Assembly (NCBI GenBank): GCA_025839675.1
Contig: CP104013.1
Location: 3,600,001-3,632,000, forward strand
DNA length: 32,000 nucleotides
Source: Candidatus Lokiarchaeum ossiferum
GTDB lineage: Archaea; Asgardarchaeota; Lokiarchaeia; Sigyniarchaeales; Promethearchaeaceae
Direction: 5' to 3'
Part shown: positions 1 to 32,000 of the stretch, piece after piece
Layout of the letters: every line of letters starts with the position of its first letter
Position numbering within the stretch: the first letter of the stretch is position 1
Program-made: the position numbers and the translations under genes
The notes under the pieces: model-generated
Database searches by the model: none
What the model saw: the letters and a program-made list of their open reading frames with translations, nothing else
Told to the model about the DNA's origin: nothing

Positions 1-1
1 A

Positions 2-730
2 ATTCAACAGCTTCGGGCTGAGTGGCTCACCTTTATTGATCAATGGCAAAAACCAGCCTTATCTCCTGTCATGATATCCAGTGTTATCAAGCAAGTTCGC
101 ACTTTCTTAGATCGAGATGCTATTATAGTCACCAGTTCTGGCAATGTGCAAGCTCAATTAATTCAAGAGCTTGAATTTTATGAACCGCATACGTGTATTA
201 CAGCCGGAGGATTTTCTACCATGGGTTACACCTTACCTGCTGCAATCGGAGCAAAACTAGGAAAACCAAAAACTCAAGTGATTGGATTGGTTGGAGATGG
301 GGATTTTATGATGACCATGCAAGAACTATCCACGGCTAAACAATTGAATTTAAATGTGGTCCTAATTGTTCTCAATAATGCGGGATGGATGGCAATAACT
401 GATTTACAGAGAGATGTTTATGGAAAAAACCATAGTTACGCAACTGAATTTACTGATCACAATGGAAACTCCTATACCCCAAATTTCGCCGATATTGCCA
501 AAGGGTTTGGATGCTGGGCGACACGTATTTCTAAAATCTCCGAAATTATCCCCAATCTTAAACAAGCATTTTCCCAAGAAGGACCCGCTGTGATAGAAAT
601 AATGACTTCTCGAGATCCCAAATATTCTGGATCTCCTGCTTGGGGATGGTGGGATGTTCCAATTCCTTCATATATGGAAGAGAAAAGAAAGGTATATTTG
701 TCGGAAATTCAAGATGAAGATATTTCTTAG
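2..730 (+). CDS. Thiamine-diphosphate-dependent enzyme, C-terminal TPP-binding domain (acetolactate synthase / sulfoacetaldehyde acetyltransferase-like); 5' end outside window
   Basis: The frame is open from nt 2 through the listed Met at 71, so the gene is cut by the window edge. It carries the canonical TPP motif GDG-x24-NN (GDGDFMMTMQELSTAKQLNLNVVLIVLNNAGW). Confidence 0.85.
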   Translation: MQQLRAEWLTFIDQWQKPALSPVMISSVIKQVRTFLDRDAIIVTSSGNVQAQLIQELEFYEPHTCITAGGFSTMGYTLPAAIGAKLGKPKTQVIGLVGDGDFMMTMQELSTAKQLNLNVVLIVLNNAGWMAITDLQRDVYGKNHSYATEFTDHNGNSYTPNFADIAKGFGCWATRISKISEIIPNLKQAFSQEGPAVIEIMTSRDPKYSGSPAWGWWDVPIPSYMEEKRKVYLSEIQDEDIS

Positions 731-769
731 TTTTTTTTTAAACATTTTCTTTTTCAATCTGATAAGCTA

Positions 770-2473
770 TTAATTTTGAACCACTGCTGGAAGGAAGAAA
801 CTTATATATGTTCCTACTCCGACTTCCGATTGTAGCTTTATATTTCCATTGTGCTTTTTTATAATTGAATACGTTGTCGGTAGTCCAATTCCCTTATGAT
901 CGGGTTTAGTCGTAAAATAGGGATCAAATACCTTCATGATGTTTTCTGGCTGAATTCCAATTCCTGTGTCAGTAATACTAATTTGTACATAATTGTCCGA
1001 AACCAATCCAAAATCGGAATTATTAGGAATTGCAATATTATCAAAAATTATTGTTAATAATCCACTATTCGGCATGGATTCAAGTGCATTTATAATTAAA
1101 TTGCTGATTGCGAGCTCCATTTGTTCTTTATCAAATTTTACTGGCCAAATCTCAGTCTTAACTTGCACGTCATAGGAGATATTAGAGTTATGAAGCAATT
1201 CATCAATCATATTTTTAACCAATTTCACAGGATCCCCTAGTTTTTTGATTGGATTTCCCCCTTCTGCAAATGTTAGATATTGATTTGCTAATTTTTTAGC
1301 TCGATACGCGGCGGACTCAATATCATTAACAATTTCTTCTTTTTCTGGACCTAAATCGTCTTCCTCTTTAATAATTGAGATATTTCCGATGATGGATGTT
1401 AGTATATTATTAAAATCATGTGCAATGCCCCCTGCTAAAGTACTTATGGAATTCAGATTTCTTGATATTACACTTTCCTCCTCAAAATAGGATAATTTTG
1501 TGATGTCTCGGAATAAAATGATAAATCCTGTCAATTCACCACGAAAATTGAGTGTAGGTCTAACGCTTTCTGAGACTATCCGTTTTTGCTTATCTTTCGA
1601 AATTAAATAACACTCTCGAGAAGGTTTTGACGTGGGATCTTTGAGTATTTCATCAAAATATGTTGGATGTGTGTCTTTGTCATTCAGATTTCGTGTTATA
1701 TAGACATCTTCCAATAAATGTGCTTTAGCTTCTGAATATCGAATTCCTGTCATAATCTCCGCTTTCTGATTCATTAATGCAATTTGGTGATCTAAATTTA
1801 GAATGAGGAGTCCATCGGTCAGGTGATTTATTGTCATAATGAGACGGCTTGATTCCTTCAATAATTCTTCATTTCTTCTGTGGGAATGCATTAAAATGAA
1901 GGAAAGTCCTTGAAAAAGAATAAAAACTACATTAACTGAATCAAAAATTACCCCCTTCTCTTTGTAGATATCAATTAGTGGAAAACAGAGATAATTAATG
2001 GCCCATAAAATGGTTACGACAAAATTAAATCGCAATTCAAACCCATTAGAATAAAATTTTTGCAGAATGTAGAGTCCTATAAATAAGGAAATATCAAGTG
2101 AAATAAAAATAGGGACAGATATCAAATTTAAATTCGGTATGTAAACTACACCAACACAAAGCCATATTGCAGCTAGTCCAAGATTAATAAAATGAGATAT
2201 TGATGGTGTTCTCCCAACAAATTTTTGTACTCCTGCATTCATAAGAAAAGTTGCCAAGATCAACATCAACATTCGTAGTAAATACAAATAAGGTGATGGA
2301 GATTCGGAATCGAAGAAAAATTGGGTGAAAATGAATATCAAATATGAAATCAACGCAAAATTCCACAATTTGAAACTAGAATCTTTGAAACTTATGTACA
2401 TATAAGTATCTATAAGCAGCAAAATAAAGATGGAGATAAAATTAAAAAAAATCATCATGGTTAGTTCGATCAT
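770..2473 (-). CDS. Membrane sensor histidine kinase (about 7 TM helices, PAS-like segment, HisKA, HATPase_c)
   Basis: The N-terminal ~200 aa form about seven hydrophobic helices. H-box GGIAHDFNNILTSIIGN, N-box NLIINALESM, G1 DTGIGI and G2 GIGLPTTYSII are present. A PAS-like segment (LLILNLDHQIALMNQKAEIMTGIRYSEA) lies between the membrane and kinase parts. Confidence 0.9.
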   Translation of the reverse strand: MIELTMMIFFNFISIFILLLIDTYMYISFKDSSFKLWNFALISYLIFIFTQFFFDSESPSPYLYLLRMLMLILATFLMNAGVQKFVGRTPSISHFINLGLAAIWLCVGVVYIPNLNLISVPIFISLDISLFIGLYILQKFYSNGFELRFNFVVTILWAINYLCFPLIDIYKEKGVIFDSVNVVFILFQGLSFILMHSHRRNEELLKESSRLIMTINHLTDGLLILNLDHQIALMNQKAEIMTGIRYSEAKAHLLEDVYITRNLNDKDTHPTYFDEILKDPTSKPSRECYLISKDKQKRIVSESVRPTLNFRGELTGFIILFRDITKLSYFEEESVISRNLNSISTLAGGIAHDFNNILTSIIGNISIIKEEDDLGPEKEEIVNDIESAAYRAKKLANQYLTFAEGGNPIKKLGDPVKLVKNMIDELLHNSNISYDVQVKTEIWPVKFDKEQMELAISNLIINALESMPNSGLLTIIFDNIAIPNNSDFGLVSDNYVQISITDTGIGIQPENIMKVFDPYFTTKPDHKGIGLPTTYSIIKKHNGNIKLQSEVGVGTYISFFLPAVVQN

Positions 2474-2481
2474 TGAAACAC

Positions 2482-2502
2482 CTATTTGATTGAATCAAAT
2501 AG
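2482..2502. promoter_or_regulatory. Perfect 10-bp inverted repeat (CTATTTGATT g AATCAAATAG) 9 nt upstream of the histidine-kinase start codon; candidate operator
   Basis: Read directly: 2482-2491 is the reverse complement of 2493-2502. It lies between an A/T-rich TATA-like stretch and the ATG at 2473 (minus strand). Confidence 0.3.
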
Positions 2503-2570
2503 CCGTTATGAAATTTTATTTTAGAAAAAATTTGGAACACTTTGTCATTTTTTTTTTCCAAGATTTCAGC

Positions 2571-3608
2571 TTAGTATCCATTGGTGATATCAACTACGTT
2601 TTTATAATTAGAACCACCAGAAGCTAAAATTTTTATATTTTCAATAATGTCAGACCAACGTTCTAGATCATCAAAAGGTGAGTCAGCCCGATGGGGTGAA
2701 ATTAAAACATTTGATAATTCATGGAATGGATATGTATATGGATATTTTTTACCTTTTTCATTCGGTTCTGGTCGATATCGATACCACACATCAAGAGCTG
2801 CTCGTGCAATGGTTCCATTTTGTAAGGATTTAAAGAGATCTTCTTCAACTATAATATCTGCCCTTCCAACATTTACAATAATTCCCTTTTTCCCCAACAA
2901 TTTCAACTCTCTACTTGTGATCATTTGATGAGTGAGTTTTGTTAGGGGTGCTGCAATGATCAGTATGTCGATGGCTTGGAAAAATTCATCACGTTCTTCA
3001 AAATTATAAAATTTAACTTTCTTTTGACTTTTCTTAGCCTTTTCTGTCCATGAACGCTTCAGAATATGTATATTTTCATTGATACCACATAACATATGAT
3101 GCACTTTTTGGTTAATTTGTCCGTATCCAAGTAAGCCTATCTTTCGTGCGGTAAGCTTTATTGAAGGGGCGGGTTCTTCCACTCCTTCTCCTCCTGGAAT
3201 CCAATTTCCTTTAGCCATATCATTGTGATGGTAAACTATATGATTACAAATGGCAAATAGCATTGCAATTGTCTGTTGAGCGATAAGTCCAGATGCCCCA
3301 TGCGCATTACACAGCGTAAATTTAGGTAAATTTTGGATATTCAAGAGTTTTCGTGAAAGATGTTCAACCCCCGTATAAGGACTAATATAAAGTCTTAATT
3401 TCTTCGCTGCCCGTAAAATTTTTTCAGAAGTATCCCAATAAATCAAGACATCCGCTTCCGGAATTAAGGTAAGTAAGTGTTCTTCGGATGTATCATCTGG
3501 AATTATAAATTTAACATGAGAAAAATCTTTAAAATGTGATAGAAGATGTTGTTTTACCCGTTCAAATGGTTTATAAAGAAATAAAACCGTGATTGGATTT
3601 ACTTTCAT
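2571..3608 (-). CDS. D-isomer-specific 2-hydroxyacid dehydrogenase family, NAD(P)-binding
   Basis: Rossmann motif GLLGYGQINQKV, the segment IIVNVGRADIIVEEDL, and the catalytic-His segment LISPHRADSP are typical of this family. Confidence 0.85.
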   Translation of the reverse strand: MKVNPITVLFLYKPFERVKQHLLSHFKDFSHVKFIIPDDTSEEHLLTLIPEADVLIYWDTSEKILRAAKKLRLYISPYTGVEHLSRKLLNIQNLPKFTLCNAHGASGLIAQQTIAMLFAICNHIVYHHNDMAKGNWIPGGEGVEEPAPSIKLTARKIGLLGYGQINQKVHHMLCGINENIHILKRSWTEKAKKSQKKVKFYNFEERDEFFQAIDILIIAAPLTKLTHQMITSRELKLLGKKGIIVNVGRADIIVEEDLFKSLQNGTIARAALDVWYRYRPEPNEKGKKYPYTYPFHELSNVLISPHRADSPFDDLERWSDIIENIKILASGGSNYKNVVDITNGY

Positions 3609-3651
3609 TATAATTAGAAACGAAAAATTATTGAAAAATGTTGATAAAAAT

Positions 3652-3677
3652 AATCGATCATAACAAAGAGATCGATT
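3652..3677 (-). terminator. Hairpin (8-bp stem AATCGATC/GATCGATT, 10-nt loop) followed by a T-rich tract on the minus strand, just 3' of the vWA gene
   Basis: The inverted repeat was read directly. On the minus strand it is followed by ATTTTTATCAACATTTTTCAATAATTTTTCG. Archaeal termination usually relies on oligo-T, so the hairpin's role is uncertain. Confidence 0.3.
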
Positions 3678-3698
3678 GATGGGAATGAGAATGCAAGC

Positions 3699-4901
3699 TT
3701 ACTGGAATAATCGAGTCATTTTAGAACCGCATGATTTGCATGTGTGATTGGATAATTTATCAAAGCAATGAGAATGATAGATGGCGTTACAATCTGGATT
3801 CCCACATTTTAAAACTTCATCCTTCTCTTCGAAGATCCCATCACAAACTGGACAGGCAGAATACATGGCTTCTTCTCCAAACGAACTTGCTATCGCTGTT
3901 GACACTGGATATGATTGAGGTGATTTCTTATCTGATTGAGATCCCTTCATTGTTTTCATCATTGATTGGTGCATTCTAACTGCTGTTTGAACAGAAGCGG
4001 GGATTTGTAAAAGATAAAGGCAATGAACACAACGAAAAATGGTTCCATCTCCTTCCTTATCTTGGTTTTTTGCCCACATACTGGCACAAGTTGTGTGCAT
4101 TGGGGTTCCACAGTTAGGACAAAACCGTCCCGAAATGGAAAAGCTTGTTTTTGAATATGGGTCGTTCGGTTGAAAACAAATCGAACAACGTTCATAAGAT
4201 TTGGTTCCTCTAAGTCGCTCTATTAACCCTTTTTGATCTTCGGTTCCTCGATTCATTTCATTTTCATCTAAAAGGGGGGCCGCTATCTTTTTTAATACTT
4301 TCGCAGATACTTTTTCTTTACTTTTCCGTGGGGTTGAGCTAGGAAGCTCCATATTTGATGTCGCTAGTTCGGCCACATAATTTAGAATTATTGCAGCGTT
4401 ATTTGCATAACTATATTTTCCCCCCGTCGTATCTGCCAGTTGTTTTAATATACTGAAGTGTTCTACATCGCCCACTCGTATAGTATCCATTTTAATACCC
4501 AATTGCTGTGAAAGGTTTGCCATTTTAATTGGATCTACCTTTGAATTGGTATATTTTCCATCGGAAAAAATTATAATCTTCGGAGATCTCGCACCATTAG
4601 TTCTGATGTCTTCAATTAGTATTTTTATTGCCATACCCACACCTTCTCCCAAAGCGCTTCGACCATGGCAGGTAAGATCTGCAAAGTAGGATGCGATTTG
4701 GTCATAAGATGCACTATCCGTAAAATCAAATACCTTTTTTGCAGCATCACTTATGACTACAACACTATAGGCTGATGAACTCCCAACTACGCTGTCATGG
4801 GTCATTCTTGACTGAATAAAATGAAGTATGGCGGATTTACAAGCTTCTAACCGATTTGGGCTGTAATCAGTACGGAACATGGATCGGGAGGCATCTAACA
4901 C
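3699..4901 (-). CDS. vWA-domain protein with two C-terminal C4HC3 (PHD / RING-variant-like) zinc-binding modules
   Basis: The vWA part has MIDAS DASRS (DxSxS) at residues 3-7 and the IIIFSDG strand. Zinc module 1 is C239-x2-C-x18-C-x2-C-x4-H-x2-C-x18-C-x2-C294 (nt 4020-4187). Zinc module 2 is C350-x2-C-x12-C-x4-C-x4-H-x2-C-x8-C-x2-C391 (nt 3729-3854). The listed start is GTG, and the true start is uncertain (see findings). Confidence 0.8.
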   Translation of the reverse strand: MLDASRSMFRTDYSPNRLEACKSAILHFIQSRMTHDSVVGSSSAYSVVVISDAAKKVFDFTDSASYDQIASYFADLTCHGRSALGEGVGMAIKILIEDIRTNGARSPKIIIFSDGKYTNSKVDPIKMANLSQQLGIKMDTIRVGDVEHFSILKQLADTTGGKYSYANNAAIILNYVAELATSNMELPSSTPRKSKEKVSAKVLKKIAAPLLDENEMNRGTEDQKGLIERLRGTKSYERCSICFQPNDPYSKTSFSISGRFCPNCGTPMHTTCASMWAKNQDKEGDGTIFRCVHCLYLLQIPASVQTAVRMHQSMMKTMKGSQSDKKSPQSYPVSTAIASSFGEEAMYSACPVCDGIFEEKDEVLKCGNPDCNAIYHSHCFDKLSNHTCKSCGSKMTRLFQ

Positions 4902-4952
4902 AAATACTATTGCTTCGGAGGCGTAATCGGGAATTTTTTCATCAGCTCAAAG

Positions 4953-4970
4953 ATTTATATATAAAAATAT
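4953..4970. promoter_or_regulatory. TATA-like A/T block (ATTTATATATAAAAATAT) in the divergent intergenic region between the vWA and GTPase genes
   Basis: It sits about 50 nt upstream of the vWA GTG on the minus strand and about 100 nt upstream of the GTPase ATG on the plus strand. Identification is by sequence pattern only. Confidence 0.25.
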
Positions 4971-5072
4971 GTTTTTCTTTCTTAAAGATTTACTCTTGCA
5001 ATAAAAAATGATCATTTTTTGGAAATTTACATAATTTTTTTTTTAATGTCGAATTAATAGAACTGATCATAA

Positions 5073-6275
5073 ATGTCTGAACAAAACTTTCTTGAAAAAA
5101 TCACGGGATTCTTTAAAGATGGACTTGATTTTTCTTCTATTAAAAAACCTTCTGATGTATTAGATTTACCTTTCGTTGAACTTAAAGCATTTGATGCGCA
5201 ATGGGCCCCTTTCTTTGAAGATTTTGAAGTAAAAACCATAAAAGAACTCGCTCAATTTTCGGAACCAATTATCATTGAAGGCTTAGATCCTGAAGATGTT
5301 AACAAACTCGCCATGATCGCGGAAATGTTATTCTGGAGAATGACACAATTATCCGAATTTGGAGAGCAAAAGAAAAAGGTTGTCTTTTTAGGTCTTGGTA
5401 ATGCTGGAAAAACTTCCGCATTGACTGCGTTATCCGAAAAATACTCTTCTATCAAAGAATTACTTCCGACCCGGGGATTGGCACGTCAAAATACAAAGAT
5501 TCTGGGGTACGATCTAATGGCTTATGATTTCGGTGGACAGAGTGAATATCGAGAACAATATTTCACTAAAGCTGATATGTATTTCTCAGAAGCTGATATG
5601 ATGGTCTTTTGCATTGATATTCAAGATAAAGATCGTTATAATGAATCCCTTGACTATTTAAAACAAATTCTTGAGACATATACCAAATTTGAACTTTTCT
5701 TACCCGTTTTAATTGTATTTACAAAAATGGATCCTGATATAGCCAACGAAGAAAGTATTAATTCAAGCCGAATTAAAATAATCGACGATATTGAGAAGTT
5801 TATTGATCCTAAATTTGATATTGGCTATGCAAATAGTTCTATCTTCGAAAGAAATTCAATCGAAAACTTATTCAGCTTGGCTTTAAAACGGATCTCTACC
5901 TCTGGTGGAGTAATTCAAGAATTGTTGAAAACCTTCGTGAAAGACATTAACGCCCGAGCATGCACTCTTATTTCCTCAACTGGATTAGTATTTGGTTCTT
6001 ATGGGGAAACTCATCAAGAAGAAGAAATGTTGAATAATTCTGCAGCCTACTTGCAAAACTTATATCTTTTCCATTTAACCACGGGTCTTCAAAAAGAAGA
6101 TTTCTATTCATTAACCTATGCGCGTAATAATATGCACTTTATTAGTGAATATATTACAACCTCCGATAGTGGAATGGTGTATTTATGGATTTTAACTCAA
6201 GATATGCGCCAAGAGGTCTTGGGAATTCCAAAATTCCGAGAAGAATTAATGCCTTTGATCGGGCTCTTCTTGTAA
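5073..6275 (+). CDS. Arf/Sar/Arl-like small GTPase with ~100-aa N-terminal extension and C-terminal roadblock/LC7/MglB-like domain
   Basis: G1 is GLGNAGKTS (nt ~5391-5417). G2/G3 follow the Arf pattern LLPTRGLARQNTKILGYDLMAYDFGGQSEYREQYF (PTxG...DxGGQ). G4 is VFTKMD (NKxD variant). The C-terminal 120 aa have residue patterns consistent with the roadblock order alpha-beta-beta-alpha-beta-beta (VIQELLKTFVKDI / ACTLISSTGLVFGSYG / NNSAAYLQNLYLF / MHFISEYI..MVYLWILTQD). Confidence 0.85.
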   Translation: MSEQNFLEKITGFFKDGLDFSSIKKPSDVLDLPFVELKAFDAQWAPFFEDFEVKTIKELAQFSEPIIIEGLDPEDVNKLAMIAEMLFWRMTQLSEFGEQKKKVVFLGLGNAGKTSALTALSEKYSSIKELLPTRGLARQNTKILGYDLMAYDFGGQSEYREQYFTKADMYFSEADMMVFCIDIQDKDRYNESLDYLKQILETYTKFELFLPVLIVFTKMDPDIANEESINSSRIKIIDDIEKFIDPKFDIGYANSSIFERNSIENLFSLALKRISTSGGVIQELLKTFVKDINARACTLISSTGLVFGSYGETHQEEEMLNNSAAYLQNLYLFHLTTGLQKEDFYSLTYARNNMHFISEYITTSDSGMVYLWILTQDMRQEVLGIPKFREELMPLIGLFL

Positions 6276-6373
6276 TTCTCCTTTTTTTTATTCTGATTCT
6301 TTTTCATACTTTTTCAAACCCTTTCCATATTCTTTCATAATCTTAATATATAAATTGTTATCTTCTAAAAAAA

Positions 6374-6665
6374 GGGATGATCACCACAATCGAAGCTGGT
6401 GTCTACTTAGAAGGTAAATTTGGAGCCCGTCTTGAAAACTTTTTGGCCATAACCCATCTTTAGAGACCATTTTTGAAGGATTTTACAGATTTGAAACTTT
6501 TATTCTCTGTCCTTTTGATTTAGAATTAATTGAACCTTCTTTGTTAGATTTTGAAGAGAAAAAATTGTTGAATGGTTATCATAAATTGGTCTGTAAATCT
6601 TTGAAGCATTTCTTTCTCCCCCTAAGCAAAAATGGTTAATTCCTAAAACCCATGAAATTCAATAA
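6374..6665 (+). pseudogene. Decayed 3' relic of a three-domain Xaa-Pro aminopeptidase (aminopeptidase P, M24B with Peptidase_M24_C tail)
   Basis: There are three collinear pieces in three frames. Piece 1 is GMITTIEAGVYLEGKFGARLENFLAITHL* (6374-6463). Piece 2 is ETIFEGFYRFETFILCPFDLELIEPSLLDFEEKKLLNGYHKLVCKSLKHFFLPLSKNG* (6463-6639). Piece 3 is WLIPKTHEIQ* (6633-6665). They track the C-terminus of aminopeptidase P (GMxxTxEPGxY..G.FGxRIEN ... FExLTLxPxxxxLIxxxLLxxxExxWLNxYH ... WLxxxTxP). No N-terminal part is present upstream. Confidence 0.65.
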
Positions 6666-6743
6666 ATGGGTTTTTTTCAAATTTTTTTAACAATTCTTCC
6701 AAAACTCAAAAATTTAGGTTGATTATGAATTATACAAATTACT

Positions 6744-9164
6744 TTGACCTTAGCAAAAACGAATTTTCATTTACCTCAACATAATCAACGCTGCACAATT
6801 TCAAAATTGACTAATAAAATCGAAAATACTGAATCTGCTGCTGAAAACTTGATTGATATTATCGAAGATATATCCAAAAGTGTTGTTAATCAAATGGGTG
6901 CCATAGAAAAGGTGATCAAAGAAATTGAAAATTATTCCGTGGTCAATAAAGAAGTCAACGCACAGACTGAAAATTCAAAAATAATTGCTAACAATACTAT
7001 GGGTGTGGCAAAAAGCGGTCATGGGGCAACAGATCGCTCCATCAAGGCAATTGAGGCCATTGAAACTTCCGTTGGAAGTGTTAAATCAGAGGTTTTGAGT
7101 TTAAGTAAACAAACTCTGGAAATTTCAAAAATGCTTAAAATTATTAAAGATATTTCTCAAAAAACAAATATTTTATCCCTTAATGCTCAAATTGAGGCTG
7201 CCAGAGCGGGAGATGCTGGACGAGGATTTGCGGTTGTTGCTGATGAAGTGGGAAAACTCGCAAAAAGTAGTGATAATGCTGCAGAGGAAATTAATAATAT
7301 TTTATCAAAAATCGAAACCGGTATCAAAACCACATTGGAAGCCATGAAAGACAGTAATAATAAAGTCAAAGAAGGTGTACAAATTACTAAAGATACTAAT
7401 GCCGTTTTTGATAATATTATACAGTCTGTAGATGAAACTTCTGGAGTTATTAACGAAATCAATCTTTCTCTCCATCGTCAAAGTGATAGTTTGGGCCAAA
7501 TCATGGACTCCACTCAAATTATGGATGGAGAGTCTAAGAAAGTTATGAGTTTATCTGAAGTCGCCCTAATTGATGTTGAGAATACAAAGGCAGCCATTAA
7601 CCAGTTATCTAATGTAGGGGATATTTTGACTACTTTATCTAATCAAGTCGAAAAACTCCAAAACAAATTGAATTCTTCCCAGGAAAATATAATTCTCACC
7701 ACATATATGGCTGGAGAATTACGAACGAGAGATCCTGCAGTATCCACTGAAGCTGCGACCAATCATGTCCTTCAAAACATGCATCTTGGATTACTTACCA
7801 TGGGCAATAATTTAAATGCATTAGCAGGAATTGCCAAATCATGGTATGTAAAAGAAGATAATCTCACTTGGGTTTTTAATTTACGTCGGAATGTCAAATT
7901 CCATAATGGGAGAACAGTTAATGCTAATGATGTGAAATATTCCTTCAATCGTTTATTAAGTCCTCAGTTGAATTCCCCCGCAGCATGGTTTCTATTTCCA
8001 TTAGAAGGGGCTGAAGAATTTTATAATAGAAAAACATCCCTTTTTAAAGGGATTAAAGTAGTCAATACCTATCAAATTGAATTAAAACTGAAAGCACCAT
8101 ACCCCGGATTTATTTTGAATTTAACACAACCATCTACTGCAATCTTAGCTAAAGAGGATATTCCACGAGGCAAATTCACCGGATGTGGAAGTTATTATTT
8201 GTCTTCAGAGACAGAATCCCAATATATATTAGCTGCCTTTAAAGATTTTTATGGAGGTTTGCCATATGTTGATGAAGTTCATATTACTTACCAAGATGAA
8301 GATCTCGAAAAAAATGTTATTCAAGGCAAGTATCATTTCTTGGAGATTAAAGATATGAATCAAGTCAAAAAAATCCGTTCAACTAATTCGTCAATGACAA
8401 TCGAAACCATGGATATAATATCTTCCAATTTTGCTGCCTTTAATTTCAGATCGAATTCTATTTTTGTTCAAGATGTCGAGATACGTGAAGCAATCAACTA
8501 TGCTGTGAATAAAAAACGTATCATATCCGATGTTATGCTTGACTTAGTTGATGAATGTAAAGGTATTTTTCCACCCAGCATGTTAAATGATCGATCTATA
8601 AGTGGGTATCCATTTAATCCACAAAAAGCTAAGATGATCCTTAGGAAAAAAAATTTTAACAAATCTACCAACAAACTCAAAATTCTTATAAGAGAATCAG
8701 ATGTAAATTCAGACACCCAAAATCGAAAGATAATTGAATACATTGAAGAAGATTTAAAAACTGTCGGGATTGAGTGTTCATTAGTACCGGTACCTGCAGC
8801 CCAGTATTATAAACCAGAAAGCATGGCAAAAGCAGATATTGCCATTATTGGGTGGATCGCTGATACAGGAGATATGGATAATTTTTTGGAGCCTATTTTT
8901 AATGTTGCAAATTATACCAATTTCGGGAAATATGACAATCCCAAAGTGTTGGAATTAATGAAAGAAGCTAAGATGATCATCATTCCTGCAAAACGTATCG
9001 AAAAATATAAAGAAATTCAAAAAATTTTGCTCGCAGATGTGCCTTGGCTTCATCTATATCATTCAAAAACCATTGTAGCAAAGAAAAAAACAGGGATTGA
9101 AAATGTTCAATATTCCCCCGTAGGAAAAATCATGTTCGAAAATGTGATGATAACTGAAGAATAA
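6744..9164 (+). CDS. Soluble chemoreceptor-like protein: N-terminal MCP signalling hairpin fused to C-terminal family-5 (Opp/Dpp-type) solute-binding domain
   Basis: The MCP tip motif [33 protein letters not shown] lies at nt ~7174-7270. The SBP_bac_5-type block [42 protein letters not shown] is followed by ~480 aa of binding-protein-like sequence. I saw no hydrophobic TM or signal segment. The listed start is TTG at 6744, and the first in-frame ATG is at 6894, so the start is uncertain. Confidence 0.85.
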
Positions 9165-9166
9165 AG

Positions 9167-11056
9167 TTAGGATTTATGCTCGAATTTATATAACTCTTTG
9201 ATTAAACGTTCCAATTTGGATTCTTTAGCTATATTTTTTTTATTTGAATTTGCTTTTAGATTTTCTTGTGAAAATTTCTCCAATTCTTTCGTTACTTTTA
9301 TAATTTCTTGAATAACACTCAAATTTTCTTGAGTGGGAATCATTATGGGTATTTTTTGTAAATCTTTGATGTAAAATTGTAAGTAATCGCCTCGAACATG
9401 GGAATGGGAAAATAATGCGCGATAATACGTGCTAATAAATGTCGAATTCAAAATTCCAAGAAGATAGTAATATTCATCACAATGCGATTGAAAGAGGGAT
9501 AGAAATGGATATCGCATTTCTTCAGCATCGTTTTTTCTTACTAATAGAATGATAGAATTGTTGGCATAATATTGATCTCGATCTAGCGCTGCTTGGATTT
9601 GAGTTCCAAACAGTTTTATCATTATTTTTGGTTTAGCTTCAAAGATCCACTGATCCCTCAAGGAACCATAATCGCCTTGTGAACGATCGATCAAATCTGA
9701 ATTATAATGAACCCACAATCCATTCCACTTGATTTTAAACTTCTCCACCTTATCTCTTGAAGTTATTAGCTTTTTGAAGAGGTTAGAATCAGAAGATTGC
9801 TTTTTAAAAATCAATTTATCCTTCACATTTCCAGTATGAATCCCCTTTCGTAAAATATAGGGACTTGATTTAGAACCTATGTAAAAATAATTTTCTTTTG
9901 GCAGTTTCATTAAATATTCGATTAGTTTTATATTTGAAGAGTTTAAATCAGTTGATATTATAAAATCATGAGCAAGCAAGAAATATGATTGATCAATGAA
10001 AAAATTCTTAGAAAGAGGGGAGGTTTCATTCGAAATAATTGTTTTAAGGTCCGAAATCGTTTCAGTTTTAGCAATATGTATCTTATGTTGTGAGATTGAC
10101 TCAGAAGTGCATTCTTTTTTTTGTAAAATAATTATTACTGGGTATGTTGCGACATTATGAAAGATAGGGAGCTGGGACACATCAATAATATAATGAATCT
10201 TGGTTTGAGTTAGCAATAATTCCCTAATTTTCATACCATAGGATGATACCATCCATTTGTTGGTCAATATTAACCCTGCAAAACCACTTGGTTTGAGTAA
10301 TGTCACGATTTTCTCTAAGAACACTACGGAAATATCAAATTTTTTGTAAGCGCACTTGTATTTCTTTCTTAAAGATGCCCATGTTTTATCTGGTATTGCC
10401 CTTGATTCAATATAGGGGGGATTTCCCAATATAACATTGAATTGATGAGGTGTGTCGAGTTCTGGGTCGAACAATGCATCAGTTTCCTTCCATACTGCAT
10501 TTGGGATGAGGGAATGTTTTGACAAACTGATTGCGGTACCATCAATATCATAGCCATAATAGTTTTCCACATTAAAATGATATTCTGATGATAATTGTGA
10601 TTCTTGATCTTGAATCCACCATTGTGTCAGAAAACGCCCTGTTCCACATGCAATATCTGCTACTTTAATCGATTCGTCATGATTGGAGTCTTCAGAGTTT
10701 TGCTTCTTAGTTAAAAGCTGAATAATGTAATAAATTATTTCTTCTGGAGTATATACTCGACCTGATTCTCTCAATCGGGGTGTTTTTTCAATAATCCGAA
10801 GTTGAGTACCATCCCATTTTAGATAATGTTGAAAGAAAAAATGATAAATGGCCCCCAAAGGATCTGCTATCTCATCGTAAATTGTCCCATTTTTTATCAG
10901 ATTGATCGTTTCCTGCAAGTTCATCTGCATTAACACATTCCAATAATGTGTTCGGGATGATTCTTGGTCCCACGGCAAGTTTTTTTTTTTTAAAGTGCTT
11001 AATTCAAGCCTTATTTGCTGATACAATTTTTGTTTTAAGTTAGTGGGGGAAAACAT
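9167..11056 (-). CDS. N6-adenine DNA methyltransferase, gamma class (Eco57I/TaqI-like catalytic domain plus TaqI_C-like target-recognition domain); no nuclease domain
   Basis: Motif X is GRVYTPEEIIYYII, motif I is VADIACGTGRFL and motif IV is ILGNPPYIE, in the order X-I-IV. The C-terminal LLGILNSTFISTYYRALFS...GDYLQFYIKDLQKIPI resembles the TaqI-type TRD. Confidence 0.9.
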   Translation of the reverse strand: MFSPTNLKQKLYQQIRLELSTLKKKNLPWDQESSRTHYWNVLMQMNLQETINLIKNGTIYDEIADPLGAIYHFFFQHYLKWDGTQLRIIEKTPRLRESGRVYTPEEIIYYIIQLLTKKQNSEDSNHDESIKVADIACGTGRFLTQWWIQDQESQLSSEYHFNVENYYGYDIDGTAISLSKHSLIPNAVWKETDALFDPELDTPHQFNVILGNPPYIESRAIPDKTWASLRKKYKCAYKKFDISVVFLEKIVTLLKPSGFAGLILTNKWMVSSYGMKIRELLLTQTKIHYIIDVSQLPIFHNVATYPVIIILQKKECTSESISQHKIHIAKTETISDLKTIISNETSPLSKNFFIDQSYFLLAHDFIISTDLNSSNIKLIEYLMKLPKENYFYIGSKSSPYILRKGIHTGNVKDKLIFKKQSSDSNLFKKLITSRDKVEKFKIKWNGLWVHYNSDLIDRSQGDYGSLRDQWIFEAKPKIMIKLFGTQIQAALDRDQYYANNSIILLVRKNDAEEMRYPFLSLFQSHCDEYYYLLGILNSTFISTYYRALFSHSHVRGDYLQFYIKDLQKIPIMIPTQENLSVIQEIIKVTKELEKFSQENLKANSNKKNIAKESKLERLIKELYKFEHKS

Positions 11057-11099
11057 CTAATGGGTACAAATTGTCCCATGAAAATTTATATTTTATTAA

Positions 11100-11125
11100 T
11101 ATTCCAGTAATTGTTATTCCAGTAA
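11100..11125. repeat. Tandem 11-bp direct repeat TATTCCAGTAA (11100-11110 and 11115-11125) plus half-copy ATTCCA (11129-11134) just upstream of the methyltransferase TATA-like box
   Basis: Read directly. The TATA-like AAAATTTATATTTTATTAAT (11081-11100) lies about 25-45 nt upstream of the ATG at 11056 (minus strand), and the repeats abut it on the distal side. Confidence 0.5.
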
Positions 11126-11154
11126 GTCATTCCAAAAAATATAAAAAAAAGAAA

Positions 11155-11466
11155 TTATGCTGTTTTTTCAACAGACTTTACCTTCTCAACGGGCATAAAG
11201 GGTTGAGTTCCAAAGAGTTTTTGCATGGTTTTATCTAAATCGTGTAATAATTTCTTGACAAGATCAAACACCATTTTGACCATATCTTGAGTGAAGGTAA
11301 AGGCAAGGGTAATCATATTATATATAAAGGCGAAGCTCATCACGGCCAAAAACACAGTAATGGCAACAATAGCGATTTGGTAGAGGATGTGCATTCCGGC
11401 AAATTGGCTGAACAGTTCTTCGGCCATGTTTTCAAAGGTATAAGTGTTCATTTTAGGATTCTCCAA
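11155..11466 (-). CDS. Small membrane protein (103 aa, central hydrophobic hairpin, charged C-terminal tail)
   Basis: The ORF carries the hydrophobic core ILYQIAIVAITVFLAVMSFAFIYNMITLAFTF. It sits in tandem with a same-length neighbour. No family was recognised. Confidence 0.5.
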   Translation of the reverse strand: MENPKMNTYTFENMAEELFSQFAGMHILYQIAIVAITVFLAVMSFAFIYNMITLAFTFTQDMVKMVFDLVKKLLHDLDKTMQKLFGTQPFMPVEKVKSVEKTA

Positions 11467-11485
11467 GTAATTTATAAAAAAAAAA

Positions 11486-11797
11486 TTAAGCCTTCATTTC
11501 GGAAACAGGTTGGGCTGAATAAGCTCTAGGTTGATCGACAGGTCTAAGAATTATTCTCAAAATTGCATATGGGATTAATAAAGACAATACAACGGAATAA
11601 TAGCTGACATAAATTGATAGTTTAACTGCATAGTAGGTCAAATAAAGGGATCCTTTGACTGCCCAATAGGTGAGGGTCAAAGCTGAGATTGTAATGGCAA
11701 CGGCCAATGCAAAAAAGATGATTTGGTCCCGGAGGGACATGGCGATAAATTGAGCGTGAGCGGTTTCACTCCAATTAATAAACGATTCTACGGACAT
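11486..11797 (-). CDS. Small membrane protein (103 aa), possible distant paralog of 11155..11466
   Basis: There are two or three hydrophobic helices (IIFFALAVAITISALTLTYWAV; LSIYVSYYSVVLSLLIPYAIL). The N-terminal AQFIAMSLRDQI..AVAIT weakly matches SQFAGMHILYQI..VAIT in the neighbour. Confidence 0.5.
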   Translation of the reverse strand: MSVESFINWSETAHAQFIAMSLRDQIIFFALAVAITISALTLTYWAVKGSLYLTYYAVKLSIYVSYYSVVLSLLIPYAILRIILRPVDQPRAYSAQPVSEMKA

Positions 11798-12089
11798 TTT
11801 TTAGTGGTCTCCAATTAAGGTAATCTAATTATATTATAGATGGAGTGATACCTAAACCCTTCAGAGGCCGAAATTTATCATGGGGGCCACTTATTATCAT
11901 TTTTTTCTCATTCATGAGAGGTGATGGTTTGTAAAAAAAAATAGACTTGCTATATAAAGGTTAAAAAAAAAAGCAAATATGTACGGGCATTTCTAAATTC
12001 TTAACTATTTTTCATATTGATGTTATTTTTTTCTATCTATGTCCTAGATCTAACAATTATGATTTCGTATGACACTTTAGAACCGTACC

Positions 12090-12114
12090 TTTAAATAGAT
12101 CAGCTCTATTTAAA
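12090..12114. promoter_or_regulatory. Palindromic pair of TATA-like boxes: TTTAAATAG atcagct CTATTTAAA
   Basis: The 9-bp perfect inverted repeat was read directly. It lies ~130 nt upstream of the ORF at 12246, inside a 448-bp intergenic region. Confidence 0.25.
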
Positions 12115-12245
12115 AATTACTAAAATAGAAGGCGACAAAAATCCTCTCCCAAACTTATATTACCAGAAACACTTCCCAAATTGCGTTATCATTTCATCTT
12201 CCTGTTGAAGATAATCCCAAATTTCCAAAAAAAACAATTGGAATT

Positions 12246-12626
12246 ATGCTCAATGAGGGATTAAGTCATTTGGGTATTGAAATTGTTCAAACACGGGAAG
12301 ATTTTTTCTATACAATGACCTTTCCAGATTATAAATCCTTCAATCTTCTATTTAGGAATTTTTTTCTACACTACCCTATCGTGTCCACCAAAACCTCCAA
12401 AAATAATTCTCCTTTTGTTTTAACTTTTGCATTCGATGAAATCCCTCAAGAGCTTTGTGATGAGGAGTTGATTGAATTAATGACTTTGAGTTTAGAGATG
12501 ATGGGTCTAAAATTGGTTTCTCTGGCAGAAGTTGGGTTACACCACATTCCTTTCATTGATATGGATTCTTTTCTGGTCTTGCTTTATGGATTGATTCAAA
12601 ATCTAAATAAATCGCTAATAATATGA
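12246..12626 (+). CDS. Hypothetical protein (126 aa)
   Basis: It is an ORF only. No motif was recognised and nothing overlaps it. Confidence 0.4.
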   Translation: MLNEGLSHLGIEIVQTREDFFYTMTFPDYKSFNLLFRNFFLHYPIVSTKTSKNNSPFVLTFAFDEIPQELCDEELIELMTLSLEMMGLKLVSLAEVGLHHIPFIDMDSFLVLLYGLIQNLNKSLII

Positions 12627-12691
12627 AATGTAATGTATTTAGATTAAGAATATTGAATTAAAAATTAGAATTAAAAAAGTGTTATATTTAA

Positions 12692-13180
12692 TTATTTTTT
12701 AGCAGTTAATCCACCAATGATTCCTACAATTCCACCCACTGCGGTAGTTATCATTCCATAACCTAATTGCCACCGAACACCTGTAAAAGAATTAAATAGT
12801 GTTACTCCAAATTCATCCCACAAAATATTTGTATCTAAATTATTGGCTAAATTCGCTGCATCAGAATCTCCTAATAGTATAAGGTAAAATCCAATTCCTC
12901 CAATGACAAGCACTCCTCCAATAATAGATAAAGCTTTATTTTGAGTCAAACAGAGTATTCCTCCCAATGATGCAAGTATTCCTGGAATTAAGTAAGTCAA
13001 ATCCTCATTTAGTAATTCATCTGTATCTCCAAAAAATGCATTCATAAAGTAGGAATCTGTAACATCGTCGGCAAAGATGGTATAGAAATTCCACCATCCA
13101 AAAATATCAACAAAGAAACTTAAGACAATCCCCAAAAGAACGATTATCCCACCGATTAAAGCAATGACCGATTTCGCCAT
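12692..13180 (-). CDS. Glycine-rich integral membrane protein (about 4 TM helices)
   Basis: Hydrophobic segments are VIALIGGIIVLLGIVLSFFV, LIPGILASLGGILCL, ALSIIGGVLVIGGIGFYLILL and MITTAVGGIVGIIGGL. Confidence 0.55.
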   Translation of the reverse strand: MAKSVIALIGGIIVLLGIVLSFFVDIFGWWNFYTIFADDVTDSYFMNAFFGDTDELLNEDLTYLIPGILASLGGILCLTQNKALSIIGGVLVIGGIGFYLILLGDSDAANLANNLDTNILWDEFGVTLFNSFTGVRWQLGYGMITTAVGGIVGIIGGLTAKK

Positions 13181-13358
13181 AAATAATCATTTCTCTTATT
13201 CCTTAATAAAAATTTTGGGATGTTTCCTCCAAAATTCATACAAAATACCATAATAAATCATTATTTGGAACATTTTTGTTCACAATTCGACTTTTATTAT
13301 GGATATTCATCCGATTTATATGAAAAATTCTAAATAACTCAAACTCTTCTTTTTTTAC

Positions 13359-13856
13359 ATGCAATTAGTTTATCTCGCAGGTCCTTGTGGTTTTTCAGAA
13401 ATTGGAAGGTATGGTCTCAAACCCTTAGAACAAATCTTATGCACCAGTTTTTCAGTTCTCAATCCATTTCAAGAGGGAGAATTCTTCGGAAAAGAAATCG
13501 TTAATCTTCAGCAAAATCTCCATGATCCTTCCTCCAAAATGTCTTTTCTTGAGATTAAAACCCGTCTTCAACAAATTAACCAAACCTTAGGGCAAAACAA
13601 TGCTGAATTGATCAAGAAATCAGACTTGATCTTGGCGGTATTAGATGGTTCGGATGTAGATTCCGGGACGGCTGCTGAGATTGGGTATGCATATGGCTTA
13701 GGAAAAAAAATCTATGGCTACCGCGGAGATTTCCGCAATTGTGGGGATAACTTAGGGTCGGTCATTAATTTACAGGTCGAATATTTTATCAATGCGAGTG
13801 GGGGGCGGATTTTTTATTCTCTGGAGGAATTAAAATTATTTTTTAGTTCACACTAA
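13359..13856 (+). CDS. Nucleoside 2-deoxyribosyltransferase family protein
   Basis: It has the N-terminal VYLAGPCGF and the signature DGSDVDSGTAAEIGYAYGLGKKIYGY (DxGTxxExGYAxxxGK), which are typical of the family. Confidence 0.8.
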   Translation: MQLVYLAGPCGFSEIGRYGLKPLEQILCTSFSVLNPFQEGEFFGKEIVNLQQNLHDPSSKMSFLEIKTRLQQINQTLGQNNAELIKKSDLILAVLDGSDVDSGTAAEIGYAYGLGKKIYGYRGDFRNCGDNLGSVINLQVEYFINASGGRIFYSLEELKLFFSSH

Positions 13857-13955
13857 TATTTTCCCTTTTTCTTTCTTTGGAATTTTGATAAAATTTGTCC
13901 CTCGGAAAACATATATGGGTGATTTCGTGATAATGATCATAGGTTTGGAGAACAC

Positions 13956-15029
13956 ATGGAAGAACTTCTAATAAAAAAGCAAAAATATGTACAAATCCCC
14001 CTAGAGATCAGCAAACTTGAAAAATCACCCCAGACTGTAAAAAAGCTCAGTTTACATTTATGTTCTAACTCAAATATCCAAATTACCGATGAATGGTCCA
14101 GTCTAGAGTATATAGAAATTATTGGCTGTCGATATCTTGAACTCAGCTTTGCTTTCAAACAACCTTCGCAGCTTAAGCAAATCTTCTTTGCTTCGACCGA
14201 TTATGTAGATATATTGGATTTTTCCGGATCCTTTCCATTTTTTTCCAAGTGGCGATTTGAAAGCTGTCGCTATGTGAAATTTAAAGGCACATTTACAGGC
14301 GATAATCATCTGCAATCTCTTGAATTTAACGATTCCCCTAATTGTGAAGTGTTCAAAAACCCGACAAACTTACCGTATCTAAATTCCATTGAGTATCTTG
14401 ATGGTTGTAACTTTACCAAGTTAGATCTCAATTTGTTAACCGCTCCAAAACTCCATCGCCTATGGTTCAGAAATTCCAACTATGTCAACATTGTTTCCTT
14501 GGGAAAAATTGAAGAGCAATTGCAATCCTTCAAATTTGAGAACTGTGCTTATCCCAAACTAAATCTTGATTTTTCTCGGTTGGCTCGTTTGACCCATGAA
14601 AACCAACCAACAGAACTAGATTCAAAGGTATCCGCTGATTCTCCCGAAGAAGAAAGTAGTCCCTTTCGGAAATTTAAACGACAACCACGTCCCAAAAGAA
14701 CTACCACTAAACGGAATATTCGCAATGATCCAGACATGGTTTTAATGCGAGAAACTCTTTCCAGTGAAGATCCCACCCTATCTGCCCAGAATTTTCTTAA
14801 TTCACCTTCTTCTGTTCTCAATGATAATAATAATGACAAAGAAAATCTCCCGGCGTATGATCCAACTCAATTTATGAACTCTCTTAAACAATTAAATGAT
14901 TCTCCGAGTAAAACCTCCCCAACCGTTCCTGAAAGTCCGAAATTTAAGTTTTGTCCAGAATGTGGATCTCAAAATCCCCTGGGGGCTGGTTTTTGTTCTT
15001 CTTGTGGATTCAAGCTTCAAAACCGGTGA
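13956..15029 (+). CDS. Repeat protein: seven ~23-aa leucine-rich-repeat-like units, Ser/Pro/Lys-rich disordered linker, C-terminal zinc ribbon
   Basis: The repeats start LEYIEIIGCRYLE / LKQIFFASTDYVD / FSKWRFESCRYVK / LQSLEFNDSPNCE / LNSIEYLDGCNFT / LHRLWFRNSNYVN / LQSFKFENCAYPK. The C-terminus is CPECGSQNPLGAGFCSSCG (CxxC-x10-CxxC). Confidence 0.65.
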   Translation: MEELLIKKQKYVQIPLEISKLEKSPQTVKKLSLHLCSNSNIQITDEWSSLEYIEIIGCRYLELSFAFKQPSQLKQIFFASTDYVDILDFSGSFPFFSKWRFESCRYVKFKGTFTGDNHLQSLEFNDSPNCEVFKNPTNLPYLNSIEYLDGCNFTKLDLNLLTAPKLHRLWFRNSNYVNIVSLGKIEEQLQSFKFENCAYPKLNLDFSRLARLTHENQPTELDSKVSADSPEEESSPFRKFKRQPRPKRTTTKRNIRNDPDMVLMRETLSSEDPTLSAQNFLNSPSSVLNDNNNDKENLPAYDPTQFMNSLKQLNDSPSKTSPTVPESPKFKFCPECGSQNPLGAGFCSSCGFKLQNR

Positions 15030-15053
15030 GAAGGGAAAGGAAAAAAACTTGAA

Positions 15054-15977
15054 TTAATATTGGTGAAAATATTCAATGGGAATGGTTTGTAATTCAATAA
15101 GCCCAACAAATATCATCACTACTGTTAACACAATAAAGAAGGCAAAAGGAACGAGAGTTTTCACTTTTGGGTTTTTTATGCGCTTGATGATTGCTTTTGT
15201 TCCAAAATTGATGAAATAAAGAATGGCAATAACCAAGATATACTCAAAACCATACAAAAAGAAAGGCATATTGTTAATTTGATTCGTACTTATGAGTCCA
15301 ATTCTATTTTCTGGGGCCCAAAAAGGCCATTTTTGCAATGTCAATCGAGTTATAAAAAATAAAAGCCAAGTAAACAAAATCGTAGGGGTTATTTTTTTTA
15401 TATCAATTTCTTCTCCTTTTTTACAAGCAGTATAGAAAATATAAACTCCCATGAATGCCCCGCATATATGCGTTAAATCATACATAATCTGAATGATAAA
15501 CGAATGATATCGGAAAATATCCAGCGTAAAAATATTGCTTGCTTCAATTGGATTAATAGTACTGAACAAGCTCATTACAGGAAATGCCATTGTTCCGATG
15601 GCTCCTTGCTTTAACCAAGAATTTCCGGTTATCAAGGCCAAATAGGCAATCGTGGCTGTCCAATAACAAGTGTAAACCAAGTTATGAAGGTTATTAGTGG
15701 AATCATACTCAGCGTGATCTCCAACAATCTCCCATTGCATGTCACCGAAAACATTGAAATCCCAATGCTGATTTGCTCCTCCATATCCTAACTCAATCCA
15801 TTCATAAAGCCACCCATCGTAAAATAAATAAACTATTAGTATTCCAAGAAATATCGTCATGAAGAAAAATCCTAAGCGACGTTCTTTCAAATTTGGGTTT
15901 AGCTGAAATAATTTTTGTTTTGGAAGCGAATTTGAATCAGGTTCTGCTGTTAGTGTATCCATTTTGTCTAGCTCCAA
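15054..15977 (-). CDS. Polytopic membrane protein (about 7 TM helices), unknown function
   Basis: It has seven hydrophobic segments. The listed start is TTG at 15977, and an ATG lies 5 codons in (15962). No confident family was recognised. Confidence 0.6.
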   Translation of the reverse strand: MELDKMDTLTAEPDSNSLPKQKLFQLNPNLKERRLGFFFMTIFLGILIVYLFYDGWLYEWIELGYGGANQHWDFNVFGDMQWEIVGDHAEYDSTNNLHNLVYTCYWTATIAYLALITGNSWLKQGAIGTMAFPVMSLFSTINPIEASNIFTLDIFRYHSFIIQIMYDLTHICGAFMGVYIFYTACKKGEEIDIKKITPTILFTWLLFFITRLTLQKWPFWAPENRIGLISTNQINNMPFFLYGFEYILVIAILYFINFGTKAIIKRIKNPKVKTLVPFAFFIVLTVVMIFVGLIELQTIPIEYFHQY

Positions 15978-16226
15978 TGATTATTTAATATACTAAATAT
16001 TCGAAACCTCTTATTTATATAAATTGCTATTTGATCAATAAAACGCTTTACCTAATTAGTAAAATTTGTGATATCCCATCAGACAAGGCTTGTATATTCA
16101 AAAGTAAAGAAAAGGAAAGATGCGATTTGATTTAATTAATATCATTCTGAAATTTACCAGAACCCTTACAAATGTCATAAATAAAAGAAAGAAAGGAAAA
16201 AAACACGATTTGTCAATTCAAAATTT

Positions 16227-16356
16227 TTTAGAAAGCTGAATCTCGTGAGCTCAAATCTACACTAATATTGGTTGAATCGACTAAGGAATCGATCTTCTTT
16301 TCAATGTCATCTAATCTTTTTAAAATTTTAATTATTGTTTCTCCTAATGTCGGCAT
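16227..16356 (-). pseudogene. Microprotein gene copy 1, interrupted by a +1 frameshift in an A6 run (T6 at 16316-16321 on the plus strand)
   Basis: As sequenced it reads MPTLGETIIKILKKIR* with a stop at 16306-16308. Removing one A gives the 42-codon MPTLGETIIKILKRLDDIEKKIDSLVDSTNISVDLSSRDSAF*, which aligns over its whole length with copy 2. GGAGAAC lies 8 nt upstream of the ATG. It is absent from the ORF track because it is too short. Confidence 0.5.
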
Positions 16357-16409
16357 GCTGTTTGTTCTCCGTTTATTTTGAGGTATTTCTGGTTATTAAA
16401 AAAAAAGCA

Positions 16410-16529
16410 CTAATCACGTGCCGTTAAATCTACTTTTATTTCAGTCGAAGCAAGTACCTTATCAACTTTCTTTTCAATTTGATCTAATCGATCAAGTATT
16501 TTTACTACGAATTCTCCAATTGAAGGCAT
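16410..16529 (-). CDS. Microprotein gene copy 2 (39 aa): MPSIGEFVVKILDRLDQIEKKVDKVLASTEIKVDLTARD
   Basis: The ORF was translated by hand and is intact. GGAGAAT lies 7 nt upstream of the ATG. It is 23/39 identical to the frame-corrected copy 1, and many of the conserved residues use different synonymous codons (ccg/cct, tta/ctt, aga/cga, tca/tcg, acc/act, cga/cgt). Confidence 0.55.
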   Translation of the reverse strand: MPSIGEFVVKILDRLDQIEKKVDKVLASTEIKVDLTARD

Positions 16530-17186
16530 TTTTGTATTCTCCAGATATTTTCTTAATGCAATATTCTCATTTTTTTTATGAAATTTTGAGAATTATTAAG
16601 AATTCACCTTTGTTTTCTGAGTTAAATATCTAATTTTGAAAAATAAATTGGAAAAATTTTCAAGAAAAGTTCTGATTTTTTTGCTTTAAGTGTCAGTAAA
16701 CAAATTGGAATCATTTAAAACGACACAAAATTTATTCTCTAAAGTAGGGTTAATAACACGTTTTTTTGTCCAGAATTAGGTTAGAGAGATTATATCATGG
16801 ACATTTCAACTGTTAATAAATAAGAGAAAAAGAGAAGTGTTTTATAACTTCTTTTCGTGTATTTGATAATAGGTTTTTCAACTAAAGGATGATTGCCGCA
16901 TTCATTTGATTTTGTTGCAGGTAAAACGTATTTTGTGTCGCAAAAACCATCGACAATTTGAGCATTAGGATAAAAAAGAAGGTCTTTTCTAATAATAAAT
17001 TAAAATTAAGAGAATACAAGTTGATTTACATACGATTCTGGTTACAAATGCAAACCGAATTATGCGCATATAGCAAATATTTACAGAAATGTGTTTTAAC
17101 GACCTTAGTAAGTAACTACTTAGGTTTTTTAGACCATAATAGCTTCACAACCTAATATAGTATAATAAATTCGAAGTATAAAAAAA

Positions 17187-19244
17187 ATGAAAACCTTCAT
17201 AGAGATAAAACAAAATTTTTTGGAATTAATCACCAATCAAAATTCAGATCAAACAGTTCAACTCGAGGATCTCCAAGCCCAATTGCTTTCAATTCCGATT
17301 GACTCCTTCAATTACGTTCAATTCTGCGATTTAATAAAAAATTTGTGGAATTATGATTATTATGAATTAGTTTTAAAGTTTTCCCAAAGAATGGAATCCT
17401 TTTTTGAATCAAAAGAAGAAGATAAGTTGCATTCCAACCAAATTGAAAATTATCTCTATGAAGCTAGTGCTTTAGCTTGTTTATCTCAGATGGATTTAGC
17501 CCGTTCTATTTTTTCAAATTTATTGCGTGATGATTCACTTAGTGAGGATCATCGAGGAATCTGTTATTCAAATTTAGGGATAATTACTTTGATTGAAGGA
17601 AATACTGAAGAATCATTAGATTTTTTTCAAAAAAGTTGTGATTGCTTTGAAAAATCTCAAAATAAAAAAAACTATGCAATAGGCTCAAATTATTTGGGGG
17701 TTCATTTTTCCACAATTGGAAAATTGGACAATGCCATGCAGATGTATAAGAAAGGTTTGGAAATAAAAACGGCTGAGCACTATTTCATCTTACTTCCTCC
17801 AACTTATAATAATTTGGGTGAAATTTATTACAATTGGGGCGAGTTCGATCAAGCATCTCAGTATTATGAATTAGGTCTCAAATTCTCTGAAGATAACTCG
17901 AAAAACCCAGAAAAAATTTTTAAGATATTGGAAGATTGCCCGTGGTTTTTAACTCGATGGGGGGCAGCACCTGTAAGTTTTATTAGTGCGTTACAGCACG
18001 ATTCTTCCTTCTTTTTAAATAATCTCGCTCTTGTTTATCGATCAATGGGTGAAAATCAGAAATCCCTCGATTTCTTTAAAATGTCTTTGGAAACTGAAGA
18101 AAATTTTAGTAAAGATCATAATATCGCTGGAATTCTTTTTGAAATCATATATTTATTAACTGAATACCCCGATTTAGAAGATATATCAATCTATACAAAG
18201 AAATTTGAAGACTTGTATTTAAAAGTAGGACAAAAATCTTCCTTAATTCGCCAATATTTTATTTTAATGAAAGGTGTTCTTCATAGAAATAAAACGGACA
18301 TCCGAAGTATCGGAAAAGCAATGGATATATTTGAAATGTTGGTTAATGAAAATCTTCACAATGCAGACTTAATTAAATATTCACATTTATTTTTATTAGA
18401 ATCCTATTTAAAGGAACTGGAGTTGTTTGAAAATCTTGATACTTTAGCCAACGCGATTAAAATCAGCGAAAAACTCGAAATTGTTTCTAAAGATCTTTCA
18501 AATCCCGGATTATTCATCCAAATTTTGATAATTCAGAGTAAATTTGCCCAAATTCAATCCAACTTTAAATTAGCTAAAGAGAAGATTAGAATGGCTTTGG
18601 ATATTGCAGAGAAAAAGGATATGTACCGGTTGGCTGCAAATATTTATAAAGAATTGCAAAACCTCTCTAAAATTCAAAAAGTCTGGAAAGATATCGGTCA
18701 TATTAAATCTTCAATGGCAGAACGGATTAAGATGATTAAAATCAGTCCCTTAATATCCGCTATTAGTAAAAATCAATCTGAAGATATTGCTTCCATACCT
18801 GAATTTGCGTTAGAAAATATTAAGGTCGCCTTTTTTATGATGGCTGATATCGGTCCTGAGTTAATGTCCTATGAATCGATGCCTTTTATCGAAAATGAAT
18901 CAATTGTTCTCGAAAAAATCGCAATGTATTATTCGGTTATGTTAGGCCAAGGAAATTCTACAAATCAAGGACTTTATGGACCATTACCAATCCCAAATTC
19001 ACCGAATCATGTTTCCATAGTGTACACTTTTTATCTACCGAATAAAAATGCTCAAGATCCCCGTCTACAAGCAAATACTTATGGCATCATAAGTTTTCTC
19101 ATGCCTGAGCCCTTTGCAAAATTTTTTGCTGATAGAGAAAAGATTAATGAAAAAATAACCCATGAAATCAGCCAAATCAAAGATATTTCCGAAATCACTC
19201 GAACCACCATTTCCAACATCAAACTTGCATTAGTTCAGTTGTAA
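17187..19244 (+). CDS. TPR-repeat protein with C-terminal longin-like alpha/beta module
   Basis: TPR units are CYSNLGIITLIEGNTEESLDFFQKSCDCFEK, GSNYLGVHFSTIGKLDNAMQMYKKGLEI, YNNLGEIYYNWGEFDQASQYYELGLKF and LNNLALVYRSMGENQKSLDFFKMSLE. The last ~130 aa (IKVAFFMMADIGPELMSY...IAMYYSVMLGQG...HVSIVYTFYLPN...TYGIISFLMPE...INEKITHEISQI) have a beta-beta-alpha-beta-beta-beta-alpha residue pattern. Confidence 0.8.
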   Translation: MKTFIEIKQNFLELITNQNSDQTVQLEDLQAQLLSIPIDSFNYVQFCDLIKNLWNYDYYELVLKFSQRMESFFESKEEDKLHSNQIENYLYEASALACLSQMDLARSIFSNLLRDDSLSEDHRGICYSNLGIITLIEGNTEESLDFFQKSCDCFEKSQNKKNYAIGSNYLGVHFSTIGKLDNAMQMYKKGLEIKTAEHYFILLPPTYNNLGEIYYNWGEFDQASQYYELGLKFSEDNSKNPEKIFKILEDCPWFLTRWGAAPVSFISALQHDSSFFLNNLALVYRSMGENQKSLDFFKMSLETEENFSKDHNIAGILFEIIYLLTEYPDLEDISIYTKKFEDLYLKVGQKSSLIRQYFILMKGVLHRNKTDIRSIGKAMDIFEMLVNENLHNADLIKYSHLFLLESYLKELELFENLDTLANAIKISEKLEIVSKDLSNPGLFIQILIIQSKFAQIQSNFKLAKEKIRMALDIAEKKDMYRLAANIYKELQNLSKIQKVWKDIGHIKSSMAERIKMIKISPLISAISKNQSEDIASIPEFALENIKVAFFMMADIGPELMSYESMPFIENESIVLEKIAMYYSVMLGQGNSTNQGLYGPLPIPNSPNHVSIVYTFYLPNKNAQDPRLQANTYGIISFLMPEPFAKFFADREKINEKITHEISQIKDISEITRTTISNIKLALVQL

Positions 19245-19277
19245 AGATTCATTTAATTCTTCTTTTCTTTGATTTTG

Positions 19278-21305
19278 TTAGATGCGACGTTTTTTTATAT
19301 ATTTATGAGCAATTTCTCGGGTATGTTTTCCTGCTAGTACATGCAAATTTCGAAGTGCTCGTAAACTAATGGGATTAAAACGATCTAGAGGAAGATATAG
19401 GATGGAAATATCTAATAAACGGGCAATTTGATAGAAGATCGGTTTGGGTTTTTGAGTGGCTACATATGTAAGGATTTTTTTTTGGGCAAAAAGAATGGCG
19501 GCCATCAAGAGACGATCGGCTTTCGCTTTGGCCATAGGGTATTTCTTGACAAATTTTGCCGTCCAAATATTGGGGACCCCTCGAGGGGGAAAAAAAGAGG
19601 TAACTCCCCCTAATTCAATTCGAGAGATACCTGGACCCACTAATTCAATTCCAGGAAACGTACTATAGAAGGCCAAATCACTCTCTTGTTCATGTTCTGC
19701 ATACCACATCATTTCATGGGGATAGCGTTCCATTTCGTCATCATCCCGATCAAAAATAATTACAACTGAATCAACTTCACCACGGATGGGTCGTTCTTCG
19801 CGCACATAAATTTTATGTTCTAATGGCCAATTGCGAATGGTTTCACGAAAATCAATTCCATCCATTAATGTTGAGGTAAATTCATGTATTTTTACATTAT
19901 GATCCTTGAGTAAATTCATCGATCGTTGTCGTACGTGGCGAAAATAATCTTCTTCAAAAATATCTTCTGGAATATGGGAAGCTAAATCCCAGCGATCTTG
20001 ATTCCATGCCGCACGCCAATCGCCTTTTTGGTCTTCCTTGGGTCGAGGTTTGAGTGGTAATCGAATTTTTTGAATTTTAAGCGGGATATTTCTTCTTAAC
20101 TTAAAATATTTTCCATGAAGTAAAATTCCTTTATTAGTAAACGGTAAGGATTCTAATTTTGGATCTTCCACTGCATAAGGATAGTATTTACATTCCTCCC
20201 AGACTATCCAAGCGAAATCATCATTTACAATGCTTTTTGCAGCTAGAACTATTTCAAATAAATGAGGGGTGATTTTCGATTCGATCATCGGAAGATTCCG
20301 TATATATTGGAAAAGGGATTTCAATTTGTGTAAATTAATTTCTTCGTTATATTCCCGATGATATTGGGCTACACTCCGGTGGATGATTGTTTTAATCGCT
20401 TTGAAAAGGTCGAATTTAATCAATTCAAATTCAGAATTAGAAAAATTGGATATTTTGTCCATAGCCTTTTTCTGCCTTTTCCGAAATATCTCGAATTGTA
20501 AGACCGTATTGGGAGTTTCCAACATCACTTTTGGTAAATCATCTTGTAGAATATTGTAGATTTCCGCTTGGATTTCTGGTCCAAAGGCTGTTAGATCAGA
20601 ATTTCCTTTATTATTCTCTAATAAGATTTTAATGGCTTCCCAATGAGCCATTCCTAACACGATTAAGATCTTTTCTTCCGGATATTTTTGAATTAGCTCA
20701 CTCAATCGAGAAGCCATATAAGTATTACGCAAATCATCAATTTCTCGGGGATTTGACATCCAATTCTGAGCTTCTTTTCCGGTGGGGATTTGAGTCGAAC
20801 TTTCTGATTCTAATACATTTTTTTCCGCTGTATCTATATCCTTTTGTGTTTGAATTGTTTTCTCGGTCTCATTAAATTGCTTTTTGGCTAAATCCTCAAA
20901 ATGCAACTCTTTTTGAACTATTTCGTAGAATTCTTTGAGGGAAAGGAAATTTAACGCGTATGAATCAGGTAAGGGAGTCAAAACAGGATCATAATTCTTT
21001 ACAAATAAATCAATGAATTCAATGGGCAATCCATATTCCCTTCCCAACCGGATCGCCTCAATCAGGGAATCGGAAGGTATGATTGGAATATACAATTGCT
21101 GACCAAGTAATTCATCAAAATAAATAATAATGGAAATGCTTGGTAATCGTCGCACTCCTAGTAAAATTTTTTTTTCTAAATTCTCTGGAAATTCGACTGC
21201 GATGCGATCTGGAGGTGAATTATAAAAACAAGTCCGGATCTCATGGACAAAATCGAGATTAGAATGATAAGTTGGGATGATTGTTAAATTTTTATACCGA
21301 ATCAT
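19278..21305 (-). CDS. Large uncharacterised protein with TraB/GumN/ChaN-like (DUF5682-like) N-terminal module; second gene of AAA+ operon
   Basis: LTIIPTYHSNLDFVHEIRTCFYNSPPDRIAVEFPENL ... IPIIPSDSLIEAIRLGREYGLPIEFIDL ... ILIVLGMAHWEAI matches the TraB/ChaN-type pattern (strand-xxH ... PDxhxhE ... hhhhGxxH). The family assignment was made by eye only. GAGGA lies 6-10 nt upstream of the ATG, and the gap to the upstream gene is 20 nt. Confidence 0.6.
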   Translation of the reverse strand: MIRYKNLTIIPTYHSNLDFVHEIRTCFYNSPPDRIAVEFPENLEKKILLGVRRLPSISIIIYFDELLGQQLYIPIIPSDSLIEAIRLGREYGLPIEFIDLFVKNYDPVLTPLPDSYALNFLSLKEFYEIVQKELHFEDLAKKQFNETEKTIQTQKDIDTAEKNVLESESSTQIPTGKEAQNWMSNPREIDDLRNTYMASRLSELIQKYPEEKILIVLGMAHWEAIKILLENNKGNSDLTAFGPEIQAEIYNILQDDLPKVMLETPNTVLQFEIFRKRQKKAMDKISNFSNSEFELIKFDLFKAIKTIIHRSVAQYHREYNEEINLHKLKSLFQYIRNLPMIESKITPHLFEIVLAAKSIVNDDFAWIVWEECKYYPYAVEDPKLESLPFTNKGILLHGKYFKLRRNIPLKIQKIRLPLKPRPKEDQKGDWRAAWNQDRWDLASHIPEDIFEEDYFRHVRQRSMNLLKDHNVKIHEFTSTLMDGIDFRETIRNWPLEHKIYVREERPIRGEVDSVVIIFDRDDDEMERYPHEMMWYAEHEQESDLAFYSTFPGIELVGPGISRIELGGVTSFFPPRGVPNIWTAKFVKKYPMAKAKADRLLMAAILFAQKKILTYVATQKPKPIFYQIARLLDISILYLPLDRFNPISLRALRNLHVLAGKHTREIAHKYIKKRRI

Positions 21306-21325
21306 TCGTTTTCCTCAAATTTTTT

Positions 21326-22663
21326 CTAAGTTTTATTATCGTTCTTTTTTTTTTTTTCCTTTTTTTTTGAAGCTTTAGATGATTGTTTTTGACGTTCTTT
21401 ACGTTCCAAAAATTCGCGGATCATATCATTAGGATCACTTTCCGGGTCAATCTGTTCAAAAGATTCATCAAATGCGGGATTATTATGCGAAGAGTCGGAG
21501 TCATCTTTGTCAATTAAGTGAATAACATCATCTTCATTATCATCTAAAAATTCATCATCTTCTCTCTCCAGCCGATCTGATTCAATATAATAGCCTTCTT
21601 CTTCATCATCTTCATCAAGAAGTTCCTCTTCTAAGAGATCCTCATCAACATAATCATCTTCTGGATCGTCGTGGTCTGTGCTCGAATCCATAAAAACATC
21701 ATTTAATTTATCAAACATTGATTTGAAATGTGAATTCATTCGATGATCTTCTTGATAATTTGGTGATTCTGAAAGAAAATTGAACGCTTCAGGACCTAAA
21801 ATTTGACGGATTGACTGGCGAAAAAGACTCAAATCAAGATCAGGAGTATTTGGGTTTTCCCTTTCTAGAGGTTTTGTCTCTGGTTCTTTGTTCTTTTCTG
21901 TAAATTGTTCAATTTTTAAATAATACCGACAAATATTGATCCCATCTCGGATAGAAAATTCTTTATTATGAAGATGGGCTCGTTGCAAAAAATTAACCGT
22001 GTATAATAATATATCTTTCTTAGCATAAGGGAGATTAAATTTTAGAATTTGAAATTCTTCATTCCGATCGGGAAAATCAATCAAAATTTGGGGTTGAAGT
22101 CGACTGTGAATATATTCAGGAACTTCAAAAGTACTGGAATCATCATTCATCGTCACACAGACTCGAAAATTAGGATGCGCTTTTATCTTAATACCAGCAA
22201 TGATTGATTCGATATAACGTCGTTGATCAAGGAGTGGAGCAAGTGATGCCCAAGATTTTTCAGACATACGATTAGCCTCATCTAAAATACAGACACCTCC
22301 CTTTATCATGGCAGTAACCAATGCGCTCGCGTGATATTTAATGGTATTTTCATTGCTTATAACCGGGGTAACTAGCAAATCTTCTGGACGAGTATCAACT
22401 GTACATTGATAAATGTAAACTGGTAGGTTTATGGATTTGGCAGCACTATAAGCTAAAGTTGTTTTTCCAACTCCGGGTTTGCCTAAAATCTGAGGATTCA
22501 TAGGAATATCTTTTTTTTCATCAACCATCATCCACGCGGCTAGAAGTTGAGTCATATACGTTTCTCCTCCGATCCAATGCATATTGTCGATTTCATCGGG
22601 ATTATTTAAAATTAAATCCACGCCATCAATATTTACTGTTTTTCCCATTCCTTCTTGACTCAT
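21326..22663 (-). CDS. MoxR/AAA_5-type AAA+ ATPase with ~150-aa acidic then lysine-rich C-terminal tail
   Basis: Walker A is ILGKPGVGKTTLAY and Walker B is GGVCILDEANRMSE. The segments FRVCVTMNDDSS and EVPEYIHSRLQPQILIDFPDRNEEFQILKF (sensor/arginine region) are typical of MoxR/CbbQ/NorQ-like ATPases. The tail is DHDDPEDDYVDEDLLEEELLDEDDEEEGYY...DDEFLDDNEDD...KASKKKEKKKKNDNKT. Confidence 0.85.
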   Translation of the reverse strand: MSQEGMGKTVNIDGVDLILNNPDEIDNMHWIGGETYMTQLLAAWMMVDEKKDIPMNPQILGKPGVGKTTLAYSAAKSINLPVYIYQCTVDTRPEDLLVTPVISNENTIKYHASALVTAMIKGGVCILDEANRMSEKSWASLAPLLDQRRYIESIIAGIKIKAHPNFRVCVTMNDDSSTFEVPEYIHSRLQPQILIDFPDRNEEFQILKFNLPYAKKDILLYTVNFLQRAHLHNKEFSIRDGINICRYYLKIEQFTEKNKEPETKPLERENPNTPDLDLSLFRQSIRQILGPEAFNFLSESPNYQEDHRMNSHFKSMFDKLNDVFMDSSTDHDDPEDDYVDEDLLEEELLDEDDEEEGYYIESDRLEREDDEFLDDNEDDVIHLIDKDDSDSSHNNPAFDESFEQIDPESDPNDMIREFLERKERQKQSSKASKKKEKKKKNDNKT

Positions 22664-22798
22664 ATGATATTTTGATCTTAATTAGTAAATCTATTGCTAA
22701 ATGTTTTTAGAAACGGAGATAAAACTGAAAATCTACCATGGGCAAGTTAAACTTAAGATTGAAAATTTTATTTTGAGTGAAAAACAAATTTATATGAT

Positions 22799-23044
22799 AT
22801 GTCAAAATTCCCAATTCATCCTGGGTCGATTTCTTATTATGAGTTGATAAATGGTGAAGAAATACTTCAAAATAAACGATCTTCGCATGATATTCCGAAA
22901 TCCATGCTATTTAAAGAAATCAACGCCAAATGGATTCCCGTTGTGAAAGTAGTAATGATACAGAATGAAAAAATGCGGGAAATCCATGAATATGGACCAA
23001 ATGGGCAATTATTACAATCAACACTTCAACTGCAAGATGATTAA
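22799..23044 (+). CDS. Hypothetical protein (81 aa), translationally abutting the downstream MBL-fold gene (TAA followed immediately by ATG)
   Basis: It is an ORF only, and its stop codon (23042-23044) is directly followed by the ATG at 23045. Confidence 0.45.
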   Translation: MSKFPIHPGSISYYELINGEEILQNKRSSHDIPKSMLFKEINAKWIPVVKVVMIQNEKMREIHEYGPNGQLLQSTLQLQDD

Positions 23045-23842
23045 ATGATGAACAAGATCACAATTTTGCATAATGAGTATCCCTCCTTTAAGGAAGAATC
23101 CGCTGGATTTAGTGCATTAATTCAAATTGATTCTTCCAAGATTCTATTCGATACTTCCCTAAAAAATGATGTGAAATTTAACGCTCAGCAAGCTTCGATT
23201 TCATTAACGGAATTAGATTATGTCATCCTTAGTCATAGTCACTACGATCATACGGACGGATTAAAATTCCTGGATTTTGATCAAATTTCCCATCTTCTTG
23301 CTCATCCCGATTGTTTCACCCCAAAATTTGCAACACATGATGGTAAAGAAATTTACATCGGATGTCCATTTTACTTACCGTATCTTCAACGAGAAATGGA
23401 CGTGATCTTAACAACAGAACCCTTTTGGGTTATTCCCGAAAAAATGGTCTTCCTAGGGGAAATACCCCGATTAAATGAGTTTGAAGCTCAAAACCCCCTT
23501 GGTTATGATGAACATCACAAGCAGGATTTTGTGATGGAAGATTCAGCGGTAGTCATCAAAACTTCCCAAGGTTTGGCAATTATATCTGGATGTTCCCATG
23601 CGGGAATTTGTAACATTGTGGAATATGCAAAACAAATTTGCCAAGAAAATCGAATTTATATGATCCTAGGCGGATTTCATCTGTTTGAAGATCATTTAAT
23701 CCCTCCAACAGTCGCTTATTTTCAAGCTCAATCCATCAAACATCTATACCCTGCCCATTGCTTGAGTGATAAAGCATTTGTTGCACTGCAAAATATCGGA
23801 GGAAAAAGAATCTCCACTTTAGAAACATTACAATTACCATGA
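23045..23842 (+). CDS. Metallo-beta-lactamase-fold metallohydrolase (COG1237-like)
   Basis: It has the HxHxDH motif LSHSHYDHTDG, later His/Asp ligand contexts (SGCSHAG, GGFHL), and an N-terminal GFSALIQIDSSKILFDTS. Confidence 0.85.
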   Translation: MMNKITILHNEYPSFKEESAGFSALIQIDSSKILFDTSLKNDVKFNAQQASISLTELDYVILSHSHYDHTDGLKFLDFDQISHLLAHPDCFTPKFATHDGKEIYIGCPFYLPYLQREMDVILTTEPFWVIPEKMVFLGEIPRLNEFEAQNPLGYDEHHKQDFVMEDSAVVIKTSQGLAIISGCSHAGICNIVEYAKQICQENRIYMILGGFHLFEDHLIPPTVAYFQAQSIKHLYPAHCLSDKAFVALQNIGGKRISTLETLQLP

Positions 23843-23861
23843 GATATGATGAGGTATAGCC

Positions 23862-25379
23862 ATGAATCAGAAAAAATTCATACATAGCAAAAGCCCTTTC
23901 AACAAAATTCTATCCATTGCTCAGAAACCAGAAATTTCCCTTTCTCTCCGACAACTCCGTCAAATCGGATTGGAGTCCATAGTTTGTGCTTTGGAAGCCG
24001 TACTTCCTCAAAACTTGATCGAATCCTATGTATCTATATCCGATGATTATCTTCAAATTGGTTCTGAAAAAATTTTTGTTACATCCTTTAAGAAAATTCT
24101 GATTTTGGGAGGGGGAAAAGCCTCTGGAGGTATGTGTCAAGCCTTACTTGCTATTCTCCAAGATCGTTTTGAAATTTCTGGACTGATAAATATACCATAT
24201 GGACAAAATATTCCTGATCTGCTTGTGTCTCCCCAAAAAAAAGCAAAAGTTAATATCAATTTTTGTGCCCATCCTATTCCCGATGAATCAGGCTTAAATG
24301 GTGTGCAAGAAATGCTCTCTAAATTACGTAATTCGTCTCATGATACTCTTGTAATTACTTTAATTTCCGGGGGCGGGAGTGCACTTATGCCTTATCCTGC
24401 CCAAGGCATCTCGTTAGATGAAATTAAAAGTGTAAATCGTTTGTTACTCAAATGTGGGGCTTCAATTCAAGAAATTAATTGTATTCGAAAACATATATCG
24501 AATTTCAAAGGTGGACAACTTGCTCGCGTAGCTGCCCCTCGTAGGATATATAGTTTAATTATTTCTGATGTAGTTGGGAATGACTTACAAACCATTGCTT
24601 CGGGACCCACAGTACCTGATCAAAGTACATTTCATATGGCTAAACAAATCAGTGAAAAATATCAGATTTTCTCTAAATTTCCTCTTTCTGTTCAACAGAG
24701 AATCGATCATGGTACAGAGGGATGTATTCCAGAAACTCCTAAGCCTGGAGCGGATATCTTCTCGTCTGCAAAATCTTTTATTATTGGGAGTGCTGAGACC
24801 TCGGCTAATCGAGTGTGTCGATATTTAATAGACCATCAAATTATTCCTCATATATTTTCTCATAATTTGCAAGGAGAAGCACAATTGTATGGTCAGAATT
24901 TGATTTCACTCATTGAAAGTTATAAAAATGAAGAAAGAACAACGGCATTAATTGGAACTGGAGAATTTACAGTCAAAATTCATGGAAATGGGGTGGGAGG
25001 ACGTAACCAAGAAATGTTATTGGGATTTTTATCCTATGTTTCCAAAAATTCTGATAATGTTCTCGGTGATATTGAGTTTGTTATCATAGCCGGTGCCTTT
25101 GATGGAATTGAAGGCAATTCTTCTGCGATGGGTGCAATCATCGATTCAGAATCACTCCAACGAATGAATGCTCTTGGATTAGATCCCAAGTTATATCTGC
25201 AAAACAATGATTCTTATCACTTTTTCCAACATTTGGGAGATAATCTGATTACTGGGCAGACAGGCACAAATGTCAATGATATGGTTCTTATCTTAATTAA
25301 AAGAAAAGAGCTTAAAACTTCTGCCTTAACCCAATTAGTTCAAAATAAGGCTCCAGACCATCCTACGACACAAGTTTGA
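23862..25379 (+). CDS. Glycerate 2-kinase / hydroxypyruvate reductase family (DUF4147 + MOFRL)
   Basis: Family blocks present are LGGGKASGGM, LISGGGSALM, FKGGQLA, ISDVVGNDLQTIASGPT, GGRNQE and AGAFDGIEGNS. Confidence 0.85.
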   Translation: MNQKKFIHSKSPFNKILSIAQKPEISLSLRQLRQIGLESIVCALEAVLPQNLIESYVSISDDYLQIGSEKIFVTSFKKILILGGGKASGGMCQALLAILQDRFEISGLINIPYGQNIPDLLVSPQKKAKVNINFCAHPIPDESGLNGVQEMLSKLRNSSHDTLVITLISGGGSALMPYPAQGISLDEIKSVNRLLLKCGASIQEINCIRKHISNFKGGQLARVAAPRRIYSLIISDVVGNDLQTIASGPTVPDQSTFHMAKQISEKYQIFSKFPLSVQQRIDHGTEGCIPETPKPGADIFSSAKSFIIGSAETSANRVCRYLIDHQIIPHIFSHNLQGEAQLYGQNLISLIESYKNEERTTALIGTGEFTVKIHGNGVGGRNQEMLLGFLSYVSKNSDNVLGDIEFVIIAGAFDGIEGNSSAMGAIIDSESLQRMNALGLDPKLYLQNNDSYHFFQHLGDNLITGQTGTNVNDMVLILIKRKELKTSALTQLVQNKAPDHPTTQV

Positions 25380-25457
25380 TATTCAAGAAGATTTTTTTCT
25401 GATCCAAATCTATTCTTTAAGAAACCATTTTTTCCTTCAATCCAATTCCAATTTTTT

Positions 25458-26369
25458 GTGAAAACTAATCTCTTTTTTATTAAATCTAAAATTATATATA
25501 GTATGCACCTAAACGTATACAATGCAAAAGTGGATGAAAATCAATCATTCTTGATTAATCTTCACACTTATTTCACCGATCGCATGAATCATACCGATAG
25601 ATTCTTGCATATCCTATCTGATTATAAATCTTCCCTTCTTCCAACCTTTATAGAGAAGTTTCAAATCAACTTGAAATCGTTGATCAATCCAGATTATCTC
25701 CCAAAATCTATCGAAAATATTGATCTTTCGTTTAATGCCAATTCTATTTTAGAACATCAAGAAGAATTAATTTATACTCTGGAGAAAGCGATGTTTTCCT
25801 TCATGCATTTTCGCGAATATGAAGGAAGCTTTACTGATGCTACTTCTGTTTCTCTCAAATTCGATCACCATTATCGCGGAATCTTCTTAGGCGAATATTA
25901 CATGGCTCAAACATTATGTGAACTAATTCCCCGTCCCGAAGCGCTTGAATTGATAAAACGATATACTCGGGGATACTATGTGGAACCTGATTTCTCTCCA
26001 AAGCATGAGGCATCGCTAGAAGACCATGCTCAAAATAGTATTCGGGGATCTGCTTTAACTCACCAAGCTCTGTATCATTGTGATAATAAACGGCTGTTTT
26101 TCAAAGTAGAACGCTGTCTATATGGTGAAGTGATCCAAGATCTCCCTGATAATGAATTAAAATATTATCTAGAGTGTTACGGTGATTATTTCAATCATGT
26201 GCAAAAAAATGAAAATTTCGTGCTAACCCGGACGAAAACGATCATGAAAGGAGATGATTGTTGCGATTTCTGCTATCATGATAAGCGTTATATTGAAGAA
26301 ATATTTCACCCTTCGGACTCGGAATGGCAGCAGAAAGAACGAGAAGTAAAACATATTTCGAAAGACTAA
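25458..26369 (+). CDS. Hypothetical protein with C-terminal Cys cluster (KGDDCCDFCYH); start uncertain (GTG 25458 or ATG 25503)
   Basis: It is a clean ORF with no overlap. The C-terminal G-x-x-C-C-D-F motif is faintly reminiscent of ATC-hydrolase-like families, but I cannot support that assignment. Confidence 0.55.
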   Translation: MKTNLFFIKSKIIYSMHLNVYNAKVDENQSFLINLHTYFTDRMNHTDRFLHILSDYKSSLLPTFIEKFQINLKSLINPDYLPKSIENIDLSFNANSILEHQEELIYTLEKAMFSFMHFREYEGSFTDATSVSLKFDHHYRGIFLGEYYMAQTLCELIPRPEALELIKRYTRGYYVEPDFSPKHEASLEDHAQNSIRGSALTHQALYHCDNKRLFFKVERCLYGEVIQDLPDNELKYYLECYGDYFNHVQKNENFVLTRTKTIMKGDDCCDFCYHDKRYIEEIFHPSDSEWQQKEREVKHISKD

Positions 26370-26504
26370 CTCCATTGTTCACAGAAAAAGTTAACTACCA
26401 CTATTTCAGAGAATAAAAGGACTCACTATTGCAAGATTAAATTATTGAAAAGATAAATTGAAAAATAAAAAAAAATCTCGGTTGAAGATTTGGAATCTTT
26501 AGAA

Positions 26505-26882
26505 TTATTCTAAAGAAGTTCCACAGGAAGCACAGAATTTGCTGCTTTCATCATGAGCAACCCCACACATTGGACAGAACGTTCCAGTAGTAGGTGATTG
26601 AACATGTGAACTGATATGAATTGGCTGAGATGGTGTCATTTCAATGTTATATCTAGAGGATTTCTTAAAATTGCTGTATTCAATAGTGCATCTGATTGCT
26701 TGAATAAATAACACAATTTTTGGAATGACTGCCCAGAATGGGTCATATGGAAAGATGATACTTAGAACAATGGAGACAATTAAGAAACTGACCCATGCAT
26801 CTAACATCTTTTTTCGTTCACGGTCGAGAGTTCGGGGTTGGTCGGCGGTTGGTTGAGACATTTGAGTTGGAGTTTGAGACAT
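26505..26882 (-). CDS. Small membrane protein with two TM helices and C-terminal zinc ribbon
   Basis: TM segments are WVSFLIVSIVLSIIF and FWAVIPKIVLFIQAI. The C-terminus is CPMCGVAHDESSKFCASCG (CxxC-x10-CxxC). Confidence 0.6.
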   Translation of the reverse strand: MSQTPTQMSQPTADQPRTLDRERKKMLDAWVSFLIVSIVLSIIFPYDPFWAVIPKIVLFIQAIRCTIEYSNFKKSSRYNIEMTPSQPIHISSHVQSPTTGTFCPMCGVAHDESSKFCASCGTSLE

Positions 26883-27001
26883 TATTTTATGTTCCTAAGT
26901 ATATTAGGGAAGGTGAGGTATCTCAACTTTCTAGAGACCATTTTTTATCGAAATTTATTTAAATATAAAAATAGAGAAAAAAGAGATTTCAAGATTTTCA
27001 C

Positions 27002-28495
27002 CTAGTAATTGAAGATTTTTTGATATTTTTCATCCAAATAATCAATGAAATACTTCGCATTGGGTTTTTCACCGGTGACATGTTCCACTAAATCAGCTGG
27101 ATAATAGAGCGATCCCATTTTTTGGACTTTGGTATCTAACCATGTGAGAATTTCTTTAGTATTTCCGACTTTCAATTGGGATTCCCATTCGGGCACATCT
27201 TTCTTCATTTGATTATAGAAAGAACCATCATATACATTTCCCAAGGCATAATCTGGGAAATATCCGAACATTCCGCCGTACCAATGCGTATCTTGCATAA
27301 CTCCTTCAGCATCACTATCTACCTTCAATCCGAAGAATTCTTCAATCTTATTATTCCACACTTGGGGAAGTTCTGCGATGGTACATTGATCATTAAACAA
27401 CATTTTTTCAATTTCAAACCGCATGATCACATGTAAACTATAAGTAACTTCATCGGCATAAATACGAACTTTAGTGGCTTGCACACCGTTCACTGCTTTA
27501 ACAAAATTACTAAGGGAAATATCCTTGAATACAGGAGCGATTTCTTGGATCTTGGGTAATAAATATCCTAAAAATTCCGGATTTCGCCCAATGATGTTTT
27601 CTGCAAATCGACTTTGGGATTCATGTACCCCCAATCCAACAGAACGCCCAATTGCGGTATAGCGATGTTCGTCAGGTAAATTTAATTCATAAAGAGCATG
27701 ACCACCCTCATGAATGACTGAATACATGCAACCGATTGGATCACCCTCAAGATAGTGTGTGGTGATTCGGACATCATCATATGCACCTATAGTAAATGGG
27801 TGAGCAACTTTATCTAGACGCGATTTATCTGGGGTTAAGCCGAGAAGATCCATTAAAAGTTTTGATATTTGTTCTTGTTGAGGGATAGGTGTTTTTAATC
27901 TTATAATAGCGGGATCCGGAATATCTGCAGCGCTAAGACATTTTTTCATGACCCGAATGGAACCTTCCTTTAATACTGAAAAGTATTCACTCACCATTGC
28001 TTCCGTCATATTGGGTTCGTACATATCCAAAAGGTTATTGTAAGGACTCTTCGATTCATCTAACTTTGCCCCATATTCTTTTCTGAGTTCAAACAATTTC
28101 TCTAAATCTGGTTGCACCAGTTTAAAATCATTTTTTTCTCGGGCTGTTCGCCAGAGGTGCTCTGTTTTGGCCGATTGTTCGGTAACTTTTTGCACTAAAT
28201 TCGTTGGAATTTTAGTTTCGCGATCATATTCTTTTTGCCACAAAGCTAAATTTCTTTGTTGAATGGGGGTAATATCTGCCATTTGGCTGCTATCTTTTAG
28301 TAGTTGACCAACCACAGGATCAGTGGACCATTGATGGATCAATTTAGAAAGCAACGCTAGCTGTTGTGATCGTTGATCTATACCTTTTTCGGGCATATAA
28401 CAATAATTATCCCAGGCTAAAATACCTTGAGCTTGACCCAAAAGGGTTGCTTCTTTCATTTTGAGACAAAGGGTTTCATAAGGTGTTTTTGTCAT
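27002..28495 (-). CDS. Carboxypeptidase Taq-type metallopeptidase (family M32)
   Basis: HEGGHALYE (HExxH), HESQSRFAEN, DDVRITT, HPF, GVMQDTHW and GYFPDYALGN are all M32 hallmarks. Confidence 0.9.
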   Translation of the reverse strand: MTKTPYETLCLKMKEATLLGQAQGILAWDNYCYMPEKGIDQRSQQLALLSKLIHQWSTDPVVGQLLKDSSQMADITPIQQRNLALWQKEYDRETKIPTNLVQKVTEQSAKTEHLWRTAREKNDFKLVQPDLEKLFELRKEYGAKLDESKSPYNNLLDMYEPNMTEAMVSEYFSVLKEGSIRVMKKCLSAADIPDPAIIRLKTPIPQQEQISKLLMDLLGLTPDKSRLDKVAHPFTIGAYDDVRITTHYLEGDPIGCMYSVIHEGGHALYELNLPDEHRYTAIGRSVGLGVHESQSRFAENIIGRNPEFLGYLLPKIQEIAPVFKDISLSNFVKAVNGVQATKVRIYADEVTYSLHVIMRFEIEKMLFNDQCTIAELPQVWNNKIEEFFGLKVDSDAEGVMQDTHWYGGMFGYFPDYALGNVYDGSFYNQMKKDVPEWESQLKVGNTKEILTWLDTKVQKMGSLYYPADLVEHVTGEKPNAKYFIDYLDEKYQKIFNY

Positions 28496-28756
28496 TGTAT
28501 TTATGTTAAAGATAGAAAAATTAAAAAAGTCGAGGATTTCAAATTAACATTTTCCATTTACTAGGGGGTAACACGATGACGAGGTTTATTCAGCATGATC
28601 ATTCCCACGTTGATTTGAAATCATGGTCTATCAACTTTAAAGCCAGTTTGTGTATATTTTCTGATAAATTTGATAGATTGGATCCTCATCCCCGAAAAGT
28701 TCCTTCATCCCTTGGATGAATTCTGTGGGAGTCAGTTTTTCGGCAATGGCATCTCA

Positions 28757-29125
28757 TCAGCACATTGGATCGGGTGTTAAGATCAGATTTGCATTATTGG
28801 GAAGACTAAATCTCCAATCTGTATCCACTGGGAGTGCTTTTAAGTCAGGAAAAGGTGTTCGTGCCTCAATTCCAACATCACTATAGAATTGCTTCTTTAT
28901 TGGATTCCAAAGCATTTGGAGCAATGATTTGACTTTTTTGTCTTGAAAATCCATGGTGTGGGGTTTTCCATCATCCTTCGTTTTTTCATGGAATTCCTGA
29001 TCTAATGTGGCGATGATGTCTATTATGTGGGCTTCATTTCGCAAAGACATTACTCTAGGCATTTTAACCACCCTTCGGAATGTGTGCAAGCTGATTGTAA
29101 CATTGACATCTTTCATGGCTATCAT
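28757..29125 (-). CDS. Hypothetical protein (122 aa); ends in tandem TGA TGA
   Basis: It is an ORF only. The residue pattern is loosely beta-grasp/MoaD-like (VNVTISLHTF...IIDIIATLDQEF...ANLILTPDPMC) but there is no C-terminal GG, so I do not call it. Confidence 0.5.
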   Translation of the reverse strand: MIAMKDVNVTISLHTFRRVVKMPRVMSLRNEAHIIDIIATLDQEFHEKTKDDGKPHTMDFQDKKVKSLLQMLWNPIKKQFYSDVGIEARTPFPDLKALPVDTDWRFSLPNNANLILTPDPMC

Positions 29126-29268
29126 ATTTATTAGCCTCGATTTGAATTTATGATTTGTGAAAAATTAGCATCTTTCCATTATTCCATCCACTAATCTATA
29201 AAAGAAACTTTTTTTATGTAGAAAAAAAGCATGCAAATTTATTTTGTTAAAGGAATTTATTTATTTCT

Positions 29269-29751
29269 ATGGCAAAGAAATCTCCTGATAACTTGATGTT
29301 TAAAGAAATTACAAAAAAAAATCTCTGGGCAGTCTTGAAACTGAATGTCGCTGAAGAACAAAAGAAAAATGTGGCGCCCAATTCAGTCTCAATCGCCGAA
29401 GCTCATTTTTCAGATTATGCCTGGATGCGCGCTATTTATGTCGGTGAAACTCCGGTGGGGTTTGTTATGTTAGCAGACCCCGTTTCAGGGGAAGAAGGGG
29501 AAGATGAAAAATATAATGGTCGTTACTTTCTATGGAGATATATGATTGCAAAAGAACATCAAGGAAAAGGATATGGGAAAAAAGGGTTAGATCTGTTATG
29601 TAATTATGTTCGTTCCCGACCAAATGCCGAGTATTTATATTCCAGTTATGAACCAGGAGAACATGGTCCAAAAATGTTCTATTTAAAATATGGGTTTGAA
29701 GAAACGGGTGAAAAAATTGATCATGAAATTGAAATTCGTATGAAATTATAA
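29269..29751 (+). CDS. GNAT-family N-acetyltransferase
   Basis: The acetyl-CoA motif A is present in the context YMIAKEHQGKGYGKKGLDLLCNYV (Q/RxxGxG), and the C-terminal FYLKYGFEETG is typical of the family. Confidence 0.85.
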   Translation: MAKKSPDNLMFKEITKKNLWAVLKLNVAEEQKKNVAPNSVSIAEAHFSDYAWMRAIYVGETPVGFVMLADPVSGEEGEDEKYNGRYFLWRYMIAKEHQGKGYGKKGLDLLCNYVRSRPNAEYLYSSYEPGEHGPKMFYLKYGFEETGEKIDHEIEIRMKL

Positions 29752-29946
29752 TCTTTTGTTGAAATACTAATCACATTGAGAATACTTTCTATCGCTCAGA
29801 TTTCAATTCTCAACAATTTTTTCTTACATTGGCTGTAAATCTATACAATAATGTTTTGTGTTTAATGATCGTGGCTTAAATCGTTTAATAAAAGTTAATT
29901 ATCTCGTTTTCACTAAGATTTCTTTTTTGTCGTATGACAAAACCTA

Positions 29947-29954
29947 TTTAAATA
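29947..29954 (+). promoter_or_regulatory. TATA-box-like TTTAAATA 33 nt upstream of the ATG at 29987
   Basis: Identification is by sequence pattern and spacing only. It supports the internal ATG rather than the upstream GTG of the track ORF as the real start of the RHH gene. Confidence 0.3.
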
Positions 29955-29986
29955 AACTTTTAATATTACAAGTACTTAAGTTAATT

Positions 29987-30625
29987 ATGGCAGATTCGCG
30001 GATTGAAAACAATAAAAAAGATTATGCGAGAAAAGAAATTACAATTTCAGTTCGCTTCGAAGGTCAAGATGCAGATGTAATTAATGAATGCACTGAACTG
30101 TTTGGAATAAGTCGATCTGAACTTATAAGGAAAGCTGCCTCATCTTATATCGATTTACGTGTTTCGAATCCAAAATATCCTAATCCAAAATTATTCTTCT
30201 CTCATAATATGATGCTTATTCTTATGGAAACCGCTCCAGATGAAACACTTAAAAAACTTGCTAAACAATCCTATGAAAATGGTATCAGAGATTATGAATT
30301 CTTCCAATTATTGGGTCGAAATCACTCTCTTGAAGTTTTACCAGAACCAGATCCTGAGGATGAAGTGCGTTCTCTAGTTCAAAATGTCTTCTCAGAAAGG
30401 GGTCAAAATTGGTTTCAGAAAGTTCATTTTTCCCAGAAAAAAGATACAATCATCATTGCTGGAAGACATATCATGGGAGAACGTTTCTCCGTTTTTATTC
30501 GATTTCTACTCGAGTATTACATGGAAGATATTAATTATCATTATGAATCAGGAATGATTCGTAATTCTAAATCTAATAGAAAGACCTCTACATTACGCTT
30601 TATATATAAACGGAATGAGGTTTAA
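29987..30625 (+). CDS. Ribbon-helix-helix (CopG/MetJ/Arc-type) DNA-binding protein with ~150-aa C-terminal domain
   Basis: KEITISVRFEGQDADVINECTELFGISRSELIRKAASSYI fits strand-helix-turn-helix of RHH. The track ORF starts at GTG 29858, but its first 43 codons are low-complexity and contain the TATA-like box, so I place the start at ATG 29987. Confidence 0.65.
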   Translation: MADSRIENNKKDYARKEITISVRFEGQDADVINECTELFGISRSELIRKAASSYIDLRVSNPKYPNPKLFFSHNMMLILMETAPDETLKKLAKQSYENGIRDYEFFQLLGRNHSLEVLPEPDPEDEVRSLVQNVFSERGQNWFQKVHFSQKKDTIIIAGRHIMGERFSVFIRFLLEYYMEDINYHYESGMIRNSKSNRKTSTLRFIYKRNEV

Positions 30626-30711
30626 AAATTTGGATTCTTTTCTCTTTCTTTTTTGAAAATTTGGGTCGTCAATATTTTTAGCCCAATTGAGCTAGTGTTA
30701 TATGAGAAAAT

Positions 30712-31845
30712 ATGATTCTTGAGCAAATACATTTAGGCACTTTTGAAGGGATTACTCAATTAATCGCCGTTATTCCGTTAATTTTTATTCTTGGATTTTT
30801 CAGTTACTTTACCTATCAAGCGATTAAGACCCGTTTTCGTATGTATTATCATCTGATGTTATTATTTTTCTTTTCGACTACAAATCTTGTTTTTAGCTTC
30901 CTTCTCCTGGGAAGAACTTTTGGATTTATTCCTGAGAATGAATTAATCTTTTCGGATTCAATTGTCATAATTATTTCCCAAATTTTTGATCTTTTCGCCC
31001 TATTGGATGTCCTTGTATTATTATTGATTTTTGAACAATCGAAAAATACTTTAAAGACGCTTCTTCCCCTTGTTATCATACTTGCCATGATTTTAGGTGC
31101 TTTGTTCAGCAATCATGAGTCATTTTCTACTGGATCTGGAATAATTTTGCAAGGTTTTACATTAATTTCAATATTGATCCTAATTTTTTCAGTTTTAGCT
31201 TCCATGGTTATAGGAAAAATATTTTTATCTTCCTTTCGTATGATCGAAAGTGGAAAACAGCGCCATTTATTTTTAAATATGATCATAGGAATTAGCCTTT
31301 CTCAATTGTTTGGAGGTGTTCTTCCTTTTACTTTGGAAGTCTTCAGCGAAGATTCAGTCGGTAGAGTGTCGGGGATTTTCTCTTTCATAAAAATTTTTGG
31401 ATTAATGTCAGTGGGATATGCTTTTCTTCGAGTTTCAAAAAATCCATGGTTGATGGAACGTCAAAAGAATCATTTCTTGCTAATATATTCCACTTCAGGA
31501 CTTCTATTATTTTCAAAATCATTTCGCAAAGATATAACGCAAGATAATATGTCTCTTTTTTCAGGTGCTTTTTCAGCGATTACCATTATGTTGAAAGAAA
31601 CGACCAAAATTGATGAGTCCATAAAAATGATTCAGTATGAAAATAAAGAAATGCATGTTGTCACTAAGGAGCATTTTATATGTGTTTTAATGCAAGATTA
31701 CTCCACTCAAGCTTCTCAGAATGCATTGAAAGAATTTGTAAACGATTTTGAAACTAAATTTGCAGAAAATCTTTCAAATTTTACAGGAAATATCACTCCT
31801 TTTTCAGAATCTAAGATAATTGCCGAGAAATATTTTACCTATTAA
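30712..31845 (+). CDS. Seven-TM membrane protein with cytoplasmic C-terminal longin-like (sigma-adaptin/SNARE-like fold) domain
   Basis: There are seven hydrophobic helices in residues ~15-250. The C-terminal HFLLIYSTSGLLLFSKSF / LFSGAFSAITIMLKE / IKMIQYENKEMHVVTKEHFICVLMQD / SQNALKEFVNDFETKFAENL parallels the beta-beta-alpha-beta-beta-beta-alpha order and residue pattern of longin/sigma-adaptin domains. The assignment was made by eye. Confidence 0.7.
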   Translation: MILEQIHLGTFEGITQLIAVIPLIFILGFFSYFTYQAIKTRFRMYYHLMLLFFFSTTNLVFSFLLLGRTFGFIPENELIFSDSIVIIISQIFDLFALLDVLVLLLIFEQSKNTLKTLLPLVIILAMILGALFSNHESFSTGSGIILQGFTLISILILIFSVLASMVIGKIFLSSFRMIESGKQRHLFLNMIIGISLSQLFGGVLPFTLEVFSEDSVGRVSGIFSFIKIFGLMSVGYAFLRVSKNPWLMERQKNHFLLIYSTSGLLLFSKSFRKDITQDNMSLFSGAFSAITIMLKETTKIDESIKMIQYENKEMHVVTKEHFICVLMQDYSTQASQNALKEFVNDFETKFAENLSNFTGNITPFSESKIIAEKYFTY

Positions 31846-31954
31846 GTTGATTCAATCCTTTTCTTTATAATTTTTTCATTTATCAGATTAACTCAATATA
31901 AAAATGAATTTTGTCTGTGATTAAATCTCTATTTTATGAAAATTGAAAAAAAAA

Positions 31955-31995
31955 TCCAAGTCAAAATATTAGTGGTGCAATGATCTTGACTTGGA
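31955..31995. other. 10-bp perfect inverted repeat TCCAAGTCAA ... TTGACTTGGA with 21-nt spacer, near window end
   Basis: Read directly (31955-31964 and 31986-31995). It is preceded by an A8 run. Its function is unknown, and it could be a terminator, an operator or part of a feature cut by the window edge. Confidence 0.3.
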
Positions 31996-32000
31996 ATAGA

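What the first reader, a model, noticed from the sequence alone, without database searches (positions are those of the whole stretch)
3699..4901. vWA domain fused to two C4HC3 (PHD / RING-variant-like) zinc modules
Residues 1 to ~180 form a vWA domain (MIDAS DxSxS, IIIFSDG strand). After a Lys/Glu-rich linker come two cysteine modules with the same ligand order Cys4-His-Cys3. Module 1 is C-x2-C-x18-C-x2-C-x4-H-x2-C-x18-C-x2-C, and module 2 is C-x2-C-x12-C-x4-C-x4-H-x2-C-x8-C-x2-C. The x4-H-x2-C core is the ligand signature of cross-brace PHD/RINGv fingers. Module 1 also has a Trp four residues after the sixth ligand (HTTCASMW), as in RING-H2/RINGv E3 domains. A vWA plus RING/PHD-like protein is a eukaryote-style architecture and could be an E3-like or adaptor component. 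I do not recognise it as a described archaeal family.
Basis: partly seen in the sequence, partly recalled or inferred. Interest (0 to 1): 0.65.

Follow-up and report, generated by a model that had tools for sequence, protein, structure and literature searches.

The report
Asgard vWA protein with two RING fingers
This Lokiarchaeum gene encodes a protein-docking (vWA) domain followed by two zinc fingers of the kind that eukaryotic ubiquitin ligases use, it looks overall like the TFIIH subunit p44/Ssl1, and across Asgard archaea it almost always sits head-to-head with a Rag-like small GTPase gene, which points to an undescribed eukaryote-style regulatory module.

Summary
The gene lies on the minus strand (3699-4901 as annotated; probably 3699-4934 from an ATT start). 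It encodes a vWA domain with a complete MIDAS motif and two C4HC3 zinc modules with exactly the reported spacings.

All 16 zinc ligands and Trp291 are invariant or Cys/His-swapped in 30 homologues down to 20% identity. Sequence profiles and AlphaFold/Foldseek place both modules with cross-brace RING-H2 E3 domains, not zinc ribbons. Module 1 keeps the classical E2-contact positions (Ile, Trp, Pro/Val).

The whole-protein model matches TFIIH p44/Ssl1 best (top 20 PDB hits, full length). However, the zinc modules do not match p44's own C-terminal domain, and the vWA is no closer to p44 than to Rpn10 or bacterial BatA-type vWAs.

The window is from Ca. Lokiarchaeum ossiferum. The family is found only in Asgard MAGs, mostly Loki/Helarchaeial.

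In 71 of 73 informative genomes the gene is divergently paired with a Rag/Arf-like GTPase. In 66 of 80 a SNAP-family TPR protein lies nearby. A distant subfamily sits beside an E2 and a JAB peptidase.

Best reading: a RING-type E3 or scaffold coupled to a Rag-like GTPase. E3 activity is untested. I found no description of the family in the searchable literature. Novelty: new variant of a known kind.

The parts
3699..4934 (-). Probable full coding sequence of the vWA-2xRING protein (411 aa if translation starts at ATT 4934-4932; stop codon at 3699-3701).
   Evidence: Orthologues start with Met at the column aligned with this ATT. Two related species have ATT or ATA there, with in-frame stops 2-3 codons upstream.
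3699..4901 (-). ORF as listed and as annotated by NCBI (GTG start, 400 aa).
   Evidence: P0001 is 99% identical, 400 aa, and named 'VWA domain-containing protein [Ca. Lokiarchaeum ossiferum]'.
4359..4916 (-). vWA domain (residues 11-196 of the 415-aa numbering), of the BatA/Rpn10/Ssl1 type with the ...D-Y-x-P-N-R-L-E-A motif after the MIDAS.
   Evidence: Pfam scores: VWA_2 1.5e-14, VWA 1e-12, Ssl1 3.6e-5. PDB profile scores: Rpn10 2e-16, bacterial 4rck 1e-16, p44 4e-11. The AF2 model has pLDDT mostly above 90 in this region.
4881..4895 (-). MIDAS motif D18-A-S20-R-S22. The remaining ligands would be S97 (Thr-equivalent, in HGRSALG) and D129 (in FSDG).
   Evidence: The motif is conserved in the close subfamily but decays in distant subfamilies.
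4200..4358 (-). Lys/Glu-rich linker containing a conserved amphipathic segment (vLkkIAapL; I221, A222 and L225 are invariant or nearly so).
4020..4187 (-). Zinc module 1 (C254...C309), a C4HC3 RING-type finger. I256 (C1+2), W291 (C6+4) and V307 (Pro in about 90% of homologues, C7+1) sit at the classical E2-contact positions.
   Evidence: Ligands are invariant in 30 sequences. hhalign to module 2 gives 94% probability and E 9e-8. Weak Pfam hits to zf-RING-like and PHD. Model pLDDT is 92-95.
3936..3998 (-). Long alpha-helix and variable spacer between the two zinc modules.
   Evidence: AF2 secondary structure H317-337.
3729..3854 (-). Zinc module 2 (C365...C406), a C4HC3 RING-type finger. This is the part with direct sequence similarity to RING-H2 E3 ligases and to Prok-RING_1.
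   Evidence: Pfam scores: Prok-RING_1 6e-6, zf-RING_2 3e-4. Profile vs PDB: Arkadia 7e-8, RLIM 8e-7, RNF38, RNF13. Foldseek: RNF12 2.3 A over 62 columns, probability 1.0.
4935..5072 (.). AT-rich 138-bp divergent intergenic region shared with the GTPase gene. A TATA-like TTTTTATATATAAA lies about 19-32 nt upstream of the ATT.
   Evidence: Sequence read. The promoter role is inferred, not tested.
5073..6275 (+). Divergently transcribed partner gene: a 400-aa Rag/Gtr1-Arf-like small GTPase with an N-terminal extension and a C-terminal Rag-type domain.
   Evidence: Pfam scores: Arf 2.7e-19, Gtr1_RagA 1e-17. PDB 8yl2 'GTP-binding protein' 3e-37 and Gtr1/RagA about 1e-7 over residues 99-370. The orthologue is immediately upstream and divergent in 71 of 80 species-representative loci.

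Best explanation
The gene encodes a cytosolic protein of an Asgard-restricted family, found mainly in Lokiarchaeia and Helarchaeales.

Architecture:
- An N-terminal vWA domain with a metal-ion-dependent adhesion site.
- A conserved linker helix.
- Two tandem, mutually homologous C4HC3 zinc fingers, each of which binds two zinc ions in the cross-brace RING manner.

Most likely mechanism: it works as a RING-type E3 ubiquitin ligase or ligase-like scaffold of the Asgard ubiquitin system. Module 1 offers the E2-docking surface (Ile256, Trp291, Pro/Val307). The vWA MIDAS face captures an acidic residue of a partner or substrate.

The protein is functionally coupled to the Rag/Arf-like GTPase encoded head-to-head with it. 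In most genomes it is also coupled to a nearby SNAP-family TPR protein. Either the GTPase is its substrate, or the nucleotide state of the GTPase recruits or switches the ligase.

Shown: the domain composition, ligand conservation, RING similarity, p44-like overall fold and the gene linkage.
Inferred: zinc binding, cross-brace topology, E2 binding, ubiquitin transfer and the physical interaction with the GTPase.

The confidence given (0.5) is for the functional reading as a whole. The structural part (vWA plus two RING-type fingers) I would put near 0.9.
For: Domains and conservation:
- vWA with full MIDAS.
- 16 conserved ligands and an invariant Trp across 30 sequences down to 20% identity, including a Cys-to-His swap at ligand 6 of module 2.

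RING similarity:
- Module 2 hits RING-H2 E3s.
- 23 of 30 members hit zf-RING_2 (best 6e-8), 12 of 30 hit Prok-RING_1 (best 2.6e-8), and a few hit ANAPC11, Rbx1 or FANCL RINGs.
- Modules 1 and 2 are homologous.
- The C-terminal model (pLDDT 88.6) superposes on RNF12, RNF38, RNF13 and RNF165 RINGs solved with E2~Ub, at 1.6-3 A.
- I256 and P307 are at least 90% conserved and W291 is 100% conserved. These are the c-Cbl I383/W408/P417 positions (my own knowledge).

Ubiquitin link:
- A 31%-identical family member lies directly downstream of a JAB/MPN gene and near a UQ_con E2.
- E2 orthologues are widespread in Loki/Hel MAGs.

Gene linkage:
- The GTPase is divergent and adjacent in 71 of the 73 loci that have more than 500 bp of upstream sequence.
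- The linkage survives rearrangements (L008, L072) and replacement of the intervening genes.
- A 20%-identical paralogue (L012) is again head-to-head with a Rag-like GTPase, and a second paralogue in L016 follows an Arf/Ras-like GTPase.
Against: - No E1, E2, Ubl or JAB gene lies within +-6 kb of the gene in the window or in any of 80 orthologous loci. The ubiquitin link rests on one distant subfamily.
- I did not confirm an E2 in the L. ossiferum genome itself.
- The window protein's own RING scores are below Pfam gathering thresholds (Prok-RING_1 26.5 vs 29.1; zf-RING_2 21.4 vs 27.3).
- No basic 'linchpin' residue follows ligand 8 in either module (Leu/Phe/Tyr in module 1, Gly in module 2).
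- The best full-length structural match, p44/Ssl1, uses its zinc domains mainly as structural connectors.
- Much of the neighbourhood conservation comes from one broadly syntenic clade (an MtrH-like gene is also conserved in 64 of 80 loci). Asgard genomes are also rich in small GTPases.
- The MIDAS decays in distant subfamilies.
Confidence: 0.5

Rival explanations
1. Non-catalytic p44-like scaffold. The vWA and the two zinc fingers are purely protein-protein interaction modules. They hold together a complex containing the Rag-like GTPase and the SNAP-like TPR protein, for example as a platform or a GAP/GEF cofactor. No ubiquitin is transferred.
For: - The top 20 PDB fold matches over the full length are TFIIH p44/Ssl1, whose vWA, eZnF and RING act as connectors (the role of p44 is from my own knowledge).
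- No Ub-system genes lie near the gene in 80 loci.
- There is no linchpin residue after ligand 8.
- There is tight linkage to a GTPase and a TPR protein.
Against: - Module 1 keeps the Ile/Trp/Pro E2-contact triad almost invariantly.
- The modules resemble catalytic RING-H2 E3s much more than p44's C-terminal domain. p44 ranks 39th (E 0.11) for the C-terminal model, and there is no C1_4 hit.
- E2 and JAB genes neighbour a family member.
Confidence: 0.28
2. A true orthologue or ancestor-like homologue of TFIIH p44/Ssl1 that works with archaeal XPD/XPB helicases in transcription or repair.
For: - Full-length Foldseek hits to p44/Ssl1 at E 5e-17 to 4e-12.
- Pfam Ssl1 hits in 18 of 30 members, best 1.8e-9.
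- Local TCHG...S motif shared with human p44.
Against: - By sequence the vWA is no closer to p44 (4e-11) than to Rpn10 (2e-16) or to a bacterial membrane vWA (1e-16).
- There is no match to the TFIIH C1-like domain.
- p44 is a weak hit for the zinc region.
- No helicase or other TFIIH-like gene appears in any neighbourhood examined; the conserved partners are a GTPase and a SNAP-like protein.
Confidence: 0.06
3. PHD-type reader modules. The C4HC3 fingers recognise lysine-containing or N-terminal peptides (for example tailed Asgard histones) rather than E2 enzymes.
For: - The ligand spacing fits the PHD pattern exactly.
- PHD hits 14 of 30 members and PHD_NSD 11 of 30 (best 1.3e-7).
- There are weak tandem matches to JADE1 PZP and DPF3 double PHD.
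Against: - RING families score better and in more members (zf-RING_2 in 23 of 30).
- The best superpositions (probability 0.97-1.0, 1.6-3 A) are RING-H2 domains, whereas tandem-PHD hits have TM about 0.2.
- The Ile/Trp/Pro triad is a RING feature.
- There is no chromatin gene in the conserved neighbourhood.
Confidence: 0.06
4. Two or four independent zinc ribbons with sequential ligand pairing, acting as nucleic-acid-binding or generic structural zinc knuckles.
For: - Marginal Pfam zinc-ribbon hits around CPNCG (E 0.1-3).
- CxxC pairs are common in archaeal proteins.
Against: - Only 1 of 30 members hits a zinc-ribbon family at E<=0.01.
- The H-x2-C pair sits at the N-terminus of a helix in the model, which is treble-clef geometry.
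- Module 2 aligns ligand for ligand with cross-brace RINGs.
Confidence: 0.03

Closest known systems
TFIIH core subunit p44/GTF2H2 (yeast Ssl1)
   Same: The order of parts is the same: an N-terminal BatA/Rpn10-type vWA followed by zinc modules ending in a RING-like binuclear finger. It gives the best full-length structural matches in the PDB (20 of the top 20, E down to 5e-17). The Pfam Ssl1 model hits 18 of 30 family members. The core ligand spacing x2/x4/x2 is as in p44's C4C4 RING (from memory).
   Different: Here there are two C4HC3 RING-H2-like fingers instead of a C4 finger plus a C4C4 'C1-like' RING. There is no PF07975 match, and p44 is only a weak hit for the zinc region alone. The vWA has a complete MIDAS. 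The conserved partners are a Rag-like GTPase and a SNAP-like protein, not helicases.
Proteasome ubiquitin receptor Rpn10/S5a
   Same: It is the closest eukaryotic vWA by sequence (2x5n at 2e-8 with a single sequence and 2e-16 with the profile). It shares the D-x-S...D-Y-x-P-x-R-[LF]-E-A signature. A proteasome alpha-subunit gene lies next to the orthologue in the MK-D1 clade.
   Different: There are no UIM motifs (no Pfam UIM hit); RING fingers take their place. The proteasome neighbour is present in only 8 of 80 loci and not in this window.
Eukaryotic RING-H2 E3 ligases (Arkadia/RNF111, RLIM/RNF12, RNF38, RNF13, RNF165, synoviolin)
   Same: Module 2 aligns to their RING domains at E 7e-8 to 1e-5. 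The model superposes on them at 1.6-3 A. Hydrophobic E2-contact positions are retained, most clearly in module 1.
   Different: Ligands 3-4 form a C-x2/4-C knuckle (C4HC3, PHD-like) instead of C-x-H. There is no linchpin Arg. Two fingers occur in tandem after a vWA domain.
Prokaryotic RING finger family 1 (Pfam PF14446, Burroughs/Iyer/Aravind 2011) and the small RING E3 of the Caldiarchaeum/Asgard Ub operons
   Same: It is the best Pfam zinc-finger hit for the window protein (6e-6), and 12 of 30 members match (best 2.6e-8). One subfamily lies beside E2 and JAB genes, as those RINGs do.
   Different: The window protein scores below the gathering threshold. It is fused to a vWA and duplicated. 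It is not in a Ub operon in 80 of 80 orthologous loci.
Eukaryotic vWA+RING E3 ligases (plant RGLG1/2, WAV3/SOR1; fungal Ste5/Far1 RING-PH-vWA)
   Same: They combine a vWA docking domain with a RING in one polypeptide (papers listed).
   Different: The vWA subtype (copine-like), the domain order, and a single RING all differ. No specific sequence relationship was detected here.
RING-bearing regulators of small GTPases (GATOR2/SEACAT for Rag; HOPS/CORVET Vps11/18/8 for Rab)
   Same: A functional analogy only: RING-finger proteins and alpha-solenoid/TPR proteins operate with Rag/Rab GTPases. Here a RING protein, a SNAP-type TPR protein and a Rag-like GTPase are genetically linked.
   Different: No homology was shown beyond the RING fold. 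There is no beta-propeller. The link here is by gene neighbourhood, not by biochemistry.

Membership tests
vWA domain (PF00092/PF13519) | Significant match to the family profile above the curated cut-off | tested here: met
   VWA_2 scores 54.9 bits (cut-off 27) and VWA 49.2 bits (cut-off 23.8).
vWA domain (PF00092/PF13519) | MIDAS ligands: DxSxS, plus Thr/Ser, plus Asp | tested here: met
   D18/S20/S22, S97 and D129 are present. They are conserved in the close subfamily. Metal binding itself was not tested.
RING finger (cross-brace binuclear treble clef) | Eight conserved Cys/His ligands in the pattern C-x2-C...C..C/H...H/C-x2-C...C-x2-C | tested here: met
   Both modules qualify: ligands are invariant in 30 sequences, with one Cys/His swap.
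RING finger (cross-brace binuclear treble clef) | Significant profile similarity to RING families | tested here: met
   Family profile vs PDB RING-H2 domains gives 7e-8 to 1e-5. zf-RING_2 hits 23 of 30 members, best 6e-8. The window protein alone is sub-threshold (21.4 vs 27.3 bits). Module 1 is linked through hhalign to module 2.
RING finger (cross-brace binuclear treble clef) | Cross-brace pairing (ligands 1,2,5,6 / 3,4,7,8) | tested here: inconclusive
   The AF2 model (pLDDT 88.6) superposes on RING domains at 1.6-3 A, and the H-x2-C pair starts a helix. However, coordinates could not be inspected and no zinc is modelled.
RING finger (cross-brace binuclear treble clef) | E2 binding and E3 activity | not testable with these tools
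   Only indirect evidence exists: I256/W291/P307 conservation and E2+JAB neighbours of P0052.
PHD finger | C4HC3 with C-x2-C-x(8-21)-C-x(2-4)-C-x(4-5)-H-x2-C-x(12-46)-C-x2-C | tested here: met
   Module 1 fits fully. Module 2 fits except for its last spacer of 8 residues, which is shorter than the usual 12 or more.
PHD finger | Profile match above threshold, and a peptide-binding aromatic cage | tested here: inconclusive
   PHD scores 15.6 bits (cut-off 24) and PHD_NSD 20 bits (cut-off 23.9) for the window protein. PHD hits 14 of 30 members and PHD_NSD 11 of 30 at E<=0.01, which is weaker than RING. The aromatic cage was not examined.
RINGv / RING-CH | C-x-C at ligands 3-4 and about 7 residues before the His | tested here: not met
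   The spacings are x2/x4 in module 1 and x4/x4 in module 2. There is no RINGv Pfam hit.
Prok-RING_1 (PF14446) | Profile match above the gathering score | tested here: inconclusive
   The window protein scores 26.5 bits vs cut-off 29.1. 12 of 30 members hit at E<=0.01, best 2.6e-8.
Prok-RING_1 (PF14446) | Gene-neighbourhood association with E2, Ubl and JAB | tested here: not met
   None found in the window or in 80 orthologous loci. It is present only for the distant P0052 subfamily.
TFIIH p44/Ssl1 | Ssl1-type vWA (PF04056) | tested here: inconclusive
   The window protein scores 24.1 bits vs cut-off 27. 18 of 30 members hit, best 1.8e-9. Rpn10 and bacterial vWAs score as well or better.
TFIIH p44/Ssl1 | C-terminal TFIIH C1-like C4C4 RING (PF07975) preceded by a C4 finger | tested here: not met
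   There is no C1_4 hit in any of 30 members. p44 is absent from the top 60 PDB sequence hits for the zinc region and ranks 39th by fold.
TFIIH p44/Ssl1 | Overall fold and domain order | tested here: met
   The top 20 Foldseek PDB hits are p44/Ssl1, aligned over 410-440 columns, with E from 5e-17 to 4e-12.
TFIIH p44/Ssl1 | Partnership with XPD, p34/Tfb4 and p62 | not testable with these tools
   No helicase or other TFIIH-like gene appears in any neighbourhood seen.
Rpn10 | vWA plus C-terminal ubiquitin-interacting motifs | tested here: not met
   The vWA is similar, but there is no UIM hit and RING fingers take their place.
BatA/BatB aerotolerance vWA proteins | Membrane-anchored vWA that reaches the NCBIfam cut-off | tested here: not met
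   BatA scores 40 bits vs cut-off 380. There is no N-terminal extension for TM helices.

The most novel reading that the evidence does not exclude
The family is the surviving archaeal relative of the stock that gave rise to the eukaryotic intracellular vWA-plus-zinc-finger proteins (TFIIH p44/Ssl1 and its paralogue p34/Tfb4, and perhaps Rpn10).

In Asgard archaea it would work not in transcription but as a GTPase-switched RING ubiquitin ligase. Together with a Rag-like GTPase and a SNAP-like solenoid protein it would form a prototype of the RING + solenoid + small-GTPase regulatory complexes of eukaryotic endomembrane and nutrient signalling.
Probability: 0.12. Interest if true: 0.85.

Novelty: new variant of a known kind. 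Interest (0 to 1): 0.62.

Why it matters
[quoted passage not shown] How their many small GTPases and their ubiquitin system are wired is largely unknown. One published survey found that MK-D1 GTPase genes generally do not sit in operons with roadblock, longin or TRAPPC3 genes, which makes GAP/GEF partners hard to predict from genome layout (PMC10933270).

This finding gives a concrete and nearly universal genetic pairing. In Lokiarchaeia, a Rag-like GTPase is paired with a vWA protein carrying two RING-type fingers, and usually with a SNAP-family protein nearby. That makes a specific GTPase-ligase (or GTPase-scaffold) interaction directly testable. Both cultured species, Promethearchaeum syntrophicum MK-D1 and Ca. 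L. ossiferum, have the gene pair.

It also supplies a prokaryotic protein whose whole architecture resembles TFIIH p44/Ssl1. I found no archaeal counterpart of that subunit described in the literature available to me. The protein is currently annotated only as 'VWA domain-containing protein', with a start codon that truncates the domain.

Tried and rejected
1. **Frameshift or homopolymer error at the A6 run after the out-of-frame ATG 4942.** This would give MKKIPDY... in the window and also works in L017. It fails in the 83%-identical L097, which has ATT instead of that ATG and a TAA two codons before the conserved ATT. Rejected in favour of ATT/ATA initiation.

2. **SNAP-like neighbour in this window.** tblastn found none. 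The similarly sized ORF 30712-31845 is unrelated.

3. **p44-specific zinc domain.** There is no C1_4 hit, and the sequence and fold signal for the C-terminal half alone is weak. Membership in the p44 family was therefore not claimed.

4. **Zinc-ribbon reading.** Only marginal hits.

5. **Literature.** Searches for Asgard + vWA + RING + ubiquitin, TFIIH + p44 + Asgard, Asgard + von Willebrand, and Lokiarchae + RING finger found no description of the family. The Burroughs 2011 prokaryotic-RING paper is not held. A search for the PDB codes 8YL2/8ZLA of the GTPase homologues found no paper.

6. **Confirming an E2 in L. ossiferum.** The search returned Loki/Hel/Hod MAG E2s but none named for this species, so this stays unverified.

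7. **The search for related loci with the diverse alignment A2.** It failed for lack of a conserved stretch. The closer alignment A1 worked.

8. **Sec23/24 (vWA trunk + zinc finger + Sar1) as a model.** It is not among the top 50 fold hits.

9. **Tandem 103-aa ORFs at 11155-11797.** They are not paralogues.
Full report
**1. What is there**

The interval 3699-4901 holds a 400-aa ORF on the minus strand that starts at GTG. Numbering is for the 415-aa in-frame stretch 3702-4946(-).
- MIDAS: D18-A-S20-R-S22.
- Strand: IIIFSDG.
- A Lys/Glu-rich linker.
- Module 1: C254-x2-C257-x18-C276-x2-C279-x4-H284-x2-C287-x18-C306-x2-C309, with W291.
- Module 2: C365-x2-C368-x12-C381-x4-C386-x4-H391-x2-C394-x8-C403-x2-C406.

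The reading frame stays open for 15 more codons upstream of the GTG. Those codons encode the first beta-strand of the vWA (..EAIVFVLD). Orthologues start MPE..E.IVF.LDASRSM, and the codon aligned with their Met is ATT at 4934-4932.

Two related species have ATT (L097, 83% identity, with an in-frame TAA two codons upstream) and ATA (L017, 64% identity, with a TGA three codons upstream) at the same place, followed by the same conserved strand. A -1 frameshift from an upstream ATG would work for two of the three species but not for L097. I therefore take a near-cognate AUU/AUA start as the likeliest. The annotated GTG start truncates the domain.

**2. Where it comes from and how widespread it is**

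An essentially identical protein (99%) is annotated 'VWA domain-containing protein' in Ca. Lokiarchaeum ossiferum. GC content is about 33%.
- The first search found about 52 homologues at 40-99% identity, plus two at 31%.
- An exhaustive profile search of 1.84 billion cluster representatives found 63 at E<=1e-30, about 35 of them full length.
- Members that carry names are Promethearchaeota/Lokiarchaeota or Helarchaeota MAGs.
- In GTDB species representatives, 151 loci encode a relative. The best 80 are all Asgard MAGs. A few are labelled Hod-, Thor- or Hermodarchaeota by their depositors.
- Variants exist in which vWA plus module 1 is followed by something other than module 2: Helarchaeota forms of 619-686 aa, and 404-473-aa forms with a coiled coil.

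**3. Conservation**

In 30 diverse members down to about 20% identity, fifteen ligands and W291 are invariant. C394 is Cys or His. I256, P307 (Val in this protein), R305 and G273-R274 are at least 90% conserved. The MIDAS is intact in the close subfamily but erodes in distant ones. The zinc fingers are therefore the family's constant core.

**4. What the zinc modules are**

For the single protein, Pfam gives sub-threshold hits to Prok-RING_1 (6e-6), zf-RING_2 (3e-4), PHD_NSD and zf-RING-like.

Across the family:
- zf-RING_2 hits 23 of 30 members (best 6e-8).
- Prok-RING_1 hits 12 of 30 (best 2.6e-8).
- PHD hits 14 of 30 (best 2e-4).
- A few members hit ANAPC11, Rbx1, FANCL or SLX1 RINGs.
- A zinc-ribbon family hits 1 of 30.

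A profile of the C-terminal half finds RING-H2 E3 domains in the PDB: Arkadia 7e-8 and RLIM 8e-7, followed by RNF4, RNF165, RNF38, RNF13, synoviolin and AMFR. All align to module 2, ligand for ligand, except that the family uses a C-x4-C knuckle where RING-H2 has C-x-H. Modules 1 and 2 are homologous to each other, with all eight ligands in register (hhalign 94%, E 9e-8).

An AlphaFold model of the C-terminal 172 residues (pLDDT 88.6) matches RING domains best. RNF12 superposes at 2.3 A over 62 columns. RNF38, RNF13, RNF165, TRIM2, RMR1 and Slx1 match with probability 0.97-1.0. Tandem-PHD matches are poor.

In the model, the H-x2-C pair of each module opens a helix, as in treble-clef/RING site 1. 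Module 1 carries Ile at C1+2, Trp at C6+4 and Pro/Val at C7+1. These are the positions that contact E2 in c-Cbl and other RINGs (my own knowledge). No basic linchpin follows ligand 8.

So the spacing is PHD-like (C4HC3), the RINGv spacing is not met, and the sequence and predicted fold are RING-H2-like. Cross-brace pairing is inferred, not seen.

**5. The vWA and the whole protein**

By sequence, the vWA belongs to the BatA/Rpn10/Ssl1 group, which shares the D-x-S-x-S..D-[YF]-x-P-N-R-L-E-A signature. PDB profile scores are 1e-16 for a bacterial membrane vWA (4rck), 2e-16 for Rpn10, 4e-11 for human p44 and 3e-9 for BatB.

The full-length AlphaFold model (pLDDT 82.4) gives a striking fold-search result. 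The top 20 PDB matches are all TFIIH p44/GTF2H2 or yeast Ssl1, aligned over 410-440 columns at E 5e-17 to 4e-12. The vWA-only matches all score weaker, at about 1e-11 or worse.

The architecture is thus p44-like. However, p44's diagnostic C1-like domain is not matched, and p44 is only rank 39 for the zinc region alone. I therefore do not file the protein as a p44 family member.

**6. Genomic context**

Other genes in the window:
- His kinase
- 2-hydroxyacid dehydrogenase
- MCP-SBP fusion
- Eco57I-type methylase
- AAA_5 ATPase
- M32 carboxypeptidase

None of these is a Ub-system gene.

The divergent neighbour at 5073-6275 is a 400-aa Arf/Gtr1-RagA-like GTPase.

The same head-to-head pair occurs in P. 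syntrophicum MK-D1 and in several MAGs. In 80 species-representative loci the orthologous GTPase lies immediately upstream and divergent in 71. Seven of the other nine loci have less than 500 bp of upstream sequence.

A 377-380-aa TPR protein lies downstream in 66 of 80 loci. The MK-D1 copy passes the Pfam SNAP threshold (1e-7, 32 bits). It is absent from this window.

Clustering all ORFs of the loci shows these as the most conserved neighbours, together with an MtrH-like gene (64 loci). Conservation then drops to 46, 40 and 28 loci. Part of this is plain synteny within one clade.

Three observations argue for a functional link rather than plain synteny:
- The GTPase/vWA-RING/SNAP trio persists between deeply diverged clades in which the intervening gene differs (proteasome alpha vs MtrH).
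- It persists through rearrangements (L008, L072).
- A 20%-identical paralogue is again head-to-head with a Rag-like GTPase (L012), and another paralogue follows an Arf/Ras-like GTPase (L016).

The most distant full-length subfamily (P0052, 31% identity) lies directly downstream of a JAB/MPN gene and near a UQ_con E2. E2 orthologues are common in Loki/Hel MAGs, although I could not confirm one in L. ossiferum itself.

**7. Interpretation**

The best-supported reading is a RING-type E3 ligase or ligase-like scaffold. Its vWA/MIDAS domain recruits a partner, and it is functionally coupled to a Rag-like GTPase. The main rival is a non-catalytic p44-like connector of a GTPase/SNAP-like complex. 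PHD-reader, TFIIH-orthologue and zinc-ribbon readings are less likely, for the reasons given under the rivals.

No paper in the searchable library describes the family. One survey notes that MK-D1 GTPases generally do not share operons with roadblock, longin or TRAPPC3 genes. The L. ossiferum paper notes enrichment of Gtr1/RagA GTPases.

**8. Verdict**

This is a new variant of known kinds (RING E3 / vWA-zinc-finger proteins), with an unusually informative conserved gene pairing. Catalytic activity, zinc stoichiometry, the GTPase interaction and the AUU start all remain to be tested.

Noticed in passing
window 4902-4949 (minus strand); L097 270-345; L017 1000-1075: The start codon of the vWA-RING gene appears to be ATT (ATA in one relative) in three related species, where other orthologues have ATG. 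The annotated GTG/ATG starts cut off vWA strand beta1. A TATA-like TTTTTATATATAAA lies about 19-32 nt upstream, so the mRNA may be leaderless or short-leadered.
   Followed up: partly
window 5073-6275 (+): A Rag/Gtr1-Arf-like GTPase of 400 aa with an N-terminal extension of about 95 aa. Its closest solved relatives are the unnamed 'GTP-binding proteins' 8yl2 (3e-37) and 8zla, for which I found no paper. It is the conserved divergent partner of the vWA-RING gene.
   Followed up: partly
L001 10160-11293; L004 9395-10537; L008 9574-10704 (not in the window): A 377-380-aa TPR protein lies near the vWA-RING gene in 66 of 80 Asgard loci. The MK-D1 copy passes the Pfam SNAP (soluble NSF attachment protein) threshold. 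L. ossiferum has lost it from this neighbourhood.
   Followed up: partly
L006 2126-6024 and L007: In a distant subfamily (probably Helarchaeial), the vWA-RING gene follows a 495-aa JAB/MPN protein with a long helical tail and lies near a UQ_con E2. This is a possible compact Ub module.
   Followed up: partly
L016 4771-10560; L012; L014: A second vWA-RING subfamily is repeatedly adjacent to methionyl-tRNA synthetase. L016 carries two vWA-RING paralogues within 5 kb, with the synthetase and an Arf/Ras-like GTPase between them.
   Followed up: no
window 6744-9164 (+): An 806-aa ORF (TTG start) combines an MCP signalling domain (residues 104-261) with a C-terminal family-5 solute-binding domain (362-724). 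This is an unusual order for a chemoreceptor-like protein in an Asgard archaeon.
   Followed up: no
window 19278-22663 (-): An AAA_5 (MoxR/dynein-related) ATPase is followed by a 675-aa protein with no Pfam hit. The same pair lies a few kb from the vWA-RING gene in MK-D1 (L002). MoxR-type ATPases often work with vWA proteins, but no link was tested.
   Followed up: no
window 9167-11056 (-): An Eco57I/N6_Mtase/TaqI_C type IIG-like restriction-modification enzyme is syntenic next to the GTPase gene in MK-D1, L003 and L010.
   Followed up: no
window 13956-15029 (+) and 26505-26882 (-): Two otherwise unannotated proteins end in the same short zinc-ribbon (Zn_Ribbon_1/DZR) module. A homologue of the first is syntenic in L010.
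   Followed up: no
L033, L034, L036, L046, L064, L077, L078: Loci labelled Hodarchaeota, Thorarchaeota or Hermodarchaeota by their depositors carry vWA-RING genes about 40% identical to the query, with the same GTPase/SNAP-like synteny as Lokiarchaeial MAGs. Either the family extends beyond Lokiarchaeia or these bins are mislabelled.
   Followed up: no

Follow-up and report, generated by a model that had tools for sequence, protein, structure and literature searches.

A conserved head-to-head gene pair of Lokiarchaeia encodes a Rag-like GTPase and a vWA-RING-RING protein

Two divergent genes in Candidatus Lokiarchaeum ossiferum

The analysed stretch of Candidatus Lokiarchaeum ossiferum DNA, hereafter called the window, spans 32 kb, and ORF calling places two divergent ORFs of 400 aa each at 3699..4901 on the minus strand (gene A) and 5073..6275 on the plus strand (gene B). 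The original prediction, made from the sequence, had described a pair of signalling genes on opposite strands, and both ORFs are indeed present. The domains assigned at that stage, namely a vWA domain with RING/PHD-like fingers in one product and a GTPase-roadblock architecture in the other, were confirmed and refined by Pfam, AlphaFold models and profile searches. Judged by their sequences, both proteins look functional: no GTPase motif is missing, DxSxS is intact and the zinc ligands are conserved. Rfam and tRNA scans of the 32-kb window returned no matches.

A Rag-like GTPase with an acidic N-terminal domain

Gene B and its domains are located as follows:

5073..6275, plus strand: gene B (NEF87_003044), (HhH)2/Rag-like GTPase/roadblock protein of 400 aa; ORF call, 100% identity to an L. 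ossiferum protein
5073..5363, plus strand: acidic N-terminal (HhH)2 domain; profile against the PDB, Pfam HHH_5, charge count
5364..5897, plus strand: G domain with the full motif set; Pfam Arf and Gtr1_RagA, invariant columns
5391-5417, 5526-5540 and 5721-5732, plus strand: G-domain motifs GLGNAGKTS, DFGGQ156 and TKMD220, respectively, together with T133; invariant columns
5898..6272, plus strand: C-terminal roadblock domain, equivalent to the C-terminal roadblock of Rag proteins; AF2 secondary structure, Foldseek

The G domain is of the Rag/Gtr type, with Pfam scores of 64.8 bits for Gtr1_RagA (cut-off 22) and 69.7 bits for Arf, and the motifs GxxxxGKT/S, T133, DxxGQ and [NT]KxD are invariant among 28 sequences of the GTPase family. 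In the AF2 model (pLDDT 79), residues 276-399 form a roadblock topology (alpha-beta-beta-alpha-beta-beta-beta-alpha), a domain that probably mediates dimerisation. The best structural matches of the protein are lokiarchaeal "RagA-like" GTPases, eukaryotic RagA/C and Gtr1/2; for the G domain and roadblock together, Foldseek retrieved LokiRagO (8yl2, 1e-20), RagA/RagC (~1e-15) and Gtr1/Gtr2 over ~300 columns. A second Rag-like gene (304-305 aa) adjoins the paired GTPase in the related loci L094, L015 and L021 and is absent from the window.

The N-terminal domain contains 19 D/E against 9 K/R residues. Its profile matches the C-terminal acidic repeats of NusA (3.7e-6) and the RNA polymerase alpha-CTD (3e-3) in the PDB, and Pfam HHH_5 was found in 6 of 21 members of the GTPase family (best 1.7e-4). 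The strongly acidic character of this (HhH)2 domain makes protein binding more plausible than DNA binding.

A vWA protein with two RING-type fingers

The product of gene A is 99% identical to a 'VWA domain-containing protein' of Ca. L. ossiferum and combines the following elements:

3699..4934, minus strand: gene A, vWA-RING-RING protein; annotated and ORF-called from GTG 4901 (400 aa), proposed start ATT 4934-4932 (411 aa)
4347..4934, minus strand: vWA domain of the Rpn10/Ssl1 type; Pfam, invariant motif columns, PDB profile matches, Foldseek
4881-4895, minus strand: MIDAS motif DxSxS (DASRS), invariant in the family alignment
4020..4187, minus strand: zinc finger 1, C4HC3, RING/PHD-type, C-x2-C-x18-C-x2-C-x4-H-x2-C-x18-C-x2-C
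3729..3854, minus strand: zinc finger 2, RING-type, C-x2-C-x12-C-x4-C-x4-H-x2-C/H-x8-C-x2-C; Pfam Prok-RING_1 and zf-RING_2 (both under cut-off), PDB profile matches

The Rossmann-like vWA fold is recognised by Pfam (VWA_2, 48.2 bits, cut-off 27; VWA, 39.5 bits), and the AF2 model (pLDDT 83) matches many vWA structures in Foldseek. Both the DxSxS motif and the Asp of the S-D-G motif are invariant columns of the family alignment. At the usual position of the MIDAS Thr a GRS/GGxS motif is found, with Ser in place of Thr in most members, and metal binding is putative. Searched against PDB sequences, the vWA family profile retrieved a bacterial vWA protein (4rck, 1.7e-16), Rpn10 (3.7e-16) and TFIIH p44 (8e-11). 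The protein is a candidate relative of the eukaryotic signature proteins Rpn10 and p44.

With the annotated GTG start at 4901, the vWA domain would lose its strand beta-1. In-frame codons upstream of this GTG read IPDYASEAIVF and align with the N-termini of orthologs, MP[DE]xxSExIVF. Because of these two observations, the true start is most likely the non-AUG codon ATT 4934-4932, which shortens the spacer between the genes to ~138 bp. Another idea was that the vWA start is restored from an upstream ATG at 4942, either by frameshifting (-1) or by slippage of the polymerase on the A6 run. The ATG followed by A6 is present in the window and in locus L001; the idea was rejected since this ATG is ATT in the 83%-identical locus L088 and, at 4942, lies too near the TATA box. 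A non-AUG start (ATT/ATA) is the better reading for the vWA gene.

Both fingers carry the eight cross-brace zinc ligands with RING/PHD spacing. In finger 1, all 8 ligands are invariant among the 24-26 sequences aligned, as is a Trp four residues past the sixth ligand; in finger 2, the sixth ligand is Cys or His and the third is kept in at least 90% of the sequences. Finger 1 is matched by Pfam zf-RING_2 in 14 of 16 members (best 8.5e-5), by PHD in 13 and by FANCL_C in 10, and weakly by the FANCL RING (0.013) and NSE1 in PDB profile searches, in which finger 2 (profile positions 343-401) matches the RINGs of Arkadia (8.6e-4) and RLIM (3e-3). The window protein itself stays below the curated RING models Prok-RING_1 (26.6 against 29.1 bits) and zf-RING_2 (21.6 against 27.3 bits), and its PHD match is likewise under the Pfam threshold. 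A predicted RING-dependent role as ubiquitin-type ligase or adaptor has a slightly less than even prospect of being correct. C4HC3 fingers can also serve as readers of the PHD kind, or have a structural role only, as those of TFIIH p44 do.

The whole-model comparison raises the alternative that the vWA-Zn-Zn protein is an archaeal counterpart of p44, the scaffold and regulator of a helicase, with the (HhH)2-GTPase acting on DNA or on complexes associated with RNA polymerase and not in ubiquitin signalling. Human and yeast p44/Ssl1 are the best Foldseek matches of the gene A model (1e-16, ~410 columns), although with a full-length rmsd of ~20 Angstrom; the Pfam Ssl1 cut-off of 27 bits, which the window protein does not reach (22.9 bits), is passed by its relatives P0184, P0194, P0211 and P0232 (30-34 bits), and the likeness of the GTPase N-terminus to the (HhH)2 of the NusA acidic repeat and RNA polymerase alpha-CTD would fit such a role. 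However, the sequence profile favours Rpn10 and bacterial vWA domains over p44, and the C4HC3 fingers match RING E3s; p44-type zinc modules were detected neither by Pfam (no C1_4 match) nor among the PDB profile matches. The acidity of the (HhH)2 domain speaks against p44-like machinery as well, and no XPD, XPB or other helicase or TFIIH-like gene occurs in the neighbourhoods of any of the 96 loci. A p44-like role is thus considered improbable.

The divergent spacer

The region between the two genes contains several sequence elements:

4935..5072, no strand: divergent spacer of 138 bp, 23% GC; 171 bp (4902-5072) from the GTG ORF call
4954-4965, no strand: palindromic TATA-like block TTTATATATAAA, ~21-33 nt upstream of the ATT start; read from the sequence
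4946..4957, minus strand: TAAATCTTTRAG element copy 1 (TAAATCTTTGAG), exact copy
4981..4992, minus strand: TAAATCTTTRAG element copy 2 (TAAATCTTTAAG), exact copy, then BRE/TATA-like run AAAAACATA
5003..5020, no strand: perfect palindrome of 18 bp, AAAAAATGATCATTTTTT, flanked by the putative promoters; a palindrome of this length in only 9 of 2000 shuffles

The spacer had been described as A/T-rich, 171 bp long and equipped with a symmetric TATA-like block. Its composition (23% GC against ~34% for the window) and the block, TTTATATATAAA at 4954-4965, bear this out; with the ATT start, the length is probably 138 bp, and the median in related loci is 199 bp. Given archaeal TATA-to-TSS spacing, TTTATATATAAA is a candidate TATA box of gene A, and its distance of ~21-33 nt from the ATT start would imply a leaderless or very-short-leader mRNA. 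Instead of the single shared promoter initially proposed, the spacer more likely holds a pair of distinct TATA/BRE-like promoters placed back to back, plus a conserved upstream element.

Within the 32-kb window, exact copies of this element, TAAATCTTTRAG, occur only in the spacer, which has two of them; the position of copy 2 is kept in orthologous spacers. In L002, L003, L011 and L088 the sequence AAATCTTTARG precedes the vWA start by 74-83 nt, and a looser motif of the TAAATCTTTRAG type occurs in 21 of 68 spacers (2.7 expected). A conserved cis element is hence common to the spacers of the Lokiarchaeum and Promethearchaeum lineages. The 18-bp palindrome was examined as a conserved operator and rejected, as L088, a relative with 83% identity, does not keep it; its significance is uncertain.

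Conservation and specificity of the pairing

Related loci were collected by an alignment-based metagenome scan (a single-protein contig scan gave 2 loci), and those with enough upstream DNA were regarded as informative (n=80). A GTPase ortholog lies directly upstream of the vWA gene on the opposite strand in 71 of them, and in a further three only a ~120-aa ORF call separates the two genes. The resulting 74/80 strongly supports the predicted divergent pair among orthologs, with the reservation that a single archaeal class supplied every locus and that many of the metagenomic ones are closely related, so that inherited synteny contributes to the count. When the loci are clustered into lineages at 70% identity, 20 of 24 have the head-to-head pair; vWA identity to the window spans 38-84% across paired loci, and the recurrence of this arrangement is far above chance. 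Reciprocal look-ups from the GTPase side recovered the vWA gene in three of three cases, two of them divergent with 175-178 bp spacers and one rearranged with the genes at most 2.2 kb apart.

The simplest alternative is inherited synteny only, in which the genes are neighbours by descent, belong to unrelated pathways and are served by two independent promoters in the spacer. The restriction of all loci to one class is consistent with it, as is the partial synteny of an MtrH-like gene, CODH and an Eco57I-type methylase, which have no obvious functional link. Yet GTPase-vWA is the most conserved adjacency of the neighbourhood (74/80, compared with 52/77 on the downstream side of the vWA gene and 20/57 on the far side of the GTPase) and persists longer than any other across clades with an identity of only 38-58%. 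Four lineages depart from the strict head-to-head layout; where the pair is split, the genes remain linked within ~3.5 kb, for instance in L004 and L095 with the rearranged order vWA, TPR/SNAP-like, proteasome alpha, GTPase. Furthermore, the pairing is limited to one orthogroup: paralogous vWA-RING-RING genes have no GTPase neighbour, and one of these belongs to a MAG assembly that also contains an ortholog locus, on a different contig. Synteny by descent alone is therefore an unlikely explanation, and the two genes are probably functionally coupled.

Neighbouring genes and a possible ubiquitin/proteasome link

In other lineages the pair is accompanied by genes for a proteasome alpha subunit, a TPR/SNAP-like protein, an E2 and a JAB deubiquitinase, none of which occurs within the L. 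ossiferum window. The proteasome alpha gene adjoins in MK-D1-type and in L004/L095-type loci and is absent from the loci of the largest clade, and the E2 and JAB/MPN genes adjoin the vWA gene in a 31%-identity clade only. These neighbourhoods hint at an involvement in ubiquitin/proteasome processes, a link that is also drawn from the Rpn10 vWA match and the finger matches to RING E3s. The eukaryote-like ubiquitin logic first suggested for the pair has thereby gained some backing from other lineages. Membrane trafficking, suggested alongside, has no direct support; the extra domain of the GTPase is an (HhH)2 domain, and a membrane anchor was not observed. A recurrent 380-aa TPR neighbour was considered as a PCI-type proteasome-lid subunit and rejected, since PDB profile searches gave only generic TPR, Vps4-MIT and alpha-SNAP matches. 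TOR or Ragulator genes were not seen in any neighbourhood.

The same data could be read as a proteasome receptor or assembly factor, whose vWA domain docks on the proteasome/PAN like Rpn10 and whose fingers read a tag, the GTPase being no more than a neighbour under common regulation, or else a loading factor. Rpn10 is the best eukaryotic sequence match of the vWA domain, and two distinct gene orders place proteasome alpha next to the pair. Against this stand the lack of UIM-type ubiquitin-binding motifs and the missing proteasome alpha gene in the L. ossiferum locus and the largest clade; moreover, Rpn10 needs no intact MIDAS, yet DxSxS is invariant here. Such a receptor role is accordingly given little weight.

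A possible GTPase-controlled module

Starting from the domain content and intact motifs of the two proteins and from the conservation and specificity of their pairing, we infer a physical or regulatory link between them, a direction of control and E3 activity. Gene B would act as a Rag-family switch, in which a G domain with all catalytic motifs stands between an acidic (HhH)2 domain for protein binding and a roadblock, and gene A as an adaptor or E3-like protein with an Rpn10/Ssl1-type vWA domain, an intact DxSxS motif of the putative MIDAS and two RING-type fingers. The AT-rich spacer of 140-200 bp, with its conserved TAAATCTTTRAG element, would drive both genes in opposite directions from TATA-type promoters arranged back to back. 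In one nucleotide state the GTPase might bind the vWA-RING-RING protein, and it is conceivable that an acidic residue of the GTPase completes the MIDAS coordination. Binding would then localise or switch on a RING-finger activity that feeds the archaeal ubiquitin/proteasome system. Alternatively, the roles may be reversed and the GTPase may be the substrate.

On balance, we lean towards a conserved, lineage-specific two-gene module of Lokiarchaeia that works by the mechanism proposed here. Direct, nucleotide-dependent binding of the GTPase to the vWA-RING-RING protein is more tentative, with a somewhat less than even chance. The most specific version, a GTPase-gated ubiquitin-ligase/proteasome adaptor in which the Rag switch recruits or activates an Rpn10/p44-type vWA-RING-RING E3 through its (HhH)2 domain and roadblock dimer, is speculative and rather doubtful.

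Asgard genomes encode dozens of small GTPases with unknown partners. The GTPase-RB architectures of MK-D1 have been surveyed structurally, the roles of its GTPases are unknown and their partners are generally not revealed by genome layout (Tran et al., 2024, PMC10933270). The pair described here is an exception, as it provides one specific Rag-like GTPase with a fixed, orthogroup-specific genetic partner, and it would tie GTPase switching to the archaeal ubiquitin/proteasome toolkit. Both Ca. L. ossiferum and P. syntrophicum MK-D1 carry the pair and are in culture, which offers a testable entry to a pre-eukaryotic Rag-type switch. If the reading as a GTPase-gated adaptor is true, the family might stand close to where the intracellular vWA proteins of eukaryotes (Rpn10, TFIIH p44/Ssl1) have their evolutionary root, and also close to the root of RING control over Rag-type GTPases.

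Comparison with known systems

A literature search on Asgard vWA/RING/ubiquitin proteins and Loki Rag GTPases retrieved no published description of the GTPase/vWA-RING-RING pairing. The best Pfam finger match of gene A, although under threshold, is Prok-RING_1 (PF14446), and E3 ligases of the eukaryotic vWA/copine-RING type, plant RGLG1/2 among them, join a vWA domain and a RING-type finger in one polypeptide. Gene A differs from both in having two fingers instead of one, and we know of no pairing of a Rag-like GTPase with either family. Rpn10, the closest eukaryotic vWA protein by sequence profile (3.7e-16), carries UIM motifs, not RING fingers, and has no known GTPase partner; in gene A, Pfam detected no ubiquitin-interacting motif and the C-terminal half consists of the two zinc fingers. 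TFIIH p44/Ssl1 shares the domain order of a vWA domain followed by two zinc modules. In p44 these modules are a C4 finger and a C4C4 RING-like module, unlike the C4HC3 RING/PHD-type of gene A.

Eukaryotic RagA/B-RagC/D and Gtr1-Gtr2 have the same two-domain architecture as gene B, with Foldseek E-values of 1e-15 to 1e-11 over ~300 columns at an identity of only 13-21%, and lack its N-terminal (HhH)2 domain. They are obligate heterodimers formed via their roadblock domains, are anchored by Ragulator/EGO and signal to TORC1, and their signalling is modulated by RING proteins too (GATOR2 subunits, RNF152). To our knowledge, archaea possess neither TOR nor Ragulator nor a lysosome. The Asgard Rag-like GTPases LokiRagO (8yl2), the best structural match of gene B (E 1e-20, 27% identity), and LokiRagM (8zla, 9m28) come from the same class of organisms and likewise consist of a G domain and a C-terminal roadblock. 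Compared with these, gene B is distinguished by the extra conserved acidic N-terminal (HhH)2 domain and by its fixed vWA-RING-RING gene partner.

A conserved divergent gene pair

Two divergent open reading frames of 400 aa each are present, as the original prediction had claimed:

3699-4901, minus strand: gene A, vWA-RING-RING protein, ORF call, 400 aa
5073-6275, plus strand: gene B, (HhH)2/Rag-like GTPase/roadblock protein, ORF call, 400 aa

The products of gene A and gene B share 99% and 100% identity, respectively, with Candidatus Lokiarchaeum ossiferum proteins. Orthologs of gene A were collected at 88 loci, 80 by an alignment-based metagenome scan and the remainder by genome and contig look-ups, and orthologs of gene B were placed by tblastn and ORF clustering. 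Among the 80 loci with an upstream ORF call, the window included, the GTPase gene lies directly upstream on the opposite strand in 71, and in 3 further loci a single ORF call of about 120 aa separates the two genes; the median spacer across related loci is 199 bp. Conservation of the divergent arrangement, which had been proposed as a check on the pairing, was thereby found in 74 of 80 loci, a raw count inflated by common descent within one class, and in 20 of the 24 informative lineages (25 in total when grouped at 70% identity). These lineages include Promethearchaeum syntrophicum MK-D1 and show 38-84% vWA identity to the window. Adjacency of the pair exceeds that of any flanking gene, either downstream of the vWA gene (52/77) or beyond the GTPase gene (20/57). 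Look-ups begun from the GTPase recovered the vWA gene in three of three cases, namely Loki CR_4 and locus L096, with divergent pairs and spacers of 175-178 bp, and locus L095, which is rearranged. The rearranged loci L004 and L095 carry, in this order and all within 5.6 kb, the genes for vWA, TPR/SNAP-like protein, proteasome alpha and GTPase. The GTPase neighbour is absent beside the more distant vWA-RING-RING paralogs examined, one of which shares a MAG assembly with an ortholog locus but is on a different contig. Given the common descent of these loci, the pair could be purely inherited synteny, an unlikely reading; functional coupling of the two genes is the best reading, given that the pair is conserved, survives rearrangement and is specific to one orthogroup.

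Two of the paralogs, on unrelated contigs (L091 6001-9333 and L093 4815-8213), are followed by a methionyl-tRNA synthetase gene, with no GTPase gene nearby.

Start codon and spacer

The annotated start of gene A, GTG 4901, entails the loss of vWA strand beta-1. In the alignment, the upstream in-frame codons IPDYASEAIVF match ortholog N-termini of the form MP[DE]xxSExIVF, and the position of the ortholog methionine reads ATT in the window and in L088 (an 83%-identical relative), ATA in the related locus L001 and ATG in other lineages:

4932-4942, minus strand: putative start region of gene A (equivalents at about 1019 in L001 and about 290 in L088)

In all three Lokiarchaeum-lineage sequences an in-frame stop lies just 1-4 codons upstream of the putative start, and in the comparison of the codons between stop and start region their differences are mostly synonymous. 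The most parsimonious reading is that gene A likely begins at a near-cognate AUU/AUA codon at position 4934, leaving a spacer of 138 bp. Use of the upstream ATG at 4942 followed by a frameshift is less likely, since this ATG reads ATT in L088.

The short A/T-rich intergenic region described originally was recovered as an ORF-call spacer of 171 bp (4902-5072) with 23% GC vs about 34% window-wide, and its symmetric TATA-like block corresponds to the palindromic TTTATATATAAA at 4954-4965. On the minus strand the TATA-like run stops about 21 nt ahead of ATT 4934, which suggests a leaderless transcript of gene A or one with a very short leader. A second, distinct run, TTTACATAATTTTTTTTTT, is located at about 5027-5046, 30-48 nt ahead of the GTPase ATG. 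With a separate TATA-like run for each gene, the spacer looks like two putative back-to-back promoters, so that of the proposed single promoter region the shared A/T-rich spacer with its TATA-like block stands and the single promoter is less likely.

The element TAAATCTTTRAG has just two exact copies in the 32-kb window, at 4946-4957 and 4981-4992 (both minus strand), which are 35 bp apart inside the spacer on either side of the putative vWA TATA box. L088 and the MK-D1 (Promethearchaeum) lineage also carry it, at a conserved position 74-83 nt ahead of the vWA start:

L002 5886, L003 5927, L011 110 and L088 207: TAAATCTTTRAG element in related loci

A relaxed form of the motif is present in 21 of 68 spacers (2.7 expected). 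The element is a candidate transcription-factor site. Between the two putative promoters lies a perfect 18-bp palindrome, AAAAAATGATCATTTTTT (5003-5020), unusual given the composition (length matched in 9 of 2000 shuffles) and not kept in L088. TGATCA recurs at 5064-5069, right before the GTPase ATG.

Domain architecture of the two proteins

The GTPase-roadblock architecture attributed to gene B is confirmed by Pfam (Arf 69.7 bits, Gtr1_RagA 64.8 bits), by G motifs invariant across the family (P-loop, switch-I Thr, DxxGQ, [NT]KxD) and by the AlphaFold model (pLDDT 79), in which a helical N-terminal domain (1-96) and a G domain (101-274) precede a roadblock of alpha-beta-beta-alpha-beta-beta-beta-alpha topology. 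Top Foldseek matches are crystal structures titled 'RagA-like small GTPase from Asgard Lokiarchaeota' (8yl2, E 1e-20), followed by eukaryotic RagA/RagC and Gtr1/Gtr2 with about 300 aligned columns. By profile, the N-terminal 97 residues match the NusA (HhH)2 acidic repeats (3.7e-6) and also the RNA polymerase alpha-CTD, and Pfam HHH_5 is found in 6 of 21 family members. The acidic charge of this domain (19 D/E vs 9 K/R) argues for protein rather than DNA binding.

In gene A, VWA_2 and VWA exceed the Pfam threshold and the putative MIDAS residues (DxSxS and S-D-G) are invariant among 24-26 aligned orthologs. The predicted RING/PHD-like fingers are upheld by the same alignment, in which each finger has eight invariant zinc ligands spaced as C4HC3; all RING/PHD-type Pfam matches of the window protein are sub-threshold (Prok-RING_1 26.6 bits, cut-off 29.1). 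Finger 1 is matched by zf-RING_2 in 14 of 16 family members and also by FANCL_C and PHD, with weak profile matches in the PDB to the FANCL and NSE1 RINGs, and finger 2 matches the Arkadia and RLIM RING domains. The RING-RING module is scarce (77 representative clusters among 1.84 billion); all tested relatives have a vWA domain at the N-terminus, and several of them score above the Pfam Ssl1 cut-off.

Genomic neighbourhood and possible pathway

A proteasome alpha subunit gene adjoins in MK-D1-type and L004/L095-type loci, and a gene for a 380-aa TPR/SNAP-like protein, not detectable as a PCI-type lid subunit, recurs near the vWA gene at 51 loci. Both accompany the vWA gene in three gene orders (L003 7256-9293; L004 2437-4385; L095 2895-4769; L040 9256-10413). 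In a clade with 31% identity, the vWA-RING-RING gene has genes for a JAB/MPN protein and an E2 of UQ_con type as neighbours; at L005 2126-6024, and likewise in L006 and L007, it directly follows the JAB/MPN gene, whose 495-aa product has a coiled-coil tail, and a GTPase of 481 aa, extended at its N-terminus, is encoded 2.2 kb away. None of these proteasome alpha, TPR/SNAP-like, JAB/MPN or E2 neighbours occurs in the L. ossiferum window. Combined with the Rpn10/Ssl1-like vWA domain and the RING-type fingers of gene A, the neighbours in other lineages point to the archaeal ubiquitin/proteasome system.

Further genes were observed near the GTPase gene. In L094 (6285-7199), L015 and L021 a second, shorter Rag-like GTPase (304-305 aa) is encoded immediately beside it, possibly a heterodimer partner by analogy with RagA/RagC. 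Beyond the GTPase, the largest clade encodes a second GTPase, Arf-like and with an N-terminal domain of 170 aa, as well as a V4R-like protein (L040 130-1888; L036 1740-2363; L028 2749-5097), sometimes a GPP34/GOLPH3-like protein, and a CODH/Prismane gene is among them. An Eco57I/N6_Mtase/TaqI_C-type DNA methylase gene lies nearby in L. ossiferum (9167-11056, minus strand), MK-D1 (L003 2711-4615) and Loki CR_4 (L094 7909-10065), with no restriction partner noted beside it at these loci.

Three other stretches of the window merit mention:

6744-9164, plus strand: 806-aa ORF with TTG start, an unusual combination of a methyl-accepting chemotaxis signalling domain fused to a family-5 solute-binding domain
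17187-19244, plus strand: 685-aa TPR protein with a weak, sub-cut-off RPN7-like match (19.7 bits) and a C-terminal domain of about 130 aa
19278-22663, minus strand: 445-aa ATPase of the MoxR/dynein-type AAA_5 group whose C-terminal tail is very acidic, then a protein of 675 aa that matches nothing in Pfam

Since vWA proteins are the usual partners of MoxR ATPases, a link of the AAA_5 ATPase to gene A is conceivable.

Proposed function and relation to known families

The components of the pair are of known kinds. Rag-like GTPase-roadblock architectures in MK-D1, with extra domains and roles noted as unknown, have been described from AF2 models, and partners of such GTPases are generally not revealed by genome layout (Tran et al., 2024; PMC10933270). 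Literature searches found no description of a fixed pairing of this kind, of an (HhH)2 domain at the GTPase N-terminus or of the non-AUG start. For an Asgard Rag-like GTPase, the pair offers a partner that can be put to the test in two cultured organisms. The most likely reading, to which we give somewhat better than even chances, is that the Rag-type switch and the vWA-RING-RING protein would act jointly, the GTPase recruiting, activating or being modified by a RING-type adaptor tied to ubiquitin/proteasome function.

Two alternatives follow from the likeness of gene A to eukaryotic proteins. The best whole-chain Foldseek matches of its AlphaFold model (pLDDT 83) are human and yeast TFIIH p44/Ssl1 (E 1e-16, about 410 columns, but rmsd about 20 Angstrom); next come BatB and Rpn10, as isolated vWA domains. 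A p44-like role in nucleic-acid processes is improbable. By sequence profile the closest vWA domains are bacterial 4rck (1.7e-16) and Rpn10 (3.7e-16), with p44 at 8e-11. A role as an Rpn10-like proteasome receptor has an equally small chance. Since the defining C-terminal modules of p44 and Rpn10 are not matched in the gene A protein, it falls outside both families, to which it may be related via its vWA domain.

Follow-up and report, generated by a model that had tools for sequence, protein, structure and literature searches.

A two-gene module of a MoxR-class ATPase and a probable Tiki/TraB-type partner protein in Asgard archaea and bacteria

Introduction

Does a MoxR-class AAA+ ATPase gene of an Asgard archaeon, followed closely by the gene of a large protein, belong to an archaeal counterpart of the E. 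coli yehLMPQ operon, or do the two genes make up a system of their own? The question is raised by a locus of Candidatus Lokiarchaeum ossiferum, within a stretch of 32,000 nucleotides that is referred to here as the window and on which all coordinates are counted. A sequence-only reading of the window had described the two genes as an operon of undescribed function, had compared them with yehLMPQ and had put forward a distant von Willebrand factor A (vWA) protein as a missing partner. A literature search returned no work on the function of the pair, in agreement with the first of these statements; the others are taken up below together with the evidence that bears on them.

Results

Both open reading frames were found exactly where the sequence-only reading had placed them, on the reverse strand. 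Gene 1 (21326..22663) encodes a MoxR-class AAA+ ATPase of 445 aa, whose AAA_5 core is extended by a lineage-specific tail, and gene 2 (19278..21305), downstream of it, a multidomain partner protein of 675 aa. The 20-nt spacer that separates them (21306..21325, reverse strand) contains the Shine-Dalgarno-like GAGGA previously noted there, at 21312..21316 and 6 nt ahead of the gene 2 ATG, an arrangement that is consistent with co-transcription and coupled translation of both genes. At other loci, on independently called contigs, genes 1 and 2 overlap or lie 3-9 nt apart. Upstream of gene 1, an AT-rich divergent intergenic region of 135 nt (22664..22798) is presumed to bear its promoter; this sequence holds no Shine-Dalgarno-like site ahead of the gene 1 ATG.

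The product of gene 1 matches Pfam AAA_5 over residues 59-188 (E 8.4e-20; 71.6 bits, cut-off 22), and both Walker motifs read from the letters, GKPGVGKT (A) and ILDEA (B), are present. Its core (residues 1-295; 21779..22663, reverse strand) opens with a conserved N-terminal extension (residues 1-55), and its identity with bacterial homologs is 56-63%. Across an alignment of 13 sequences from different phyla, Walker A (G61-T68) and Walker B (D128/E129) are invariant, as are N173, R188, R239 and R246, which by position are candidates for sensor-1 (N173), the Arg-finger (R188) and sensor-2 (R239/R246). The nearest solved relatives in the PDB are CbbQ, NorQ and the AAA modules of midasin. CbbQ (5c3c; 1.1e-8 with the single sequence, 1.5e-9 with a profile) and NorQ (2.5e-6) are the best single-module matches, yet they are remote. 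NCBIfam GvpN gives 21.8 bits, where its cut-off is 266.8. Judged by its sequence, the gene 1 product is an AAA_5/MoxR-class ATPase and presumably forms a hexameric ring.

The remainder of the ATPase (residues 296-445; 21329..21778, reverse strand) is set apart by its composition: residues 296-420 contain 40% Asp plus Glu, for a net charge of -43, and are followed by a Lys-rich C-terminus. This tail is probably disordered. It carries three short conserved motifs, F..FDKLN (~317-325), DDVIHLIDK (~379-387) and DPNDMIREFL (411-420), the last of which includes an invariant F418. The extreme acidic tail that had been attributed to an archaeal version of the ATPase is thus real in this protein, but it is not a general archaeal feature: only some of the Asgard loci have it, and none of 60 bacterial loci does. 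Within the tail-bearing lineage its length is 145-259 residues. We propose that one lineage within the Asgard archaea gained the tail, which most likely serves as a regulatory or docking appendage.

The partner protein matched no family at E<=0.01 in Pfam, NCBIfam or PADLOC, and its family as a whole exceeds the threshold of no model in these collections. A word-indexed search recovered 69 homologs, and a profile search 2377 representatives at E<=1e-3, with 556 at E<=1e-30. Neither protein of the pair has a transmembrane-like segment (maximum KD19 1.38). Behind an N-terminal hydrolase-like domain, the AlphaFold2 (AF2) model places a helical middle domain (residues 251-375; 20181..20555, reverse strand; helices at 254-373, pLDDT mostly 80-95), in which R336, N337 and P347 show little or no variation among 39 homologs. 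A conserved basic linker follows (residues 376-430; 20016..20180, reverse strand; consensus LRR..P...PLK.RP.E..GEW..W), in which two stretches, 391-395 and 409-417, have a pLDDT under 50 although mean pairwise identity is 0.46.

The C-terminal alpha/beta domain (residues 431-675; 19281..20015, reverse strand) exceeds the rest of the protein in conservation, with a mean pairwise identity of 0.54-0.59 and invariant polar residues at D448, E452, D482, T489, R491, E537, H538, S542, H655 and R663. Modelled by itself with AF2 it reaches a pLDDT of 91.7 and a pTM of 0.84. Foldseek searches with this domain gave no significant match in the PDB (best E 0.038, TM <0.2) or in BFVD (best E 0.024), and Pfam matched it in none of 39 members at E<=10. 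As modelled, it would represent an unrecognised, highly conserved fold or family.

The N-terminal domain (residues 1-250; 20556..21305, reverse strand), interrupted by a variable insert (residues 135-185; 20751..20903, reverse strand), had been assigned to the TraB/GumN/ChaN type, and profile-profile comparison supports this assignment. The hhalign alignment of the family profile with PrgY of pCF10 attained 91.7% probability (E 7.8e-7, 185 columns) and placed all four catalytic positions in register with GTAH / LEW / RDQY / GQAH of PrgY. The alignment with the N-terminus of YehM (90%, E 1.6e-6) covered residues 9-231 only, again with the catalytic residues in register. The motifs singled out from the letters (x-x-H, AVEFP, EFIDL and GMAH) hold H14, E38, D99 and H221. 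Among 39 homologs H14, D99, R193 and H221 never vary, while at least 90% of the sequences keep E38; H14, E38, R193 and H221 are all invariant in a 9-sequence cross-phylum set of Asgard and bacterial proteins. Active TIKI enzymes are defined by a His-Glu pair, a second His and a basic residue (PMC6254334), and these four positions form a candidate catalytic set matching those residues.

Profile searches against DUF5682, TraB and ChaN had been suggested as a check on this relationship, and their outcome is mixed: the families are related by profile comparison, but every Pfam score stays below its gathering threshold. At E<=10, matches among the 39 members were to DUF5682 (20/39), TraB (PF01963; 13/39), DUF5694 (10/39) and ChaN (2/39). 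The window protein itself falls below every Pfam Tiki-clan threshold, with a best score of 13.8-14.1 bits; for PF01963 (TraB_PrgY_gumN) it scores 12.5 bits against 26.8, and the best member reaches an E-value of 5.1e-4. A Foldseek search with the full partner model retrieved no solved Tiki-fold structure. Because the window protein lies below all of these Pfam thresholds, the domain assignment is based on the comparison of profiles and on the conserved motifs, which indicate that the N-terminus is probably a Tiki/TraB-type hydrolase domain. We propose that its His-Glu / Arg / His active-site set is intact and that the partner is a predicted hydrolase.

A Tiki-like domain might also bind a ligand or cofactor in the manner of ChaN, as a scaffold that hydrolyses nothing and that the ATPase loads or unloads. 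ChaN, annotated as haem-binding in Pfam, is indeed the best sub-threshold Pfam match of the window protein (E 0.057), and some members of the Tiki superfamily are non-enzymatic, such as PMT C1/C2, which is devoid of the catalytic motif and of endopeptidase activity (PMC6254334). That tested non-catalytic member, however, has no His/Glu motif, whereas here H14, R193 and H221 do not vary among Asgard and bacterial sequences and E38 hardly does, and we consider a purely binding role improbable.

The comparison with yehLMPQ can be followed through both genes. The make-up proposed for the E. coli operon agrees with its annotation (AAA+ MoxR, uncharacterised YehM, vWA, SWIM), and YehM matches Pfam DUF5682 (PF18934) with 330.8 bits over model positions 1-695 of 727. 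As in the archaeal pair, an AAA_5/MoxR gene directly precedes that of a large protein with a Tiki/TraB-like stretch over its first ~200 residues, and both systems are uncharacterised. The likeness ends there: BLASTP found no significant alignment of the ATPase with YehL and no similarity of the large protein to YehM, so that the two ATPases are not detectably alike, and the ~450 remaining residues of the partner are unrelated. DUF5682 gave no match on the window protein and at best 24.8 bits against 26 on members of its family, over model positions 1-215 of 727 only. The likeness of the large protein to DUF5682 is confined to the N-terminal stretch shared with YehM. Gene calls around the pair contain no vWA or SWIM gene in any phylum examined. 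The pair was accordingly rejected as an equivalent of yehLM, and by sequence it is only distantly related to yehLMPQ.

The candidate third component, at 3699..4901 of the window, is a genuine vWA protein (VWA_2, 1.9e-12) with a genuine zinc finger, although the finger is RING/PHD-like and not of the SWIM type. An archaeal four-component system of the YehLMPQ type in which this protein acts in trans would draw on the homology of the partner's N-terminal domain with that of YehM, on the usual employment of vWA cofactors by MoxR ATPases (PMC3893208), and on proximity, the vWA gene lying 14 kb from the pair in the window and its Harpocratesius homolog 6.6 kb away. Such homologs occur near the pair in only two other Lokiarchaeia-type loci, and none was found within ~6 kb in ~75 non-Lokiarchaeial loci. 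Locus L007 keeps the GTPase / vWA-RING / dehydrogenase block seen in the window, and for this reason the proximity looks like local synteny of a separate block. With these distributions, the negative BLASTP results and the sub-threshold DUF5682 matches weighed together, we find a system of this kind very unlikely, and the proposal of the vWA protein as missing partner is not upheld.

The sequence-only reading had also asked whether orthologs of the two genes are co-located in other genomes, and this they clearly are. Eighty loci were seeded on the ATPase alone, three of which stop at a contig end. In 72 of the 77 informative loci the ATPase gene is immediately followed by the partner gene in the same orientation; the other five have no partner nearby. 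The pair was found in at least six phyla, with Acidobacteriota, Chlamydiota, Desulfobacterota, Synergistia and Asgard archaea represented. This pairing is far beyond chance, and the pair is common to hundreds of bacterial and archaeal species. Inter-phylum identity is 59-70% for the ATPase and 30-44% for the partner, and the pairwise identities of the two proteins are correlated at r=0.96, a value confounded by shared phylogeny. No third gene, vWA and SWIM genes included, recurs beside the pair across phyla in the neighbourhoods of the ATPase-seeded loci. The pair is a distinct, self-contained two-gene module that has neither a family model nor a literature.

An ATPase and a protease side by side are a common defence architecture, and the pair could be imagined as a sensor and an effector acting against invading DNA or phage in the manner of IetAS. 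Its phyletic distribution is patchy, TIR and bAvd genes occur near it in one locus (L002), and PADLOC returned marginal matches of the ATPase, to IetA (1.3e-4, residues 37-83, confined to the P-loop region) and TRIP13 only, with none for the large protein. Cross-phylum identity of the ATPase is nevertheless high, unlike that of fast-evolving defence genes. Searches against plasmids and phages gave a single plasmid match, on a 231-kb non-mobilizable Neochlamydia replicon, and no phage match. The chlamydial neighbourhood, moreover, is conserved and housekeeping-like: a tilS-like gene stands just upstream of the pair in 10 of 14 chlamydial loci, followed by surE in L004. That the ATPase evolves very slowly and lies in such a housekeeping-type setting speaks for a conserved cellular target and against an arms-race function, and a role in conflict or defence appears scarcely probable.

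Discussion

We put at about one in two the probability that the pair is a self-contained two-component machine, in which an ATPase ring works with a dedicated Tiki/TraB-type partner that replaces the vWA adaptor. MoxR ATPases work with a dedicated cofactor protein encoded by an adjacent gene (PMC3893208), and homologs of the window's vWA-RING protein lie near the pair in no locus outside three Lokiarchaeia-type loci, that of the window included. In the proposed machine, the gene 1 product would form a CbbQ/NorQ-like AAA+ ring, presumably hexameric, and the gene 2 product would be a soluble three-part partner in the place held by the vWA adaptor in other MoxR systems. The translationally coupled operon would supply both proteins in fixed proportion for a ring-plus-partner complex. 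The C-terminal domain and the basic linker could attach to the ring, at its surface or inside it, or else serve to bind the target. ATP hydrolysis would remodel either the partner or a target in the cytosol and so allow the Tiki domain to hydrolyse a peptide or ester bond; in one Asgard lineage the acidic tail would be a regulatory or docking appendage to this complex. The five ATPase loci that have no partner, and the failure of Foldseek to retrieve a solved Tiki-fold structure, weaken this explanation.

CbbQ-CbbO and NorQ-NorD, of the CGN subfamily, offer the nearest precedent. In each, a small ATPase of ~270-280 aa and one large partner are encoded side by side, and among solved single-module structures CbbQ and NorQ come closest to the ATPase. 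The relationship is nonetheless distant, with E-values of 1e-9 to 1e-6 as against ~1e-130 or lower within the ATPase family of the pair, and CbbO and NorD carry vWA/MIDAS, whereas the partner here combines the Tiki/TraB hydrolase-like domain and the unrecognised C-terminal domain, with no vWA. By the same precedent the large protein might be the client: the ring would activate a Tiki-type enzyme, for instance through metal insertion or conformational unlocking, and the enzyme would then act alone. Strict gene adjacency fits such a maturation, as does the description of Tiki as a metal-dependent protease and of metal as structurally required in Ere enzymes (PMC6254334). Against it, known MoxR maturases reach their client through a separate vWA adaptor; the pair has no such adaptor, and its ATPase would have no partner other than the client. 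Conservation, besides, peaks in the C-terminal domain and not in the hydrolase domain, suggesting that the former is a lasting interface or has a role in its own right. Maturation therefore strikes us as unlikely, if less so than the other alternatives.

The two-component machine can be given a bolder form, that of a hydrolase or protease driven by ATP and of a class not recognised before, with a MoxR ring coupled directly to a Tiki/TraB subunit bearing a strongly conserved new-fold domain, a conserved cytosolic target in bacteria and Asgard archaea, and acidic-tail regulation in one Asgard lineage. This we advance tentatively. To our knowledge, MoxR ATPases are remodellers and maturases, not proteolytic unfoldases; if the bolder form is true, a ring of the MoxR clade would drive a Tiki/TraB-type catalytic subunit without a vWA adaptor. 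HslUV, ClpXP and the defence system IetAS likewise place an ATPase gene beside a hydrolase or peptidase gene, and with them the pair shares operon logic, by analogy only. Unlike HslU and ClpX, its ATPase belongs to the MoxR/helix-2-insert clade, the peptidase fold differs, and the pair bears no sign of a self-compartmentalised protease chamber.

Within the Tiki superfamily (PrgY, Tiki1/2, TRABD, EreA/B, RRSP, ChaN), to which the partner is likened by the alignment of its His, Glu, Arg and His positions with PrgY, it is distinguished by being soluble and cytosolic, by ~425 extra residues and by its strict pairing with an AAA+ ATPase. PrgY, TraB and Tiki are membrane proteins. TRABD is described as one as well (PMC12329661). 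Relative to RRSP, the partner is missing the extra Glu of the 2His/2Glu motif (E-x-H) and has P-x-x-H instead, whereas its spacings are close to those of that enzyme, at 24 residues against 28 from H to E and 28 against 29 from R to H (PMC6254334).

Conservation of the gene pair

Two open-reading frames (ORF) were confirmed on the reverse strand where the sequence-only reading had placed them, encoding an ATPase of 445 aa (gene 1, 21326..22663) and a large protein of 675 aa (gene 2, 19278..21305), and the 20-nt spacer between them does contain a GAGGA (21312..21316) located 6 nt ahead of the ATG of gene 2. Recurrence of the pair was analyzed using the ATPase alone as the seed and one genome per species (GTDB). 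The scan yielded at least 579 confirmed stretches in species-representative genomes, the 80 best of which were kept for a check of the downstream gene. Of these 80 best ATPase-seeded loci, 72 have an ORF that fits the large-protein profile immediately after the ATPase gene and in the same orientation (fragmented in two of the 72), which bears out the pairing of the two genes in other genomes. Contig edges cut three loci and the large gene is missing in five (L015, two Sumerlaeota loci, L084 and L086), among which L084 contains a run of N. On independently called contigs the two genes overlap by 1-8 nt or are 3-9 nt apart, which fits translational coupling, and the pair is a conserved, probably translationally coupled two-gene module.

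The module is found in Acidobacteriota (Bryobacterales), Chlamydiota (Parachlamydiaceae, Waddliaceae), Synergistia, Vulcanimicrobiota, Desulfobacterota and Thermodesulfobacteriota (Geomonas, Thermosulfurimonas), as well as in Asgard archaea, and its carriers include cultivated organisms such as Geomonas edaphica and Thermosulfurimonas dismutans. Among 1.84 billion representative proteins, a profile search identified 2377 relatives of the large protein at E<=1e-3, of which 556 reach E<=1e-30; most of the 150 best matches listed are full-length. The top database match of the large protein is a hypothetical protein of Candidatus Lokiarchaeum ossiferum (99% identical).

The ATPase and its acidic tail

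Residues 59-188 of the ATPase match Pfam AAA_5 (8.4e-20, 71.6 bits against a cut-off of 22). Over its core of ~280 residues, identity is 56-63% for the window against bacterial homologs and 59-70% from phylum to phylum; the Walker A, Walker B, candidate sensor and Arg-finger residues are invariant in a cross-phylum alignment. The closest solved single-module relatives include CbbQ (1.1e-8 for the sequence alone and 1.5e-9 for the profile) and NorQ, and the profile also matches the AAA_5 modules of midasin; on these matches the ATPase is assigned by sequence to the MoxR/midasin clade, though it is remote from every characterised member. No TM-like segment was detected in either the ATPase or the large protein.

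Beyond residue ~295, the ATPase of the window continues into an acidic tail (residues 296-445; 21329..21778, reverse strand), with 40% Asp+Glu and a net charge of -43 over residues 296-420, followed by a Lys-rich end. The tail had been noted as part of an archaeal version of the gene set. It is real, but it is restricted to a subset of Asgard loci: the window and four other Asgard loci carry tails of 145-259 residues, whereas the remaining Asgard loci have at most 30 residues in this position and 60 bacterial loci at most 11. Since three short motifs (F..FDKLN, DDVIHI.EK and DPN..IREFL, with F418 invariant) are conserved in it, the tail is judged to be more than pure low complexity, and it raises a side question on lineage-specific regulation. 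No link of the pair to eukaryote-like biology was found.

Domain architecture of the large protein

No model in Pfam, NCBIfam or PADLOC recognises the large protein with a score over its threshold, and the protein searched alone matches no family in these collections at E<=0.01. The top sub-threshold matches under a lax threshold, ChaN (0.057), DUF5694 (0.062) and TraB_PrgY_gumN (0.13), belong to the Tiki clan and all fall on residues ~150-230. Across an alignment of 39 family members, H14, D99, R193 and H221 do not vary and E38 is present in at least 90% of sequences; a cross-phylum alignment of 9 sequences, chlamydial proteins among them, shows no variation at any of the five. Compared profile to profile with PrgY of pCF10, a bona fide TraB/GumN protein, the 39-sequence alignment gave a probability of 91.7% (E 7.8e-7, 185 columns). 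The PrgY residues in register with H14, E38, R193 and H221 are, in that order, the His in GTAH, the Glu in CLEW, the Arg in ERDQY and the His in GQAH. Active enzymes of the TIKI superfamily are defined by a His-Glu pair, a second His and a conserved basic residue, and in RRSP 28 residues separate H3902 from E3930 and 29 separate R4001 from H4030 (PMC6254334); the corresponding spacings in the large protein, 24 and 28, are similar. The PrgY match, the in-register catalytic positions and the RRSP-like spacing thus uphold the earlier assignment of a TraB/ChaN-like N-terminus, and the predicted Tiki-type catalytic set appears intact. A non-catalytic, ChaN-like scaffold is an alternative role for the large protein, and the invariance of these catalytic residues argues against it.

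The full-length AlphaFold2 model (mean pLDDT 84.8, pTM 0.59) divides the protein into four parts. The N-terminal alpha/beta domain (residues 1-250) contains a variable insert (residues 135-185), part of which is predicted as a long helix and which has very low confidence at 165-182. It is followed by a helical domain (residues about 254-373), a basic linker (residues 376-430) that is conserved, yet of low confidence in the model, and a C-terminal alpha/beta domain (19281..20015, reverse strand) that reaches a pLDDT of 91.7 and a pTM of 0.84 when modelled alone as residues 430-675. Within the protein, conservation is highest in this last domain, with a mean pairwise identity of 0.54-0.59, against 0.32-0.41 for the Tiki domain, and with D448, E452, D482, T489, R491, E537, H538, S542, H655 and R663 as invariant polar residues. 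At E<=0.001, Foldseek returned no match to it from the PDB, where the best hit has E 0.038 and TM below 0.2, or from BFVD; none of the 39 family members has a Pfam match in this region, and comparison of the family profile with PDB sequences gave chance-level matches only.

Two independent libraries both gave weak Foldseek matches of the C-terminal domain to proteins of the Pelota/eRF1 type, namely Pelota (3wxm_H, E 0.038) and a giant-virus eRF1 (E 0.11), with several Argonaute and integrase (RNase-H-like) chains ranked just behind. This resemblance was rejected as evidence, given TM-scores below 0.2 and the absence of eRF1-type Pfam families from the weak matches of the 39 members, and is retained only as an unsupported lead.

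Comparison with YehLMPQ and the vWA-RING protein

The pair had been likened to the yehLMPQ genes of E. coli. The make-up given for that gene set agrees with RefSeq, which describes YehL as a putative AAA+ MoxR ATPase, YehM as uncharacterised, YehP as a vWA protein and YehQ as a SWIM zinc-finger protein; in Pfam, YehM has a DUF5682 match at 2.4e-98 that covers positions 1-695 of the 727 in the model. The likeness of the pair to a Yeh-type system did not hold. BLASTP detected no similarity of the large protein to YehM or of the ATPase to YehL, and the family profile aligns with YehM over residues 9-231 only (90% probability, E 1.6e-6). DUF5682 matches were obtained for 10 of the 39 family members at E<=0.01 and for 20 at E<=10, all of them under the gathering score of 26 bits (24.8 at most) and confined to model positions 1-215. 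YehM and the large protein have the Tiki-like N-terminal domain alone in common, and the other ~425 residues of the large protein differ.

A Yeh-like arrangement would also call for a vWA protein acting in trans, a role suggested for the product of a gene some 14 kb from the pair (3699..4901, reverse strand). Both the vWA domain (VWA_2, 1.9e-12) and the zinc finger seen in this protein are real, but the finger is C-terminal and RING/PHD-like rather than of SWIM type. L007 (Harpocratesius) and L013 are the only loci in which a homolog of it occurs close to the pair, and the block that it forms in the window (2571..6275) with its flanking genes, an Arf/RagA-like GTPase (5073..6275) and a 2-hydroxyacid dehydrogenase (2571..3608), recurs at 15215-18001 of L007. 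On comparative grounds, the nearness of this gene to the pair is thus attributed to local synteny of related genomes, with no linkage to the pair; nothing supports the protein as a missing partner, that candidate was dropped, and a YehLMPQ-like system completed in trans is disfavoured.

The vWA-RING protein has weak Ssl1/Tfb4-like (TFIIH p44/p34-type) vWA matches and looks like a eukaryote-like vWA+RING protein. The window also encodes an Eco57I-like fused methylase/specificity protein (9167..11056, reverse strand; N6_Mtase, Eco57I and TaqI_C domains). The same gene type lies at 13297-15213 of L007, between the pair and the vWA block, which points to broad synteny between the window and Harpocratesius.

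Genomic context of the module

All-against-all clustering of neighbouring ORFs revealed no third gene family common to several phyla, and neighbour conservation is confined within single phyla, as with the tilS-like gene found upstream of the pair in 10 of 14 chlamydial loci. The neighbours of the five loci without the large gene (a zinc-ribbon protein, MMPL, a GreA fusion, M16 and M1 peptidases and SpoIIE) include no vWA protein; they are unrelated to each other and none is recurrent, so a substitute partner among them was rejected. Four of the ATPases, those at L027 5938-6945 and L075 5848-6894 (both Sumerlaeota), L015 1486-2424 and L086 5935-6816, have no large gene within ~6 kb and are close homologs (52-65% identity); their partner may be encoded elsewhere, or they may work differently.

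A defence system is a disfavoured explanation of the module. PADLOC and the phage and plasmid searches gave no support for a mobile-element or defence origin: the pair is absent from phages and mobilizable plasmids, and the one plasmid match is on a 231-kb non-mobilizable Neochlamydia replicon. Together with the slow evolution of the ATPase and the housekeeping-type synteny of the chlamydial loci, this absence argues for a conserved cellular role rather than defence.

The only defence-like context seen around the pair is in L002 (1593-3244), from an uncultured genome, where a TIR + FGE-sulfatase protein and a bAvd gene, a diversity-generating-retroelement accessory gene, are found ~4 kb away.

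Proposed mechanism and significance

According to a review, MoxR ATPases work through vWA cofactors (PMC3893208). No vWA cofactor accompanies this module; its soluble partner has a Tiki-type active-site set, and the catalytic residues of the ATPase are all conserved. We propose that the large protein stands in for the vWA cofactor used by other MoxR systems and would form a dedicated complex with the ATPase ring, coupling ATP-driven remodelling to peptide- or ester-bond hydrolysis in a cytosolic target. The data do not separate this proposal from a maturase model with the large protein as the client instead.

The components come from known superfamilies, and a MoxR ATPase with an adjacent large partner follows a known logic. 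Literature searches, within the library accessible to them, returned nothing on DUF5682, on the function of YehM/YehL or on a MoxR/TraB pairing, and nothing on the function or a TraB-like partner of APE2220/PA2707. With its cofactor replaced by a probable enzyme, this compact and strongly conserved module would be a widespread exception among MoxR ATPases, which are among the least understood AAA+ proteins. Being well defined, widespread and provided with clear experimental handles, it offers a route to a new cytosolic activity for the Tiki/TraB superfamily and to the role of the very conserved C-terminal domain, which is unannotated and has no solved analogue although its structure is predicted with confidence, as well as an indirect lead on the likewise uncharacterised DUF5682/Yeh systems.

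Other genes of the window

An 806-aa protein (6744..9164, forward strand) has MCPsignal at residues 104-261, followed by SBP_bac_5 at residues 362-724; this arrangement, in which the methyl-accepting chemotaxis signalling domain precedes the family-5 solute-binding domain, is unusual in a chemoreceptor. A 685-aa protein (17187..19244, forward strand) combines N-terminal TPR repeats (TPR_12 at 7e-18, MalT-like TPR region) with a C-terminal half of ~300 aa without a Pfam match, and its gene is convergent with that of the large protein, with 33 nt between the two stop codons.
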